Assembly (NCBI GenBank): GCA_016711875.1
Contig: JADJSD010000006.1
Span: 99,470-163,469 of the forward strand
Source of the DNA: Betaproteobacteria bacterium
GTDB taxonomy: Bacteria; Pseudomonadota; Gammaproteobacteria; Burkholderiales; Usitatibacteraceae
DNA: 64,000 bases
Reading direction: 5' to 3'
In this document: one piece after another, positions 1-64,000 of the stretch
How the letters are laid out: the number at the start of each line of letters is the position of its first letter
How positions within the stretch are numbered: position 1 is the stretch's first letter
Notes under the pieces: generated by a model
The model's database searches: none
The model's input: the letters and a program-made list of their open reading frames with translations, nothing else
Told to the model about the DNA's origin: nothing
Program-made: the position numbers and the translations under genes

Positions 1-297
1 GGCAGCGCCGACATCCAGAACCTGCTGGGCTATTCCTACCGGATGAAGGGCGACGTCGAGACGTCGTTCCGCTACTACCACCGCGCGCTGCAGATCAACC
101 CGGACCACCGCGGCGCCCACGAGTACATCGGCCGCTCCTACCTGCTGCTCGGGCAGGAGGACAAGGCACGCGCGCACCTCGCGCACCTGGAGCAGACGTG
201 CCTGGGCGAATGCCCGGAGCGCGATTCGCTCCGGTCCGCCATCACCGAGGGCTGGCCCTGGCGCAAGGGCGTTCGCGTGGGAAGCCGCGGCTACTAG
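1..297 (+). CDS. TPR-repeat protein, C-terminal fragment (gene starts upstream of the window)
   Basis: Frame 1 is open from base 1 to TAG 295-297. The translation ...NLLGYSYRMKGDVETSFRYYHRALQINPDHRGAHEYIGRSYLLLGQEDKARAHLAHLE shows two TPR-like repeats (Y..AL..NP....A....G). Confidence 0.6.
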   Translation, partial: GSADIQNLLGYSYRMKGDVETSFRYYHRALQINPDHRGAHEYIGRSYLLLGQEDKARAHLAHLEQTCLGECPERDSLRSAITEGWPWRKGVRVGSRGY

Positions 298-1253
298 CGG
301 TCGCCGGACGCGAGGTACGCCGCCAGCTGGTCGTAGGTCGCGCCGAATCCGCCCCGCATCGACTCGTGGTGCCCCCGGAAGCGGGCACGTTCGGCCTCGT
401 TCGCGTTCAGGGGACCGCCTCGCAGCGTGAGCGTGGTGCGCCCCCCGCCCTCTTCCAGGGTGAGGACGTTCAGCACCTCGAGCGGCCAGTCCGCGAAGAA
501 GGGCGCGCGCGTGAGGGCGCCTTCCGGATCCGAGAACGAGGAGACGTACACCAGCCGGTGCATCGGCGTGATCTCCCGGTAGACGAATCGGCCCCACATC
601 TCCTGCCCTGCGGGCGTTCGCATCCCATAGAGGAAAATGCCGCCGGGCGAGAGCTCGAACCGCTTCACCGTCGTCGCCATGCCCTTCACGCCCCACCATT
701 TCGCGAGGCGGTCGGCATCGGTGTGGGCCTTCCAGACGAGGTCGAGCGGCGCTTCGAACGTGCGCACGATCGTGAACGGGTCCTGCAGCACGAGGTGCTC
801 GGCCAGGCGCGCGAGGTGACCCTCGAGCCCCTCGAGCGCTCCACGGGTCTCGATCAGGTGGTCACGGAGCTCGTCCGACGGGAAGTGCATGGTCATCGTG
901 AGGCGCGTGCGGCTTCCTTCCTCGGCGAAACGCACTTCCACTTCGAAGCGCACGTCCTCGGTCTCCCCGGCGCCGCGGTGCCGGTAGCGCAGGCGCGAGG
1001 GCTCATTCACCTCGACGAAGACGATGATGTTCTCGTAGTCGTGCCCGTCGGGGCCGTGCATCGTGAAGCGCCACTCCCCTCCCGTCTCGACGACGCCGTG
1101 CTGCGTCGTGGTGGTGAAGCCGCGCGGGCCCCACCATTCGCCCAGGTGCGAGACATCCGTCCAGGCGCGCCAGACGAGGTCGCGCGGGGCGTCGAGGAGG
1201 CGTTCGGCGAGGATCTGCTTCGGGGCGAGGCGGATGCCTTCGAGGTCGTTCAT
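294..1253 (-). CDS. SRPBCC/AHSA1 (Aha1-like) family protein with two tandem domains
   Basis: ORF 294..1352; preferred start is ATG (comp.) 1251-1253 (MNDLEGIRL...). The signature occurs twice: DAPRDLVWRAWTDVSHLGEWWGP and EAPLDLVWKAHTDADRLAKWWG. It lies 25 nt downstream of an ArsR-type gene on the same strand. Confidence 0.8.
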   Translation of the reverse strand: MNDLEGIRLAPKQILAERLLDAPRDLVWRAWTDVSHLGEWWGPRGFTTTTQHGVVETGGEWRFTMHGPDGHDYENIIVFVEVNEPSRLRYRHRGAGETEDVRFEVEVRFAEEGSRTRLTMTMHFPSDELRDHLIETRGALEGLEGHLARLAEHLVLQDPFTIVRTFEAPLDLVWKAHTDADRLAKWWGVKGMATTVKRFELSPGGIFLYGMRTPAGQEMWGRFVYREITPMHRLVYVSSFSDPEGALTRAPFFADWPLEVLNVLTLEEGGGRTTLTLRGGPLNANEAERARFRGHHESMRGGFGATYDQLAAYLASGDR

Positions 1254-1278
1254 GGGCGGGGTGTCCTTTTTTCGGGGG

Positions 1279-1638
1279 TCACTGCTTCGCGCGCTTCCCG
1301 GCGCGCTTCGCGTCCTTCGCCTGGACTTCGCGAAGATAACGTTCCAGGCCATCGAGTCTTTCCTCCCAGAGCCGGCGATAGGTCTCGATCCAGTCCGTCG
1401 CGTCGCGCAGCGGCGCGGGCTCGAGCTTGCAGGGACGGAACTGCGCCTGGCGGCCGCGCGAGATGAGACCGGCTTTCTCGAGCACTTTCAGGTGCTTGGT
1501 CACGGCGGGCAGGCTCATGTCGAAGGGCTCGGCCAGTTGCGTGACCGAGGTTTCGCCGCTCGCGAGTCGCGCGAGGATGGCGCGGCGCGTGGGGTCGGCG
1601 AGGGCGGCGAACGTGACGCTCAGGCGGTCGGCGGTCAT
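1279..1638 (-). CDS. ArsR/SmtB-family winged-helix transcriptional regulator
   Basis: 119 aa. FAALADPTRRAILARLASGETSVTQLAEPFDMSLPAVTKHLKVLEKAGLI is the canonical ArsR HTH core. Confidence 0.9.
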   Translation of the reverse strand: MTADRLSVTFAALADPTRRAILARLASGETSVTQLAEPFDMSLPAVTKHLKVLEKAGLISRGRQAQFRPCKLEPAPLRDATDWIETYRRLWEERLDGLERYLREVQAKDAKRAGKRAKQ

Positions 1639-1641
1639 GGC

Positions 1642-1677
1642 GGTTAACCAGGCGGTTATTTAACCGAATGGTAAACC
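1642..1677. promoter_or_regulatory. Candidate operator: three GGTTA/TAACC-type boxes directly upstream of the arsR-type gene
   Basis: GGTTAACC (1642-1649), GGTTAttTAACC (1654-1665) and GGTAAACC (1670-1677) begin 4 nt upstream of the start codon at 1638. These AT-containing palindromic boxes stand out in GC-rich DNA. Confidence 0.3.
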
Positions 1678-1757
1678 CGCGGCCGGGGCCCCTGTCAAGC
1701 GATCGAAGGCGAAGGGTGCCGCAGCGGCGCCGGAGCGCCGCCACTGTCCGGCCCGCG

Positions 1758-2186
1758 TCAGCCCGCCCGGCCGATAATCTGCGCCGTGGCGATCAGTTCC
1801 TGCAGGAGCGCCATCGAGGCATGCCCCGAGATGGCGTAGGGGTCGAGCGCCATCGTCTCCGAGTACTTGAGCAGCATCGAGGGGTTCACCTTGGCGAGGT
1901 TCACCTGCCCCATCGTCCAGCCCGCGAAGCGGCGCTCGGCGATCTCCTCGTAGTGGAGCACCACGACGTCCTTGTGGCGGTCGTCGCGGACGATCTGGTT
2001 GTAGAGCTGGTTCACGGGCCCGCGGCCCCCCTCGATCACCTGCATGAAGATGTCGCCGCTCTGGCACAGGATGCCCGTGATGCCGAGCGCCGGGTTGCGG
2101 GCGCGGGACTGCGCGAGGATGGCGTCCGTGACCTCGGGGGTCGCGGGCTGCGCGGATCGGCTGGCGTAGAGGAGTCGGACGAGCAT
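1758..2186 (-). CDS. Stand-alone BLUF-domain (blue-light, FAD) photoreceptor
   Basis: 142 aa from ATG (comp.) 2184-2186. MLVRLLYASRS...GITGILCQSGDIFMQVIEGGRGPVNQLYNQIVRDDRHKDVVVL...RRFAGWTMG carries the BLUF hallmark Tyr (LLYAS), Gln (FMQVIEG) and Trp/Met (GWTMG). The longer ORF 1758..2537 overlaps folE and is rejected. Confidence 0.85.
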   Translation of the reverse strand: MLVRLLYASRSAQPATPEVTDAILAQSRARNPALGITGILCQSGDIFMQVIEGGRGPVNQLYNQIVRDDRHKDVVVLHYEEIAERRFAGWTMGQVNLAKVNPSMLLKYSETMALDPYAISGHASMALLQELIATAQIIGRAG

Positions 2187-2203
2187 GGCGTTCCTTTTCG
2201 GCT

Positions 2204-2920
2204 TCAGCCGTTCTTGCGGGACAGCAGGGAGAGGAACTCGCGGCGCAGGTTGGCGTCCTTGAGGAACGAGCCGCGCATCACGCTGTTGATCATCTTGGAA
2301 TCGGTGTCCTTCACGCCGCGCCACTGCATGCAGAAGTGGTCGGCCTCCATCACCACCGCGAGGCCGTCGGGCTGCATGCGCGACTGCAGCAGGTCCGCCA
2401 GGCGCGTGACGGCCTCCTCCTGGATCTGCGGGCGGCTCATCACCCAGTCGCACAGGCGCACGTACTTGGAAAGCCCGATGAGGTTCGAGTGCTCGTTGGG
2501 CATCACGCCGATCCAGATCTTGCCCATGATCGGGCACAGGTGGTGGGAGCAGGCGCTCCTCACCGTGATCGGGCCGACGATCATGAGCTCGTTCAGGTGC
2601 TCGATGTTCGGGAATTCCGTCACCGGCGGAACGGGGATGTAGCGGCCCCGGAAAACCTCGGTGAGGTACATCTTGGCGACGCGCCGCGCCGTCTCCTGCG
2701 TGTTGTGGTCGCTCTCGGTGTCGATCACCAGGCTCTCGAGCACGGCGCGCATCTTCGCCTCGACCTCGTCCATGAGCTCGGGCAGCTCTTCCGGCTCGAT
2801 GAAGCGCGCGATGTTGTCGTTGGCGTGGAAGCGCTCGCCGGCGGCCACGACCCGCTCGCGGATGCGGCTCGAGACGGGAGGCGAAGTGCGGGAAGCCTGC
2901 GGGGGTTTCTTGTCGTCCAT
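2204..2920 (-). CDS. folE: GTP cyclohydrolase I (FolE type)
   Basis: 238 aa. ...TARRVAKMYLTEVFRGRY...ELMIVGPITVRSACSHHLCPIMGKIWIGVMPNEHSNLIGLSKYVRLCDWVMSRPQIQEEAVTRLADLL...VVMEADHFCMQWRGVKD matches the FolE core, including the C-x-H-H-x-x-P zinc motif. Confidence 0.9.
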   Translation of the reverse strand: MDDKKPPQASRTSPPVSSRIRERVVAAGERFHANDNIARFIEPEELPELMDEVEAKMRAVLESLVIDTESDHNTQETARRVAKMYLTEVFRGRYIPVPPVTEFPNIEHLNELMIVGPITVRSACSHHLCPIMGKIWIGVMPNEHSNLIGLSKYVRLCDWVMSRPQIQEEAVTRLADLLQSRMQPDGLAVVMEADHFCMQWRGVKDTDSKMINSVMRGSFLKDANLRREFLSLLSRKNG

Positions 2921-2930
2921 GGTCGGTATC

Positions 2931-3602
2931 CTACCCCGCGCGGCGCGATGGCCGCCGGGGCTTCGGGTACTGCACGATCTTCGCGAGCCGGGTTTCGAAC
3001 GGATCGCGGCGCGAGAGTTCCCGCGTTCCCTTCGCGGCGACGAGCGGGTAGTGGCGAAGCCCCTGCAGGCGGTCGTGCACGGGCCAGCACATCGCCTCGC
3101 TGGTCACCCACGCGGCCGGATCGATGCGACGAAGGTCGTACGGCACGCTGTAGCTGCGCAGCGTGTGCCGGCCGCGCCGGTCGCAGTACTCGTGGAAGTA
3201 GCTCATGGCGAGCTCGCGCAGCGTCCGGTAGACCGGGTCGCGATAGCGCAACACGCCGCCATTGGTCTTCGAGATCGCGCCCCAGAGGCGGCCCTGCCGG
3301 AACACCGTGATGCAATGCGGGTAGTCGGAGAGGTCGCAGTCCAGGTGCATGATGAGAGGCGGACGCCCGTGGACCCAGAGCGCCGCGGCGGCGACGAACG
3401 CGCCCTCGAGGCAATGCGCGCGCCGCTGGCGCAGCACCTCGCGCACGGAAAGCAGCGATTCGCCGCCGATCTCGTGGTTGGCGGGCACTCGGTTGAGGAA
3501 CGCCTGGATCTTCTGCGGCGTGGCGAGGCGATCGAGCGTCGCGAACTCACCGGACGTGAGTCCGAGGTCCTCGCGGCGTGCGGTGCGGCGGGTGGAGGCC
3601 AT
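2931..3602 (-). CDS. Hypothetical protein with a transglutaminase/papain-like Cys-His signature
   Basis: 223 aa from ATG (comp.) 3600-3602 (MASTRRTARRE...). It has coherent non-repetitive composition and contains AHCLEGAFVAAAALWVHGRPPLIMHL followed by DYPHCITVF. The stop is 10 nt upstream of the folE start. The function is only inferred. Confidence 0.55.
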   Translation of the reverse strand: MASTRRTARREDLGLTSGEFATLDRLATPQKIQAFLNRVPANHEIGGESLLSVREVLRQRRAHCLEGAFVAAAALWVHGRPPLIMHLDCDLSDYPHCITVFRQGRLWGAISKTNGGVLRYRDPVYRTLRELAMSYFHEYCDRRGRHTLRSYSVPYDLRRIDPAAWVTSEAMCWPVHDRLQGLRHYPLVAAKGTRELSRRDPFETRLAKIVQYPKPRRPSRRAG

Positions 3603-3655
3603 GCGTCGCGACTCCCGGGGCGGGGCGATGGGCGCATTCTGGCACGCCGCCGGAA

Positions 3656-4597
3656 TCAGGCGAGGACGAGGCGGCTCCCCCGGTAGTCGATGAAGAAGCG
3701 ACGGCCCTGGAAGAAGCCGACCCCGATCGTGCTCGTGCGGGTTTCGTCGACGGGATTGGGCGAGTCGGAATAGACGGGCGAGGGGACCGCGATCCGCGCG
3801 CCGCCCCAGTGCACCGTCACGGCCGGGCCGACCCGGTCCTCCCTCACGCCGTTCACCAGGCAGCTGCGGCGCACCTCGCCTTGCGTGGGCATCACGACGG
3901 CCGGATGGCTCCCGGCCACGAGGGTGAGCGCGCGATTGAGCCCGGTGTCGACGTTCAGCCGCGTGTCGAACTCCCGGCCGTCGGACATCCGCAGGCGCGT
4001 CTCGACGAACGGATGGCGTCCCTGGAAGGTGAGGGCCAGCGCCGAGGCGCCCTCCGGCGGCTTCCACGCGTCGGGCTCATGCAGCCGCACGACTTTCGCC
4101 ACGGTGTCGATCTCCACCACGAAGCGCCGGAAGAGGTCCGCGCCGATCACGCCGCCGAAACCCACCGCCTCGAAGCGTTCGCGGCACGGGAGGGTCCGCT
4201 CGGGCACGAGGACGGCCGAAAGCCCGCTGTAGGCGACCCCGCCGAAGGCGATCGCGAAGCCCTTGCCGATCACCCCGGTGGGTGTCGCGGGGTTGGCGGG
4301 ATCCCCCAGCGGTTTCGCCTCGCGGGTGTCGAGCCCGAGGGCGGTGGTGCGAGGGCCATCGAGCAGCACGGTGACGGGCGCGCCGGTATCGAGGATGAAG
4401 TCGACGTCGGCCCGGCGGTTCACGCGGCCGCGCAGGAGCACCAGCCCGCCCGGGCCCTCGCGGTAGGCGAGCTCGACGGGCGAGCCGCCCTCGACGCTGA
4501 CCGTGGGCTCCGGAAAGCCCATGAGGGCCTGATGCAAGTCGCAGCCCGCGAGCGCCAAAGCCGCGCACGTCCCGATTGCCCGCGCCGTCATTCTCAT
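3656..4597 (-). CDS. Lipoprotein with two retropepsin-like aspartyl-protease lobes
   Basis: Start ATG (comp.) 4595-4597 (MRMTARAIGTCAALALAGCD has a lipobox LAGC). Two D-T-G catalytic motifs are present: FILDTGAPVTVLL and LNVDTGLNRALTL. Confidence 0.7.
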   Translation of the reverse strand: MRMTARAIGTCAALALAGCDLHQALMGFPEPTVSVEGGSPVELAYREGPGGLVLLRGRVNRRADVDFILDTGAPVTVLLDGPRTTALGLDTREAKPLGDPANPATPTGVIGKGFAIAFGGVAYSGLSAVLVPERTLPCRERFEAVGFGGVIGADLFRRFVVEIDTVAKVVRLHEPDAWKPPEGASALALTFQGRHPFVETRLRMSDGREFDTRLNVDTGLNRALTLVAGSHPAVVMPTQGEVRRSCLVNGVREDRVGPAVTVHWGGARIAVPSPVYSDSPNPVDETRTSTIGVGFFQGRRFFIDYRGSRLVLA

Positions 4598-4761
4598 GTC
4601 GGTAAGCCCCCGCCGTGGATGAAGCGATTGGGACGCCGCGAATCCGTCATCTGGATTCAACGGCGCCATAGTAGACTCGGCCCGCCGGCTCGAACGAGCG
4701 CCAGAAGCCCGGGGGCCGGTGCCGGGGGAGTGTCCATCCATCCAGGAAAAGGGGAGTCTCC

Positions 4762-5631
4762 ATGAACGCCATTCGCCGCGCCGTCGCCGGGGCCTGCATC
4801 GGCCTCGCGTCCACCGCCGTCCTTGCCCAGTCGATCGACAACGGGAGCATCGGCAAGCCCGAGTTCCGCGAGCACAAGCACACCTACGGCCTGGTGTACC
4901 GGCTGCCGAAGGAAGTCACCGACATCCTCGACGCGAAGATCTACCCGCCGCTGCGCAAGAAACTCGGCGAGCTGGGCCTGCACGCCGAAGCGCGCACTTT
5001 CAACCTGCAGCACGTGACGGTGGTGCACATCCACAACGCCGATCCCTCCACCCCCGCGAAGATGCTGAAGGCGCTGCCGAAGGTGCCGCCGGTGCTGAAC
5101 CTCACGCTCAAGGACTTCTACAACACCGAGGCCTCGAAGGGCGCCGGCGCCCCGTGGTGGTTCGACCTGGGCGTGGTGAAGAGCGGGCAGGGATACACCG
5201 AGATGATGTCCTACAACACCGTGGCCACCGCCACGCTCACGCCGCTTCGCGATGGTCCCCTGCCGCGCTGCACCGGCCCGGTCTACGCCAACATGAGCGA
5301 CGTGGCCAAGGAACTCACCCGCACGGTCGGCGTCTCCGGCGTGAACGTGATGAAGGACGGCAAGGAGACCGCCTCGCACAACCCGCACAACACGCTGATG
5401 TACAGCATGACGAAGTACGACGCGCGCCTGCAAACGGCGATGAAGGATTTCGCCGCCGAGATGGACAAGGTGCTGCCGGCGGGCATCGCGACCCAGTTCA
5501 AGGACGTCTCGATCGTGGAGATCGGCTTCATGGGCAACGTGATCCGCGAGTTCTACCGCATCAACCTCGCCGACGGCACCGTCTTCGACACGACGAGCGG
5601 CCAGCCGGCGAAGGGCGGCTGGCAGAAATAG
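4762..5631 (+). CDS. Secreted protein, putative 2H phosphoesterase superfamily member
   Basis: 289 aa with signal peptide MNAIRRAVAGACIGLASTAVLAQS. Two H-x-T/S-x motifs are present (LQHVTVVH and NPHNTLMY). The stop is 2 nt before the next gene. The function is inferred from motifs only. Confidence 0.65.
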   Translation: MNAIRRAVAGACIGLASTAVLAQSIDNGSIGKPEFREHKHTYGLVYRLPKEVTDILDAKIYPPLRKKLGELGLHAEARTFNLQHVTVVHIHNADPSTPAKMLKALPKVPPVLNLTLKDFYNTEASKGAGAPWWFDLGVVKSGQGYTEMMSYNTVATATLTPLRDGPLPRCTGPVYANMSDVAKELTRTVGVSGVNVMKDGKETASHNPHNTLMYSMTKYDARLQTAMKDFAAEMDKVLPAGIATQFKDVSIVEIGFMGNVIREFYRINLADGTVFDTTSGQPAKGGWQK

Positions 5632-5633
5632 CC

Positions 5634-6626
5634 ATGGCGGCGAACCCGGCCGGGAACCTCCTCGAGGTCGACGCCCTCGAGGCGCTCGTCCTCGTCGACA
5701 ACGTGACGGATGCGCTATCGACGGTCCCCGCGGGCGTCGCCAACGAGACCGCGGCGCTCCTCGCCGCGGGCCTCACCGAGATGTCGGGCGAGGCCAAGTG
5801 CTGCGCCCACCATGGCCTGTCGCTGCTCCTCGCGGCGCGCGCGGGCGATGCGACGCGATTCATGATGTTCGACGCCGGCCCCGAGGCCTACACGCTCGGC
5901 CGCAACGCCGCCCTGCTGGGCGTGCCGTTCGAGCGCATCGAGGCGGTGGCCCTTTCCCACGGCCACTGGGACCACGGCGGGGGCCTCGTCGAGGCCGTTC
6001 GACGAATCGCCGCCGCCCGCGGCGCCCCGGTGCCCTTTCACGTGAACGAAGGCATGTTCGCCCGGCGCGGCAACACGCAGCCCGGCGGCAAGGTCCTTCC
6101 CTACCGCGACATCCCGTCCGCGGCCGAACTGGAGGCCGCAGGCGCCGTCGTGGAGAGTTCCCCCGGGGCGCGCCTGCTCGTGGACGGCCACTTCTACCTG
6201 AGCGGCGAGATCCCGCGCGTGACGGCCTACGAGAAGGGCTATCCGGGCCACATGCGCCGCGCCGCGGCCGGCGGCTGGGAGGACGACCCCTGGCTCCTCG
6301 ACGAGCGCTACCTCGCCGTGAAGGTGAAGGGCAAGGGGGTCGTCGTCTTCTCCATGTGCTCCCACGCGGGCGTGGTGAACGTGCTGAAGGATGCGGGCCG
6401 CGCGTTCTCCGGCACGCCGCTGCACGCGGTCATGGGCGGCTTCCACCTGTCGGGGCCGACCGTCGAGCCGGCGATCGCCGAGACTGTGCTGGACCTCCTC
6501 AAGTTCGGCCTGAAGCGCATCGTGCCGGCCCACTGCACGGGCTTTCGCGCGTTCACCGCGCTCGCGCAGGCGTGCGAGCCGGGCGTGCTCTTCCCCTCGG
6601 CGGTCGGTCGCCGGTTCAGCTTCTAG
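5634..6626 (+). CDS. MBL-fold metallo-hydrolase (COG1237-type)
   Basis: Start ATG 5634 inside ORF 4719..6626 (MAANPAGNLLEVDALE...). CCAHHGLSLLL...MFDAGPE...AVALSHGHWDHGGGL is the H-x-H-x-D-H beta-lactamase-fold motif, in the arrangement typical of COG1237. Confidence 0.85.
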   Translation: MAANPAGNLLEVDALEALVLVDNVTDALSTVPAGVANETAALLAAGLTEMSGEAKCCAHHGLSLLLAARAGDATRFMMFDAGPEAYTLGRNAALLGVPFERIEAVALSHGHWDHGGGLVEAVRRIAAARGAPVPFHVNEGMFARRGNTQPGGKVLPYRDIPSAAELEAAGAVVESSPGARLLVDGHFYLSGEIPRVTAYEKGYPGHMRRAAAGGWEDDPWLLDERYLAVKVKGKGVVVFSMCSHAGVVNVLKDAGRAFSGTPLHAVMGGFHLSGPTVEPAIAETVLDLLKFGLKRIVPAHCTGFRAFTALAQACEPGVLFPSAVGRRFSF

Positions 6627-6732
6627 CGGCGGCGCCCCGGGCGTCAGGCGTGGCGCCCCCGCGGACACGGTGTAGCATGGAGGTATCCCCGTCCCAGAAT
6701 CCGACCGGCGAGTCCCTTCTCGCGCCGCCCCC

Positions 6733-9519
6733 ATGATTTCGACCCGCTTCTTCCGCACGCCCCTTCACGAGCACGCCGATCCCGCCCAGCGCATCCTGGG
6801 GGTCGCCGAGCTCGCATCCGATTCCGACGACCTCGCGAAGCTCCTCACGCAGGATGCCGACGCCGGCGTTCGCGCCGCGGCCGCCCGGCGGTCCACGCAC
6901 TTCGCGGCGCTCGTCGCGGGATGGAACGCCGAGAAGGACCCCGTCGTGCGCGAGGCGCTCGAAGCTTCCCTCGCCCCTCAGGTCGCCGATTCGGCGGACG
7001 GCGCCGCGGCGAAGTCTGTCCTCGAGGCCGAGCACACGACCGACGGTCTTCGCGCCGAGGTGGCCCGACGCACCCGCGATGCCGACCGTCGCGCGCTCGC
7101 GCTCGCCGGTATCCACGACGAGGAGCGGCTCGTCGACCTCGCCGTGAGCGCCGGGCAGGCCGAGACTCGCCAGGCCGCCGCCGAGCGCGTCGTCACCAAG
7201 GAGGCCCTCGAGAAGCTGGCGCAGGCCGCGAACAACAAGGACCGTGGTGTCGCGAAACTGGCGCAGCGGCGCCTGGAGGCGATGAAGGACCGCGCGGCCC
7301 AGGAAACGGCGGCCGACGACATCCTCGTGAAGCTCGAGGCCCTCGCGACGACGCCCGGCCCGGTGCTCACCGCCGTGGTGGAGCTCAACCGTCGCTGGCA
7401 GGCGCTCGACATGGCGGCCGACGCCTCGCGCCTCGCCCGCATCGACGGCGCCCGCGCCGCGCTGCACGCCCGCTTCGAACGCGAGCAGGCCGAGCAGCTC
7501 GCCAAGGCGAGGCTGGAGCGCGAGGTGCGCGACTGGTCCGCCACGCTGACGCCGCCGGCGAGCGCGCAGGACCTGGAAGCCCGCCATGCGGAGCTGGCCG
7601 GCCTCAAGGCCAAGGCCAACGAAGCGAACGACGCCCCGGCGCTCGAGATGCTCGCCATGGCCGAGGCCCGGCTGGTGCAGTGGGCGATCGAGCGCGAGGC
7701 CGTCGCGGGCGCCGAGGCGCTCGTGATCGAGGCCGAGCGGCTCGCGGCCGATACGTCGATCGACGACGCGAACCTGCCCACGCGCTGGCAGGCGCTCGAC
7801 CGCGCCATCCGCACGGCGGAGCTCACGCGCCGCTTCGAGGCGGCCCTCATCGTGGTGGAGCAGCGCCGCCTCGCCCAGGTGGCCGTGGCCGAGCAGGAAG
7901 CGAGCGCGGCCCGCCAGAAGGTCCACGGGCTCCTGCACGCGGCGGAGGAGGCTCTCGCCGCCGGCCAGATGCAGGCGGCGCGCCTGGCGGCGGATGCCAT
8001 CAAGGCCCTGAAGCCGGACGCGGGGAACCTGCCCAAGCCGACCCACCAGCGCATCAGCCGCGTGGTGCAGCAGCTCGTGGAGCTCGAGCGATGGGAAGCC
8101 TTCGGCCAGCACGACGCGCGCATCCGCCTCATCGAGCGCGCCGAGGCGCTCACCGCGCCGGGCACCGATCCCGCGAAGGTCGCGCTGGAAGTGAAGAAGG
8201 TGCGGGAAGAATGGAAGGCGCTCGATGCGCAGCACGCGGGCGTGCCCAGGAGCCTGTGGGAACGCTTCGACGGCGCCTGCGAGAAGGCCTACGCGCCTGC
8301 CGCCCGCCATTTCGCCGAGCAGGCGGCGCTTCGCAAGGCCGCGCGCAAGACGCGCGACGACTTCATCGAGAAGGCCGCGCAGGAGGGCGCCGCGCTCATG
8401 GGCGTGGAACCGCGCGACCTGCGCCTCATGGAGCAGTGGGTGCGCGACACCGAGAAGAACTGGCGCGAAGGGGGGCTGGGCAGCGTCGATCCCGGCGCGT
8501 GGAAGAAGCTGGACGCGAAATTCCGCGAGACCGTGGGCATCGTGCGCCAGGCGCTCGTCACGGCGCGCGGCGAGGGCAAGTCCGGCCGCGAGGCGCTCAT
8601 CGCCGAAGTGACGGCGCTCGCCGCCACTGCCGCAACCGACCGCGACGCCCCCGGCAAGGTGAAGGCCATCCAGCAGCGCTGGCAGGCCGAGGCCAAGGCT
8701 CACCCCGTGGGGCACCGCGACGAGCGGCTCCTGTGGGAGCAGTTCCGCGCCGCCTGCGACAACGTCTTCGAGGCGAGGAACGCCAAGCGCAAGGAAGTCG
8801 ACGACCGGAAGAGCGAGGGCCGCAAGGCGCTCGAGGAGATCGCGCAGCGGATGGACCAGCTCGCGCGACTCACCGAAAAGTCGGAGAACGACCTGCGCAA
8901 GGAGATGCGCGAGATCGACGATGCCTGGCGCAACGCGTTCGGACGCCCGGATCCCGCGCTGAAGGGCGTGGAGTCGCGCTTCCGCAACGCGCGCTCGGCC
9001 GTCGAGGCGCTCCTCAAGGAAAAGGTTCGCGTCCGCGAGAGCGCCATCTGGCAGGCGCTCGCCGCGCGAGAGCGGCTGTGCGACGAACTCGACGCGCTGG
9101 CGGCCGGCGGTGGCGTCGCCGAGGAATCGGTGGTGCTCGAGCAATGGGCGGGCTTCGCCGAGGTGCCGGCGCCGTGGGAAAAGCGCATGGCGTCCCGTCG
9201 CGATGCGGCGCTCAAGGCCCTCGCCGAGGGCGATGCCGACCGGCACCGTGGCGCGGTGGAGAAGGCCACGGCCGCGCGTGCCCTGGGGCTCCTCGAACTG
9301 GAGATGGCCCTGGGCCTCGAGTCGCCGCCGGAGTTCCAGCAGCAACGGCTCGCGCTGCAGGTGGCCAAGCTGCGCGAGCGGTTCAAGAGCGCCGGGTCCG
9401 CCGCCGCCGACGAGCCGCCGGAGCGGCTGCTCGCGTGGTGCGCGGCTCCGGGCATCGCCGAGCGGCGCGACCGGGAGCGCTTCGAACGCATCCTGGCCCG
9501 CATGGGTCCCGCTCACTAG
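6733..9519 (+). CDS. DUF349-repeat protein (large, helical, Ala/Glu/Arg-rich)
   Basis: 928 aa. Units of the DUF349 type recur, with W...(F)...R/K...E...W at a similar period (e.g. RWEAFGQHDARIRLIERAEAL...VKKVREEWKALD; LWEQFRAACDNVFEARNAKRKE...IDDAWRNAF). Confidence 0.8.
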   Translation: MISTRFFRTPLHEHADPAQRILGVAELASDSDDLAKLLTQDADAGVRAAAARRSTHFAALVAGWNAEKDPVVREALEASLAPQVADSADGAAAKSVLEAEHTTDGLRAEVARRTRDADRRALALAGIHDEERLVDLAVSAGQAETRQAAAERVVTKEALEKLAQAANNKDRGVAKLAQRRLEAMKDRAAQETAADDILVKLEALATTPGPVLTAVVELNRRWQALDMAADASRLARIDGARAALHARFEREQAEQLAKARLEREVRDWSATLTPPASAQDLEARHAELAGLKAKANEANDAPALEMLAMAEARLVQWAIEREAVAGAEALVIEAERLAADTSIDDANLPTRWQALDRAIRTAELTRRFEAALIVVEQRRLAQVAVAEQEASAARQKVHGLLHAAEEALAAGQMQAARLAADAIKALKPDAGNLPKPTHQRISRVVQQLVELERWEAFGQHDARIRLIERAEALTAPGTDPAKVALEVKKVREEWKALDAQHAGVPRSLWERFDGACEKAYAPAARHFAEQAALRKAARKTRDDFIEKAAQEGAALMGVEPRDLRLMEQWVRDTEKNWREGGLGSVDPGAWKKLDAKFRETVGIVRQALVTARGEGKSGREALIAEVTALAATAATDRDAPGKVKAIQQRWQAEAKAHPVGHRDERLLWEQFRAACDNVFEARNAKRKEVDDRKSEGRKALEEIAQRMDQLARLTEKSENDLRKEMREIDDAWRNAFGRPDPALKGVESRFRNARSAVEALLKEKVRVRESAIWQALAARERLCDELDALAAGGGVAEESVVLEQWAGFAEVPAPWEKRMASRRDAALKALAEGDADRHRGAVEKATAARALGLLELEMALGLESPPEFQQQRLALQVAKLRERFKSAGSAAADEPPERLLAWCAAPGIAERRDRERFERILARMGPAH

Positions 9520-9557
9520 GGCGAATCGTGCGCAAGCCCCCAGGCCAATGGTCCTTC

Positions 9558-10925
9558 ATGGACGCCTGGTGGCGATGGGGCAACGTCGTGGCCGACGCCA
9601 TCCTCGCGGGCAATGGTGGCCCCTCGGTCATCGAGCGCCTGCAGAAGGACCGCCTGCGCCGTCTCGTCCAGTGGGCCCGCCGCGCTTCTCCTCTCTACGC
9701 GGAGCTCTACGCGGACGTGCCGGAGCACCGGCCTCTTCGCCTCGCCGACCTGCCCCCGGTGACCCGCGCCGCGCTCATGGCGCGCTTCGACGACTGGGTG
9801 ACCGACCGCGAGGTCACGCTCGATCGCGTGAACGCCTTCGTCGCCGACCCGCGGCACGTCGGCCACCCCTTCCGCGACAAGTACGCGGTGTTCACGAGTT
9901 CCGGCACGACCGGCATTCCGGGCCTCTTCGTGCAGGACCCGGACGCACTCGCCGTCTACGACGCCCTCGGCACCGCCCGCATGGGCGCGCTCGCCCCGCT
10001 GTGGGACTGGCGCACTTCCATGGGCGGGCACCGCTTCGCGCTCATCGCCGCCACCGGCGGGCACTTCGCCGGCGTGGTGACGTGGGAACGGCTCCGCTCC
10101 CTGCACCCGGGGTTCGCCAAGAACGGGATCGTGATCCCGGTCACCGCGCCGCTGGACGAGATCGTGCGGCAGCTGGAAGCCTTCCGGCCGACGGTGCTCG
10201 CGTCCTACGCGACGGTGCTGCGCGCGCTCGCCGAGCGCAAGCACGCCGGGGAGTTGCTCTGTTCCCCGCGCACGATCTGGACCGGCGGCGAATGGATGTC
10301 GCCGCAATGCCGGCGTTACGTCGAACGGGCCTTCGGCGCGCGGGTCGCGGGCGACTACGGCGCCTCGGAATTCATGAACATCGCCTTCGAGTGCGAGAAG
10401 GGCGAACTGCACGTGAATTCCGACTGGGTGATCCTCGAGCCCGTGGACGAGCGCGGCGCCGCGGTGCCCGTGGGCGAGCCCTCGGCGACGGTGCTGCTCA
10501 CCAATCTGGCCAACCGCGTGCAGCCCTTCATCCGCTACGACCTGGGCGACAGCGTGACCGCAATCCCCGGTGCGTGCGGCTGCGGGCGGCCCTTCCCGCG
10601 CATCCGCATCGACGGGCGCCGCGACGAGATCCTGCGGTTGCTCGATGCGGATGGCGAGCGCATCCCGGTCTTGCCGCTCGCGCTCAGCACCGCCATCGAG
10701 GAGGGCGCCGGTGTGCACCGCTTCCAGGTGGAGCAGGTGGGGCTTCGCAGGCTGCACCTGCGGGTCGAAGGCGCCAGCGCCGCCGTGCTCGCGAAGGCGA
10801 GGAAGGCGCTCGCGGACTGGCTGGCGGGCCAGGGGCTGCCGGGCATCGCGATCACCGCGCAGGCCGCGCGACTCGCCGCCCACCCGGTGAGCGGAAAGTT
10901 CCGGCAGGTCTACCGGAAGAGCTAG
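9558..10925 (+). CDS. Phenylacetate-CoA ligase-like (PaaK / coenzyme F390 synthetase family) adenylate-forming enzyme
   Basis: Tail of ORF 6921..10925. Start is ATG 9558 (an in-frame GTG 9528 is also possible). Contains the AMP-binding P-loop FTSSGTTGIPG, GGEWMSP, and YDLGD near the C-terminal domain. Confidence 0.8.
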   Translation: MDAWWRWGNVVADAILAGNGGPSVIERLQKDRLRRLVQWARRASPLYAELYADVPEHRPLRLADLPPVTRAALMARFDDWVTDREVTLDRVNAFVADPRHVGHPFRDKYAVFTSSGTTGIPGLFVQDPDALAVYDALGTARMGALAPLWDWRTSMGGHRFALIAATGGHFAGVVTWERLRSLHPGFAKNGIVIPVTAPLDEIVRQLEAFRPTVLASYATVLRALAERKHAGELLCSPRTIWTGGEWMSPQCRRYVERAFGARVAGDYGASEFMNIAFECEKGELHVNSDWVILEPVDERGAAVPVGEPSATVLLTNLANRVQPFIRYDLGDSVTAIPGACGCGRPFPRIRIDGRRDEILRLLDADGERIPVLPLALSTAIEEGAGVHRFQVEQVGLRRLHLRVEGASAAVLAKARKALADWLAGQGLPGIAITAQAARLAAHPVSGKFRQVYRKS

Positions 10926-10938
10926 GTCGCCCGGCGGC

Positions 10939-11436
10939 CTAGCGCGACCAGATCGCCTGCACGAGGTTGTCGTCCGCCTCGTAGCGCACGCGCAGCCGTC
11001 CCTCGAAGTTGTCCTGCACCGCATGCGCCAGCGTGCGGGCGAGGTGCCGGCCGGTCGTGGTGATGGTGAGGCCGGAATGCTGTCCCGAATCGATCCCGAT
11101 CACCCGCTCCAGCGGGCGCTCGCGATTGGTCTGCGCCTCGTGGTCGGCCACCAGCTTGCACAGTTCCGCCTTGTGCGAGTCGACCCACGGCCCGCGCAGC
11201 GTCACGTGCCCGGCGGGAAACTGGTCTCGGACGCGAAGGCAGGCCGCGCAGAGGGTGCGCACGGCGTCGCGCGGGGGCGTGCCCCAGGCCCACTGGCCGT
11301 TCTTGAAGACGGCGCCGCAGTCGGTGCAGACCGCCGGGTTCAGGGGGCGTTCCGCCTCGGCGTAGGGATCGCCCAGGGGCATCTCGGCTCGCAACTCGTG
11401 CCGCAACGTCGTCTGGTGCCGGACCTGGCGTTTCAT
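10939..11436 (-). CDS. Conserved zinc-ribbon protein (BCAM0308-like family)
   Basis: 165 aa from ATG (comp.) 11434-11436 (MKRQVRHQ...). Two CxxC pairs (CTDCGAVF...CAACLRV) are followed by FPAGHVTLRG...TITTTGRHLARTLAHAV. The family name is from memory. Confidence 0.65.
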   Translation of the reverse strand: MKRQVRHQTTLRHELRAEMPLGDPYAEAERPLNPAVCTDCGAVFKNGQWAWGTPPRDAVRTLCAACLRVRDQFPAGHVTLRGPWVDSHKAELCKLVADHEAQTNRERPLERVIGIDSGQHSGLTITTTGRHLARTLAHAVQDNFEGRLRVRYEADDNLVQAIWSR

Positions 11437-11565
11437 GGTGCGTCGCTCCGCTCGGGGGTTTCGTCGTCCCCAAGCTAACGCGCGCACCGGGAATGCATTT
11501 GCCGCAGGTCAAAGGCCCGGTTCGCGGGCATCCGGGGGGAGGGCCCCCCGGCGAGACGGCTGGGG

Positions 11566-11994
11566 TTACTTCCCGGCCTTCAGGTTGTCCCGGATCTCGC
11601 GAAGCAGCAGGACGTCTTCCGGGGTGGCGGCCGGCGCGGGCGGCGGGGCCTCGGCCTTGAGCTTGTTCACCTGCTTCACCATGAGGAAGATGATGAAGGC
11701 GAGGATGGCGAAATTGAGCGCCACGGTGATGAAGCTGCCGTAGGCGAACACGGGTACGCCGGCCTTCTTGAGCTCGACCAGGGTCTGCGGGATGCCGGGC
11801 GGGCCATCGGCCAGCTTGATGAAGTGGCTGGTGAAATCGAGCCCCCCGAAGAGCTTGCTCACGATCGGCATGATGAGGTCGCCGACGACGGAATCGACGA
11901 TCTTGCCGAACGCCGCGCCGATGATCACGCCGACCGCGAGGTCCATCACGTTGCCCTTGAGGGCGAATGCCTTGAATTCGGTTGCGAAACCCAT
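11566..11994 (-). CDS. mscL: Large-conductance mechanosensitive channel
   Basis: 142 aa. [43 protein letters not shown]... is the MscL TM1 signature. Confidence 0.95.
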
Positions 11995-12145
11995 GGGAGT
12001 ATCCCTGTTGTCGTGGACTGGAGGCCGAAGCTTAAGCGATGGCACGGCCTTAGGCGATAGGCGCAAGGGGCGGGGCCCGTCGCCGGGGCCCGACGCTTCC
12101 TTTCGATAGAATCCCGGCTTCCCCCCCGCTTCGGACGCCACTGCC

Positions 12146-13308
12146 TTGGTTCGCCGGCCCGCCCTCGCCTTCATTTTCGCGCTCGTCGTGGTGGACGTGA
12201 TCGCGATGGGCATCGTGATCCCGGTGCTGCCCAAGCTCGTCGAGAGCTTCGAGGGCGGCGACACGGCGCGCGCGGCCGAGGTCTACGGCGTCTTCGGCAC
12301 GGCCTGGGCCCTCATGCAGTTCGTGTTCATGCCCGTGCTGGGTGCCGCCTCGGACCGCTTCGGCCGCCGGCCCGTGATCCTCCTCTCGTGCCTCGGCCTG
12401 GGGCTCGACTACTTCCTGATGGCGCTCGCGCCCAGCCTCGGCTGGCTTTTCGTCGGGCGCGTCATCTCCGGCATCACCGCCGCGAGCTTCGCCACGGCCT
12501 TCGCCTACCTCACGGACGTGACGCCGCCGGAGAAGCGCGCCGCGGCGGCCTGCTGGGCGGCGTGGATCCGCGGCTGCCCTTCTGGGTGGCCGGCGGCCTC
12601 GCCTGTGCCAATGCCGCCTACGGGTTCTTCGTGCTGCCGGAGTCGCTGCCCCGCGAGAAGCGCTCGGCCTTCGCGTGGAAGCGCGCCAATCCGCTCGGGT
12701 CGATGCGGCTGCTCGCCTCGCACCCGGAACTCCTCGGCCTGGCTTCGGCGCTATTCCTCATGCAGCTCTCGCACGTCGTCTTCCCGGCCGTCACGGTGCT
12801 CTACATGGGCTATCGCTACGGCTGGGGCGAGATGGCCGTGGGGCTCGTGCTGGCGGGCGTGGGCATCTGCTCGATGATCGTGCAGGGCGGCCTCGTCCGT
12901 CCCGCCGTGAAGCGCCTGGGCGAGCGGCTTGCCATGGGCCTGGGTCTCGCGTGCGGCGCCGCGGGCATGGCGATCTACGGGCTGGCGGGAACGGGGTGGG
13001 TCTTTCTCGCGGGCATTCCCGTGATGGCGCTCTGGGGGCTCGCGGGCCCCTCGGTGCAGGCGATCATGAGCCGGCACGTGAATGCGTCCGAACAGGGCCA
13101 GCTGCAGGGCGCGTGCTCGAGCCTGCAGGCGATCGCGGGACTCGTCGGGCCCGGCCTCTTCACGCAGGCCTTCGCCTTCGCGATCGCGGGCGGTGCGAAC
13201 GCCCCATCGGGGCTGCCCTTCCTGGCCGCTTCGGCGATGCTCGCGGTGGCCGCGGCGATCGCCTGGCGAGCGACGGCGAACCGCGCGCCTAGCGCAGCGG
13301 CACCATGA
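12146..13308 (+). pseudogene. MFS transporter (TetA/TCR-like), interrupted by an out-of-frame internal deletion near 12540-12552
   Basis: ORF 12146..12877 reads ...LGAASDRFGRRPVILLS...GRVISGITAASFATAFAYLTDVTPPEKRAAA and then nonsense. ORF 12388..13308 in another frame resumes at GGLLGGVDPRLPFWVAGGLACANAAYGFFVLPESLP... About 18 residues of the expected TM5 region (..FG..GAAFG.GF..GP..) are missing between the two parts. Confidence 0.75.
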
Positions 13309-13927
13309 CCTCGTTGCGGCGCAGGAACGGCAGCGTCCACGGCGGGTCGTAGCGCGCGAGCTGCACGGGACCGGCCGCCTCGAGGCCCTCGGTCTTCACC
13401 CAGGCGAGGAGCTCGTCGGTCTTTTCCCTCACCTTGCCCTCGCCGGAGAAGCCCGAGAACTTCACCACGGCCATGCGCTGGGGCGGCAATTCGAGAAGCT
13501 TCACGCGCTCGTCCTTCGGGCGCGGCAGCGTCGCCATCGTGTACTGCGCCGGCATCACGAAGTGCATGCGGTAGCGCCCGCCCGTGCCGTCCCCGGACGG
13601 CTCCATCGTGACCGGTGCCGTCATCGCGATCTTCTCGGCGACGGGCTCGGTCGTCACGGGGGCTGTCATGGCGATCTTCTCGGCTCCGGCGCCCGTCACG
13701 GACACGTTGTTGCCGAAGATGTACCCGGCGATCACGCGGAAACCGTCGTTCGAGGCGCCCCACAGGTCGCCCTCGATCTCGGCCTGCGCGACGATCCTCG
13801 GCGCGTAGCGGCGGACCTCGAAGTCGCCGCTCGATTTCACGGTGTCGAAGGCGGGTTCCTCGATGCGGGCCATGGCGGTGGGGGCGGCGAGCGCGGCGAT
13901 GAGGGCGAGCGTGGCGGGGCGTTTCAT
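13289..13927 (-). CDS. SOUL heme-binding-family protein (secreted)
   Basis: 212 aa from ATG (comp.) 13925-13927 with signal peptide MKRPATLALIAALAAPTAMA. Contains the duplicated EKIAMTAPVT motif and PPWTLPFLRRNEV, typical of SOUL/HBP proteins. Confidence 0.85.
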   Translation of the reverse strand: MKRPATLALIAALAAPTAMARIEEPAFDTVKSSGDFEVRRYAPRIVAQAEIEGDLWGASNDGFRVIAGYIFGNNVSVTGAGAEKIAMTAPVTTEPVAEKIAMTAPVTMEPSGDGTGGRYRMHFVMPAQYTMATLPRPKDERVKLLELPPQRMAVVKFSGFSGEGKVREKTDELLAWVKTEGLEAAGPVQLARYDPPWTLPFLRRNEVMVPLR

Positions 13928-14015
13928 GGGCGCGATGCTCGGACGAAGGGCCAGTATGGACCGGCCGCGGGCCTGCGAGTTCGGCCCCGTTCCGCCGATG
14001 CTAGACTTTCGTCCC

Positions 14016-14438
14016 ATGAAACGGGTCGCGTTTTCCTCGCCCATCCACGACGCGCTGACCGTGGGTCGAAGCCGCATCGTGGGCCGCGGGCTCTTCGCGG
14101 GCGGCCCGATCGCGCGGCGCGCCAAGATCGGCGAATTCGAAGGCGAGGTCATCACCATCCGCGAGGCCCGTCACCGTGCCCGCGCGCGCAAGGTGATCGC
14201 GATCGTGGAGCTGGTGACGAAGGCCATCGACGCGCGGGGCATGCGCACGGGCTTCCGGTACATCAACCATTCCTGCGAGCCCAACACCTTCATGCGCCGA
14301 ACCGACGAGCGCGCGGAGTTCTACGCGCTTCGGGACATCCGGGCCGGCGAGGAGCTCACGCTCGACTACGGCGACAATCACCACGAAGGTCGCCTCGCCT
14401 GCCGCTGCGGCGCGGCGCGCTGCCGGGGAAAGCTCTAG
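14016..14438 (+). CDS. SET-domain protein (putative lysine methyltransferase)
   Basis: 140 aa from ATG 14016. GRGLFA...FRYINHSCEPN...ELTLDYG...CRCGAARCRG contains the SET NHSC and ELxxDY motifs plus a post-SET Cys cluster. Confidence 0.8.
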   Translation: MKRVAFSSPIHDALTVGRSRIVGRGLFAGGPIARRAKIGEFEGEVITIREARHRARARKVIAIVELVTKAIDARGMRTGFRYINHSCEPNTFMRRTDERAEFYALRDIRAGEELTLDYGDNHHEGRLACRCGAARCRGKL

Positions 14439-14554
14439 GCCGGAGGGACACGATTCGTTACGCCTGCCGCCGCGAAGGGCGGGTACACTTCGCGCCTGCC
14501 GGACCGGTCCGGCCCGGGACGAACCGCCCCCCGCGGTATACCGACAACGACACC

Positions 14555-16822
14555 ATGCCCCGATTCGCGCCGCGCCGCCTCGCCCTCGCCTGCCTGTTCT
14601 CCCTCACGCCCGTTCTCGCGCAGCAGCCCGCCGACCCGCCGGCGGCAAGGGACGCGGCGCCCGCCAGGCCGGCGACGCCACCCGCGAAGCCCGCGGCCAG
14701 GGCCGATTCGCCGGCCAAGGTGGATTCCATCAGCGTCGAGCAGAAGCGCACCACCACGTCGGACCGGCGCGACTCCACCGCCTCGAAGATCGTGATCGGG
14801 CGCGACGAGATCGAGCAGTACGGCGACACCAACCTGTCCGACGTGCTGCGCCGGCTCCCCGGCGTGACCCAGGGCGGGCGCCCGGGCCGCGGCGGCCCCA
14901 TCGCGTTCCGGGGCCTGGGCGGGGGCTTCACGCAGATCCTGATCAACGGCGAGCGCATCCCGCCGGGCTTCTCCATCGAGGACATCGCGCCCGAGCAGGT
15001 CGAGCGCATCGAGATCCTGCGCGCGCCCACGGCCGAGACGGGCACGCGCGCCATCGCGGGCACCATCAACATCGTGCTGCGCGAGGCGCTGAGGAAGCGC
15101 ATGAACGACTTCAAGCTGGGCGCCACGCACGAGAACGGCCGCACCGGGTTCAACGGCTCCTATACGCGCAACGACACTTTCAGCGAGACGGGCAGCTACA
15201 ACATCACCATCTCGCCCACGTACCGCAACACGCGCAACGAATCCGACATCCGCAACGTGTTCACCGACCTGCCCTCGGGCGAGGTCACGCGCGACCAGGC
15301 CATCCAGTCGCAGAACACGGGCGAGAACAAGAGCGTCTTCGCGACGGCCCGCCTTCAGTGGCGCCTCGGTCCGGGCGAGCAGGCGAGCTTCCAGCCCTTC
15401 GTGGTGTCCTCGCGCAACGAGAGCATCACCGACTCGCGCCTCACCCAGGCCGTGGGCCTCGCGCCCTACGACACGGCGCGCGGCCGTTTCGAGTCGGGCT
15501 TCGACTCGGCGCGCTTCATGACCATGCTGCAGAAGCGGTTCGACCCCCTCACGACCTACGAGCTGCGCGGCGGCGCCGGGCGCTTCACGGTGGACGTGGA
15601 CGGCCGCACCGAGCAGTTCGACCGCGCGGGCACCCGCACGCTGCTGCAGACGACGGTGAACGACATCTCGGACCGCTCGTGGAACGTGGCGGGCAAGCTG
15701 GCGCGGCGCTGGGGCGAGACGCACAACTTCTCCACGGGCCTCGAGCGCGAGGAATCGCAGCGCACCGAAAGGCCGCTCACGATCGTGAACGGCGTGCCGC
15801 AGCTCGCCGGTTTCGGGGCGCAATACGACGTGGGCACCGAGCGTTCGGCGCTCTGGATGCAGGACGAGTGGGACCCGAACCCGAACTGGTCCACGTCGCT
15901 GGGCGTGCGCTGGGAGGAGATCCTCACGAAGAGCCAGGACGAGAGCGCGCCGGTGCGCAACGCGAGCCGCGTGGTGAACCCGCTCGCGCACCTGGTGTGG
16001 CGCTTCGACGCGCCCAAGCGCGACCAGCTGCGCCTGTCGCTCACGCAGAGCTATCGCGCGCCGCCCACGCAGAACCTCGTCGCCCGCCCGCGCCTGAACT
16101 CGCAGGATCCGGTGCCCGGCCCCAACGAGCCGACGAGCGCGGACTTCGCCGGCAACCCGAACCTGAAGCCCGAGGTCGCCAACGGCCTGGAGTTCGCCTT
16201 CGAGCGCTACCTCAAGCAGAACGGCGTCGTGTCGGTGAACGTCTTCACGCGCCGCATCCGCGACGTGATCCGCAGCGTGACGGAGCTGGAGACGGTGAGC
16301 TGGTCCCCTTCGCCGCGCTGGGTCACGCGACCGCAGAACTTCGGCCGCGCGCAGACGGCGGGCCTGGAGTTCGACACCAAGTTCGTCCTGACGGAACTCG
16401 TCGAGGGGGCGCCCGCGGTCAACGTGCGCGCCAACGTGTCGTTCTTCCGCTCGAAGGTGGACGAGGTTCCGGGCCCGGACAACCGCCTCGCGAGCCAGCC
16501 GGACATGACGGCCAACGTCGGCGCCGACTACCGCTTGCGCGGCTCGCCCTTCGCCGTGGGCGCGGCCGTCAACTGGACGCCGGGCTACGACACGCGCCTC
16601 ACCTTCGAGCAGCGCGAGAGCGCGGGCCGCAAGGCGGCGTGGGACACCTACCTCCTCTGGCACATCGACGCGGCCACGCGGCTTCGCTTCACGCTCGCGG
16701 GCGTCGTGCCGCGCGATTCGCACACGGCATCCTCGTACGAGCTTCCGTCGGAGTTCCAGCAGTCGCGCACGGTGGGTCGCGGCTATCTCGTCACGGGCCT
16801 TCGCTTCGAGATGCGGCTCTAG
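14555..16822 (+). CDS. TonB-dependent outer-membrane receptor
   Basis: Start ATG 14555 within ORF 13082..16822, with signal peptide MPRFAPRRLALACLFSLTPVLAQQ. Plug-domain motifs are present (DTNLSDVLRRLPGV, IAFRGLGGGFTQILINGERI, VERIEILRAPTAETGTRAIAGTINIV). The protein ends in an aromatic residue-containing beta-barrel terminus (...GLRFEMRL). Confidence 0.9.
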   Translation: MPRFAPRRLALACLFSLTPVLAQQPADPPAARDAAPARPATPPAKPAARADSPAKVDSISVEQKRTTTSDRRDSTASKIVIGRDEIEQYGDTNLSDVLRRLPGVTQGGRPGRGGPIAFRGLGGGFTQILINGERIPPGFSIEDIAPEQVERIEILRAPTAETGTRAIAGTINIVLREALRKRMNDFKLGATHENGRTGFNGSYTRNDTFSETGSYNITISPTYRNTRNESDIRNVFTDLPSGEVTRDQAIQSQNTGENKSVFATARLQWRLGPGEQASFQPFVVSSRNESITDSRLTQAVGLAPYDTARGRFESGFDSARFMTMLQKRFDPLTTYELRGGAGRFTVDVDGRTEQFDRAGTRTLLQTTVNDISDRSWNVAGKLARRWGETHNFSTGLEREESQRTERPLTIVNGVPQLAGFGAQYDVGTERSALWMQDEWDPNPNWSTSLGVRWEEILTKSQDESAPVRNASRVVNPLAHLVWRFDAPKRDQLRLSLTQSYRAPPTQNLVARPRLNSQDPVPGPNEPTSADFAGNPNLKPEVANGLEFAFERYLKQNGVVSVNVFTRRIRDVIRSVTELETVSWSPSPRWVTRPQNFGRAQTAGLEFDTKFVLTELVEGAPAVNVRANVSFFRSKVDEVPGPDNRLASQPDMTANVGADYRLRGSPFAVGAAVNWTPGYDTRLTFEQRESAGRKAAWDTYLLWHIDAATRLRFTLAGVVPRDSHTASSYELPSEFQQSRTVGRGYLVTGLRFEMRL

Positions 16823-17430
16823 AGGGCGCCGGCCTTTTTCAGCACCTTCGCCACGGCCTCGGCGATGCGCCGGTAGCCCTCGGCATTGGGGTGCACGAGA
16901 TCGCTCTTCAGGCTGCTGCTGCCGAGCACGTCGGCCAGCACCTCGGTCTCGACCGGCACCGAGAGCTCCTTGCCGATCTCCCCGTAGAACTTCACCTTCG
17001 AGACGCCGAAGCCGGGCTTGGGCGTCGCCAGCAGCACCACGGCGACCCCCTGCTGCTGCGCGAGCCGCACCATGGCCTTCACGTTGGCCGCCGCGCTTTC
17101 CTCGCCGAGCTTTCTCAGGAAGTCATTGCCGCCGTGGCAAAGGATGAGCAGTGCCGGTTTCGATTCCTCCAGCAGCCGGGGAAGGCGCTCGAGGCCCTCG
17201 GCCGAGACTTCGCCGGGCACGCCGGCGGCGACGACCTTGCGGCCGATCATCCGCTCCAGTTCGGCGGGATAAGCCTGGGCGGGCGTCGCGCCGGTGCCGA
17301 AGGTGAGGCTGTCGCCGAACGCGAGCACGACGGCGTCGCCACCCAGTTTCGGGAGCTTCGGATAGGAAGGGCCGCAGCCCGCGAGGGCGGCGGCCCCGAT
17401 GAACGCCAGCAGGAGGAAGGTTCGTCGCAC
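16819..17430 (-). CDS. SGNH/GDSL-family hydrolase lipoprotein (arylesterase-like)
   Basis: 203 aa with lipobox LAGC. Blocks present: FGDSLTFG, GVPGE, CHGGNDF and DLVHPN. Confidence 0.85.
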   Translation of the reverse strand: MRRTFLLLAFIGAAALAGCGPSYPKLPKLGGDAVVLAFGDSLTFGTGATPAQAYPAELERMIGRKVVAAGVPGEVSAEGLERLPRLLEESKPALLILCHGGNDFLRKLGEESAAANVKAMVRLAQQQGVAVVLLATPKPGFGVSKVKFYGEIGKELSVPVETEVLADVLGSSSLKSDLVHPNAEGYRRIAEAVAKVLKKAGAL

Positions 17431-17471
17431 GCCGGTCCTTGTTCGGGCCGGCGCGCGGCGCGCCGGGCGGA

Positions 17472-20400
17472 TTACGGTAGCACGCGCCAGGCGGTCGGAT
17501 GCGAAAGCACCACAACGCCGAGGAAGGCCCCGTTCCGGTAGCGCAAGGACTTGAGTTCTCCCGCGCCGCTCGTGAAAAGCAGGTCGAGCCCGCCGTCGCC
17601 GTCGAAGTCCGCCACCTGCACGAGGCGCCAGTCGCCGCCGGCGGGGACCGCCGTGAGGCTCGAGATCGCGTAGTCCCTGCCGAGCGTGGCGATGGCGACC
17701 TGGTGGTTCGGTCCTCGAGGACGAGGTCGTCCGCGAAGTCGCCGTCGAAGTCCACGACGTCGCTCACGCGCCAGCCGGCCGGGATCGCGAGGGCCGAGCG
17801 CAGCGGGGGCGAGAGGCCGTCGAGCCGCCAGAGGGCCGCCTCGCCGGCCGGACCCTCGAGCACGAGGTCCGTGCGCCCGTCGCCGTCAAAATCGCCGCCG
17901 CGCGCGACCTTCCAGCCCTCGGCCGGCCAGGCGATGTCGGTGAACCTGCCCCCCGCGGCGCCCGCGATGGATTGCAGCCGGATGTCGGTGGCGGTGGCGA
18001 GGACGAGATCGGCCTGCCCGTCGGCATCGAGATCGGCCACCGCGAGGAACGCGAGACCCGCCTTCGGGTCGGCCAGCGCCGACCGGGATTTCACGGCCGG
18101 GCCGTCCATCGTCCAGATCGCGAGCGAGCCGTCGGCCGCCTTCACGAGCAGGTCGTCCTTGCCGTCGCCGTCGAAGTCGCCGATGGCCTCGATCGCGTCG
18201 TCGCTCGCGAGATCGGCGAGTTCGGTGACACGCGCGACGCCGATGCCGTCAAGGGCCCACACCTGCGTGCGGCCATCGTCGTGGCGAAGCACGAGATCCG
18301 ACGTGCCCGCGCCGTCGAAGTCGGCGAATCCCGCGACGTGCCAGCCCGAGCCGTCCGGCAGGAGCTGCTGCCCGTCCATCGGGGCGTTGTCGTTGGACGT
18401 GAGGATCGCGAGGCCGCCGGAGGCCGTCTCGAAGAAGATCGGCGTGCGGCCGTCGCCCGTCGTGTCGCGGTTGCGCGCGGCGGGGTTCGTGGTCTTCACG
18501 AACACCGCGATCGGGGTCGAGGAGGCCGCGTGATAGTTCGTGTCGCCGCCGTACCGCGTCGTGACGGCGCGCGGGCCGTTGGCGATGCGGTTCGTCGAGC
18601 ACGTGGCGTGTCCGCGGTCGAGCGCGATGCCGGCGCAGCCCGCGATCGGCACGCCGTCGATCAGGAAATCGACCTTGCCCGTCACGGCGCCGTACGCGCC
18701 GCGGGCGTCCAGCGTCACGACGAGGGGCGCGCGGTAGTTCACGACCGGCGGGGTCGCGACCGCCACGAGTGCGGCGTCCAGGTGGTCGATGGCGATGGTG
18801 ATGATCGCCGGCGCGGGCGGCAGGTACGACGCGTCGCCCGGTTGCGTGGCCTGGACCGAGCAGGTGCCCGGCGCGATCGCGCGCACCTCGGTGCCCGAGA
18901 CCGTGCATACCGCGGGCGTGAGGGACACGAGCGTCACCGGTTGCGCGGAGGGGCCGCCGTTCACGGTGACCGTCCCGCCCTGGCCGAGGGTGATCGTCGC
19001 CGGCGGCGTGAGGGTGATCGCCTGCGCCGCGCGTTCGACGAGCGGCGTGGCCGCGGAACACGATTCCGTGCCGGCGAGGTCGCCCGAGGCGGCCTTCGGC
19101 GTCACGCAGTAGAAAAGGTACTGGCCGACATCGGCGGTCTGAACGACGTGCGGGCGCGCGGCGCCGCCGGTTGCCCCCTGCGAGACGACCGCATTGTCGC
19201 CCGCGGTGGCGAGGGAGGCGTCGGCGGAGCGGACCCAGCGGAACGCGGTGCCCGACGGACCCGCATCCTCGGGGTCGCCTTCGCTGTCGGCGTAGGTGTA
19301 TCGGCCCGTGAGCGTGTCGCCGAAGCGCGGTGTGGCGTTGGGACCCGTGGCCGCGACGGCGCTCGCGATCGGCGGCGTGTTGGCCACGAAGGTCGCGGAG
19401 ACCGTGCAGGAGGCCGTGAGCGGGGCGACCGTGTAGGTGCCGCCTGCGATGGCCGTGCCGGCGAACTGCCCGCCGCAACCCGAGACGGACTGCACGAGGT
19501 GGCCGGCCTGCGGGGTGACCGTGAAGGTGGGTGTCGCGCCGTAGGCGCCATCGACCGGCGCGGACAGCGTGCCGCTGCCGGCGACGGCGGTCGACACGCC
19601 GTAGTGGCGCGTCGCGCCGCAGGAGGCCGTGGTGCCCGTGTTGGCGCCCGCGCAGCTCCAGGAGAAGGCGGTGGAGCCCGCCGCAACCGCGCTCGCGCTT
19701 CCGGCGCTGCACAGTTGCGTCGGCGTCGAGACGAGGGTCGCGCCGTCGTCGCCGCCGCACGCACCGTTCACGATGGCCACGAAGGTCGCGGCCACGACGC
19801 AGTTCGCGGTGATGGCTCCGGTGGTGTAAGTGCTGCCCGCGAGCGAGCCGCCGCAGCCGGAGACGGATTGCACGACCCAGCCGGCGCTCGGCGTGACGGT
19901 GAAGGCGGGCGTCGCGTGGTACGCGACGTTCTGCGAGGCGGAGATCGTGCCGCTGCCCGAGACGACGGAGGCCGTCACGGCGTAGAGACGCGGGGCCGTG
20001 CAGGAAGCGGTCGTGCCCGTGTTGGCGCCGGCGCAGCTCCAGTCGTAAGCGGAACTGCCTGTCGTGACGCCACTCGGCGTGCCGGTGGTGCAAAGCGCCG
20101 CCGTCGGCGTGGCGAGCGTGCTCGCGCCGTGGTCGGAACCGCACGCGCCATTCACGATGGCGACGAAAGTGGCGCTTACGGAGCAGTTCGCCGTGACGGC
20201 GCCGGTGGTGTACGTGGTGCCGGAGAGGGAGCCGCCGCAGCCGGTGACCGACTGGACAACCCAGCCCGCGCCGGGTGTCACGGCGAAGGACGGCGTCGCG
20301 CCGTAGGTCACGTTCTGCGAGGCGGACACAGTGCCGGTACCCGAGGCGACGGACGCGCTCGCGGTGTACAGGCGCGTGGCGAAGCACGACGCGGTGCTGC

Positions 20401-21730
20401 CGCCATTGGTGCCGGCGCAGGACCAGTCGTACGACGCGTTGCCCGTCGTGACCGCGCTCGCGCCGCCGGCCGAGCACAGGGCCGAAGGCGCCGCGAGGCG
20501 GCTCGTGCCCTGGTCGGCGCCGCACGCGCCGTTCACCTGGGCGATGAAGGTCGCGCTCACGCTGCAGGCCGCAGTGACCGGGGCCGTCGTGTAGGTGTTG
20601 CCCGCGAGGGAACCGCCGCAGCCGGTGACCGACTGGATCACCGAGCCCGCGTTGGGCGCCACGGTGAAGGCGGGCGTGGCGTTGTAGGCGACGTTCTGCG
20701 AGGCGGAGACCGTGCCGCTGCCCGAGGCGACGCTCGTCGTCACGGGGTAGTGGCGGGTCGCCGAGCAGGAGGCCGTGGAGCCGCCGCCGCTGCCCGAGCA
20801 GGACCAGGCGTAGTCCGTCGTTCCCGAGGTGACGGCGCTCGCCGATCCGGCCGAGCACAACGACGTGGGCGTCGTCGTGAGCGTCGCCCCACCGTGCGCG
20901 CCGCACGAGCCGCTCACCACGGACAGCGGCGTCACGGCGTTGCTCGGGCTGGACGGATCGCTGAAGACCGTCGCGCTCTTCTGGGCCGAGACGGTGAAGG
21001 TGTAGGTGGTTCCGTTCGTGAGTCCGCCCACCGTGATGGGGCTGCCGGCGCCGGTCGCCGTGATGCCGCCGGGGGAGGACGTGATGGTGTAGCCCGTGAC
21101 GCCGCTCGAGGCGGAAGGCGTGAAGCCCACCGTCGCGCTGGCGTTGCCGGCGACGGCGGTGACGGCCGTCGGGGCCGCGGGGGCCGTCGGGTTGGCCGTG
21201 GCGCCCGTGACGTTCACGAGCAGGTCGACCGTCGTGCCGTAGGTGTAGCTGCCGCACAGGGCCGGGGAGGCGGCGTACTGCATGATCATGCGCACGTACA
21301 TCGGGCCGTTGTAGGACGAGGACGGGATGCTGATCGAGCCGGAGAAGGTGCGGAACGTCGCGAAATCCGCGTTCTGGTCGAACACGAGCTCGGCCGGATC
21401 CTCGATCGCGCCGTTCTGGTTCTGGTCGAACCAGAACTTCACGTACTCCTGGTAGGAGGTGCCATCCGTGAGCACGTCGACTTCCACCGTGTACGACTGA
21501 CCGGCCTGCAGGGTGGCGACGGCCGTGGCTGTCGCGTCGTGGTAGCCCGTCTTCGGTATCGTGACCGAGGTGCCGTTGATGGCGACGCGGGTCACCCATT
21601 CGTAATTCTGGTTGGAGCCCACCGAGGAGCACAGAGGCGAGACCGCGCGCGCGGGCGGCGATGCCGCGATGACGAGCAGCGCGAGGAAGGCGAGCAGGGA
21701 GCCTGCGAGGCCTCGGGATCGGGAGTTCAT
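17472..21730 (-). CDS. Giant secreted surface protein 1, with one frameshift near the 3' end as assembled. Domains: GEVED-like N-terminal domain, FN3, 4 x Cys-motif + InlB-B-type modules, Ig-like domains, FG-GAP/VCBS repeats.
   Basis: Start ATG (comp.) 21728-21730 with signal peptide MNSRSRGLAGSLLAFLALLVIAASPPARA. ORF 17123..21730 is coherent up to ...DVVDFDGDFADDLVLED (about 17708) and then becomes Arg/Pro nonsense. A 1-nt shift at about 17705-17713 gives PNHQVAIATLGRDYAISSLTAVPAGGDWRLVQVADFDGDGGLDLLFTSGAGELKSLRYRNGAFLGVVVLSHPTAWRVLP* (stop comp. 17472-17474), which is colinear with the paralog's C-terminus. FG-GAP-type motifs present: FDGDGKDDLLV, DLDADGQADLVL, FDGDGRTDLVL. Confidence 0.8.
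19382..20914 (-). repeat. Four tandem coding repeats of about 126-129 codons inside giant gene 1
   Basis: Protein residues about 273-783. Each unit is N-G-A-C-G...(L)C(S/T)(A/T)G...Y(D/A)WSC(A/S)G...(S/T)ASC.A.R.Y, then ...SG.GT.SASQNV.Y.ATP.F.V.P.AG.V.QSV.GCGGSL.G..YTT..(V/I)TA.C.V.ATF(V/I)A. Confidence 0.85.
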
Positions 21731-21842
21731 GGGTTGACCTCGTGGGGATGGCGCACGGATGCGGACTCATCCAGCCTGATCCCGCCGTCTGCCGTTCGAT
21801 CGCCGGAAAAGAAGGGTGATGACGGTTCCCGGTTGACCTGCG

Positions 21843-21873
21843 TCAACGAAGAACGCCGGCCCGAAGGCCGGCG
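21843..21873 (-). terminator. Rho-independent terminator candidate after giant gene 2
   Basis: On the minus strand, CGCCGGCC-TTCG-GGCCGGCG (plus-strand 21854-21873) is followed by TTCTTCGTT. It lies 24 nt downstream of the inferred stop at 21898. Confidence 0.5.
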
Positions 21874-21897
21874 CTTCCCGGGGGGGCGGCGAACGTC

Positions 21898-24800
21898 CTA
21901 GGGGATCACGCTCCAGCGCAGCGTCGGCAGGTGGATCACCGCCTCGCCCTCGTACAGGCCCCCCGCTGGTACAGCGCCGTGACCACTTCGCCCCGGTCGC
22001 TAGTGAAGAGCAGGTCGAGGAAGCCGTCGCCGTCGTAGTCGCCGACCTGCCAGAGCTTCCAGTCCGAGGCCTCGGCGAGCGTGCCGATGCTCAGGCTCGC
22101 CAGCTCCTGCGCGAAGTAGGCGATGGAGACCTTGCCTTCCGGGCTCACGAGGATCAGGTCGTCGATGAAGCTCGCGTCGAAGTCCACCACGTCCGTCACC
22201 TTCCAGCCCGCCGGCACGGCGTTCACCGACTGCTGCGCGAGGGCGATGCCGTCCAGGCGCCAGACCATCACGTGGCCCTTGAAGTCCTCGAAGACGAGGT
22301 CCGTGCGGCCGTCACCGTCGAAGTCGCCGGTGTGGGTGAGCGCGTAGCCGTCGCCGGGCATCGGGAAGTCCGCGTACTCGGCGGCGGCGCCGTTCTCGAT
22401 GCGCTGCAGGCGGAGGCCGGTCGGCGTGCGCAGGACGAGATCCGCATGGCCCAGGCCGTTGAAGTCGGCCACGAGCGCGAACTCGATGCCCTCGCCCGGG
22501 ACCGTCACGTCGATCGTGCCCTGCACGCGCCCGGCCTTCATGAGCGCGATGGCGAGCGATCCGTCCAGGCGCTTCACGAGGAGGTCGTCGATGCCGTCGC
22601 CGTCGAAGTCCGCGAACGCGAGGACCTTCGTGCCGGCGGGAATGTCGGTGAAGTCGGCGCGCTTCAGGATGCCGATGCCCTCGAGGCTCACGATCTGGAA
22701 GCGGCCGTCCTCATGCTCGATGAAGACGTCCGGGTTCGCGTCCCCGTCGAAGTCGCCGAAGCCCGTCACGTGCCAACGCGAGCCTTCCGGCAGCAGGTTC
22801 TGCCCGTCGGAAGGGACGCGGTCGCGGCCGTTGATGGTCTGGATGGAGAAGCCGCCGTCGGCCGTCTCGTAGAAGAGCGCGGTGCGGCCGTCGCCCGTCA
22901 CGTCACGGCCGCGCGAGCCCGGATTGGTGGCCTTCACGACCATCGCCTGGGCCGGCGCGTGGCCCGCCTTGTAGTTGGTGTCGCCACCGTAGCGGGCCGT
23001 GGCCGGGCGCTGGCCGACGGGCAGGCGGTTGGTCGCGCATTCGGCCTTGCCCTTGGAGAGCGTGACCCTGGCGCAGCCGGGGATCACGTTGTCGCCGTAG
23101 TAGAAGCCCACCTCGCCCGTGACTTCCTGGTAGCTGCCTGTCGCCTCGAAGAAGAACGTGACCTTCGAGCGGTACCTGGCCGGCGCGGGGTTCGCGGCGA
23201 GCGCGAGCCGGGCGTCGAGCCGGTCGATGATGACCGTTTGCGTCACCGAGACCGGGGCGTGGTAGTTGTCGTCGCCGCCTTGCGTCGCGACGATGGTGCA
23301 GGCGCCCGGACCGATCGCGCGCACCGCGTTGCCTTCGACCACGCAGACCGACGGCGTGAGGGTCGAGAGCGTGACCGGGGACGTGGACGGGCCGCCGGTC
23401 GGGTTCGCCGTGGTGTGGGTGCCCAGGGTGATGGTCGGCATCGGGGGCAGTGTGATGACCTGCGCGCCACGGCCGACCGCGACCTGGAGCAGGACCTGCG
23501 GAGCGGGGTTCCAGTCGGCGGTGCCTTCCTGGTCCGCGGCGATGACGCACGTGCCCGCGACGAGGCCGCTCACCGTGTTGCCCGAGAGCGCGCAGACGGC
23601 CGGGGTCACGTTCGAGAACACCACGGGCCTGCCGGAGGCGCCGCCCGTCGCGCCGACGCTGCCGCTCGTGCCGACGGTGACCGTCGGGGCCGGGGCGAAC
23701 GCGATGGCCTGGTCCCCCTCTGCCGATGGTGAAGGTGAGTGTGCCCTGCGGGCGCGGCCCGGGTGGGGTACGCGGCATTGCCCGAGGCCTGGTTGGCGGT
23801 GAGGTGTGCCTCGCGGGCCCCCCCCCCCCCGGCGGATGCAGCTGCCCGCCGTGATGCCGGTGACGGTGCTGCCCGCGAGGCTGCAGACGGCCGGCGTGGT
23901 GTTCGCGAGGACGACGGCAATGCCCGAATCGCCGCCGGTGACCGAGACCGTGCCGCTGCCGGAGACGACCACGGCCGGGATCGTGCCGAAGGTGATGGAC
24001 TGCGGGGCCTTCTCGACGGCGGCGGAGGCGACCGAGCAGGCCTCGACGCCCGAGGCGACGCCGGTGGCGGCCTTCGGGGTCACGCAGTAGAAGAGGTACT
24101 TGCCGACGTCGCCGGCCTGGATCACGTAGTTGCGCGTGACGCCGCCAGTGACGCCGCTCGCCACGACGACGTTGTCGCCCGCCGTGACGAGGGTCGCGTC
24201 GTCGGAGAGGATGAAGCGGTAGGCGGAGCCCGAATGCGCCCTTGTCCTGCAGGGTCGCCGTCGGCATCGTGATAGGCGTACGTGCCCGCCACGCCGCTCC
24301 CGAAGCGCGGGGTCGCCACGGCGTTGGGCGCGATGGCCACGGATTGGGCCACGGGCGCGACGTTCGCGAGGAACGAAGCGCTCACCGTGCAGGCCGCCGT
24401 GACCGGGGCCGTCGTGTAGACGCTGCCCGAGAGCGAGCCGCCGCAGCCGCTGACCGACTGGAGCGAGTAGCCCGCGGCCGGCGTGACGGTGAACTGCGGC
24501 TGCGCGTTGTATGCCACGTCCTGCGACGGGGTGATCGTGCCGCTGCCGGCCGCGATGCTCGAGCCCACGTGGTACTGGCGCGGGGCGTAGCAGGCGACGC
24601 TGGAGCCGCCGCCGATGCCGGCACAGGTCCAGTCGTAGGAGGTGTTGGCCGAGGAGACCGCGCCGGCCGTGCCGGAAGTGCAGAGCAGGCTGGCCGGGGC
24701 CGAAGTCACCGCGGCGAGGTGCGCGGCGCCGCAGGCGCCGTTCGCGACCGCGAGGCCCGTGCCGGTGAGCGCGACCGTCTCATTGGTGGCGTTGGAACTG

Positions 24801-26143
24801 ACCGTGAGGTTGGCCGAGTAGCCGCCGCCCGCCGCCGGCGAGAAGTTGAGGGTGATCGTGCAGGAAGCCGCCGGGGCGAGCGTCGCGCCGGTGGTGCACG
24901 TTCCGCCCGTCGCCGCGAAACTCGCCGCGTTCGCGCCGCTCAGGTTGAAGCTGCCGAGCGTGAGGTTGCTCGAACCGTCGTTGGTGGCGGTGAAGGTCAC
25001 GGTGGCGCTCGTGCCGCCCATCGCGACACTGCCGAAGTCCGCGCTGGCGGGCGTCACGGTGAGGATGCCGTTGTTGCCCTGCAAGGCGACGGAGCCGGAC
25101 GTGTCGTTCGACGTGACGGTGAGCCAGCCGAACTTCGCGCCCGTGGCGGCGGGCGTGAAGTCCACAACGAGGTTGCACGAGGCGCCCGGGGCGACAAGGG
25201 CGCCCGCGACACATTGGCCCGCGCCACCGGAGGTGACGGAGAAGTCGGATGCGTTGGCGCCCGAGATCGTGAAGGTGCCGAGCTGCAGGTCGGCCGTGCC
25301 CGTGTTGCTCACCACCACCGTCTGCGAGACGGCGGCGACGCCCACCGGCGTGTTGTAGCCCAGGCTCGTCGTGGACAGGTGCAGCTGGGGCAGCTGGATG
25401 GTGCCCGACGGCGGGACGACGGAAGAACCGAAGGCGTCGAAGAGCACGTAGCCGCCGTGGCCGCCCTGCGAGCAGCCGGCCGCGAGCACGTCGATCTCGA
25501 GCGTGTGGCCGAGAGACGAGTCCGGGACGACGACGTCCGTGTTGCGCCAGTTCGTGTAGAACCAGCCGCTGCCCGTGGCGAAGAACTTGGACGGGTCGCC
25601 GGCGTAGACGAATTCCTGCCAGAGTATCGTGCCCAGCGTCACGTCCTTGAGCTGCATGAACATGTACGGCTGTTGCGCTGGGCTGTGGCCCGCGGCCTCG
25701 AGGGCCGCCGCCCAGGCGAAGCGGATGTGCAGCTGGCCGTCGGTCGCGTCGCGGTCCGCGTTGGTGACCGTGTCCTGCTGCTTGATGCGGTTGTAGTTGT
25801 TGCTGTTGCCGTGGTCGCTCGTGTTGTTCGAGTTCACGATGACCGAGTACGACCCCAGCCGCGGCGACTGGATGGCGTTCAGGGTGTTGGCCACGGTCGC
25901 GCTGCCCAGTCGCGAGGTGAGCGTGCGGCCGTTGCCCGGTGTGAGGTTCAGGCTCGAGCCGTTGAACGGACCCGCGCCGGAAAGCGCGGCCGTGGTTCCC
26001 TTCTCGAATTTCCAGGGTCCCGAGTTGTCGAGGGGGAGGGCGCTTTCGAAGCCGCCATTGGTGAAGATGGCATGCGACAGCATCGGCATCGCGAGCAGCA
26101 ACAGGGCCGCGACCGCGGCGATCGACGTGGTGAAGCGCTTCAT
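21898..26143 (-). pseudogene. Giant secreted surface protein 2, a paralog of 17472-21730, with the frame broken at 5 or more places as assembled. Domains: CBM4_9-like N-terminal domain, 2 x choice-of-anchor-D-like domains, one Cys-motif + InlB-B-type module, Ig-like domains, FG-GAP/VCBS repeats.
   Basis: Start ATG (comp.) 26141-26143 with signal peptide MKRFTTSIAAVAALLLLAMPMLSHA, then IFTNGGFES. ORFs 24122..26143 and 21936..24164 are one gene. Joining them needs a 1-nt shift near 24231-24247 (...GTYAYHDADGDPAG / HSGSAYRFILSDDATLVTAGDN...). Three more switches occur within 23714-23830. A last one at the C6 run 21959-21964 leads to LYEGEAVIHLPTLRWSVIP* (stop comp. 21898-21900). Confidence 0.8.
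23818..23830. repeat. Homopolymer C13 (G13 on the coding strand) inside giant gene 2
   Basis: Read directly from the sequence: ...tcgcggg ccccccccccccc ggcggatgc... Confidence 0.95.
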
Positions 26144-26299
26144 GGGGGACCCTTCCCGATCTGGTAGGCAACGTGTTTACGGTTGCAAACAGGTCGGGCT
26201 TGAGGAGCCGCGCCAAATATTCGGAGAAAGGAGGGCTTCCCGGGGCGGTGACGCGAATGCGCCGGGCTTTAGAAAGCCATTTGAAACAGGGGGGTTGCG

Positions 26300-26849
26300 C
26301 TATCCGCGGTCGGCGGAATGGAGGCAGGAGGGTTCGATTGTCAGCGAATGCTCACCTGCCGACAGCCAGATCTGCCCTTCCTGCAGGGTGGCCTGCAGCT
26401 TCACGCGTTCCGCGCGGCGAGCTTCGCGCAGGCGCGCGTGATCTCCGGGGCAGCGCGATGACATCGAGGTTCTTCTGGCGCGAAAGCGCCTCGCCGTTCT
26501 GGCGCTACCCAGATCTCCGCACCAGTTCCGTAGACGAACACCGCGACCCGCTCGCGCGCCCGCAGGCCTTGCGGATCTCGCGCTCGTCCGGCAGGCCCAC
26601 GTCGATCCACAGGTCGATGGCGCCGGTGAGGTCCGTGAGCACCAGGTCGGCCTCGCCCTCGCTCGACAGGCCGCGGCCGAACTCGAGCCGCTCGTCGGCG
26701 TTCATCGCGAAGGCGAGCACGCGCACCATCATCCGCTCGTCGGTTTCGGACGGGTGGCGGGCGATCGTGAGCGCGTGCGTGGCGAAGTGGCCGCGGTCGA
26801 GGTCCGAGACGACGATCTCGGCCTTGAAGATGGTGGCCTTGAGGGCCAT
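26300..26849 (-). pseudogene. yaeQ: YaeQ-family protein, multiply frameshifted as assembled
   Basis: [99 protein letters not shown] is intact. The remainder ([15 protein letters not shown] / RQNGEALSRQKNLDVIALP / EITRACAKLAARN / KLQATLQEGQIWLSAGEHSLTIEP) is spread over three frames between about 26300 and 26570. Confidence 0.75.
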
Positions 26850-26853
26850 CGGG

Positions 26854-27149
26854 CTACTTCTTCTGCTGGGCTTGTCGGCCGGGGCGGTGAGCGCGGCGCG
26901 CAGGAGCGCATCGACGGTCTGGTTGATGTCCTCGCCGGCGGCTTCGGCGCGATCGCGCAGCTGCTTCACCAGGTCGCCGTGCAGCTTGCACGCGAAGGGA
27001 ACGAGGCCGGCGGCCGCGTCGAGCCGGCGCTGTTCCTTGCGGTCGGGCATCTGGGCCACGCCCTTGCCGTAGCGATCGGACACGCCGCCGTGGCGGACGG
27101 CATTCTCGGCCTTGAGGGCCGCGTTCTTGTGCAGGTCGGTGAGCTTCAT
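26854..27149 (-). CDS. Small hypothetical protein (about 98 aa), with the 3' end frameshifted into yaeQ as assembled
   Basis: ATG (comp.) 27147-27149 is preceded by GAGG. The protein reads [90 protein letters not shown].... A 1-nt shift near 26870 gives ...RQAQQKK* with its stop (comp. 26854-26856) 4 nt before the yaeQ ATG. Confidence 0.5.
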
Positions 27150-27233
27150 GGGGACTGCCTCGAATCGGGTAACCCGCCATTCTACGCGTGCGGGGGGCAG
27201 TAGAATGGCGCATTGCTCCCGAAAGACCCCGCC

Positions 27234-28692
27234 ATGACCGCCCGCCCGAACCTTTCCGCCATCGACCACGAGGCCCTCGCTCGCCGGATCGACCGCCAGT
27301 GGGATGCCGAAATCGTCCCGCAACTCGTCGAATACGTGCGTTTGCCCGCCAAAAGTCCCATTTCGACCTGGATTGGGAGAAGAACGGGCATATCGAGGCG
27401 GCCATCCAGCAGGCGCGCCGGTGGGGGGAAGCGCAGGGCGTGAAGGGCCCCGGCCCGAGATCGTGCGCATCGCCGGGCGCACGCCGGCCCTCTCTTCGAC
27501 ATTCCCGCCACCCGCGGCGCCTCGGACGAGCGCCCGGTGCCTTCTACGGCCACTCGACAAGCAGCCGGAAATGACGGGCTGGCGCGAGGGACTCGGCCTG
27601 GATCCCCGTCTTCGAGGACGGCAAGCTCTACGGTCGAGGCGGCGCGGACGACGGCTACGCGGTCTTCGCGGCCCCTGGCGGCCATGATTGCCTCGATGCG
27701 GAAGGCATCGCCCGGCCGCGCTGCGTGGGCCTTATCGAGACGTGCGAGGAAAGCGGCAGCTCGACCTGCCCGCGTACCTCGACCTCCTCGCGCCGCGCAT
27801 GGGCGAGGTGGCGCTGGTCGTCGCCCTGGACTCCGGCGCGCGGCAACTACGAGCAGCTCTGGGTCACGACCCGCTGCGCGGCCTCGTGAACGGCACGCTC
27901 GAGGTGAGCATCCTCGACGAAGGCGTGCACTCGGGCGACGCGGGCGGCATCGTGCCTCGTCCTTCCGCATCGCGCGGCAGGTGCTCGATCGCATCGACGA
28001 TTCGCGCACGGGCGTGGTGAAGCCCGCGGCCTTCAACTGCGACAGTTCCCGCCGACCGCCCCTCGCGCAGGCGCAGCAGGCGGCGGGCGATCCGGGCGAT
28101 TCGGTCTGGAAGCGTTTCCCGTGGGCGGCGTGTTGCGACGACCACGGCACGGCCTCGCTCTTCGCCGAACCGGTGACGAAGGATCCGACCGAACTGGTGC
28201 TGAACCGCACCTGGCGCGCGGCCCTGGCGGTCACCGGGCGCCGATGGACTTCCGCCCAGGGGCCCGCTGGCAACGTGCAGCGCCCTCACGACGAAGCTGT
28301 CGCTGCGCATCCCGCCGCTCGTCGATGGCCCCGCCGCGGTGCGCACCTGAAGGGGAGCGCTCGAGGCGGATCCGCCCTACAACGCGCGCGTGGTCTTCGA
28401 GGGCGATTCGGCCGCCACCGGCTGGAACGCGCCGCCGGCCGCGCCTTGGCTCTCGGCGGCTCCTCGACGCCGCCTCGATGGCGAATTCCGGCAGCCCGCC
28501 GCCTACATGGGCGAAGGCGGCACGATTCCCTTCATGGGCATGCTGGGCGTGAAGTTCCCGAACGCGCAGATGCTCGTCACTGGCGTGCTGGGCCCGAAAT
28601 CGAACGCGCACGGCCCCAACGAGTTCCTGCACGTGCCCTATGCCAAGCGCGTCACCGTCGCCACCGCGATGGTGGTGGCCGCCGCGCCTTGA
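27234..28692 (+). pseudogene. M20-family metallopeptidase (dipeptidase-like), heavily frameshifted as assembled
   Basis: Fragments across three frames: [42 protein letters not shown] / [22 protein letters not shown] / [19 protein letters not shown] / [17 protein letters not shown] / [14 protein letters not shown] / LEVSILDEGVHSGDAGGIVP / AYMGEGGTIPFMGMLGVKFPNAQMLVTGVLGPKSNAHGPNEFLHVPYAKRVTVATAMVVAAAP*. Confidence 0.8.
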
Positions 28693-28697
28693 GGGAG

Positions 28698-29756
28698 GTG
28701 CTCGCGGCGATCGCGCTCGGGGCGATCGCGCCGGGCGCGTCTGCCGCGCCCACGGCGGAAGCGCTCGAGGCCTCGCGCAGCGCTTCCCGGCGATCGCGCC
28801 GCGGAGCGCGGTAAGGCCCGTTTCGAGTCGATGCTGGCGCCCGCTCCTTGGCGCCCGCGCGGCCCGCCGAGCCTGCGGCGCGCACGATGCCCACCACGGA
28901 CCTCGGCCTGGACAGGGCGCTTCGGCCTCGCAGTTCCGCCGCCTGTGGGCGACGCCAAGGAGCGCCTGGTCCGACGCCGGGGAGTACCACGGCACTATTT
29001 CCCGCCCGCCTTCCGCGCGAAGAACCCCAGCCTCGTGGCCGTGCGGGCGGGCGAGGGCGCGACGCCTGTGCTCCTGCCTTCGGAACGCCAGGCGACCGAG
29101 GCCAAGTTCCAGTTCTCGTTCAGGGGCCATCTCTGGCCCCAGGACGATCGCGGTCGCCACGACCTGTGGTTCGGCTACACGCAGGTTTCCCATTGGCAGC
29201 TCTGGAACGGCGACGCCTCGCGTCCCTTCCGCGAGTCGAGCTACGAGCCCGAACTCATCTACACCTACGAGCCGGCGCGCCTCGACTGGGCCGGTTGGCG
29301 CGTGGGGCACTTCGGGCTCTCGCTCAACCACAACTCGAACGGGCAGGGCGGGGAACTCGCGCAGCTGGAACCGCGCCATCGCCTTCGTGCGCGCGGAGAA
29401 GGGTTCGACGCTCGTCACCCTGCGCGCATGGACGCGCCTGCGCGAGAACGGCATCGACGACAACCCGGACATCGAGGACTACTACGGTCGCGCGGACCTG
29501 CAGGTCTCCCGGGTCTTCGCGAACGGCATGCAACTCACGGCCACGGGGCGGCATACGCTGCGCACCGGCGCCCGCAACCGCGGGGCAATCCAGCTGGACC
29601 TCTCCGCGCCCCTGTGCCGGGATTCCTGACCGGCGTGGATCGCGTCGACAGCGCGCGCTACGTGCAGGGCTACCACGGGTACGCCGAGAGCCTCATCGAC
29701 TACAACCGCAAGGACAGCTACCCGGGAATGGGCTGTCGATAGGCGAATCGCGCTGA
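28698..29756 (+). pseudogene. pldA: Outer-membrane phospholipase A (OMPLA/PldA-type), heavily frameshifted as assembled
   Basis: Fragments: signal-like VLAAIALGAIAPGASAA; EAKFQFSFRGHLWP...LWFGYTQVSHWQLWNGDASRPFRESSYEPELIYTYE...GHFGLSLNHNSNGQGGE / SRSWNRAIAFVRAEKGSTLVTLRAWTRLRENGIDDNPDIEDYYGRADLQV / YVQGYHGYAESLIDYNRKD. The exact start and stop are uncertain. Confidence 0.7.
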
Positions 29757-29812
29757 AACGACCGTTTACCTCGAGTGACGGGCCGCGCGGGACGGAGCGC
29801 TATCAGGGCGCC

Positions 29813-31039
29813 ATGAGCGCATCGCCGACCCCTCCCCGCCGGCCGCCGCCGCTTCCCGCCCTTGTCATCGTCGCCTTCCCGGGCGCTGGCCGCGCTGGGT
29901 GCCTGGTGGCTCGCACGGGACAGAGCCCGCAGGCCGCCGCCAAGACCGGTCCCGCGGCCGTGCCCGTCACCGCCGCCGTCGTCGAGAAGCGCGATGTCCC
30001 GGTCACCGCGCGGAAACGGCTCCGGCGATCGCGATCCAGTCGGTTGACCTGCGTGCGCAAGTGACCAGCACCGTGCGCGAGGTGCACATCCGCGAGGGGC
30101 AGAACGTGAACAAGGGCGACCTGCTCGTTCCTCGACTCGCGCGCGGACGAAGGCCAACGTGAAGAAGGCGGAGGCGCAGGTGCAGAAGGACCTCGCGGAC
30201 CTCGCCAACGCGAAGCGCACGCTCGAGCGCCAAGCAGCTCTTCGCGCAGAAATTCATCGCCCAGTCGGCGCTCGATGCGGCCGAGAACCAGGCCGCCTCG
30301 CTCGAGGGGCAACTCGCGGTGGACCGCGCGGCGGCGGAATCGGCCAAGGTCTCGCTCGCCTACACGCAGATCCGCGCGAGCTTCGCCGGGCCGCACCGGG
30401 GCCATCGGCGTGCGCCCGGGCAGCGTCGTGCAGCCCAACGGCGCGGTGCTGGTCACGGTGACGCAGATCGACCCCATCCAGGTCGCCTTCACGCTGCCGG
30501 AAAAGGAATCGCCTGGCCTCGCGAGGGCGATCGCCGCCGGACCGGTCGAAGCCTCGATCACGTCGACGACGATGCCCGGCAGCTCAAGGGGCGCGTGAAC
30601 TTCGTGGACAACGCCGTGGACACCACGACCGGCTTTGATCCGCGCAAGGCGCAGTTCGAGAACCGCGACGCGCCTGTGGCCCGGCATGTACGTCTCGGTC
30701 GCGCTCTCGCCGCGCACGCTCGAGGGCCGCCTCCCGTCGTCCCGGTGCAGGCCCGTGCAGACCGGCCCCGACAGCCGCTCCGTGGCCGTGATCGGCGAGG
30801 AGCGCAAGGTGAGCGCCAAGCTGCTCGTCGTCGCCCCACCTCGACCGGGGCTTCGCGGCCATCACCGGCGTGGACCCCGCGCCCGCGTCGTCGTCGAGGG
30901 CGCACAGAACCTGCGGCCCGGAAGCCTCGTTTCCGTCGGGGAGCCGCCGCGGCGGGTGAAGGGCAGGGCGGGCAAGAGCGGGAGGAACGGGGCGCCGACG
31001 GCGGCGCGCCCCGTCGATGCGGGCAGACGAAAGCGCTGA
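29813..31039 (+). pseudogene. RND efflux membrane-fusion (periplasmic adaptor) subunit, heavily frameshifted as assembled
   Basis: Fragments: VPVTAAVVEKRDVPV / IQSVDLRAQVTSTVREVHIREGQNVNKGDLL / VKKAEAQVQKDLADLANAKRTLER / AQSALDAAENQAASLEGQLAVDRAAAESAKVSLAYTQIRASFAG / GAIGVRPGSVVQPNGAVLVTVTQIDPIQVAFTLPEKE / LKGRVNFVDNAVDTTTG / WPGMYVSVAL / VVVEGAQNLRPGSLVSV. Confidence 0.75.
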
Positions 31040-34000
31040 ACTTCTCCGGAGCCCTTCATCCGCCGTCCGGTGATGACGGTGCTGCTCTCGGCCTCGCTGG
31101 TCGGCCGGCCTCATCGCCTACGACCAGATCCCCATCGCGGCGCTGCCCAAGTTCGACACGCCCACCATCCAGGTGAACAGGGACCTGCCGGGCGCGAGCC
31201 CGGAGAACATGGCCTCGTCGGTCGCGACGCCCCTCGAAGCAGTTCGCGACGATCTCGGGCGTGAGCGTGATCACCTCCTCGTCGACGCTCCGGCAACACG
31301 CAGGTGACGCTCCGAGTTCACCAGGACCGCGATATCGACAAAGGCGGCGGTCGATGTGCAGCCGCCGCGCTTCCGGGCGCAGAGGAACCTGCCGATCCAG
31401 ATGACGAATCCGCCGTCCACCGCAAGGTGAACCCGGCGGACGCGCCCATCATCTTCGTCACCCTCACCTCTCGCCGTCGATGCCGCTGTCGGAGCTCAAC
31501 GGCTTCGCGGAGAACCTCATCTCGCCGACGCTCTCGACGCTCTCGGGCGTGGCGCAGGTGAACATCAACGGGCAGGAAGCGCTTCGCCGTCGGGTGACGG
31601 CGCGGCCGACGCGCTCGCGATCCGAGGCCTCACGCTCGACGACATCGCGACGGCGCTGCACCCTGCCAACGCCAACACGCCCGTGGGGCACTCCCGAAGG
31701 CCCGCGGGAACGCTCACGATCCAGGCGAACCGGCAGGATGTCAAGGCGGCCGGAGTTCGCGCGCATCATCGTCGCCACCCTCCCGGGCGGCCGGGCGGGT
31801 AGCGCCTCGAGGACGTGGCCGACGTCGAGGACAGCGTCGAATCCGACAAGACCGAGCTGGGCCAACGGCGAGCACGCGCCATCACGCTGTCGATCCAGCG
31901 CCAGCCGACGCCAACACCGTCGAGACGGTGGACGCCATCAAAGCGGCCATCCGGGCCTCGTCGACCAGATGCCGGGCTCGGTGAAGCTCTCCACCATCCG
32001 CAACGACCGCTCGCAGTCGATCCGCGAGGCGATCCACGACGAAGGTGACGCTCGGGATCACCATCGGGCTGGTCGTGCTGGTGATCTTCCTCTTCCTGCG
32101 CCACCCGACGGCGACGCTCATCCCGGTGCTCTCGCTGCCGATCTCGCTGCTGGGCACCATCACGCTCATGAAGGCGATGGGCTACACGCTGGACAACGTG
32201 TCGCTCCTGGGCATCACGCTCGCCGTGGGCCTGGTGGTCGACGACGCCATCGTGATGCCCGAGAACATCATGCGGCACGTGGAGGAGGGCGAGACGCCGA
32301 TGCGCGCGGCGCTCCGCGGGTTCGAAGGAGATGGGGTTCACCATCGTCTCCATCTCGCTTTCGCTCGTGGCGGTCTTCATCCCCATCTTCTTCATGCCGG
32401 GCGTGATCGGCGGGCTCTTCCACGAGTTCGCGGTGGTGGTGGCCGCTCGCGATCCTGGTCTCGGCGGGCGTCTCCTCACGCTCATCCCGATGCTCGGGGC
32501 GCGGTTCCTGCACCGTACCCGCGAGGACGACCCGTCGCTGCGCTGGACGGCGTGGTTCGAGCGGCTCTTCCGCGCGACGCTCGCCTTCTACTGCCGCGCA
32601 CGCTCGAGTGGTGCCTCGTGCACCGCGGCGGCGTGCTGGCCGGTGGCGGGGCGACCTCGTCGCCACGGTCGCCCTCTTCGTCACGATGCCCAAGGGGCTT
32701 CTTCCCGCAGGAGGACCTGGGGCAGGTCTCGTCGTCACCTGTGGAAGCCGTCGAGGACATCTCCTTTCCCCGGCGATGCGACGCTGCTGCAGCAGGTCAG
32801 CAAGGCCATCGGGATCACCCGGCCGTGCTGTCGGTCATCGTGAACGCCTCCGACTCGAACAGGGCGCATCTTCATCAACCTGAAGGGGCTGCGCGAGGCG
32901 CGCGCCGATGCGCAAGGTCCTCGAGGCCTGCGGCGCGGTGCGCAAGATTCCCGGGGTCGCCGTCTACTCCCATCCATCCGAACCTCCGCCTCGGCGAGCG
33001 CATCAACAAGGCGCGCTACCAGTTCGTCCTGAAGAGCGTGGACGATCGCGGCCTGCAGGAAGGCGCCACCCGCATCATGGCCCTCATGCGCTCGGACGGG
33101 GCCTACCGCGACGTGACGAGCGATTCGCAGCTGCCAGGCCTCCAGGCGCAGCTCAGCATCGACCGGGACAAGGCGAACGCGCTGGGCGTGCAGGTCGGGA
33201 CATCCGCGGCGCCCTCTACAGCGCGTTCGGCGAGCGGCGGGTCTCCACCATCTTCACGGCGACCGGCTCCTACGCGGTCATCCTGCAGGCCGGCACCAAC
33301 GACCGCGTGGACGAAGGCGCCTTCGGCAAGATCCACCTGCGCGCCAAGGGCGGCGCCCTGGTGCCGCTCACCTCGATCGCGAGCGTGGGCGCGAAGGTGG
33401 GCCCGGTGTCCATCAACCACCGGGGCCAGCTGCAGGCAATCCACGATCTCGTTCAACCTCGCGCCCGGCGCCTCCAGGCGAGGCCGCGAAGAAGCTGGAG
33501 CGGTTCAAGTCCGAGGCGGGCCTGCCTCGATCATCCCACCGGATGGGGCGGCGACGCGGCCGCCTTCCAGGCCTCCCAGTCGAGCCAGGTGTGGCTCATC
33601 ATCGGCGCGCTCCTCGTGATCTACGTGCTGCTGGGCGTGCTCTACGAGAGCTACATCCACCCCATCACCATCCTGGCGGGACTGCCTTCGGCCGCCGTTG
33701 GCGCGCTCGTCACGCTGTGGCTCTTCCGGCATGGACATCTCGATCATCGCGGTGATCAGCGTCCTGATCCTCATCGGCATCGTCAAGAAGAACGCGATCA
33801 TGATGATCGACTTCGCGCTCGAGGCGCAGCGCACGCGCTCACTCGCCCCGCCGCGGCCATCCACGAGGCCTGCCTGCTGCGCTTCCGGCCGATCACGATG
33901 ACGACCTCCGGCGCTCGCTGGGCGCCCTGCCGATCGCCCTCGGCCTGGGCGCGGGCGCGGGCTTCGCCAGCCGCTCGGCCTCGCCTGTGGTGGGCGGCCT

Positions 34001-34064
34001 GCTGCTCTCGCGGGCCGTGACGCTCTACATCACGCCCGTCATCTACCTCGCGCTCGACCGCTAG
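31037..34064 (+). pseudogene. RND (HAE1, MdtB/C-like) efflux permease, shredded by dozens of indels as assembled
   Basis: Fragments in all three frames: NFSGA / FIRRPVMTVLLSASLV / AGLIAYDQIPIAALPKFDTPTIQVNRDLPGASPENMASSVATPLE / YRKVNPADAPIIFVTLTS / MPLSELNGFAENLISPTLSTLSGVAQVNING / VTLGITIGLVVLVIFLFLRHPTATLIPVLSLPISLLGTITLMKAMGYTLDNVSLLGITLAVGLVVDDAIVMPENIMRHVEEGETPMRAAL / GFTIVSISLSLVAVFIPIFFMPGVIGGLFHEFAVVV / ...GGLLLSRAVTLYITPVIYLALDR* (TAG 34062-34064). Confidence 0.8.
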
Positions 34065-34199
34065 TCGGCCGCAGGCCGGTGCCGGTGGAGTCAGTGCTTC
34101 CGGGGCGCAGCCGCCGATTAGTCCGCGTTGACGCGGATCAGGCCGCGCAGGCCGCGCTGCGCGAAAGATGGACTTTTCACCCCCGATTCGAGCCGAGCC

Positions 34200-35340
34200 A
34201 TGGCCACGACACCGACGTCCCGCTGCAAAGCGGATCCGCAAACGCCCTTCCGCGACCACCGGCGGCGGGCACGGCGAACCGCGCCCGCCCGGCACGGCGC
34301 GCCCGGGACCGCGCCGCACGGCCGGGGGGACACGCCCCCGTGCTGGAACCCGCCGCGATCGAGGCGTTCACCGTCGAGCAGGCCGGCGCGGCGGCCGACG
34401 AGCACGGTGGGCGCGATCCGCGACCTCCTCGAAGGCACGAGCCGTCGGATGCCGTGCGCGTCCTCCGCTCCGTGCTCGAGCAACAGCGCGGCCTGGACAA
34501 TCTCGCGCCGGGCCGCGGACCGCGAAGCTCGCCGACAACTGGCAGGAAGGCGGCTACCCCTACAGACCTGCTCTCCCGCAAGAGCTACGAGCGGCAGAAG
34601 TACCGCCTGCAGGTGGAACTGCTCAAAGCTCAGGCGTGGGTCGAAGGACACGGGCCAGCGCGTCATCGTGCTCTTCGAGGGCGCGATGCCGCGGGCAAGA
34701 GCCGGAACCATCAAGCGTTTCACGGAGCACCTGAACCCCCGCGCGCGCGCGTGGTGGCGCTCGAGAAACCCACGATCGAGGAGCGCGGCCCAGTGGTACT
34801 TCCAGCGCTACGTGGAGCACCTGCCGACGGCCGGCGAGATCGTCCTGTTCGACCGCAGCTGGTACAACCGCGCCGGCGTCGAGCGCGTGATGGGCTTCTG
34901 CACCGACGCCGAGTACCAGGAGTTCATGCGCCAGGCGCCGGAGTTCGAGCGCATGCTGGTGCGGCAGGGCATTCACGTCTTCAAGTTCTGGTTCTCGGTG
35001 AGCCGCCGGGAGCAGCGCCGCCGGTTCAAGGAGCGCGAGGGCCAACCGCTCAAGCGCTGGAAGCTCTCGCCCATCGACAAGGCCTCTCTCGACAAGTGGG
35101 ACGACTACACGCGCCAAGGAGGCGATGTTCTTCCACACCCGACACCACGGACGCGCCGTGGATCGTGATCAAGAGCGATTGCAAGCGCGCGCGACTGAAC
35201 GCCATGCGCTACCTGCTGCACAAGCTTCCCTATGCGCGCAAGGACCCGACATCATCGGCGCGCTCGATCCGCTCCTCGTGGGCCGGGCGCAGGTGATCTT
35301 CGAGCAGGGCGAGCACGTCGCCTCGATGCCTTCGCCATGA
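34200..35340 (+). pseudogene. ppk2: Polyphosphate kinase 2 (PPK2), frameshifted several times as assembled
   Basis: Fragments: SYERQKYRLQVELLKAQAWV / DTGQRVIVLFEG / RDAAGKS / GTIKRFTEHLNPR / ARVVALEKPTIEERG / QWYFQRYVEHLPTAGEIVLFDRSWYNRAGVERVMGFCTDAEYQEFMRQAPEFERMLVRQGIHVFKFWFSVSRREQRRRFKEREGQPLKRWKLSPIDKASLDKWDDYT / DTTDAPWIVIKSDCKRARLNAMRYLLHKLPYARKDP. The start is approximate. Confidence 0.75.
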
Positions 35341-36080
35341 CGGGCGGCCCGGTGACCGCGCGCCGCGCGGCGGCGGCGATCGTCGCCGTCGCGGCGCATG
35401 CCAGGACAGCGGGGCGCTGCCAGGCGGGACGCGCGACTGGCTCGTCGAGCTGAAGCGCCAGACACCAGTCGCGGAACCGCCGAGTCGACACCGCAGGTGA
35501 AGATCGACGCCTGCTCGGGGCCGCTTCGCCTTCGCGCGGCTCGAGCTGCCCTTTCCCGACCGACCGATTCCGAAGGCGCGTTCGATCCCCGGTTGGGCGA
35601 CGTGAAGGCGCGGCTTGCCTGCCAGGCGGTGACGGTCGGCGGGCCGGCTTTCCGAGCTACATGGACCGACCTTTCCCACCGGCGACCCGGATTCGCTGGG
35701 CACCGGCAAGTACCAGTGGCCGGCCGGCGTGCATACTCGCTGCCGCTGGGCGCGGGGCCCGGCGGCACGCAGCCTCGACCTCGCTGCAGGGCGAGCCAGG
35801 CCGTCTCGTTCGGTGGCGATGCGGCGCGCAAGGACGCCCACCAGACCAAGTTCGAATGGGACTGGCGCCTGGACCACCGGCCGGCCATTTCGCGAAGCTG
35901 GTCGCCAAAGCCGACATCGACTGGACGCAGGATGGCAAGACCGGCGCCGTCCTGGAGCTCGAAGGCGGCGGGCCGTCTCGCGAGACTGGACGCTCATCCT
36001 GCTGGGCGGCGGGCTCCTCTGGGGCGAGGGCGTTCCGGGACCTACGGACGCCGCGTGGAGATCGTCTTCGCTTCGCTTTT
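35337..36080 (+). pseudogene. Degraded ORF for a secreted protein of unknown function
   Basis: ATG 35337 overlaps the ppk2 stop (ATGA), and the N-terminus is signal-like (MTGGPVTARRAAAAIVAVAAHA). Sensible peptide stretches are scattered over three frames (RFAFARLELPFPDRPIP, GKYQWPAGVHT, FGGDAARKDAHQTKFEWDWRLD, FAKLVAKADIDWTQDGKTGAVLELEGGG, DWTLILLGGGLLWGEG). No family was recognised. Confidence 0.35.
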
Positions 36081-36395
36081 GACCGCCGGCGGCGCGCGCA
36101 CACCACGACGACGCGTACGCGGTTGGGCGCGGACCGGAGGTTGAACGGCACGGCCGTGCTCTTGCCGCCCTTCACCGTGACGGTCTTCGTGACGGGGTGT
36201 CGAGGCCCGTGGCGATCGAGGCCTTGCAGGTCGCGTTCGCCTTTCCTTGCTCACGAACGTGACGACCAGGGGCGTGCCCGCCGAGGCCTTCACCTCGATG
36301 GCGAGGCCGTTCGTCTTCGCGTCGATCTCGACGGGATAGGTGGCGGCGGCGGGCGAGGCGGCAAGGCACAGCAGGGCGGCAAGGGCGGATCGCAT
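36042..36395 (-). pseudogene. Small secreted protein of unknown function, frameshifted as assembled
   Basis: ATG (comp.) 36393-36395. [51 protein letters not shown], then GKANATCKASIATGLDTP, then VTKTVTVKGGKSTAVPFNLRSAPNRVRVVVV lie in three different frames. The 3' end is uncertain. Confidence 0.4.
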
Positions 36396-36443
36396 GGCTT
36401 CCTCTAGAATCGCGGTATCGAACTCACTCCGACAGCTTCCGCC

Positions 36444-37843
<1,400 letters not shown>

Positions 37844-37853
37844 CGGGGCCGCC

Positions 37854-38788
37854 TTGAAGGACCGATGGGCCGGCTTCGCGCGGGCGCCGGCCTTCGAGTC
37901 TGCGCTCGCGTGGTACTTCGTCCTCGTCTGGGGATCGGGCTACGTCGCCACGAAGGCGGGCTTGGCGGACGCGCCGCCCTTCACCTTCCTGGCGCTTCGC
38001 TATGCGTTCGGCCTGTCGCTGCTCGTGCCGGCGATGCTGTGGCTCCGGCCGCGCTGGCCTGCGTCGCCGGGCGAGTGGGCGCACGTCGTGGTCGCGGGCC
38101 TGCTCATGCACGCCGTGAACCTCGGCGGCAGCCACTATGCGCAGTACCTCCGGATGACGGCGGGCGTCACGGCGCTCGTCCTGGCCATGCAGCCCCTCGT
38201 CACGGCGGTCGTCTCCTCGCGCTTCCTGGGCGAGCGGCTGGGGTCACGGCAATGGGCCGGCGTGGCACTCGGGCTCGCGGGCGTGGCGCTCGTCGTCTGG
38301 CACAAGGTCGACGTGCGCTCGGTCACGGCGGGAAGCCTCGCGGGGATCTTCATCTCCTCGCGGCGGTGACGGCGGGCACGCTCTACCAGCGTACCTTCTG
38401 CCCGCACGCGGACCTGCGTTCGGCGGCCCTCGTGCAGTTCGCTGCCTCGTTCGCCGTGCTCGCGCCCGCGGCCTTGGCGATCGAGGGCTTTCCGTGCGCT
38501 GGAGCGTCGCTCGCGCTCTCGATCGCCTACCTGGTCATCGGCTCGTCGATCTTTCGGGGTGAGCGCGCTGCACACGCTCATGCGGCGCGGGCAGGCGACG
38601 CGGGTGACGAGCATGCTGTACCTCACGCCGGTCGTGGCGGTGGCGCTCGAGGCGCTGTTCTTCGGCGTGGTGCCCACGGCGCTCACGGGGGCCGGCATGG
38701 CGATCGCCTTCGCGGGCGTCGCGCTCGTCACGCGGCGGTGGCGGCGAGCCCGGGGACCGCTAGGCCTTCCGGACGAACTCCGACTTGA
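37854..38788 (+). pseudogene. DMT-superfamily (EamA-like) permease, with 2-3 frameshifts as assembled
   Basis: ORF 37854..38369 (...AWYFVLVWGSGYVATKAGL...GVALGLAGVALVVWHK...SLAGIFIS) breaks near 38355. It continues as AVTAGTLYQRTF...LALSIAYLVIGSSIF in the frame of ORF 37865..38788, then breaks at the G-run near 38553-38557. It continues as VSALHTLMRRGQATRVTSMLYLTPVVAVALEALFFGVVPTALTGAGMAIAFAGVALV in the frame of ORF 38559. The stop position is uncertain (38763 or 38788). Confidence 0.7.
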
Positions 38789-39102
38789 GCTTCATGGGCC
38801 CGATGCCCTCGACCTTGCAGTCGATGTCGTGGTCGCCCTCCACCAGGCGGATGTTCTTCACCTTGGTGCCGACCTTCACCACCAGGGACGAGCCCTTGAC
38901 CTTCAGGTCCTTGATCACCGTCACCGAGTCGCCGTCCTGGAGTTCGTTGCCGTTCGAGTCTCGCACGAGGAGGCCGGCGGGCGCGGCGTCGGCGGCCGCG
39001 GCGCGGTCCCATTCGTGGGCGCACTCCGGGACAGACGAAGCGCTCGCCGTCTTCGTAAGTGAACGTGGAACCGCATCGGGGGCAGGGGGGCAGGGCGCTC
39101 AT
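38760..39102 (-). CDS. yjdM: Zinc-ribbon protein YjdM/PhnA, with one frameshift near 39026-39030 as assembled
   Basis: [25 protein letters not shown] (ATG comp. 39100-39102), then ECAHEWD... in the next frame, then ORF 38760..38966 ([67 protein letters not shown]). Confidence 0.85.
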
Positions 39103-39201
39103 GTCGTGTCGGGAGGGATGGGGGATCGCATCATTATCCCCGTGTTCCCGGCCGGGCCATTCGCGGCACAATGCCGGCTTCCGACCCGCGAAAGGCCGCC
39201 C

Positions 39202-39816
39202 ATGCAACTCGTCGGCATGCTCGATTCCCCCTACGTGCGCCGCGTCGCCATCTCGATGAAGCTGATGGGCATCGACTTCGAGCACCGGCCCGTCTCCGTC
39301 TTCAGGCATTTCGAGGCCTTCCGCGAGGTGAACCCCGTCGTGAAGGCGCCGACGCTCGTGTGCGACGACGGCGTGGCCCTCATGGATTCGACGCTGATCC
39401 TCGACTATCTCGAGTCGCGGGTGCCGCCGGACCGCCGCCTGATGCCGCCCGGGGGCCTCGAGCGGCGCGAAGCGCTGCGGCTCATCGGCTACGCGCTTGC
39501 CGGCTGCGACAAGTGCGTCGCGCTGGTGTACGAGCGCGAGCAACGCCCGCCCGAGCGGCGCCACGAACCGTGGGCGGAGCGATCCCTGGGGCAGGCCTCG
39601 GCGGCCTTCTCCGTGCTCGAAGACGCCGTGGGGAATGCGAGGCCGTGGCTGCAGGGCCCGGAGCCGAACGCGGCCGACGTCGCCGCGGCCGTCGCCTGGC
39701 GCTTCGCGCAGTACTACAACGCCGAACTGCTGCCGGCCTGGAAGTTTCCGGCGCTGGCCCGGTACTCGGCGGCCGCCGAAGGCTTGCCGGTCTTCGCATC
39801 GACCCCGCTCGATTGA
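39202..39816 (+). CDS. Glutathione S-transferase family protein
   Basis: 204 aa from ATG 39202. MQLVGMLDSPYVRRVAISMKLMGIDFEHRPVSVF...VKAPTLVCDDGVALMDSTLILDYLE is the thioredoxin-like GST N-domain. Confidence 0.85.
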   Translation: MQLVGMLDSPYVRRVAISMKLMGIDFEHRPVSVFRHFEAFREVNPVVKAPTLVCDDGVALMDSTLILDYLESRVPPDRRLMPPGGLERREALRLIGYALAGCDKCVALVYEREQRPPERRHEPWAERSLGQASAAFSVLEDAVGNARPWLQGPEPNAADVAAAVAWRFAQYYNAELLPAWKFPALARYSAAAEGLPVFASTPLD

Positions 39817-39882
39817 CGGGGGCTTGAACTCGGGGCTTCCCGCCACGATCTGGCGTGAGGTCGATCCCTGCCGGAAGCTCCC

Positions 39883-40953
39883 ATGAAGAAGCCCATCATC
39901 CTCGTCGCCGCGCTTGTCGCGGCGGCCGCCGCCTTCTCCCCGTTCGCGCAGAAGGGCGGTTCGCCGGAATCCCGGCCCGTGTCGCCGCGGGGCCCGCTCC
40001 TGGCGCAAGAGCAGGCGCTCACGAGCCTCTTCGAGAGCGCCGCGCCCTCGGTGGCGTACATCACCACGGAGCGGCTGGAACGCACCAGCTTCTTCACGGC
40101 CGAGGTCGCGAAGGGGGCCGGCAGCGGCTTCGTGTGGGACTCGCAGGGCCACGTGGTCACGAACTTCCACGTGCTGCAGGGCGCGCGCGGGGTCACGGTG
40201 CAACTCGACGCGGGCCAGCGCATCCCGGCGACCCTCGTGGGCGTCGCGCCCGACTACGACCTCGCCGTGGTGAAGCTCTCGCAGGTTCCCAGGGACCTGC
40301 GGCCCATCCCCGTCGGCTCCTCGAAGGAGCTGCGCGTGGGCCAGTCGGTGTTCGCCATCGGCAATCCCTTCGGCTTGTCGCGCACGCTCACCACGGGCAT
40401 CGTGAGCGCGCTCGACCGCCACCTGCCCACGAGCGAGTACCGCGAAATCTCGGGCGCGATCCAGACGGACGCCGCGATCAACCCGGGCAACTCCGGCGGA
40501 CCGCTTCTCGATAGCGCCGGGCGGCTCGTCGGCGTGAATACCGCCATCCGTTCGCCTTCGGGAGGCTCATCGGGCGTGGGCTTCGCGATTCCTGTCGACC
40601 TCGTGAACCGCATCGTTCCCCAGCTCATCGCACGCGGGAAGGCGGCGTTGCCGGGAATCGGCATCCGCGCGGTGGATCCGATGATCGTCGCGCGCGCGGG
40701 GCTCACCGGCGTGGTCGTCGCCGACGTGATGCGCGGCTCGCCGGCGGCGGAGGCCGGCCTTCGCCCCGTGGACCGCAAGACGGGCGAGGTAGGCGACGTG
40801 ATCATCGCGGTGAACGGCCGGCCCGTCGAGGCGATGGGCACCTTCGCCGCCGAGCTGGACCGCGCCGGCATCGACAGCACCGCCGAGCTCACCGTCCAGC
40901 GCGACAAGAAGGAACGCAAGGTGCGCGTGAAAGTGATCGACGTGCAGCGCTAG
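39883..40953 (+). CDS. Periplasmic S1C (HtrA/DegP-like) serine protease with one PDZ domain
   Basis: 356 aa with a signal peptide. Catalytic triad context: TNFHV (His), DLAVVK (Asp), GNSGGPLLD (Ser). A C-terminal PDZ-like domain is present (GVVVADVMRGSPAAEAGLR...GDVIIAVNGRPV). Confidence 0.9.
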   Translation: MKKPIILVAALVAAAAAFSPFAQKGGSPESRPVSPRGPLLAQEQALTSLFESAAPSVAYITTERLERTSFFTAEVAKGAGSGFVWDSQGHVVTNFHVLQGARGVTVQLDAGQRIPATLVGVAPDYDLAVVKLSQVPRDLRPIPVGSSKELRVGQSVFAIGNPFGLSRTLTTGIVSALDRHLPTSEYREISGAIQTDAAINPGNSGGPLLDSAGRLVGVNTAIRSPSGGSSGVGFAIPVDLVNRIVPQLIARGKAALPGIGIRAVDPMIVARAGLTGVVVADVMRGSPAAEAGLRPVDRKTGEVGDVIIAVNGRPVEAMGTFAAELDRAGIDSTAELTVQRDKKERKVRVKVIDVQR

Positions 40954-40958
40954 AAATC

Positions 40959-41019
40959 GGGGACAGGTGAATTTGGGGACAGGTGTAATTTTCACCTGTC
41001 CCCAAATTCACCTGTCCCC
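40959..41019. repeat. Perfect 61-bp palindrome: 27-bp arms, 7-nt loop TAATTTT, four copies of GGGGACAGGTG
   Basis: 40959-40985 GGGGACAGGTGAATTTGGGGACAGGTG; loop 40986-40992; 40993-41019 is the exact reverse complement. It starts 6 nt after the protease stop and ends 62 nt before the parE ATG. Confidence 0.95.
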
Positions 41020-41081
41020 AGCAGGCATCGAGGGGCGGCGCGAAACGGTAAAATGGCGGATTCGCCCGAAGAAAAGCCCGC

Positions 41082-43052
41082 ATGGCCTCCCCCCGCTACG
41101 ACGAAGCCTCCATCCGTGTCCTGAAGGGCCTCGAGCCCGTCAAGGAACGGCCCGGGATGTACACCCGGACCGACACGCCGCTTCACATCATCCAGGAAGT
41201 GATCGACAACGCCGCCGACGAAGCCCTCGCCGGCGCGGCGAAGACGATCACCGTGACGCTTCACGCCGACCGCTCCGTCTCCGTCGAGGACGACGGCCGA
41301 GGCATTCCCGTGGGCCCGCATCCGGAAGAAAAGGTGCCAACCGTCGAGGTCGTCTTCACGCGCCTTCACGCCGGCGGCAAGTTCGACAAGAAGACGGGCG
41401 GCAGCGCCTATGCGTTCTCCGGCGGCCTGCACGGCGTGGGCGTCTCGGTCACCAACGCGCTCTCGAAGCGGCTCGAGGTGAAGGTGCGCCGCGAGGGTGC
41501 CACCTGGGCCATGGCCTTCGAGGACGGCTTCGTCGTCGAGAAGCTGCAGAAGACCGGCTCCGCGCCCGCGAAGCAGTCCGGCACGTGGGTGCGCGCCTGG
41601 CCCGACGCGAAGTATTTCGACACGGACCGCATCCGCCGCCCCGAGCTCGAGCACCTGCTGCGCGCCAAGGCCGTGCTGCTCGCGGGCCTTTGCATGCGCC
41701 TCGTCGACGAGGCCTCGGGCGAGACGCTCGAGTGGAAGTACGAGGGCGGCATGGCGGCCTACCTGCAGGAGCAGCTCGCCGGCGAGGACGGCCTCGTGAG
41801 CCCGATCGTCGTGGGCGAATCCTTCGTGGCCGCGGGCGACGCGCTTTTCGCGGAGGGCGAGGGCGCCTCATGGGCGATCGCCTGGTGCGAGGGCGGCGGG
41901 GGCGGCGAGTCCTACGTGAACTTGATCCCCACCGTCGAGGGCGGCACGCACGAATCGGGACTCAAGAGCGGCGTCTTCGAATCGGTGCGCGAATTCTGCC
42001 TGCACCATGAACTGCTCACGCGGGGGGTGAACCTGCAGTCCGAGGACGTGTGGAAGCCCCTGCGCTTCGTGCTGTCGACGCGCCTGCTCGACCCGCAGTT
42101 CCAGGGGCAGACCAAGACCAAGCTGTCCTCGCGCGACGCGGTGAAGCTCGTCGCCTCGCGCCTGAAGGATCCGCTGGACGCCTGGCTCAACCAGCACGTG
42201 GAAGACGGCAAGAAGATCGCCGAGCTCGCCATCAAGGCCGCCGTGGCGCGGCAGAAGGCCGGCAAGGCCGCCGAGAAGCGCCGGGGCTCCGGCGTCGCGG
42301 TGCTGCCGGGCAAGCTCACCGACTGCGAGAGCGAGGAGACTTCGCGGAACGAACTCTTCCTCGTCGAGGGCGATTCGGCCGGCGGCTCCGCGCGCCAGGG
42401 CCGCGACCGCCACTTCCAGGCGATCCTCCCGCTGCGCGGCAAGATCCTCAACACGTTCGAGGTCGACCCCACGCAGATCTACGCCAACAACGAGGTGCAC
42501 GACATCGCGGTGGCGCTGGGCATCGAGCCCCATGCGGTGGGCGATGCCGAGAAGGCCCTCGCGAACCTGCGCTACGGCAAGGTCATCATCATGGCCGACG
42601 CGGACGTCGACGGCTCGCACATCCAGACACTGCTGCTTGCGCTCTTCTTCCGCCACTTCCCGGGCCTGCTCGCGCGCGGCCACATCCACGTCGCCCAGCC
42701 GCCGCTTTACGTCGTGAAAGTCGAAGCGCAGGGCAAGAGCCGGCCCGAGCGTCGCCTCTACGCGCTGGACGAAGGCGAGCGCGACGCCATCCTCGTGAAG
42801 CTCGCGGACGAGAAGGTGCGCGAGAGCGCCATCCACGTCGGCCGCTTCAAGGGCCTGGGCGAGATGAACCCCGACGAGCTGCGCGAGACCACGATGAACC
42901 CGGACACGCGCCGCCTCCTTCCCCTCACCGTCACGACCGACGTCCTGGCCGACACCCACCGCATGTTCACGCTCCTCATGGGCAAGGGCGAGGCTTCCTC
43001 GCGCCGCAGCTGGATGGAAGAGCATGGCAACCGGGTGGAAGCCGATGTCTAA
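41082..43052 (+). CDS. parE: DNA topoisomerase IV subunit B
   Basis: 656 aa. Contains [44 protein letters not shown] and PLRGKILN. Its size and the lack of the long proteobacterial GyrB insertion favour ParE. Confidence 0.85.
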
Positions 43053-45452
43053 GCGAACCATGCCCGACGACAAGACCCCCGACCTGTTCTCGGCCGATCC
43101 CCCGGCCGCCCCGCCGCCGCCGCCCGGCATGCCCGCCGCCCCGGCCGCCTCGGGCGACGGCGAGATGCCCCTCGCCCAGTTCGCCGAAAGCGCCTATCTC
43201 GCCTACGCGATGAGCGTGGTGAAGGGCCGCGCGCTGCCGGCGGTGGAAGACGGCCAGAAGCCCGTGCAGCGCCGCATCCTCTATGCCATGCGCGAACTGG
43301 GCAACCGCCACGACGCGCCGTTCAAGAAGTCCGCGCGCATCGTCGGAGACGTGATCGGCAAGTACCATCCGCACGGCGATTCCGCGGTGTACGAAGCGGC
43401 CGTTCGGATGGCGCAGGATTTCACCCTGCGCTACCCGCTCATCCAGGGCCAGGGCAACTTCGGCTCGCGCGATGGCGACGGCGCCGCGGCCATGCGCTAC
43501 ACGGAAGTGCGCCTCACGAAGTTCGCCGAGGAGATCCTGCTCGCGGAGCTCGAGCGCGGCACGGTCGACTTCATCCCGACCTACGACGGCTCGCTCGAGG
43601 AGCCGCGCCTGCTGCCCGCGCGATTGCCCCTCGCGGTGCTGAACGGCGCCTCGGGCATCGCGGTGGGCATGGCGACGGAGATCCCGCCGCACAACCTGCG
43701 CGAGGTGGTGGAAGCCGCCGCCGTGGCGCTACGCAACGCGAAGGCCGCCGACGCCGAGATCCTCGCGTCGATTCCCGGCCCGGATTTCCCCGGCGGCGGC
43801 CAGATCATCTCGGCGCCCGAGGAGATCGCGAAGGCTTACGAGACGGGCCGCGGCGCCATCCGCGTGCGCGCGAAGTGGGTCCGCGAGAATCTCGCGCGCG
43901 GCCAGTACCGCATCGCCATCACCGAGATGCCGCCGGGCACCAACGCCGCCCGCGTGCTCTCGGAGATCGAGGAGCTCACCAACCCGAAGCCGCGCGCCGG
44001 GAAGAAGTCCGTTTCGGCGGAGGCGCAGGCACTCAAGGCCGCCGTGCTCGGCGTGCTGGAGACGGCGCGTGACGATTCGGACCGCGAGCACCCCGTACGC
44101 CTGGTCCTGGAGCCGCGCACCTCCCGCGTCACGCCCGAGGAGCTCATGAACCTGCTCCTCGCGCACACCTCGCTCGAGCAGAACGCGCCCGTGAACCTGG
44201 TGGCCATCGACCGCGAGGGCCGGCCGAAGCTCGCGGGCCTCGCGCACTGGATCCGCGAATGGGCGGCCTTCCGCCTCGTGGCGCTGGAGCGTCGGCTCGC
44301 CCACCGGCAGGGAGAGGTCGTCGACCGGCTGCACATCCTCGACGGCCGCATGATCGCCTTCCTCAACATCGACAAGGTGATCAAGGTCATCCGCAATTCG
44401 GACGAACCCAGGCCCGAGCTGATGCAGGCCTTCGCGCTGAGCGAGCGGCAGGCCGAGGACATCCTCGAGATCCGCCTTCGCCAGCTCGCGAAGCTCGAGG
44501 GCATCAAGATCGAGCGCGAGATCAAGGAACTGAAAGCCGAGCACGCGGAGCTGGAGAAGCTTCTCGCGAACGAGGGCGCGCGGCGCAAGCTCGCGGTGAA
44601 GGAACTGATGGCCGACGGCGAGAAATTCGGCGACGCGCGGCGCACCACCATCGAGGTCGCCGAGCGCGCGGCCGCGGCGCCGGTCGAATCGCTCTCGGAC
44701 GAGCCGATCACCGTGATCTGCTCGAGGAACGGCTTCCTGCGCACGCGTACCGGCCACGGCATCGACGCGACGACGCTCTCCTGGAAGGAAGGCGATGGCG
44801 CGCTCGCGGTGCTCGAGACGCGCACGGTCCACCCGATCGTGCTGGTCGGGGCCAATGGCCGCACGTTCTGCGTGCGCGCCCTGGACCTGCCCGGCGGCAA
44901 GGGCGACGGCGTGCCCGCGACGTCGCTCGTGGAGCTGGCCGGGACACGCATCGTGGGCGTGCTCTCGGGCCCGGCCGAAACGCCGCTGCTGCTCGCCTCG
45001 AGCGGCGGCCAGGGGCTTCGCTGCCAGCTGGGCGATCTCGTCACGCGCCAGCGCGCGGGCAAGGCCTTCATGAACGTGCCCGAGGGCGAGCGCGTGCTCG
45101 AGCCCGTGGTGACGAAGGCGGATACGAAGGAAGTCGCAGCCCTCTCCGCGCAGGGGCGCCTCCTCGTCTTCCCGCTGGAGGAAGTGAATGCGCTCTCCGG
45201 CGGTGGCAAGGGCGTGATCCTCATGCGCCTTCACGAGGGCGAGGCGCTCGTGGGCGTGCGCTCCGTGTCCGGGCCCGTGAAGGTGCGAGGCAAGGGCCGC
45301 GGTGACAAGGTCACGGTCGTCACCGTCACCGGAGCCGATCTCGAGGCGGCGCGGGGTTCGCGCGCTCGCGCGGGCCGCGTGCTGCCGGGCTCGCTCAAGT
45401 CGGTCACCGGGTTCGCGGACCCGGCGGACGACACCACCACCAGGAGATACCC

Positions 45453-45456
<4 letters not shown>
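43045..45456 (+). CDS. parC: DNA topoisomerase IV subunit A
   Basis: ORF 43024..45456. Start is ATG 43045 (8-nt overlap with parE) or ATG 43060. Contains [65 protein letters not shown] and the catalytic AAMRYTE. Confidence 0.85.
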
Positions 45457-46334
<878 letters not shown>

Positions 46335-46346
46335 CCGAACCGGGCG

Positions 46347-47777
46347 TCAGGCGCGGCGCCTGAAAGCCACGCCGTCTCGCGATCCCGTCGGCGCGCCGCA
46401 CTCCCACGCGATGTGCCCGCCCACGAAAACGCGCTCGATGCCGCGCGCCGGGCTGACGGGGCTTTCGAAAGTCGCGGTGTCGATCACCGTGTCGGCATCG
46501 AAGATCGTCAGGTCCGCCCGCATGCCGGGCTTCACGAAGCCGAGACCCTCGAGCCCGAAGCGTTCCGCCGTGAGCCCGGTCATCTTGCGCACGGCCGTCT
46601 CGAGGGAGAAGAGGCCCCGCTTGCGGCCGTAGTGCCCGAGCACGCGCGGAAAGGCGCCCCAGAGCCGCGGATGGGGGAACCGGTCGTGCGGCAAGCCGTC
46701 GGATCCGATCATCGTGCCGGGGTGCGCGAGGATGCGCTCGACGTCCGCTTCGTCCATGCTGAAGTAGATGGCCCCAGCGGGCTGCAGCTTCGCGATGGCG
46801 CCTTCGAGATCGAGCCCCCATTCGCGCGCGAGGTCGTCGAGGAATCGCCCCGCGCAGTCGGGCAGGGCCTGCGACCACGCGACAAGCACGCGCGAGGCCT
46901 GCCGGGCGGAGTCGATGCGCAGCACCGTGGAGGATGCCGCGTAGGGATAGCAGTCGATGCACACGTCGGCGCCGAGGGCGGCTTCGTCGATGTGCGCCAG
47001 GGTTTGCCGCGAGCGCCCAAAGTTGGTGCGGCCTTGCACCTTGTGGTGCGAGACGACTTGCCGGATGCCGAGTTCGCGCGCGATGCCGATCACCTCGTCG
47101 AGGGAATCGATCACGTGGTCGCCCTCGTCGCGGATGTGCGAGGCGACGACCGCGCCGGTGCCGCGCATAGGCTCGAGGACCCGAAGCACCTCGTCCCGCG
47201 TGGCCGCCCGGGCGGGTGCGTAGAAGGTGCCCGTGGAGACACCCAGCGCGCCGGCCGCGAGCGCCTGCGCCACGTGGGCGCGCATGGCCTCGATCTCGCC
47301 CGCGTCGGCCTCCCGATCGAGCGATGCCATCGTCACGGCGCGGAGCGTCGTGAGGCCCACGAGCACGGCGGCGTTGATGGCCGGCGGGTCGCGCTCCAGC
47401 GCGGCGAAGTAGTCGGCGAGCGATTCGAAGAACGGGCCGTCGCCGCCCGCGACCAGGTTCAGGGGCGGCACGGGTTCGCGCCGCCCGAGCGGTGCGAGGC
47501 TGATGCCGCAGTTGCCGACGACGACGGTCGTGACGCCCTGGCTCAGCTTGGGCGCCATGCCCGGGTCCGTGAAGAGCAGGCGGTCGTCGTGGGTGTGGGC
47601 GTCGATGAAGCCGGGGGCGACGACGAGCCCCGCGACGTCCAGGACGCGCGCCGAGCCCGTGGCGGGCACCTCGCCCACGGCCACGATGCGATCGCCGGTG
47701 ATGGCCACGTCGGCGCGCCGGGGCGGGCCGCCCGTGCCGTCCACGACGGTGCCACCGCGAAGGAGTAGGTCTACCAT
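46347..47777 (-). CDS. N-acyl-D-amino-acid deacylase (D-aminoacylase) family amidohydrolase
   Basis: 476 aa. MVDLLLRGGTVVDGTG...VAPGFIDAHTHDD...GVTTVVVGNCGIS, and later SHHKV...GSDG. Confidence 0.85.
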   Translation of the reverse strand: MVDLLLRGGTVVDGTGGPPRRADVAITGDRIVAVGEVPATGSARVLDVAGLVVAPGFIDAHTHDDRLLFTDPGMAPKLSQGVTTVVVGNCGISLAPLGRREPVPPLNLVAGGDGPFFESLADYFAALERDPPAINAAVLVGLTTLRAVTMASLDREADAGEIEAMRAHVAQALAAGALGVSTGTFYAPARAATRDEVLRVLEPMRGTGAVVASHIRDEGDHVIDSLDEVIGIARELGIRQVVSHHKVQGRTNFGRSRQTLAHIDEAALGADVCIDCYPYAASSTVLRIDSARQASRVLVAWSQALPDCAGRFLDDLAREWGLDLEGAIAKLQPAGAIYFSMDEADVERILAHPGTMIGSDGLPHDRFPHPRLWGAFPRVLGHYGRKRGLFSLETAVRKMTGLTAERFGLEGLGFVKPGMRADLTIFDADTVIDTATFESPVSPARGIERVFVGGHIAWECGAPTGSRDGVAFRRRA

Positions 47778-47939
47778 GATGGGCGGGGTCGATTGCGGGA
47801 GGGGCCAGTGTCGGGCTTGCCGGGCCCCTTGGCAATCGGAGTATCTTGTCGCTGGTATGTCCCTTGCTTAGACTCGCGAGGCGGGCTCCCACCGGCCCGC
47901 CCGCTCTCACCGTTCCCCTGGCATCGAAAGGTCGCACTC

Positions 47940-49535
47940 ATGACATTCCCCCGCATCGCTTCCGGCCGGCAACTCGCCGCCGCCGTCCTCGGTTGCTGTC
48001 TCCTCCTGCCCGGCGCGGCGCTCGCGCAATCGGGCAAGACGCTCAAGTTCATCCCCGAGGCGGACCTGCGCATCCTCGACCCGATCGTCACCACCGCGTA
48101 CATCACGCGCAATTACGGCTACATGGTGTTCGACGTGCTGCTCGCCGTGGACGAGAAGTTCCAGATCCAGCCGCAGATGCTCGAGAAGTACGAGGTCTCC
48201 GCGGACAAGATCACCTACACCTTCACGCTGCGCGACGGCCTCAAGTTCCACGACGGCGCGCCGGTGCGCTCGGCCGACTGCATCGCCTCGATCGAGCGCT
48301 GGGCCAAGCGCGACGTGTTCGGCCAGAAGCTCGGCGATCTCACGGATTCCTGGACGGCCGTGAACGCGAAGACCTTCCGCCTCAAGCTCAAGAAGCCCTT
48401 CCCGTACGTCCTGGACGCGCTCGCGAAGCCTTCCTCCAACGTGCCCTTCATCATGCCCGAGCGCATGGCGAAGACCGACGCGAGCACCCCCGTCACCGAA
48501 TCGATCGGCTCCGGCCCCTTCAAGTTCGTGAAGGCCGAGTGGGTGCCGGGCAACAAGGTCGTGTTCGTGAAGAACGCCGACTACGTGCCGCGCAAGGAAG
48601 CGCCGTCCTGGGGCGCCGGCGGCAAGGTCGCCAAGGTGGACCGCGTGGAATGGATCTACATCCCCGATTCCGCCACGGCCGCCGCGGCGCTGAATGCGGG
48701 CGAGGTGGACTGGTGGCAGCAGATGCCGCCGGACCTGATCCCGCTCCTCGCCAAGAACAAGGACGTGAAGATCGAGAACACGGATCCGCTGGGCTCCATC
48801 GGCCTGCTGCGCTTCAACCACCTGCAGCCCCCGTTCAACAACGTGAAGCTTCGCGAGGCAGTCCTCGCCGTGGTCAACCAGAACGACTACGCCATCGCCA
48901 TCGCGGGCGACCCCAAGAACGGCAAGCCCTGTGCCTCGTTCTTCACCTGCGGCACGCCGCTCGCCAACAGCGCGGGCTCCACGGTCCTCACCGGCAAGCG
49001 CGACTTCGAGCGCGCCAAGGCCCTGGTCAAGGAATCGGGCTACAAGGGCGAGAAGGTCATCATCCTCGACGCGACGGACCAGCCCATCGTCCACTCGCAG
49101 GCCCTGGTAACGGCCGACCTGCTCAAGAAGATCGGCATCAACGCCGAGCTCGCCGCGAGCGACTGGGGCACGGTCATCACGCGCCGCGCCTCCAAGGAGC
49201 CGGTGGAGAAGGGCGGCTGGAGCATCCTGCACACGTGGTTCGTGGGTCCGGACATCGTGAGCCCCGCGCTCAACTCGCCCCTGCGCGGTGCCGGCGAGAA
49301 GAGCTGGTTCGGCTGGCCCAACGACCCGAAGCTCGAGGAACTGCGCGACAAGTGGTTCGACGCCCCCACCCTCGCGGACCAGAAGAAGGCCGCCGAGGAG
49401 CTGCAGCTGCAGGGCTGGAAGACGATCCCCTACATCCCGACGGCGCAGCTCATCATCCCGACGGCGTATCGCAGCAACATCCCCGGCATCATCAAGAGCC
49501 CGGTGACCTTCCTGTGGAACGTGGAGAAGAAGTAA
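47940..49535 (+). CDS. ABC transporter substrate-binding protein, family 5 (peptide/nickel type)
   Basis: Start ATG 47940 in ORF 47793..49535, with signal peptide MTFPRIASGRQLAAAVLGCCLLLPGAALAQ. The body is DppA/OppA-like (TYTFTLRDGLKFHDGAPV..., GSGPFKFVKAEWVPGNKVVFVKN). Confidence 0.9.
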   Translation: MTFPRIASGRQLAAAVLGCCLLLPGAALAQSGKTLKFIPEADLRILDPIVTTAYITRNYGYMVFDVLLAVDEKFQIQPQMLEKYEVSADKITYTFTLRDGLKFHDGAPVRSADCIASIERWAKRDVFGQKLGDLTDSWTAVNAKTFRLKLKKPFPYVLDALAKPSSNVPFIMPERMAKTDASTPVTESIGSGPFKFVKAEWVPGNKVVFVKNADYVPRKEAPSWGAGGKVAKVDRVEWIYIPDSATAAAALNAGEVDWWQQMPPDLIPLLAKNKDVKIENTDPLGSIGLLRFNHLQPPFNNVKLREAVLAVVNQNDYAIAIAGDPKNGKPCASFFTCGTPLANSAGSTVLTGKRDFERAKALVKESGYKGEKVIILDATDQPIVHSQALVTADLLKKIGINAELAASDWGTVITRRASKEPVEKGGWSILHTWFVGPDIVSPALNSPLRGAGEKSWFGWPNDPKLEELRDKWFDAPTLADQKKAAEELQLQGWKTIPYIPTAQLIIPTAYRSNIPGIIKSPVTFLWNVEKK

Positions 49536-49564
49536 TCGCGCTTCCGCTCCGCCGGTAACGCGCT

Positions 49565-50506
49565 GTGCTCGGCTACACCCTGCGTCGTCTCGCCGCGACC
49601 ATCCCCGTCATGGGGGTGGTCGCGCTCTTCGTCTTTTCGCTGCTCTACCTGAGCCCGGGCGACCCGGCGGCCATCATCGCCGGCGACATCGCCACCGAAG
49701 AGGACATCGCGAAGATCCGCGCGCGCCTGGGTCTCGACCAGCCCTATTTCATCCGCTTCGGCACCTGGCTCTGGGCCCTCGCGCAGGGCGACCTGGGCAC
49801 TTCCATCTTCACCGGGCTCCCGGTCACCACGCTCATCGGCCAGCGGCTCGAGCCCACGCTCGCGCTCACCCTGTGCACGCTGGTGGTGGCCGTGGCGCTC
49901 GCCGTGCCCCTGGGCGTCATCGCGGCGGCGCGCGCCGGCGGCTGGATCGACCGCGTGGTGATGGCCGTCTCCGTGGTGGGCTTCTCGGTGCCGGTCTTCG
50001 TGCTCGCGTACGGCCTGGTGCTGCTCTTCGCCGTGCAGCTGGAGTGGCTGCCGGTGCAGGGCTACACGCCGCTCAAGGAGGGCTTCTGGCCGTTCCTGCG
50101 CCACATGATCCTGCCGTCGGTGGCCCTGGGCCTCACCTACATGGCGCTCATCGCGCGAATCACCCGCGCGAGCATGCTCGACGTCCTCTCGCAGGACTAC
50201 GTCCGCACCGCCCACGCGAAGGGCCTCGCGCCCGGCACGGTGCTGGTGCGCCACGCGCTCAAGAACGCGGCCGTGCCCATCGTCACCATCATCGGCATCG
50301 GCATCGCCCTGCTGATCGGGGGCGTGGTGGTCACGGAGACGGTCTTCGCGATTCCCGGCATCGGCCGCCTCGTCGTCGACGCGATCCTGCGCCGCGACTA
50401 CCCCATCATCCAGGGCGTGACGCTGCTCTTCTCGGCCGTCTACGTCCTCGTGAACCTGCTGGTCGACCTGAGCTACGTGTTCTTCGACCCGAGGATCCGC
50501 TATTGA
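49565..50506 (+). CDS. ABC transporter permease (DppB-like)
   Basis: 313 aa. MLGYTLRRLAATIPVMGVVALFVF..., then the EAA-type loop DYVRTAHAKGLAPGTVLVRHALKNA. Confidence 0.9.
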   Translation: MLGYTLRRLAATIPVMGVVALFVFSLLYLSPGDPAAIIAGDIATEEDIAKIRARLGLDQPYFIRFGTWLWALAQGDLGTSIFTGLPVTTLIGQRLEPTLALTLCTLVVAVALAVPLGVIAAARAGGWIDRVVMAVSVVGFSVPVFVLAYGLVLLFAVQLEWLPVQGYTPLKEGFWPFLRHMILPSVALGLTYMALIARITRASMLDVLSQDYVRTAHAKGLAPGTVLVRHALKNAAVPIVTIIGIGIALLIGGVVVTETVFAIPGIGRLVVDAILRRDYPIIQGVTLLFSAVYVLVNLLVDLSYVFFDPRIRY

Positions 50507-50515
50507 ACGCGGCCC

Positions 50516-51405
50516 ATGGCTGAGGCCAATCCCGCCAGCCCGCCCGTGGTGACGCCGGTGAATTCCGGCACCGCCTGGCGGCGGCTGGGCGCCGCGCTGC
50601 GCCGCCACCCCACCGCCATCGCCGGTGGCGTCACGCTGCTCGTCATGATCCTGGTCGCCGTGCTGGCCCCGTGGCTGGGCACCGTCGATCCGACGGACGT
50701 CTCCCCCATCCGGCGCCTGAAGCCCCCGTCGGCGGAGTACTGGTTCGGCACGGACATGCTCGGGCGCGACGTCTACAGCCGCGTGATCTACGGCACGCGG
50801 GTCTCGCTCACGGTCGGCCTCGCGGTGGCCTTCGTCGCGACGCTCATCGGCCTGGCCATCGGGCTCGTCACGGGCTTCGTGCGCTGGCTGGACGCCATCG
50901 TGATGCGCGTGATGGATGGCCTCATGTCCATTCCCTCCGTGCTCCTCGCCATTGCGCTCATCGCGCTCACCAAGGCGAGCCTCACGAACGTGATCGCCGC
51001 CATCGCCATCGCGGAGATCCCGCGCGTGGTCCGGCTCGTGCGCAGCCTCGTGCTGCAGCTTCGCGAGCAGCCCTACGTCGAGGCGGCGGTGGCCTCGGGC
51101 ACGCGCGTGCCGATGATCCTCCTTCGCCACATCCTGCCCAACACCGTGGCCCCGCTGCTCGTCCAGGCCACCTACATCTGCGCCTCCGCGATGATCACCG
51201 AGGCCATCCTGTCGTTCATCGGCGCCGGCACGCCGCCCAACATCCCGAGCTGGGGCAACATCATGGCCGAGTCGCGCAGCCTCATCCAGATCGCCGGCAC
51301 CATCCTGCTCTTCCCCGGCATCTTCCTGTCGCTCACGGTGCTGTCGGTGAACCTGCTGGGCGACGGCATGCGCGATGCGCTCGATCCCCGTCTCGCGAGG
51401 CGCCT

Positions 51406-51409
<4 letters not shown>
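50516..51409 (+). CDS. ABC transporter permease (DppC-like)
   Basis: 297 aa. [23 protein letters not shown] and [24 protein letters not shown]. Confidence 0.9.
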
Positions 51410-52424
<1,015 letters not shown>

Positions 52425-52428
<4 letters not shown>

Positions 52429-53483
52429 GCGAAACGGCGAGCGTCCCGGCCCCGGCCACCTTGCCGACGCCCGGCAACGCACTTCTCGAGGTGCAGGGCC
52501 TGCGCAAGTATTACCCGACGCGCCAGGGCCTCTTCGCCGCCGGCGCGCCCAAGGTGCACGCGGTCGACGGCGTGAGCTTCTGGATCCGCGAGGGCGAGAC
52601 GCTCGGCCTCGTCGGCGAATCGGGCTGCGGCAAGTCCACCACGGGCAAGCTCATCCTGCGGCTCCAGGACCCGAGCGCGGGCAGCATCCAGTGGCGCGGT
52701 CGCGAGATCACGGACCTGAACGCGGGCGAGATGCGCATCATCCGCAAGGAGCTGCAGGCCGTCTTCCAGGACCCGTACGCCTCGCTCAACCCGCGCATGC
52801 GCGCCGGCGAGATCGTGGCCGAGCCGCTGCGCAACTTCGGCGAGATGACCGGCAGCGAGCGCAAGGAACGCGTCGCGCAACTCTTCGCACGCGTGGGACT
52901 TCGCCCCGACCAGCTCGTGAAGTACCCGTACGAGTTCTCCGGCGGGCAGCGCCAGCGCCTGGGCATCGCGCGCGCCCTGTCCGTGAACCCGAAGCTCATC
53001 GTCTGCGACGAGCCGGTCTCGGCGCTCGACGTCTCCGTGCAGGCGCAGGTGATCAACCTGCTCATGGACCTGCAGGAGGAGCTGGGCCTTTCCTACCTTT
53101 TCATCGCGCACGACCTCGCCGTGGTTGAGCACATCAGCCACCGCGTGGCCGTGATGTACCTGGGCAAGGTCGTGGAGATCGCGCCCAAGCGGACGATCTT
53201 CACCGCGCCCGCGCATCCGTACACCGAGGCGCTGCTGGAAGCCGTGCCCGTGGCATCGCCCGGCCTGCGGCGCGCGCGCAAGGTGCTGGGCGGCGACGTG
53301 CCGAGCCCGATCAACCCGCCTTCCGGTTGCCGGTTCCACACGCGCTGCCCCTACGTGGAGGCGCGTTGCCGCGAAGTGGAGCCGCCCCTCGTGGCCATCG
53401 CACCGGACCACCTCGTCGCCTGCCACCTGCGGCCCGGCAGTATCATGACGGATCCCGCTTCCGGTCCGACTCCCGCTGCATGA
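52425..53483 (+). CDS. ABC transporter ATP-binding protein (DppF-like)
   Basis: ATG 52425 overlaps the previous stop (ATGA). Contains [36 protein letters not shown] and HPYTEALL...[11 protein letters not shown]. Confidence 0.9.
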
Positions 53484-54700
53484 CGCTCCGCCCGAATTCC
53501 TCCGCCCGCGCCTTTCGCAACCCCGCCGCCGCCCCTCCTTCCGAGCCGTACGGCCCGGCGCGCTCGCGCGGCCTGAACGCCGAAGGGTTCGCCGCCGCGT
53601 TCGCCGGGATTTCCCGCTGGCCGGGCTACGCGGCCACACCCCTCGTCGAATTGCCCGCCCTCGCGCGCGAGATGGGCCTCGCCAGGCTCTGGTACAAGGA
53701 CGAGCGATCGCGCTTCGGCCTGAAGAGTTTCAAGGCCCTGGGCGGCGCCTATGCCGTCGCGAACGTGCTGCGCGCGAAGGTGGCCGCGGCCCTCGGGCGC
53801 GACGTACCCGGTGGTGAACTCGTGGACGGCCGGCATGCCGCTCTCGTCGCGAAAGAGACGGTCACCTGCGCGACGGACGGCAACCACGGCCGCTCGGTCG
53901 CGTGGGGCGCGCGCCTCTTCGGGTGCCGCTGCGTGATCTACGTGCACGAGACCGTCTCGCAGGGCCGGCGCGACGCCATCGCCGCCTATGGCGCCGAGGT
54001 CGTGGAGGTGAAGGGCACCTACGACGACGCGGTTCGCCACGCCGCGGCGCAGGCGGCCGCCCACGGCTGGACCGTCGTCTCGGACACCTCCTATCCGGGC
54101 TACACCGCCATCCCCACCGACGTGATGCACGGCTACGGCGTGATGGCCGAGGAGGTCGCGGCGCAACTCGGCGAGGTGCCGCCGACGCACGTGCTCGTGC
54201 AGGCCGGCGTGGGTGCGTTCGCGGGCGCGATGTGCGCCCACTTCTGGATCCGCTGGGGCGAACGCCGTCCGCGCTTCGTCGTCGTCGAACCGCTGGAGGC
54301 CGACTGCATCTACAGGAGCCTCGAGGCGGGTCATCCCGTCGTCGTGGGCGGGGCGCTCGATACCGCCATGGCCGGGCTCGCCTGCGGTGAAGTGTCCGAG
54401 CTCGCGTGGCCCATCCTGTCGGGGGGTGCGAACGTCGCCGTCGCCATCGGGGACGAGGACGCCTTCGCGGCCATGCGCCGCCTCGCGAATCCCACCGACA
54501 GCGACCCCGCGGTCGTCTCCGGCGAGACGGGCGGGGCGGGCCTGGGAGCCCTCATCGCCGCTGCGCGCGATCCCGCGATCCGCTCGGCGCTGGACCTCGA
54601 GCCGAATTCCCGCGTGCTCATCCTCGGCAGCGAGGGCGACACGGATCCCGTCATCTACCGCACGATCGTCGGCCGCAGCGCCGAGGAGGTACTCGCATGA
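53480..54700 (+). CDS. Diaminopropionate ammonia-lyase-type PLP enzyme
   Basis: ATG 53480 overlaps the previous stop. Contains [24 protein letters not shown] (PLP-lysine context), [16 protein letters not shown] and [12 protein letters not shown]. Confidence 0.8.
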
Positions 54701-55947
54701 CCCCCGCCACGCCCGATCGCATCGACACCCTCCGCATCGACGGCATGCGCCTCCTGGATCGCCTGGCGGCCATGGCCCGGATCGGCTGGAAGGACAACGC
54801 CTGCTGCCGCCTCGCCCTCACCGACGAGGACCGCGAGGGCCGCGACCAGCTCGTGGCCTGGATGAAGGCGGCCGGGCTCACGGTCTCGATCGACCCGGTG
54901 GGCAACATCTTCGGGCTGCGCCCGGGCACCGACCCTTCCGCCGCGCCGGTGATGACGGGCTCGCACATCGACACCGTGCGCACCGGCGGCAAGTACGACG
55001 GCAACCTCGGCGTGCTGGGCGGGCTGGAAGTCGCGATGACGCTCAACGATGCCGGCGTGAAGACCCGCCGGGGTCTCGTCGTCGCCGCCTTCTCGAACGA
55101 GGAGGGCGCGCGCTTCCACCCGGACATCCTGGGCTCCATGGTCTTCGCGGGCGGGCTCACGCTCGAGGAGGCCTACGGCACGGTCGCCATCGACGGCAAG
55201 CGCTATGGCGAAGAGCTGGACCGCATCGGCTACCGCGGCGACGCCCCCGTGCCGGCGTTCGAGCCGCACGCGTACGTCGAGCTGCACATCGAGCAGGGCC
55301 CCATCCTGGACATCGAGGGCGTCACCATCGGCGCCGTGAGGAATCTCCAGGGCATCTCGTGGCAGGAAGTGTCCATCGTCGGGCAGTCCAACCACGCGGG
55401 CACCACGCCCATGCACCTGCGGCGGGACGCAGGCTACTGCGCGGCGGCCATCGGCATGGAACTGCGCGCGATCGCGAGGGAGATGGGCGGCAGCCAGGTG
55501 TGCACGATGGGCGCGGCGAACCTGCACCCGAACCTCATCAACGTGATCGCGGCGCGTGCGCTCGTCACGGTGGACATCCGCAACACGTCCGAGGAGCTGC
55601 TGCAGAAGGCCGAGAAGCGCTTCGCGGATTTTCTCGTGCGCCTGGCATCGGAAGAGAAGGTCACCATCACCACCAAGTCCCTGGCGCGCTTCCAGCCCGT
55701 GAAGTTCGACGACGGCGTCGCGGACCTCATCGCGCGCCACGCCCGGGCCCTGGGCCTTTCCTGCCGCGACATGACCTCCGGCGCCGGCCACGACGCGCAG
55801 ATGCTGGCGCGGATGTGCCCGTCGGCGATGATCTTCGTTCCCTCGGTGAAGGGCATCAGCCACAACGGCGCCGAACACACGGAGCCCGAAGACCTCGAAG
55901 CCGGCGCGAACGTCCTGCTTCAGAGCCTGGTCGAACTGGCCGCATGA
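54697..55947 (+). CDS. M20-family Zn amidohydrolase (N-carbamoyl-L-amino-acid hydrolase / allantoate amidohydrolase type)
   Basis: ATG 54697 overlaps the previous stop. Contains GNIFGLRPG, VMTGSHIDTVRTGGKYDGNLGVLGGLE, FSNEEGARF, GQSNHAGTTPM and SGAGHDAQ. Confidence 0.85.
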   Translation: MTPATPDRIDTLRIDGMRLLDRLAAMARIGWKDNACCRLALTDEDREGRDQLVAWMKAAGLTVSIDPVGNIFGLRPGTDPSAAPVMTGSHIDTVRTGGKYDGNLGVLGGLEVAMTLNDAGVKTRRGLVVAAFSNEEGARFHPDILGSMVFAGGLTLEEAYGTVAIDGKRYGEELDRIGYRGDAPVPAFEPHAYVELHIEQGPILDIEGVTIGAVRNLQGISWQEVSIVGQSNHAGTTPMHLRRDAGYCAAAIGMELRAIAREMGGSQVCTMGAANLHPNLINVIAARALVTVDIRNTSEELLQKAEKRFADFLVRLASEEKVTITTKSLARFQPVKFDDGVADLIARHARALGLSCRDMTSGAGHDAQMLARMCPSAMIFVPSVKGISHNGAEHTEPEDLEAGANVLLQSLVELAA

Positions 55948-56894
55948 GCCGGGTCGTCACCGTCGGCGCGGCGCAGCTCGGGCCGATCGCGCGAGCGGAA
56001 ACGCGAACGCAGGTCGTGGCTCGGATGGTCGCGATGCTGCACGAAGCGAAAAGGCACGGCGTGGACCTCGTCGTCTTTCCCGAGCTCGCGCTCACGACGT
56101 TCTTTCCACGCTGGTATTTCGAGCGGCAGGAGGAGGTCGACGCCTTCTTCGAGCGCGAGATGCCCGGCCCGGAGACGAAGCCCCTTTTCGAGGAAGCCCG
56201 GACGCTCGGCATCGGCTTCTATCTCGGCTACGCGGAACTGGCGCACGAGGATGGCCGCGTTCGCCGCTTCAACACGGCGGTGCTCGTGGACCGCCGGGGC
56301 GGCATCGTCGGCAAGTACCGCAAGATCCACCTGCCGGGCCACGCGGAGCACGAACCGTGGCGCGCCTTCCAGCACCTGGAGAAGCGCTATTTCGAGCGCG
56401 GCGACCTGGGCTGGCCCGTCTTCCGCGTGGAGCTCGCGGCGGGCGTGACGGGCCTCGTGGGCATGGCGATCTGCAACGACCGCCGCTGGCCCGAAACCTA
56501 CCGCGTGATGGGCCTGCAGGGCGTGGAGATGATCCTCATCGGCTACAACACGCCGGTGCACAATCCGCCCGCGCCGGACCACGATGCGCTCTCGCACTTC
56601 CACAACGAACTCGTGATGCAGGCGGGCGCCTACCAGAACGGCACCTGGGTCGTGGGAGTCGCCAAGGCCGGCAGGGAGGAAGGCGTCGAGCAGATCGGCA
56701 ACTCGATCGTCGCCGCGCCCTCGGGCGAGATCGTGGCGGCCTGCACGACGACGGGCGACGAGCTCGCCATCGCCCGCTGCGACCTCGACCGCACGCTCTC
56801 CTACAAGAACACCACCTTCAATTTCGCGCGGCACCGCGAACCCGAGATGTACGGGATGATCGTGGAGCGCAAGGGCGCGATCCCGCCCCCCTGA
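55944..56894 (+). CDS. N-carbamoyl-D-amino-acid hydrolase (D-carbamoylase, nitrilase superfamily)
   Basis: ATG 55944 overlaps the previous stop. VVFPELALTTFFPRW, GKYRKIHLPGH, FQHLEKRYFE, ICNDRRWPE and GYNTPVHNPP are near-colinear with the Agrobacterium-type DCase as I remember it. Confidence 0.85.
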   Translation: MSRVVTVGAAQLGPIARAETRTQVVARMVAMLHEAKRHGVDLVVFPELALTTFFPRWYFERQEEVDAFFEREMPGPETKPLFEEARTLGIGFYLGYAELAHEDGRVRRFNTAVLVDRRGGIVGKYRKIHLPGHAEHEPWRAFQHLEKRYFERGDLGWPVFRVELAAGVTGLVGMAICNDRRWPETYRVMGLQGVEMILIGYNTPVHNPPAPDHDALSHFHNELVMQAGAYQNGTWVVGVAKAGREEGVEQIGNSIVAAPSGEIVAACTTTGDELAIARCDLDRTLSYKNTTFNFARHREPEMYGMIVERKGAIPPP

Positions 56895-56904
56895 GGAGGT
56901 CCGC

Positions 56905-57303
56905 GTGGAACCCGGCGACCTGCGCAGCGCCCGCGACGCCGTCGAGCCCTACCGCACCAAGGACGGCTCGCTCATCCGCGAGTTGATGCATCCGTCCGTG
57001 CAGGGCAACCGCGCGCAAAGCCTCGCCGAGGCCACGATTCCCGCCAACGGCCGAACCCTCCTGCACCGCCACCGCGCGACCGAGGAGATCTACCACGTGA
57101 CCGCGGGCACGGGCTGGGTGTGGATCGCGGAGCGCTGGCATGCCGTCGTGCCGGGCGATTCCCTCGGCATCCCGCCGGGGACGGCGCACTGCGCGCAGGC
57201 GGGTGCCGAAGCCGCGCTCGTCATTTTGTGCGCCTGCAGCCCGGCCTACTCGCACGAGGACACCGAACTCCTCGCGGGCGACGTTCCGCCGCCGCCAGAA
57301 TGA
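56905..57303 (+). CDS. Cupin-domain protein
   Basis: 132 aa (GTG start). LHRHRATEEIYHVTAGTGWV...GDSLGIPPGTAHCAQ is a cupin G(X)5HxH...G(X)5PxG(X)2H-like pattern. Confidence 0.75.
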   Translation: MEPGDLRSARDAVEPYRTKDGSLIRELMHPSVQGNRAQSLAEATIPANGRTLLHRHRATEEIYHVTAGTGWVWIAERWHAVVPGDSLGIPPGTAHCAQAGAEAALVILCACSPAYSHEDTELLAGDVPPPPE

Positions 57304-57334
57304 GTTTCCGCCCCACCTCCCGGAGAATTCGAAA

Positions 57335-57553
57335 ATGAAGAAGATCTTCGCCGCCGTCGCCGCGCCGCCCCTGCAGGCACGGGGATACCCCATGCGCGCC
57401 ATCGCGATGATCGTCCCGCAGGCCGCGGCCAAGGCACGGAAGGACGGCGACACGCTCCTCTTGACCATCAGCAGCTCCCAGGCCATCAGCCCCGCGCGCT
57501 GCAAGGTGCCGGGCTTCGATCCCGTGAAGGCCTCGGGTGCGACGGTGAACTGA
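57335..57553 (+). CDS. Small hypothetical protein (72 aa), weakly supported
   Basis: ATG 57335 is preceded by GGAGA 8-12 nt upstream, with high GC3. No family was recognised, and a longer antisense ORF overlaps it. Confidence 0.3.
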   Translation: MKKIFAAVAAPPLQARGYPMRAIAMIVPQAAAKARKDGDTLLLTISSSQAISPARCKVPGFDPVKASGATVN

Positions 57554-57564
57554 ACGCGCCGCTC

Positions 57565-57972
57565 TCAGGCGGACTCGATCAACGAGGCGAGGTCGCGCTC
57601 CAGCAGGCTTTCGTCACCCGCGTTGAGGGCGACGAGGCAGCGCAGGTTGGTGATGCTGTCGAGCCCGATCTCCAGGCACTGGATGCCCAGGCGCCCGTCG
57701 GTGGCATGAGCCACCACGCCTGCCATGCGGATCATGTGCTCTTCGTCGCCCAGGTGGACGGCCAGCGCGCAGGGCGTTCCGGGCGGCGCGTCGAGCGCCG
57801 TCCCGTCCTCGACGAGGGCGCCGTTGAGCGAGATGTCGATGAGGACGCAGTCGCGCGGGATGCCTTCGCAGGCGAGCGTGACCTGGGTGTGGAACGGCAC
57901 GCGCGTGAAGCGGCGCCGCGAAGGCTGGGGTGGGTTCACGGGCGGCATGGATGTCTCGATTGCCGTGCCCAC
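57565..57972 (-). CDS. PilZ-domain (c-di-GMP-binding) protein
   Basis: 135 aa. RRRFTR (RxxxR) followed by DISLNGALV (D/NxSxxG) at the canonical spacing. Confidence 0.8.
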   Translation of the reverse strand: MGTAIETSMPPVNPPQPSRRRFTRVPFHTQVTLACEGIPRDCVLIDISLNGALVEDGTALDAPPGTPCALAVHLGDEEHMIRMAGVVAHATDGRLGIQCLEIGLDSITNLRCLVALNAGDESLLERDLASLIESA

Positions 57973-58045
57973 GCCCCGGCGGGGCGCGCGGCCGGTACCT
58001 TCTTCAACGGCCGCGCGCCGACGGACTTGAGCCCCTCGGGGGGGA

Positions 58046-58414
58046 TCAACCCATGCAGAACACGTTGAGCTTGTTGCCGTCCGGGTCGCGGAAGTAGCCG
58101 GCGTAGAAGCCTTCGCCGCGCGGCCCGGCGGGGCCCTCGTCCTTCGCGCCGAGTTCCATCGCCTTCCGGTAGACGCGGTCGACCATTTCCTTCGAGTTCA
58201 CGGCGAGGGCGACCATCGTCCCGTTGCCGGCCGTGGCGGGCTTCTTGTCGTACGGGATGCCGACGGCGAGCCCCGGCTGTTCCATTGATACGCCCCAGGC
58301 GATGCTGGTGCCGAAATCCATCAGCCGCTTGGCGCCCACTTCCGCGAGGAGTGCGTCGTAGAAGGCCTTGGCGCGTTCGAAATCGTTGGTGCCGAGCATC
58401 ACGTAGCCGATCAT
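58046..58414 (-). CDS. VOC (glyoxalase/bleomycin-resistance/dioxygenase) family protein
   Basis: 122 aa from ATG (comp.) 58412-58414. MIGYVMLGTNDFERAKAFYDALL...GFYAGYFRDPDGNKLNVFCMG. Confidence 0.85.
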   Translation of the reverse strand: MIGYVMLGTNDFERAKAFYDALLAEVGAKRLMDFGTSIAWGVSMEQPGLAVGIPYDKKPATAGNGTMVALAVNSKEMVDRVYRKAMELGAKDEGPAGPRGEGFYAGYFRDPDGNKLNVFCMG

Positions 58415-58500
58415 GGTCCTTGTTCTCCGGAGGGTGGGAGAGCGAGTGTATTCCGGCGCCGCGCCGGAATCGAGAACCGCAACAAACCGTGACGCCAAAG

Positions 58501-58528
58501 AAAAACGGCAGCCGAGGCTGCCGTTTTC
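58501..58528 (-). terminator. Rho-independent terminator of cspA
   Basis: The minus strand reads AAAACGGCAGCC-TC-GGCTGCCGTTTTT, 19 nt downstream of the cspA stop. Confidence 0.7.
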
Positions 58529-58546
58529 TTTGCTGAGGGGAGCGGC

Positions 58547-58750
58547 CTAGATCGGCTTGATCGCCGTCGCCTGCTTGCCCTTGGGGCCCTGCTTGATCTC
58601 GAATTCCACCTTCTGGTTTTCCTTGAGCGACTTGAAGCCCGCCGCCTGGATTTCCGAGAAGTGCGCGAAGAGGTCTTCTCCGCCGCCATCCGGGGTGATG
58701 AAGCCGAAGCCCTTGGCGTCGTTGAACCACTTGACGGTACCGGTTGCCAT
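58547..58750 (-). CDS. cspA: Cold-shock protein (CspA family)
   Basis: 67 aa. [35 protein letters not shown]... carries the RNP1 (KGFGFI) and RNP2 (VFAHF-like) motifs. Confidence 0.95.
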
Positions 58751-58900
58751 GTCTGATTCCTTTACAAATTGATGTGATGAATTGCGGGCTTGGCCCGCGA
58801 ACCGCGTGCGAAACAGGGAGGCTATCCGGGACCGCAAGAGCGCGCCGGGAACCCGGCGGCACATGAGTTACAGCTAGTCGACTGATTCACCGCAGGAGCA
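58751..58900 (-). promoter_or_regulatory. Long, comparatively AT-rich cspA 5' leader (extent approximate)
   Basis: The region upstream of the cspA ATG is the least GC-rich stretch of the window and has no ORF with coding character. Long structured 5' UTRs are characteristic of cspA-type genes. Confidence 0.4.
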
Positions 58901-58970
58901 ATGATACATGAATCAAGGACCTAGAGAAGTTTCTTCGCGAAACGGCCCGGCAGGCCGGTCCGGGCCCCGC

Positions 58971-59576
58971 TCAGGGTTTCCCGCCTGCCGCCTTGGCGTC
59001 CACCGTGTCCTGGTAGGCCTTCATGCGCTTGAGGAATTCCGTCCAGTCGACCGGCCCCTCGGCAAAGCGCTTCTGGAGATTGGCGAGCACGTTGTTCCAG
59101 GCGCCGTCGAAGTACTTGAACGACTGGTCCCACTGGCCGCCCTCGCCCCAGCCGCCGTGGACCAGGCGCACCTCGGTCTCGTTGGCCGAAAGGGACTTCA
59201 GGCGGACCTGGATGCTGGTGCGATGGGGGCGGACCTCGGCCAGGTGCGGCGGCGAATTCCAGGTGAAGGAGATCATCGTGGGTTCCTGCACGGCGAGCAC
59301 GACCATGTCGTCGGCGCCCTTGAGGCCCGGCTTCGCGTACGGGTTGAAGTAGACCTCGAAGGGGCCGCCCGGCCGGGCCTCGATCCGGGCGTCGGGCGCG
59401 AAGAACGACTTGATGCCGTCCGTCGTGGTCCACGCCTTCCAGGCCGCGTCGATCGGCGCCTTGACGACGACGCGCTTCACGAGGGTGCGGTCGGGGTCGG
59501 CGCCCTGCGCCGCGACGCAAGTGGGCAGGGTGGCCAGCAGGAGGGCGGAAAGCAGGGTGGCGAGGGCATGTCTCAT
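58971..59576 (-). CDS. Secreted SRPBCC/AHSA1-like protein
   Basis: 201 aa from ATG (comp.) 59574-59576 with signal peptide MRHALATLLSALLLATLPTCVAAQG. Contains PIDAAWKAWTTTDGIKSFF... Confidence 0.8.
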   Translation of the reverse strand: MRHALATLLSALLLATLPTCVAAQGADPDRTLVKRVVVKAPIDAAWKAWTTTDGIKSFFAPDARIEARPGGPFEVYFNPYAKPGLKGADDMVVLAVQEPTMISFTWNSPPHLAEVRPHRTSIQVRLKSLSANETEVRLVHGGWGEGGQWDQSFKYFDGAWNNVLANLQKRFAEGPVDWTEFLKRMKAYQDTVDAKAAGGKP

Positions 59577-59584
59577 GGTTTCTC

Positions 59585-60148
59585 CTAGGCCTGGTCGTAG
59601 GCGGCGCGCAGCCACCCGATGAGTTCGCCGTCGATCTCGGCGGCCTTCGTGATGCGCACGCGGTGGCTCACCATGGCGTTGAAGCTGCCGGAGGCTTCCA
59701 GGCGCCCCTTCGCGGCGACACCCTTCAGGTTGATGCCGATGTCCAGGCGGTCCGCGGTGGAGGGCTGCACGAGGCCGAACTGCTTCTTGCGGCGAAGGCT
59801 CACGTACGCCTTCTTGGGCGAGAACTCGACGTCCGCGCCGAACTTCGCGATCTCCTTCGCGAGCTTGTCCCAGGCGGGCTTGAGCGCTGCCTTCGCGCCC
59901 GCGTACTGGGCCGCCACGAGATCCTCGCCGGCCGGCTCCGGGGCTTCGCCCGCGAGCGTGCGCTGGGCGGCGAGGTTCGCGTAGCCGTGCCCCAGGCCGT
60001 GCTTTTCCTTGAGCCACTTCACGATCTCGCCGTGCTTCGCGAGCTTCTCCTTGCGCGCGAGGGCGACCCACGCCTCGAGGGGCTTGCCGGTGTTCTTCTC
60101 GTAGTTCGCGATCATCGTGGCGATCGCGGCATCGACGGTGTTCGCCAT
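59585..60148 (-). CDS. DUF4287/DUF5655-type protein
   Basis: 187 aa. N-terminal MANTVDAAIATMIANYEKNTGKPLEAWVALAR...HGEIVKWLKEKHGLGHGYAN, and a C-terminal domain with FSPKKAYVSLRRKKQFGLV. Domain names are from memory. Confidence 0.7.
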   Translation of the reverse strand: MANTVDAAIATMIANYEKNTGKPLEAWVALARKEKLAKHGEIVKWLKEKHGLGHGYANLAAQRTLAGEAPEPAGEDLVAAQYAGAKAALKPAWDKLAKEIAKFGADVEFSPKKAYVSLRRKKQFGLVQPSTADRLDIGINLKGVAAKGRLEASGSFNAMVSHRVRITKAAEIDGELIGWLRAAYDQA

Positions 60149-60157
60149 GGAATTCTC

Positions 60158-60685
60158 CTAGTCGAGTGGCCAGTTTTCAGATTTCGATTTCGCGGGCAGC
60201 ACGAACTCGAGCGCCCCGAACATCGCGTACATGAGGCGCGTTCCGAACGGGGGCCTGCCCGTTTCCACGATCGCCTTCAGGTTCTTCAGGATGAAGTCGC
60301 CGCCCTTCATCATCTCGTTCTCGGTCTTCGTGCCCGCCGGGATGTTGTCGACGGTGAGCGTCACCTCGACGCCGCCCTCGACCTTCTTCAGGTCGTAGAC
60401 GACGGTGCAGAAGGGATCGCCGTGCGCGGTGAACTGGTGCGTGTGGACGAAGCGCCGGGGCGGGTCGACTTCCATCACCTCACCGCGCACGACGGCGTAC
60501 TTGCCGCTCACCGTGCGCATCTGCATCTTGCGGCCGCGCACGAGGCCCGTGCCGGCGCCGCCGAGGGTGAGCATGGAGTTGAACACGGCGCCCTGGGGCT
60601 CGCCGGTCTTGGTGAGCTCGCGGTACACCGCTTCCATCGAGCCGTTGATGACGATGCGGAATACCGCCTTCTTCCCCTCAGCCAC
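60158..60685 (-). CDS. SRPBCC-family protein
   Basis: 175 aa. FRIVINGSMEAVYRELTKTGEPQGAVF... has a START/Bet v1-like pattern. It overlaps the upstream regulator gene by 8 nt. Confidence 0.8.
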   Translation of the reverse strand: MAEGKKAVFRIVINGSMEAVYRELTKTGEPQGAVFNSMLTLGGAGTGLVRGRKMQMRTVSGKYAVVRGEVMEVDPPRRFVHTHQFTAHGDPFCTVVYDLKKVEGGVEVTLTVDNIPAGTKTENEMMKGGDFILKNLKAIVETGRPPFGTRLMYAMFGALEFVLPAKSKSENWPLD

Positions 60686-61055
60686 GCTTGCCTCCCTTCC
60701 TCGCCGTGATGGGCACCGGGGCGTTCTCGAGCGTGTATTTCATCCGCGCGAGACGCCCCGCCCAGTAGTCGCTGAACTCGGTGGTCCAGCGGTCGTAGAT
60801 CATGTGGATCGGCACCGGGTTGAACCACAGGAGCCGCTCCCGCCCGGCCTTCTCGGAGACGACGAGGTTGGCGCCCTCGAGCGCCGCCAGGTGCTTCATC
60901 ACCGCCACGCGCCCCATGTCGTCGAAGAACGCGCACACGCGGTTCACGTTGGCGCCGGGCTCGCGCTTGAGCACGTCGAGGATGCGCCGGCGCGGCTCGC
61001 TCGCGAGGGCGGCGAACACGGCATCCATCTCGTCGGGCTGGAGGGGCGGGACCAT
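60678..61055 (-). CDS. ArsR-family winged-helix transcriptional regulator
   Basis: 125 aa. VFAALASEPRRRILDVLKREPGANVNRVCAFFDDMGRVAVMKHLAALEGANLVVSEK. Confidence 0.85.
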   Translation of the reverse strand: MVPPLQPDEMDAVFAALASEPRRRILDVLKREPGANVNRVCAFFDDMGRVAVMKHLAALEGANLVVSEKAGRERLLWFNPVPIHMIYDRWTTEFSDYWAGRLARMKYTLENAPVPITARKGGKRG

Positions 61056-61116
61056 ATGTAACCAGAAGGTGACATGACGGCCGGGCCGAAGTCAAGGGCC
61101 CGGCGGTAACCCGGCG

Positions 61117-61785
61117 TTACGGTTTCTTGCGGCGGGGTGCGGGGGGCCGGCGAGCGGCCTTGGGGGCGGGGAGGGTGGCGAGGCCCCGGAAGTAGGTATC
61201 GACGAGGCTGGCGGCGTGGCGCTCGAGCGAGAAGCTCTTCGGGTCGAGCACCCAGTTGGCGATGAGCCCGGAGACGAGGGAAAGCGCGCCCAGGGCGGCT
61301 TCCTTCGCATTGAGGCCCGGGGGGAGGGCGCCGGCCGCCGCGCAGGCCTTGAAGCCCTTCTCGATCTGGCGAAGGCAATCCTGCTGGCTCGCGATGTGGC
61401 GCTCGCGGACATTGGCCGCGTCGCCCACGTATTCGCACTTGTGGTACGCGATGTCGAAGACGCGCTGCAGGTGCTTGTCGCGGGCGGTGCGCAGCAGCAC
61501 GTCCGTGGTGCAGAGCTTCAGGAGGGCGAGCGGATCGGCCGCCACGCCGTCGCCCGCGGCCGCGAGGATGTCCTCGAGCGGCAGGGTGACGCGGTCCATC
61601 ATGGCCTCGAAGAGATCGGCCTTGTCCTTGAAGTGCCAGTAGATGGCGCCGCGCGTGACGCCCGCCACCTGCGCGATCTCCGCGAGCGACGAGTGGGCCA
61701 CGCCCTTTTCGTGAAAGACGGTCTCGGCCGCATCGAGGATGCTGCCGCGTGTCTCCTGCGCTGCTTCCTTCGTCCGGCGCGCCAT
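61117..61785 (-). CDS. TetR/AcrR-family transcriptional repressor
   Basis: 222 aa from ATG (comp.) 61783-61785. TRGSILDAAETVFHEKGVAHSSLAEIAQVAGVTRGAIYWHFKDKADLF. It is divergent from an RND pump operon. Confidence 0.9.
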   Translation of the reverse strand: MARRTKEAAQETRGSILDAAETVFHEKGVAHSSLAEIAQVAGVTRGAIYWHFKDKADLFEAMMDRVTLPLEDILAAAGDGVAADPLALLKLCTTDVLLRTARDKHLQRVFDIAYHKCEYVGDAANVRERHIASQQDCLRQIEKGFKACAAAGALPPGLNAKEAALGALSLVSGLIANWVLDPKSFSLERHAASLVDTYFRGLATLPAPKAARRPPAPRRKKP

Positions 61786-61834
61786 CCGGTTTCTCCTGGT
61801 GACGGAAACTGTAACGAGCGCCGTGTCTTTTCTG

Positions 61835-61886
61835 TTGACATACATGCACGGCTGTATGTATCGTAGCATACATCCACCGTTGTATG
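61835..61886. promoter_or_regulatory. Pump promoter (-35 TTGACA) overlapped by two CATACA-N8-TGTATG operators
   Basis: TTGACA at 61835-61840. IR1 is ACATACA-tgcacggc-TGTATGT (61838-61859). IR2 is CATACA-tccaccgt-TGTATG (61867-61886). Both lie in the tetR/pump intergenic region. Confidence 0.5.
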
Positions 61887-61952
61887 TAAGTGCTGCGTGA
61901 CACCCGCCCCGCCGACACCCGTCCGGCCGGAGCCTTCCCACGAGGAACCCCC

Positions 61953-63177
61953 ATGCTTGTGCCCGCCCGCCGCATCGCCGTCCCCTTTTCTTGCCCTCAG
62001 CGCCGCCGCGCTCGTCGCCGCCTGCGGCCCCCAGGGCGGCCCGCCTCCCGGTGGCTTCCCCCCCGCCGTCGTCGCGGTGCAGGAGGTGAAGCCCGCCGCC
62101 CGTCCCATCGAATTCGAGTTCCCCGCCCAGACGGCCGGTTCGCGGGAAGTCGAGGTGCGCGCGCGCGTGACCGGCATCCTGCACAAGCGCAACTACGAGG
62201 AGGGCGCCCGCGTCGCGGCCGGCCAGTCCCTCTTCACGATCGACCCGGTGCCCTTCGAGGCCGCGCTCGCCCGGTCGGAAGCCGATGCCGTCGCCGCCGA
62301 GGCGCAATTCAACCAGGCCTCGCGCAACGCGAAGCGCTACAAGCCGCTGTGGGAGACGAAGGCCGTCTCGCAGAAGGAATACGACGATGCCGTCTCCGCC
62401 GAGGAGATCGCCGCGGCGCAGCTCAAGGCCGCGAAGGCCCGCCTCACGGAAGCGAAGCTGAACGTGACCTACACGCGCGTCGAGTCGCCCATCCCGGGCG
62501 TCACCAGCCGCGCGCTCAAGAGCGAGGGCAGCCTCGTCTCCGGGCCGGACGTGCTCCTCACGACCGTCACGCAGACGGACCCGATGTACGTGAATTTCGG
62601 CCTTTCCGAATCCGAGCAGACGCGCCTCGCACGCGACGCCGCGGCCGGCAAGCTCCAGCTCCCGAAGGACGGCAAGTTCGAGGTGGTCCTGCGCTTCGAG
62701 GACGGCACCACCTACGCGAAGCCCGGGCGCCTCGCCTTTTCGGACGTGCGCGTCTCCGGCAGCACCGGCACCTCCGACGCGCGCGCCGAAATGCCCAATG
62801 CCGACGGGCGCCTTCGCCCCGGCCAGTTCGTTCGCGCCATCCTCAAGGGCGCCGTGCGTCCCGATGCCATCGCGGTCCCCCAGCGCGCCGTGATGGAAGG
62901 TCCGCAGGGCAAGATGGTCTATGTGCTCGGCGCCGAGTCGAAGGCCGAGCCGCGCCCCGTCACGGTCGGCGAGTGGAGCGGCACGGACTGGATCATCCTC
63001 GAAGGCCTCAAGCCCGGCGACAAGGTCATCGTCGACGGGCTCATGAAGGTGTTCCCCGGCGGTGCCGTGCAGGTGGGCGATCCGAACCAGCCCCCGCCCG
63101 GCGCTCCCGGAGCCCCGAAGAAGGCCGACGCGAAGCCCGAAGCCAAGGGCGACGCGAAGCCCCAAGAGAAGAAGTAA
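61953..63177 (+). CDS. RND efflux membrane-fusion lipoprotein (AcrA/MexA-like), with a 1-nt indel in the T4 run 61986-61989 as assembled
   Basis: GAGGAA (61942-61947) plus ATG 61953 gives MLVPARRIAVPF, then removing one T joins to LALSAAALVAACG (lipobox). The remainder is ORF 61897..63177 (VAVQEVKPAARPIEFEFPAQTAGSREVEVRARVTGIL...SLFTIDPVPFEAAL...). Confidence 0.85.
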
Positions 63178-63192
63178 GGGAGCACCCCCGCC

Positions 63193-64000
63193 ATGTTCTC
63201 CCGCTTCTTCATCGACCGCCCGATCTTCGCGGCGGTCCTGTCGATCTTCATCGTGATCGCGGGCCTCGCCGGCATGCGATCGCTGCCCATCGCCCAGTAC
63301 CCGGAGATCGCCCCGCCCGTGGTGCTCGTGCGCGCCGTCTACCCCGGCGCCTCGGCCGAGACGCTCGAGCAGACGGTCGCCGCGCCCCTCGAGAACGCCA
63401 TCAACGGCATCGAGGACATGCTCTACATGAACTCCACCTCGTCCTCCTCGGGCGTGGTGGAGATCTACGTCACCTTCAACATCGGCGCGGACGTCGACAA
63501 GGCCGCGCTCAACGTGAACAACCGCGTGAAGCAGGCCGAGCCGCGCCTGCCGGAAGAGGTGCGCCGGCAGGGCGTCTTCGTCGAGAAGGGCTCCTCGGCC
63601 TTCCTGCAGGTGCTCGCGTTCTACTCCCCGGACGGCCGCTACGACGACTTCTTCACCTCGAACTACGTGACGCTCAACGTGCTCGATGCACTGAAGCGCG
63701 TGCCGGGCACCACCAACGTGCAGATCTTCGGCGCGAAGGACTACGCGATGCGCATCTGGGTGCGCCCGGACCGGCTCGCGCAGCTGAAGCTCGCGCCTTC
63801 GGACATCATCCGCGCCCTGGGCGAGCAGAACGCGCAGTTCGCCGCGGGCAAGGTGGGCGAGCCGCCCACCGGCGGCGGGCAGGAGGTGGTCTACAACGTC
63901 ACCACCAAGGGCCGCCTCACGGACCCGAAGGAATTCGAGAACGTCATCCTGCGCGCCAACCCGGACGGCTCGCGCCTTCGCCTGAAGGACGTCGCCCGCG
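63193..64000 (+). CDS. RND (HAE1, AcrB/MexB-like) efflux permease, N-terminal part (runs off the window)
   Basis: ATG 63193. MFSRFFIDRPIFAAVLSIFIVIAGLAGMRSLPIAQYPEIAPPVVLVRAVYPGASAETLEQTVAAPLENAINGIEDMLYMNS... is open to base 64000. Confidence 0.9.
   Translation, partial: MFSRFFIDRPIFAAVLSIFIVIAGLAGMRSLPIAQYPEIAPPVVLVRAVYPGASAETLEQTVAAPLENAINGIEDMLYMNSTSSSSGVVEIYVTFNIGADVDKAALNVNNRVKQAEPRLPEEVRRQGVFVEKGSSAFLQVLAFYSPDGRYDDFFTSNYVTLNVLDALKRVPGTTNVQIFGAKDYAMRIWVRPDRLAQLKLAPSDIIRALGEQNAQFAAGKVGEPPTGGGQEVVYNVTTKGRLTDPKEFENVILRANPDGSRLRLKDVAR

Follow-up and report, generated by a model that had tools for sequence, protein, structure and literature searches.

Two adjacent genes for modular, propeller-ended proteins at a hypervariable site in a betaproteobacterial genome

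Two adjacent minus-strand genes in a 64-kb window (the whole stretch of DNA that was analysed) probably encode paired, accessory, modular secreted binding proteins of the adhesin or matrix type, and the frame breaks that interrupt both genes would be assembly errors. Both products contained a Sec signal peptide, Cys-rich/InlB-B-like units, one A9-type Ig module, Big-like Ig, Big_3_5 and a C-terminal propeller, whereas their heads were unlike, consisting of GEVED and fn3 in gene 1 and of a rare jelly-roll domain with two choice-of-anchor-D Ig domains in gene 2. Judged from sequence, the genes are old, diverged paralogs that share their C-terminal architecture and have unrelated heads at the N-terminus; in L002, the one relative with both genes intact at the pair, the paralogs were 42% identical over about 1,050 aa. 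HMM matches and the paralog comparison agreed on this plan, as the original prediction had proposed, and HMM annotation (Pfam, NCBIfam) upheld its GEVED, fn3, choice-of-anchor D and FG-GAP calls. The coordinates of the pair were verified, including the 167-nt spacer (21731-21897), and the expected length of about 1,400 codons each was reached after frame correction, although both genes are frame-broken as written in the window, which the original prediction had mended without saying so (Table 1).

Table 1. Features of the gene pair and its spacer, in window positions
Feature	Position	Strand	Description
Gene 1	17472..21730	-	ATG at 21730, stop at 17472-17474; about 1419 aa after correction of one frame break; from the N-terminus: signal peptide, GEVED, fn3, four Cys-rich + InlB-B-like units, one A9-type Ig, one Big-like Ig, Big_3_5, FG-GAP propeller with seven blades
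Putative Sec-type signal peptide (gene 1)	21644..21730	-	aa 1-29, ...SPPARA/VSP (slash, cleavage mark); read directly from sequence
GEVED-type head domain (gene 1)	21206..21643	-	aa 30-175; PF20009 match
Fibronectin type III (gene 1)	20942..21175	-	aa 186-263; PF00041, 3e-7, 31 bits against a cut-off of 25
Four tandem units (gene 1)	19382..20914	-	127-129 aa each; six-Cys motif, then InlB-B-like beta module
A9-type Ig module (gene 1)	19028..19381	-	aa 784-901; divergent, extra loop and Cys pair
Big-like Ig, then Big_3_5 (gene 1)	18497..19027	-	aa 902-981, then aa 992-1078
C-terminal FG-GAP (integrin-type) beta-propeller (gene 1)	17475..18493	-	seven blades; ends ...HPTAWRVLP
Frame break (gene 1)	17712..17713	-	1-nt deficit in a G-run: GAGG-ACC, against GAGGGACC in L001
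Second copy of 9-mer	21732..21740	-	coding strand AGGTCAACC; overlaps the GAGG ribosome-binding site of gene 1
Palindrome	21832..21847	.	GTTGAC-n4-GTCAAC; directly after the hairpin
GC-rich hairpin	21852..21875	-	10 bp, UUCG loop, then CUUCGUU; 22 nt past the gene 2 stop
Gene 2	21898..26143	-	ATG at 26143, TAG at 21900-21898; frame-corrected length about 1400 aa; from the N-terminus: signal peptide, jelly-roll head, two choice-of-anchor D, one Cys-rich + InlB-B-like unit, one A9-type Ig, three Big-like Ig, Big_3_5, FG-GAP propeller with seven blades
N-terminal head (gene 2)	25394..26068	-	aa 26-250, IFTNGGFES...AAGCSQGGHGG...DAFG; rare beta-sandwich
Two choice-of-anchor-D / ASH-type Ig domains (gene 2)	24755..25381	-	NF012200, PF22544
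Single Cys-rich + InlB-B-like unit (gene 2)	24362..24742	-	PF18998 (Flg_new_2)
A9-type Ig module (gene 2)	24006..24361	-	frame-broken at ~24233-24252
Frame switch (gene 2)	~24233-24252	-	within the A9-type Ig module
Three-switch cluster (gene 2)	23720..23833	-	within the first Big-like Ig repeat
Big_3_5 and seven-bladed FG-GAP propeller (gene 2)	21901..23198	-	Big_3_5 at 23198-22935; ends ...HLPTLRWSVIP
Frame break near the 3' end (gene 2)	21959..21964	-	2 extra nt in a G-run, against L001

Domains and spacer

An intact protein nearly identical to the gene 1 product (P0001) is encoded on the metagenome contig L001. The PF20009 match of the gene 1 head spanned aa 96-172 (4.5e-8; 34.2 bits against a cut-off of 24.4), with the motif YGTTVD in place of GEVED. 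Behind the fn3 domain, the four tandem units began at residues 273, 400, 527 and 655. The stretch that they form gave no significant match to a Pfam family, and they were tied to Flg_new_2 solely because they were 44–54% identical to the unit of gene 2. Four Cys-rich/InlB-B modules in gene 1 and one in gene 2 were found as predicted, but the Flg_new_2 score was borderline and came from the gene 2 unit alone (PF18998, 5.6e-5; 23.5 bits, just under the cut-off of 23.6). Big_3_5 was matched in both proteins (PF16640 at 1.9e-10 in gene 1; 8.5e-11 in gene 2), the Big-like repeat of gene 1 matched PF22359 weakly (0.031), and gene 2 contained 3 or 4 Big-like Ig repeats.

Intact orthologs of gene 2 were P0003, P0004 and L002:5382-9833. 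In the window's own translation, its choice-of-anchor-D domains matched NF012200 in two stretches (8e-32; 110 bits against a cut-off of 45), and the same region matched PF22544 at 1.5e-16. The head in front of them had no Pfam match and was found in just 7 proteins, the others being giant proteins with DUF11 repeats, in which it is likewise N-terminal; most of these also have OmpA and Flg_new_2, with OmpA in 4 of the 5 DUF11 giants. Its AlphaFold (AF2) model (pLDDT 67.6; pTM 0.74) resembled jelly-roll structures weakly (TM ~0.3), among them carbohydrate-binding modules (CBM27, CBM28, CBM16), MAM and gingipain-adhesin domains. The label CBM4_9-like, given to this head earlier, was dropped; it had no HMM support, and a generic jelly-roll fold alone is backed.

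The module with the pattern (R/T)Y(T/A)Y, which the original prediction had described as common to both genes, was real and present in each, and it belongs to a known type of repeat. It is a diverged form of the widespread A9-type Ig repeat (IG_AIR9, PF23197), which is common in giant bacterial surface proteins and to which it is homologous: 1247 representative proteins matched at E<=1e-3, and PF23197 was matched by 24 of 31 sampled homologous segments. The modules of gene 1 and gene 2 themselves, which differ from their homologs by an additional loop (about 20 aa) and a pair of Cys residues, did not reach the PF23197 model. Each protein here carried one copy, whereas the homologs had a median of 4 copies and a maximum of 16; the top match, P0126, had 15 copies and scored 3.6e-153 on PF23197.

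The C-terminal propeller matched FG-GAP_3 in both genes (7.9e-14 and 5.8e-19), and the predicted number of about seven FG-GAP/VCBS repeats proved to be seven, both by sequence and in the AF2 model (pLDDT 88.2; pTM 0.87). Strict Dx[DN]xDG motifs numbered 4 in the gene 1 propeller and 3 in that of gene 2. The best solved neighbour of the model was the seven-bladed GlcNAc lectin PVL (2bwr; TM 0.76); Tc-toxin TcB propellers were also matched (TM ~0.5), and Bap1 of Vibrio cholerae much more weakly (TMq 0.25). The sequence profile matched integrin alpha-V, CRTAC1, PL11 lyases and a secreted esterase. The same fold is present in lyases and esterases, and likeness to a lectin does not establish glycan binding. 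Among related proteins, the propeller closes the chain after many different N-terminal domains, and it is a reusable C-terminal module. The mix of propeller and InlB-B modules had been thought unusual, but PF18998 and FG-GAP occur together in many proteins of related Betaproteobacteria (GR16-43, Usitatibacter and various metagenomes). All of the domains are already known, and this combination is common in the lineage.

The spacer of L002 was also 167 nt long and kept the terminator-like hairpin, with a better T-run. In the window, the hairpin stretch had a z of -3.1 for 81 nt, and a consensus terminator scan did not list the hairpin. Because it sits after gene 2 and is kept in L002, it suggests that the two genes may be at least partly transcribed separately. 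The palindrome and both copies of the repeated 9-mer (21732-21740 and 21831-21839) lay at the predicted positions. The palindrome was only partly conserved in L002 (TTGATCCGGGTCAA); the 9-mer occurred 3 times in the window versus 0.26 expected, and its copy at the ribosome-binding site of gene 1 was not conserved in L002.

Variability of the locus and origin of the frame breaks

The site between yaeQ and a GDSL-lipase gene was compared in 24 species of the genus. It was empty in 12; four species had a single insert of differing content, and one had at least 4 genes. The site is a hypervariable accessory site, holding from none to at least four such genes within the genus. Relatives with a single related copy do exist (the same-genus species G016, G009 and G006), but L002 keeps an intact pair and 12 species have none. 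In G011, the empty site retains the last five codons of a giant gene. The variation at the locus, in whole genes and whole domains, fits diversification by domain swapping. As for the proposed adhesin pair diversified at its N-termini, the paralogy, unrelated heads and variable locus were borne out, while the adhesin role is one that we infer.

As written in the window, gene 1 has one frame break and gene 2 has five. Contig L001 was 99.84% identical to the window over 8.8 kb, and in it the reading frames of gene 1 and of the 3' end of gene 2 were unbroken; over 13226-22036, the two differed by no indel besides the two in G-runs. With agreement otherwise free of indels, these two could be real strain-specific frameshifts. 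A second contig of the same assembly, C10, was a 96% identical, indel-ridden duplicate of 23043-31507; it was without the breaks at 24233-24252 and 23720-23833, and the region of the cluster read ...GSCILTANQAGNAAYHAAPQGTLTFTIGKGDQAIAF... in one frame. In the window, the cluster holds a 31-nt insert with a C13 run (23818-23830), the sole homopolymer of at least 8 nt in the 64 kb. Genes for an M20 peptidase, an MFS transporter and an RND adaptor in the window were likewise frame-split. Because L001 is in frame, C10 lacks the mid-gene breaks and neighbouring genes are also split, the breaks were read as assembly noise, and the genes are most likely intact in the organism. The unbroken pair of L002, with its spacer of equal length, also speaks for this.

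We consider it quite unlikely that these are real pseudogenes, in which an accessory surface-protein locus is decaying through frameshifts and the loss of one Ig repeat. Six breaks across two genes would accord with decay, as would a dispensable site, empty in 12 species and reduced to five final codons in G011, and the fact that both indels of the otherwise clean 13226-22036 interval fall in the giant genes. However, a stretch assembled twice (at 96% identity), with errors at differing positions, accounts for four of the six breaks, the exceptional C13 run is missing from the duplicate contig, neighbouring genes are split too and, indels aside, the coding sequence is stop-free and 74–84% identical to orthologs.

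In other bacteria, homopolymers are an established source of phase variation in surface proteins, and the breaks at 17712, 21959-21964 and 23818-23830 all fall within G/C runs, as they would if poly-G/C tracts switched both proteins on and off by slipped-strand mispairing. This is very improbable here: the runs at 17712 and 21959 are only 2–6 nt long and form ordinary codons in L001 and L002, and the C13 run lies within an insert that encodes nonsense and is absent from C10, L002 and G016. G016 has other G-rich junk at the same repeat junction, which indicates trouble in assembling tandem Ig repeats.

Proposed function

Taking the proteins as intact, secreted binding proteins, an adhesin function is proposed for both. 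After Sec export, they would leave the cell via one of two GspD-type type II secretion systems; the genome had two matches above the TIGR02517 GspD cut-off. They would then act as non-enzymatic, two-ended binders of the fibrillar-adhesin or biofilm-matrix kind. At the constant end, the lectin-like propeller would hold one common ligand, for which a glycan from the envelope or exopolysaccharide of the cell itself is the most likely candidate; the head, which can be exchanged, would sit at the opposite end of the stalk and bind a target that varies. The stalk behind the head comprises the Cys-rich/InlB-B-like units, one A9-type Ig, the Big-like Ig repeats and Big_3_5. Neither a recognisable anchor to the cell surface nor a lipobox nor a dedicated partner for secretion was detected, so surface retention via the propeller is purely what we infer.

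The proteins could instead take part in polymer breakdown as soluble, secreted enzymes or as helpers of enzymes (of the polysaccharide lyase or esterase type), which we regard as unlikely. The propeller profile matched the 'secreted esterase' 9oee (2.2e-18) and the PL11 rhamnogalacturonan lyases YesW/YesX, but these matches span the FG-GAP blades only, and Pfam and NCBIfam searches found no catalytic domain. The gene 2 head is weakly like carbohydrate-binding modules, although its fold matches reach only TM ~0.3. A GDSL lipase gene does come after gene 1; however, it is not linked to the giant genes, because it adjoins yaeQ in the 12 species that lack them.

It is extremely improbable that the pair belong to a toxin-delivery or polymorphic-toxin system as relatives of Tc toxin B subunits. 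There were TcdB_toxin_midN matches, weak and below cut-off (E = 0.001), a YenB match and the structural match to the TcB propeller, but the similarity was limited to the generic FG-GAP propeller, and the locus had no RHS/YD shell, toxin domain, TcA or TcC partner.

Comparison with known systems

Gene 2 has two choice-of-anchor D domains (NF012200), and NCBI names its ortholog P0004 accordingly, but NF012200 is the name of a domain rather than of a function, and the rest of the gene 2 architecture falls outside that definition. The propellers resemble the bacterial integrin-type FG-GAP propellers (Chouhan et al. 2011, PMC3192720), which likewise have seven sequential repeats with DxDxDG-type Ca2+ motifs and are compact, regular and extracellular, as predicted here. 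Here, by contrast, the strict motif occurs in only 3–4 of the 7 blades, Ca2+ binding is putative, and the propeller closes a multidomain chain of 1400 aa at its C-terminus. In PVL (Psathyrella velutina lectin), an integrin-like propeller of seven blades, GlcNAc is bound between the blades. PVL aligned over 385 columns at 14% sequence identity; it is a fungal, single-domain protein, and the match is one of fold.

Bap1 and RbmC of the Vibrio cholerae biofilm matrix are secreted and bind exopolysaccharide and surfaces. They are also anchorless and combine a beta-propeller with further lectin-type domains (6mlt). Bap1 differs in its eight-bladed propeller and beta-prism domains and has no long Ig stalk, its fold match is weak, and neither protein has a detectable sequence relationship to those described here past the FG-GAP/VCBS-type repeats.

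In fibrillar adhesins of the CshA type, GEVED occupies the tip (PMC10952558). The proteins here differ from CshA/CshB in that gene 1 has no CshA_NR2 upstream of GEVED, the C-terminus is a propeller with no LPXTG or other known anchor, and the host is a Gram-negative betaproteobacterium. Gene 1 shares with CshA/CshB the signal peptide, GEVED near the N-terminal tip and a long Ig-like stalk, and both sets of proteins are mosaics that arose from domain shuffling.

Reading frames and frame breaks

By base composition the window has a G+C content of ~70%, and its two giant genes are both large, lie on the minus strand and are arranged head to tail. Reading of ORFs and frames returned exactly the gene coordinates of the original prediction, together with the 167-nt spacer between the genes.

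Features of the giant gene pair and its surroundings (nucleotide positions refer to the window, aa positions to the frame-corrected proteins)
Feature	Position	Strand	Basis or remarks
Gene 1 start	ATG 21730	-	frame sensible down to ~17713, lost beyond
Gene 1 end	stop 17472-17474	-	different frame; C-terminus ...HPTAWRVLP
Gene 2 start	ATG 26143	-	
Gene 2 frame changes (5)	~24233-24252; three in 23720-23833; 21959-21964	-	
Gene 2 end after frame correction	TAG 21900-21898	-	C-terminus ...HLPTLRWSVIP
Hairpin in the spacer	21875-21852		10 bp, GC-rich, UUCG loop; 22 nt past gene 2 stop; T-rich stretch next
GDSL/TesA-like lipase gene	16822-17430	-	begins 41 nt past gene 1 stop
Gene 1 predicted signal peptide	aa 1-29 of P0001		read by eye
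Gene 1 GEVED-type domain	aa 30-175		PF20009 match
Gene 1 fn3	aa 186-263		Pfam
Gene 1 Cys/InlB-B units (4)	aa 273-783		127-129 aa each; six-Cys motif and InlB-B-like beta module
Gene 1 conserved module	aa 784-901		putative divergent A9-type Ig
Gene 1 Big-like Ig repeat (1)	aa 902-981		
Gene 1 Big_3_5	aa 992-1078		Pfam
Gene 1 FG-GAP repeats (7)	aa 1080-1419		Pfam
Gene 2 predicted signal peptide	aa 1-25		read by eye
Gene 2 head domain	aa 26-250		
Gene 2 choice-of-anchor-D/ASH-type Ig domains (2)			NF012200 and PF22544
Gene 2 Cys/InlB-B unit (1)			PF18998
Gene 2 rest of chain			same A9-type module, 3 Big-like repeats, Big_3_5, 7 FG-GAP repeats

The frame breaks were compared with L001, a JGI metagenome contig (8810 nt) that is 99.84% identical to window 13226-22036. 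In L001, gene 1 is intact (P0001, 1419 aa) and the 3' end of gene 2 is in frame. The window lacks one G of a GGG run (17712/17713) and is two bases longer in a G-run at 21959-21964; beyond these two indels, the two sequences are indel-free across 8.8 kb. The two G-run indels of this otherwise clean stretch are probably artefacts.

In the assembly to which the window belongs (G000; 4.93 Mb, 23 contigs, 94% complete), the giant-gene locus is present twice. The second copy, on the redundant contig C10 (1-8000; locus L018), aligns to window 23043-31507 with 134 gap openings and is without ~430 nt matching window 25685-26112. We rejected the reading of C10 as a third paralog, because it is ~96% identical and differs mainly by indels, as a noisy copy of the same locus would. 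C10 stays in a single frame at GTYAYHDADGDLQDTGASGSAYRFILSDDATLVTAGDN and at GITAGSCILTANQAGNAAYHAAPQGTLTFTIGKGDQAIAFAPAP, and thus the break at 24233-24252 and the cluster at 23720-23833 are absent there; other positions in C10 carry frame breaks of their own. Because C10 is an indel-ridden copy of window 23043-31507, the error-rich stretch, as judged from this alignment, reaches down to at least ~23040 and takes in most of gene 2.

One of the breaks involves a run of 13 C (C13, 23818-23830), which lies within a 31-nt nonsense insert; no other homopolymer in the 64-kb window reaches 8 nt. In G016, a MAG obtained independently from a sister species, different G-rich junk occurs at the same tandem Ig-repeat junction (L016, G016:C1, ~11430-11500), at which the deposited protein P0004 reads CILRGGGRPLGGWGLRQRPRPAIAG. 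Both the C13 insert and the G-rich junk look like artefacts of repeat collapse or low-quality reads. Furthermore, neighboring genes are frame-split relative to the proteins of L002, an ENA metagenome contig of a relative: the MFS transporter (12146-13224), the M20 peptidase (27234-28650) and the RND membrane-fusion (adaptor) protein (30031-30991).

If the pair were pseudogenes, the breaks would exist in the DNA of the organism as well as in the assembly; those of gene 1 and of the gene 2 3' end are missing from L001, and the mid-gene breaks of gene 2 are missing from C10. The mid-gene breaks of gene 2 are very probably assembly artefacts. On four lines of evidence, namely the in-frame L001, the duplicate C10, the junk-like C13 and the broken neighbors, the frame breaks are most likely mostly or wholly assembly noise. 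The breaks, the C13 run and the "missing" Ig repeat (three Big-like repeats in the gene 2 of the window versus four in its orthologs) are best taken as artefacts here, and are a warning against biological interpretation.

Domain architecture of the two proteins

Both predicted signal peptides showed, by eye, a basic n-region, a hydrophobic core and an AxA-type site (ARA/V; SHA/I). The GEVED-type domain of gene 1, whose name-giving motif is GTTVD, matched PF20009 at aa 96-172 with 34.2 bits against a gathering cut-off of 24.4 (E = 4.5e-8). In gene 2, NF012200 matched the translated stretch 24233-26143 (minus strand) with 110 bits against a curated cut-off of 45, in two stretches.

The head domain of gene 2 was found in only 7 proteins among 5.8 billion searched. 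Two of these (P0003 and P0004) are gene 2 orthologs; the other five (P0121-P0125) are giant DUF11-repeat proteins, most of them also with OmpA and Flg_new_2 domains, in which the head is N-terminal. Against Pfam at E<=5, the head gave solely a chance-level CIF match (E = 0.12), and a profile search of the PDB with its alignment (A1) gave chance-level matches only, none of them relevant. The AF2 model of the head is a 12-strand beta-sandwich (pLDDT 67.6, pTM 0.74), whose Foldseek neighbors were weak generic jelly-rolls at a TM of ~0.3 (CBM27, CBM28, CBM16, MAM and gingipain adhesin). Neither an HMM match nor a close CBM4 or CBM9 fold match was obtained, and the earlier description of this head as CBM4_9-like is not upheld. 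Going by the model, the head is at most a jelly-roll with a possible carbohydrate-binding function, and the pair would define a rare N-terminal jelly-roll head that Pfam does not capture.

The heads are followed by an Ig-like stalk, made up across the pair of fn3, Cys/InlB-B units, the A9-type module, Big-like repeats and Big_3_5. The gene 2 Cys/InlB-B unit scored 23.5 bits on Flg_new_2 (PF18998), against a gathering cut-off of 23.6. The four gene 1 units did not match PF18998 and are linked to the gene 2 unit by 44-54% identity alone; a profile search of the PDB with the Cys/InlB-B units found nothing. The joining of a propeller to InlB-B modules, put forward in the original prediction as unusual, proved to be common in this lineage.

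An exhaustive phmmer search with the conserved module that had been described in both proteins found homologs in 1247 representative proteins; among the 150 best of these, a protein usually carried several copies (median 4, maximum 16). The top match contained 15 copies and scored 3.6e-153 on PF23197 (IG_AIR9), a family also matched by 24 of 31 sampled phmmer-linked homologous segments. The module itself (L001:2654-3007) matched no Pfam family, PF23197 included, and a profile search of the PDB with the A9-type alignment gave a marginal SCAB Ig match alone. By homology, which is transitive only, the module belongs to the A9-type Ig domains as a divergent member, and the pair would define a divergent A9-type subfamily that Pfam does not capture.

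Both proteins end in a propeller of seven FG-GAP repeats, which are also visible by sequence. PF13517 matched with 52.5 and 68.9 bits (cut-off 26.9) and PF01839 with 37.5 and 50.2 bits (cut-off 22.1); strict Dx[DN]xDG motifs, the predicted Ca2+-binding loops, are present in four of the seven blades in gene 1 and three of the seven in gene 2, the remaining ones being degenerate. The AF2 model of the propeller (29 strands, pLDDT 88.2, pTM 0.87) had as its best solved neighbor the seven-bladed GlcNAc lectin PVL of Psathyrella velutina (TM 0.76), followed by TcB propellers, with Bap1 much weaker (TMq 0.25). At the level of sequence profiles, similar FG-GAP regions occur in a secreted esterase, in CRTAC1, in PL11 lyases and in integrin alpha-V; a literature search turned up no publication linking a "secreted esterase" to FG-GAP. 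In related proteins, the propeller ends the chain after very different N-terminal parts (S8 and reprolysin-like proteases, RCC1 repeats). The complete genome of Betaproteobacteria bacterium GR16-43, from a related lineage, encodes at least 7 paralogs with such a propeller and varied N-termini (e.g. BWI17_13150, 14580, 14665, 14690, 14695, 14720 and 18600). By paralog content, the FG-GAP propeller family is expanded in the GR16-43 lineage.

At the protein level, the two members of the L002 pair are 42% identical over ~1050 residues and ~50% across the final 520; the two genes of the window are ~67% identical in DNA along their 3' 1.5 kb. Identities of ~67% in DNA and 42-50% in protein rule out a recent duplication, and on these comparisons gene 1 and gene 2 are old paralogs with unrelated heads.

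In the spacer, the hairpin is kept in L002, with a better T-run there, and looks like an intrinsic terminator. Because this terminator-like hairpin follows gene 2, transcription of the two genes is probably separate, at least in part. Consensus scans of 17000-26600 missed the conserved hairpin as a terminator and gave no sigma-70-like promoter site. The palindrome (21832-21847) and both copies of the 9-mer lie exactly at their predicted positions; the palindrome directly follows the hairpin and is only partially conserved in L002. Of the 9-mer copies, the second shares bases with the GAGG ribosome-binding site of gene 1 and is not preserved in L002; a role of the 9-mer as a regulatory element was rejected on these two grounds.

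The site between yaeQ and the GDSL-lipase gene

In L002 the neighborhood is as in the window and both giant genes are intact, in the order RND pump, PLA1, M20 peptidase, small ORF, yaeQ, gene 2 ortholog (1483 aa), 167 nt, gene 1 ortholog (1417 aa), GDSL lipase, TonB-dependent receptor, SET and SOUL. We surveyed this site by locating yaeQ and the GDSL-lipase gene in 24 species representatives of the same genus, in which its content ranged from nothing to at least four giant genes.

The site was empty, with flanks <100 nt apart, in G001, G004, G005, G010, G011, G012, G014, G015, G018, G019, G020 and G023. It held the pair in G000, the genome of the window, and a single gene 2-type gene in G016 (4.5 kb). 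G009 (5.4 kb) had one gene of ~1700-1900 aa, with a GEVED and fn3 head of the gene 1 type (75% identity), another stalk and a propeller 40% identical, and G006 (2.7 kb) had a gene in an 899-aa open frame whose C-terminal part corresponds, at 37% identity, to Big_3_5 and the propeller. In G003 (L019, G003:C31:5000-10000), the 3.7 kb encode a LuxR-type regulator together with a secreted protein of 812 aa, in which three Big-like repeats of the type seen in the pair are combined with another, duplicated C-terminal domain. The HTH of this LuxR-family regulator reads KEIAQDLQITPATVRNHL. G013 (L020 and L021, on contigs C82 and C9) carries at least 4 giant genes or large ORFs of ~1000-1400 aa around yaeQ and the lipase gene; three of the large ORFs match the Big_3_5/propeller part of gene 1, and one ORF lies downstream of the lipase gene. 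In G002, G007, G008, G017, G021 and G022, the flanks were on separate contigs (G008 and G017) or one or both were not located.

The empty site of G011 (L022, G011:C160, ~1225-1290), which is flanked by genes that rank among the nearest to those of L002, retains CGCGTGATACCGTAG, which encodes R V I P stop (CGC GTG ATA CCG TAG). The remnant is the very end of the coding sequence of a giant propeller gene, and homology with L002 begins again precisely at this point. From the retained terminal codons and the point at which homology resumes, the giant genes are judged to have been deleted in G011, with the remnant as their deletion scar. Compared across these assemblies, the site is an accessory hot spot at which gain and loss affect entire genes and entire domains.

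The GDSL-lipase gene lies beside yaeQ in all genus members examined. A functional link of the pair to this downstream gene was rejected, because the gene stays next to yaeQ in genomes without giant genes. At one chromosomal site in one genus, domain shuffling would give rise to a species-specific surface or matrix repertoire (0, 1, 2 or at least 4 genes, and one scar).

Likely role and relation to known systems

Scans with Pfam and NCBIfam detected no catalytic domain in either protein and no surface anchor of the LPXTG, OmpA-like, autotransporter-barrel, PEP-CTERM or T9SS CTD type; the propeller ends the chain. G000 has two GspD matches above the TIGR02517 cut-off. The proteins would be exported from the cell, probably by type II secretion. 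Both proteins are mosaics of binding and stalk domains with a constant C-terminal propeller and variable heads. They would most likely act as secreted two-ended binders of the fibrillar-adhesin or matrix-scaffold kind. PVL, the nearest solved structure to the propeller, is a multivalent lectin.

We hypothesize that the propeller is the common end, possibly proximal to the cell or matrix, because both head types occur elsewhere at N-terminal tips of proteins anchored at the opposite end, and because in related proteins the propeller terminates chains behind varied N-terminal domains. GEVED domains are found at the N-terminal tip of CshA-type adhesins, with LPXTG at the other end (PMC10952558), and of the five unrelated proteins P0121-P0125, four have an OmpA-like domain at the end opposite the gene 2-type head. 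A more far-reaching proposal, which we consider improbable, is that the propeller and its conserved ...W-x-V-(I/L)-P tail would form a module, so far unrecognised, by which this betaproteobacterial lineage retains or sorts proteins at the cell surface, with a function like that of an S-layer-homology anchor or a T9SS C-terminal domain. Such a module would be fused to many cargo domains (adhesin heads, and in related proteins S8 and reprolysin-like proteases), with the yaeQ/GDSL-lipase site as a dedicated hot spot of cassette gain, duplication, recombination and deletion.

By homology, all domains of the pair are in, or related to, described families, and NCBI names the orthologs "choice-of-anchor D domain-containing protein", "putative Ig domain-containing protein" and "FG-GAP-like repeat-containing protein". 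Integrin-type seven-bladed propellers have already been described in bacteria (PMC3192720), as has domain shuffling as a source of adhesin diversity (PMC10952558). New but minor are the architecture in this specific form, the rare head and the hot spot documented here, and the pair opens no long-standing question. Its carriers are little-studied, mostly uncultured environmental Betaproteobacteria. Like fibrillar adhesins, the two proteins have a predicted signal peptide and a repetitive Ig-like stalk, but unlike them no recognised anchor. If the two-ended binder reading is true, the pair would be a further example of mosaic anchorless binding proteins.

Follow-up and report, generated by a model that had tools for sequence, protein, structure and literature searches.

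We find that a block of some 9 kb within the window (the whole stretch of 64,000 nt that was analysed) is in all probability long-read sequence, raw or scarcely corrected, that was missed by polishing, as judged from the sequence and its relatives, and that the apparent breakage of the efflux-pump, phospholipase and polyphosphate-kinase genes there almost certainly arose in the assembly and not in the organism. The original prediction had preferred an unpolished or single-read long-read patch to pseudogenisation, and this preference is supported by the intact relatives, by the errors unique to the window, by their spectrum and by the clean flank. The block matters solely as a data-quality flag.

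From about 27.3 to 36.4 kb all genes, on both strands, can be read solely by hopping between frames. GC3 phase, which is stable over kilobases in the flanks, switches every 100–500 nt between ~26.3 and ~36.4 kb, and long high-GC3 ORFs are nearly absent from 26.2 to 38.8 kb. A codon-usage Viterbi decoder trained on the intact flank genes required ~80 one-base frame corrections between 26.3 and 36.4 kb; its switches in the core range from 27340 to 36416, and all of those outside 12.5–39.1 kb lie at gene-end stop codons. Phase, ORF loss and decoder corrections thus bear out the prediction that every gene of the block is frame-broken, and the regions predicted to be clean (0–12.5 and 39.2–61.9 kb) are so, with zero internal frame breaks across 0–12.5 and 39.1–64 kb. 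Individual breaks that had been traced by eye were also recovered: a base is absent at about 27356, where the CCC at 27357–27359 had been said to need an extra C, the break placed at 31052–31054 corresponds to a surplus G at about 31051, and where about seven switches had been proposed for 31290–31560 we counted 8 indel events within 31290–31470. The extent of the damage needed revision, however. Within the predicted block of 26300–36443 dense damage occupies about 27.3–36.43 kb and yaeQ has merely a few isolated indels, and the damage is not confined to 26.3–36.4 kb, as sparse lesions span about 12.54–39.13 kb.

The dense core (27300–36430, ~9.1 kb) carries ~4.9 error events per 100 nt, with substitutions, 1–2 nt insertions and 1–2 nt deletions in a ratio of roughly 2:1:1, and they strike intergenic DNA as well as genes on both strands. 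Against the sister-species contig L003 each core gene is affected alike, at 15–27 non-3n indels per kb, and the seven genes together hold about 190, the majority of which are not at long runs. The left boundary of the core is ~100 nt inside the gene for an M20 peptidase (27231–28690, plus strand; Pfam PF01546 on the conceptual protein), the first lesion of which lies at about 27340–27356 and which has 23 such events relative to its intact L003 ortholog. There follow, all on the plus strand, the genes for the outer-membrane phospholipase A PLA1/OMPLA (28693–29742; PF02253, E=6.7e-57; 20 events), an RND membrane-fusion (HlyD-type) adaptor (29813–31039; HlyD_3 and HlyD_D23; 29 events), an RND (HAE1) permease (31035–34121; 69 events) and polyphosphate kinase 2, PPK2 (34200–35340; PF03976, E=2.2e-85; 29 events), of which orthologs elsewhere are intact. 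The permease, which has lost its start codon through a 2 nt deletion, was identified from the homologs P0001 and P0121–P0129, all of them intact at 1030 aa. Two secreted proteins of unknown function complete the core: unk1 (35340–36090, plus strand; 20 events), whose L003 ortholog has 252 aa and a signal peptide and gave zero matches in a Pfam search, and the small unk2 (36030–36400, minus strand), for which the minus-strand decoder made corrections at 36244, 36194 and 36087 and whose counterpart is an intact 139 aa ORF at L003 11572–11991 on the minus strand. The gene identities proposed earlier therefore stand, through Pfam matches of the corrected proteins, the RND homologs and, for the two secreted unknowns, L003.

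Intact genes at this locus are found in L084 (same strain), L083 (close strain) and L003 and L085 (sister species), the locus being colinear in the last two. L084 is an Illumina-style metagenome contig with an intact RND gene, and it shares its JGI sample with L002, which matches the window flank at 99.1%. This same-strain reference spans 3.8 kb of the ~9.1 kb core, the remainder being compared through the sister species at ~92% identity; L084 and L083 cover the adaptor gene at its 3′ part. Same-species MAG proteins are likewise intact, both for RND (MBK8324652) and for AsnS (MBK8324655); the same-species AsnS protein P0253 has its full 466 aa. As a clean control we used the flank at 39132–43899, which encodes a GST, a DegP-like protease, parE and the start of parC. 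It can be aligned with L001 at 96.9% identity with 0 indels in 4825 nt, and the mismatches by codon position are 15/6/124, 85% at position 3. Only 2 mismatches separate it from L002 over 39132–41150, and the exact flank-protease protein is present in two metagenomes.

Pairwise alignment with L084 over window positions 30440–34271 (3.8 kb) yields 95 substitutions, which fall 26/32/35 on the three codon positions, together with 45 events of insertion and 47 of deletion, the indels being 1–2 nt and rarely 3. The description of the damage as indel-only, with little visible substitution decay, does not survive this comparison: there are 95 substitutions against 92 indel events, and after indel correction the RND permease still differs at 46/1030 residues and has one internal stop. 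In a MAFFT alignment of the window with L084, L083 and L003 (3.7 kb), 140 substitutions (codon positions 39/54/47) and 71 indel bases (35 inserted, 36 deleted) are unique to the window, as against 5 substitutions and 3 indel bases unique to L084; lineage-specific substitutions number 70 in L083 (58 at position 3) and 121 in L003 (80 at position 3). The even spread of the window-unique substitutions over codon positions shows no trace of selection. Third-position changes number 47 on the window branch and 4 on that of its sister L084, an excess that violates a molecular clock and so strengthens the artefact reading. Deletions of more than 4 nt are absent wherever a close reference (L083, L084) is available, and the density of errors is uneven, 32.24–32.54 kb having 5 events compared with a mean of ~14 per 300 nt.

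The spectrum of these errors is distinctive. AT>GC changes occur at 3.1% per site and GC>AT changes at 1.2%. In the L084 comparison 62 substitutions are from purines and 33 from pyrimidines (p=0.0014) and all six complementary pairs are skewed in one direction, an asymmetry that depends in part on alignment settings (the MAFFT alignment gives 82 vs 58). Insertions and deletions are balanced, and 72% of the 1 nt insertions duplicate the adjacent base. Run-length errors affect 1.9%, 4.6%, 10.3% and 9.1% of runs of 1, 2, 3 and 4 nt, respectively; of the three runs of at least 5 nt, two are wrong in length and the third is otherwise altered, and a homopolymer scan showed that the core is depleted of such runs. 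Runs of at least 2 nt were shortened 30 times and lengthened 11 times. The indels are weakly focused on long homopolymers, which sets them apart from the errors that typically remain in a polished nanopore consensus and fits raw-read error.

A genuine young pseudogene block, in which this strain would be losing the efflux pump, OMPLA, PPK2 and the adjacent genes to inactivation and neutral decay, is very improbable on these data. The block does resemble the reductive decay of Mycobacterium leprae, Rickettsia and recent host-restricted pathogens, in that many adjacent genes have frameshifts and stops and the signature of purifying selection is absent; position-uniform substitutions and many frameshifts match relaxed selection, and the functions are of an accessory type that a lineage could dispense with. 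However, the third-position rate is 12-fold above that of L084 over equal time, and relaxed selection cannot lift a near-neutral rate to that degree; moreover, an independent metagenome holds an intact version from the same strain. In the known bacterial mutation and pseudogene spectra indels are far rarer than substitutions and are deletion-biased, with some larger deletions, whereas here indels and substitutions stand at about 1:1, insertions equal deletions, and all are of 1–3 nt. The 2.6-fold excess of AT>GC over GC>AT is the reverse of the GC-to-AT mutation bias that the available text of PMC2936535 gives as universal in bacteria. The strong strand asymmetry, the boundary within a gene and the occurrence of like lesions in asnS, yjdM and the EamA gene also count against decay.

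Those lesions belong to a wider low-quality zone of about 12.5–39.1 kb in which sparse single-base changes occur. To the left of the core, yaeQ (26300–26853, minus strand; PF07152 full-length on the corrected protein) has isolated 1–2 nt indels at about 26395, 26448, 26502 and 26560, embedded in sequence that is otherwise conserved with L003 and L085. Next to it a small ORF of ~99 aa (26854–27150, minus strand), with zero matches in a Pfam search, is intact but for the loss of 1 nt at ~26866, within its final codons, and ~470 nt between yaeQ and the core (26.87–27.34 kb) are indel-free. To the right, alignment to four relatives and the L003 gap list place one lesion cluster in asnS (asparaginyl-tRNA synthetase; 36444–37843, plus strand), at 36999–37017, where −2 and +1 changes (net −1) cut the frame after ~codon 186; such a cluster in a housekeeping gene was counted for the artefact reading. 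The EamA-family transporter gene (37850–38760, plus strand; PF00892, decoder and L003 gap list) has single-base lesions at ~38357 (−1) and ~38552 (+1, TT to TTT). In the yjdM/phnA-like zinc-ribbon gene (38760–39131, minus strand) alignment with L002 revealed a surplus C at ~39024–39026 that breaks the N-terminus, translation losing frame past 'FVCP', and beyond this gene a cluster of intergenic differences at 39106–39131; position 39131 is the right-hand limit of the low-quality zone. Farther upstream (12540–26300) the decoder, paralog comparison and homopolymer scan point to probable lesions in an MFS transporter gene at ~12540 (~19 codons absent and a frame change), in one surface-protein gene (a 1 nt deletion at ~17709, CCC to CC) and in a second, where corrections were required at 23721, 23752, 23828, 24231 and 24274, that at 23828 being at a C13 tract (23818–23830).

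The distribution of these lesions is pertinent to real localised hypermutation, for example a tract of error-prone repair or replication in which ~9 kb were scrambled at once, to which we give as little credence as to decay. Such an event would explain why the clock is violated, why the boundaries are sharp and why the spectrum is non-canonical and strand-asymmetric, but similar sparse lesions, several of them changes in short-run length, extend over a further 17 kb, which fits a gradient of consensus quality and not one tract. In addition, shortened homopolymers and insertions that copy a neighbouring base are signatures of a sequencing instrument. We know of no bacterial process that introduces ~2.5% substitutions and ~2.4% 1–2 nt indel events (~3% of bases) over 9 kb and yet spares the adjacent DNA, here at ~99.9% identity to a sister strain. 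It is equally hard to credit that the consensus is collapsed or mosaic, from two strains or species that occur together: although JGI sample 3300012533 contains both L084-like and L003-like genomes and mixed read piles can degrade a consensus, 140 of the ~180 substitutions between window and L084 in the four-way alignment match neither L003 nor L083, and L084 and L003 differ by 2 gap openings with almost no frameshifting indels, so that mixing two nearly indel-free haplotypes cannot yield ~92 new 1–2 nt indels. Strain mixing could, at most, account for the polishing failure.

The unpolished long-read patch would most likely derive from single-molecule reads of one orientation, just one or very few of them, whose consensus was joined into the contig and then missed by long-read and short-read polishing; a single read is a plausible origin. 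The window falls into three tiers of quality: short-read-grade sequence (0–12.5 and 39.13–64 kb), sequence of long-read-consensus grade where 1 nt indels occur now and then, several altering short-run length (about 12.5–27.3 and 36.4–39.13 kb), and raw-read-grade sequence with ~5% error (about 27.3–36.43 kb). The true sequence of the organism at this locus is almost certainly intact and near-identical to L084 and the same-species MAG proteins. The error spectrum, its confinement to the lineage of the window and its limits are established; as for the platform, the profile appears closer to nanopore than to PacBio-CLR, and polishing may have failed through low depth or because the draft was too divergent for short-read mapping. 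The closest public genomes were assembled from nanopore reads with Canu, Racon and medaka, the settings including corMinCoverage=0 and --include-unpolished (PMC8012365), options whose names we read as keeping uncorrected sequence.

Post-polishing residual error is usually ~0.01–0.1% and consists mostly of homopolymer-length errors. The block is like long-read (nanopore or PacBio CLR) assemblies with such residues in that 1–2 nt frameshifting indels break every ORF into false pseudogenes, frame-hopping recovers the conceptual proteins, homopolymers are shortened and neighbouring polished sequence is clean; it is unlike them in that the ~5% error of the core is raw-read-grade and limited to one ~9 kb block, with substitutions as frequent as indels and weak homopolymer preference. 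Residual errors of this kind, and tools for them, are the subject of, for example, PMC12007338 (Kastor), PMC8812927 (Polypolish) and PMC8011154 (Homopolish). Frame changes at short runs of identical bases also recall phase-variable homopolymer tracts (contingency loci) and programmed ribosomal frameshifting, but these use one defined site per gene, unlike the many indels in each gene here; the sole possible contingency tract could conceivably be the C13 tract, which lies outside the block.

At a G+C content of about 70%, open reading frames (ORFs) alone are uninformative in the window, and third-position G+C (GC3) was used instead. In the flanks the phase with the highest GC3 holds for stretches of 0.5-4 kb; between about 26.3 and 36.4 kb it changes every 100-500 nt, with a few more changes up to 39 kb. 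Long ORFs of high GC3 cover the flanks and are nearly absent from 26.2-38.8 kb. A codon-usage Viterbi decoder, with codon log-odds taken from eleven intact flank genes and a penalty of 12 bits per one-base frame correction, required about 80 corrections in 26.3-36.4 kb, and all of its switches with coding on both sides that fell outside 12.5-39.1 kb coincided with gene stop codons. One decoder frameshift, at the 3' end of asnS (around 37826), was rejected because it was produced by the decoder's avoidance of stops and the stop codon there is intact. After frame correction, Pfam matches were obtained to YaeQ (full length), Peptidase_M20, PLA1, HlyD, PPK2 and EamA, an HAE1 RND permease and AsnS were identified through homologues, and two secreted unknowns, unk1 and unk2, were read on opposite strands. 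GC3, ORFs, the decoder and Pfam together confirm the frame-broken genes that the original prediction had described, with refined coordinates, and the three frame breaks it had traced as examples proved right when checked base by base.

Intact counterparts of these genes were found in several independent assemblies. The conceptual RND permease, used as a query, retrieved a cluster at 90% identity of proteins that are all intact at 1030 aa, with members on L084, a 3.8 kb metagenome contig from JGI sample 3300012533 that we treated as the same strain as the window, on L083, an ENA metagenome contig from a close strain, and on a contig of 955 kb from a MAG of Betaproteobacteria recovered from Danish wastewater. 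The part of the last contig that we used, L003, belongs to a sister species and is colinear with window 24.5-42.5 kb, with every gene intact; L085, from the same sister species, extends back to 23.3 kb. The ORFs are intact in L084, L083, L003 and L085, and at the level of protein comparison MBK8324652 (RND) and MBK8324655 (AsnS), from another NCBI MAG of the same species as the window, are likewise intact and share distinctive residues with the window. Of the core, which is roughly 9.1 kb long, the same-strain reference L084 spans 3.8 kb. For PPK2, a protein search and cluster listing found the sister species only and no same-strain reference, and among the matches listed in a scan of genome collections the relatives reached at most 84%.

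The flank provided a baseline. The DegP-like protease encoded just downstream of the block has an identical protein on L001 (ENA) and on L002 (same JGI sample as L084). L001 differs from the window flank by 146 substitutions and no indels in 4825 nt, with 85% of the substitutions at third codon positions, and L002 differs from window 39132-41150 by only 2 substitutions. The window genome and the metagenome populations are therefore very close, and the flank is under ordinary purifying selection.

The core compares very differently with the same strain. Over window 30440-34271 (3832 nt), alignment to L084 gave 95 substitutions, with counts of 26/32/35 at first, second and third codon positions, together with 45 insertion and 47 deletion events, a total of 4.9 events per 100 nt. 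To polarise these changes, the window, L084, L083 and L003 were aligned together. It can be seen that the window carries 140 private substitutions (codon positions 39/54/47) with 35 inserted and 36 deleted bases, and L084 only 5 private substitutions and 3 indel bases; the 70 substitutions private to L083 and the 121 private to L003 lie mostly at position 3 (58 and 80, respectively). L084, which shares its metagenome sample with L002 (about 99.9% identical to the clean flank) but derives from a different DNA preparation than the window, is free of all the lesions over 30.44-34.27 kb. The differences are private to the window assembly, while the assemblies made independently for this strain or close ones are mutually consistent and intact. 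The window-private changes also disregard biology, being spread evenly over codon positions, falling on plus-strand and minus-strand genes alike, and having boundaries unrelated to gene ends, the left edge lying within the M20 gene. Non-3n indels occur at 15-27 per kb in all core genes regardless of function or strand, and the RND gene has lost its start codon and keeps one nonsense substitution after indel correction.

If these lesions were real, they would amount to a strand-biased, indel-rich mutation burst of about 9 kb in one strain of a Betaproteobacterium from activated sludge, a relative of Usitatibacteraceae, destroying the RND pump, OMPLA, PPK2 and their neighbours at once, a kind of mutational event undescribed in bacteria. 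A localised hypermutation tract of this sort would accommodate the excess of changes on the window branch, but it leaves unexplained the scatter of similar small lesions, including several length changes in short runs, over a further 17 kb, and we know of no mechanism that yields such a mixture of substitutions and indels over 9 kb. We consider it very improbable.

A genuinely decayed pseudogene block fails on three counts. Firstly, the window and L084 are sisters with equal time since their split, yet third-position changes number 47 on the window branch and 4 on the L084 branch, and ordinary pseudogene decay is therefore excluded: loss of selection lifts first- and second-position rates to neutral and cannot raise a near-neutral third-position rate twelve-fold. 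With decay excluded by the clock, the remaining choices are error and a burst of mutation of an extraordinary kind. Secondly, real decay is expected to produce far fewer indels than substitutions, a bias towards deletion and deletions of varied size, whereas in the core the ratio of indels to substitutions is about 1:1 (92 vs 95 events), insertions about equal deletions, and the indels are of 1-2 nt, rarely 3, with none longer than 3 nt. Thirdly, the direction and strand symmetry of the substitutions are wrong. AT>GC changes, at 3.1% per site, are 2.6 times commoner than GC>AT changes, at 1.2% per site, which is opposite to the universal GC>AT bias expected of bacterial mutation (PMC2936535). 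All six complementary substitution pairs are skewed in one direction, with 62 changes from purines against 33 from pyrimidines (p=0.0014), an asymmetry that is weaker in the MAFFT alignment (82 vs 58).

A mosaic consensus of the two co-occurring lineages cannot have produced the lesions, as most alleles in the window fit neither lineage nor any other known haplotype and the two lineages are separated by hardly any frameshifting indels. Diversity-generating retroelement mutagenesis (confined to adenines, without indels, over a range of about 100 bp) and programmed frameshifting or phase variation (one site per gene) were also rejected.

We conclude that the frame-broken block is not a biological feature. 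The clock test, the private nature of the differences, the error spectrum and the intact relatives all support the artefact that the original prediction had favoured, an unpolished long-read patch, and the core shows what is expected of such a patch in the level and mix of its errors, their privateness, their disregard for biology and their instrument-type signatures. Deletions of G outnumber those of C (30 vs 17), and this skew and the strand asymmetry of the substitutions are what would be expected of single-molecule, one-strand reads. One-base insertions copy a neighbouring base in 26/36 cases (72%), and length errors become likelier as runs grow, affecting 1.9% of single bases but 10% of runs of three. 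Runs of at least 2 nt are shortened more often than lengthened (30 vs 11), and those of at least 5 nt, which are scarcer in the core than in the clean flank, are of wrong length in two of three instances and altered otherwise in one of three. Overall the enrichment of indels in homopolymers is weak, and a stronger one is expected for a polished nanopore consensus; we therefore describe the core as raw-read-like rather than consensus-like.

It is well established that long-read assemblies can contain errors that fragment genes (PMC12007338, PMC8812927 and PMC8011154). The closest public genomes come from a Danish activated-sludge MAG project (PMC8012365), whose pipeline combined nanopore reads and Canu with corMinCoverage=0 with polishing by Racon (--include-unpolished), medaka and Illumina reads. 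As we read the names of these two options, they retain sequence that no read could correct. For the window this is context only, showing that patches of this sort are to be expected from the pipelines applied to such organisms. A mixture of strains might be the reason that polishing failed. JGI sample 3300012533 holds the window's strain (L084, L002) and the sister species (L085, about 92% identity) in one metagenome, and such mixtures can confuse the recruitment of polishing reads.

The dense core starts between 27278 and 27356, roughly 100 nt into the M20 gene, and ends between about 36250 and 36440, just upstream of asnS. A scan of metagenome DNA with a 30-mer from the M20 start recovered only the sister species (L085) and not the window's strain, so that the left boundary rests on references of about 92% identity. 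The block as originally predicted (26300-36443) holds for this core but not for yaeQ (26.3-26.85 kb, minus strand), which has only four isolated indels of 1-2 nt; the adjoining small ORF has one. These indels sit within otherwise perfectly conserved sequence, and between them and the core lie some 470 nt (26.87-27.34 kb) that are free of indels. To the right, sparse lesions are found in asnS (36999-37017, net -1), in EamA (38357 and 38552) and in yjdM, where one additional C near 39025 precedes an intergenic cluster that reaches 39131. To the left, decoder and paralog comparison place putative lesions in two giant surface-protein genes (around 17709, at 23721-23828, 24231 and 24274) and in an MFS transporter gene (around 12540). 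The window thus has three tiers of quality, clean, sparsely damaged and raw-read-like, which would correspond to short-read-grade sequence, long-read-consensus-grade sequence and a stretch backed by one or very few long reads.

Some of these sites have features of their own. In the MFS (TetA-like) gene, at about 12520-12560, around 19 codons are absent between 'PPEKRA' and 'GGLLGGVDPRLPF' and the frame is changed; the gap lies at the exact left edge of the low-quality zone and may be a join or trimming scar rather than a point error. The surface-protein genes (17123-21766 and 21936-26143, minus strand) are tandem paralogs encoding giant secreted proteins of about 1400-1550 aa, with repeated Ig-like or cysteine-containing modules and an FG-GAP/VCBS-like C-terminal region, and the repeats within them may be part of the reason why assembly and polishing went wrong in the vicinity. 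A C13 homopolymer at 23818-23830, in a window where no other run exceeds 7 nt, lies inside the second of these genes precisely at the frame break and within about 40 nt absent from the sister species; an assembly artefact is one possibility, a genuine tract of slipped-strand phase variation another. Besides its frame-breaking cluster, the window AsnS (36444-37843) has several residues unlike those of all members of its 90% cluster (for example L>P in GAGELFRV, T>S in RYGTVPHAG and D>H in ANVRDVIPF), which suggests low-level substitution error beyond the core too.

The importance of the block is for quality control only. Taken at face value, the contig would give a dozen false pseudogenes and wrongly imply that this organism had lost an efflux pump, an outer-membrane phospholipase, PPK2 and even asnS. 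The 27.3-36.4 kb region should be masked or re-polished ahead of any analysis of gene content, pseudogenes or selection, and 12.5-39.1 kb treated with caution. The sister-lineage clock, combined with spectra of codon position, GC/AT direction and strand symmetry, is a reusable test that distinguishes read error from real decay without recourse to reads.

Two further observations concern the surrounding sequence. Between unk2 and asnS the sister species has about 1.4 kb (L003 11910-13331, against window 36398-36458) that is absent from the window's species and contains, on the minus strand, a stop-to-stop frame of 231 codons (L003 12583-13275); this is a real structural difference between the lineages. 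Between the protease gene and parE, 61 nt (window 40959-41019) match their own reverse complement (95% in L001 and L002) and are probably a terminator or REP-like palindrome.
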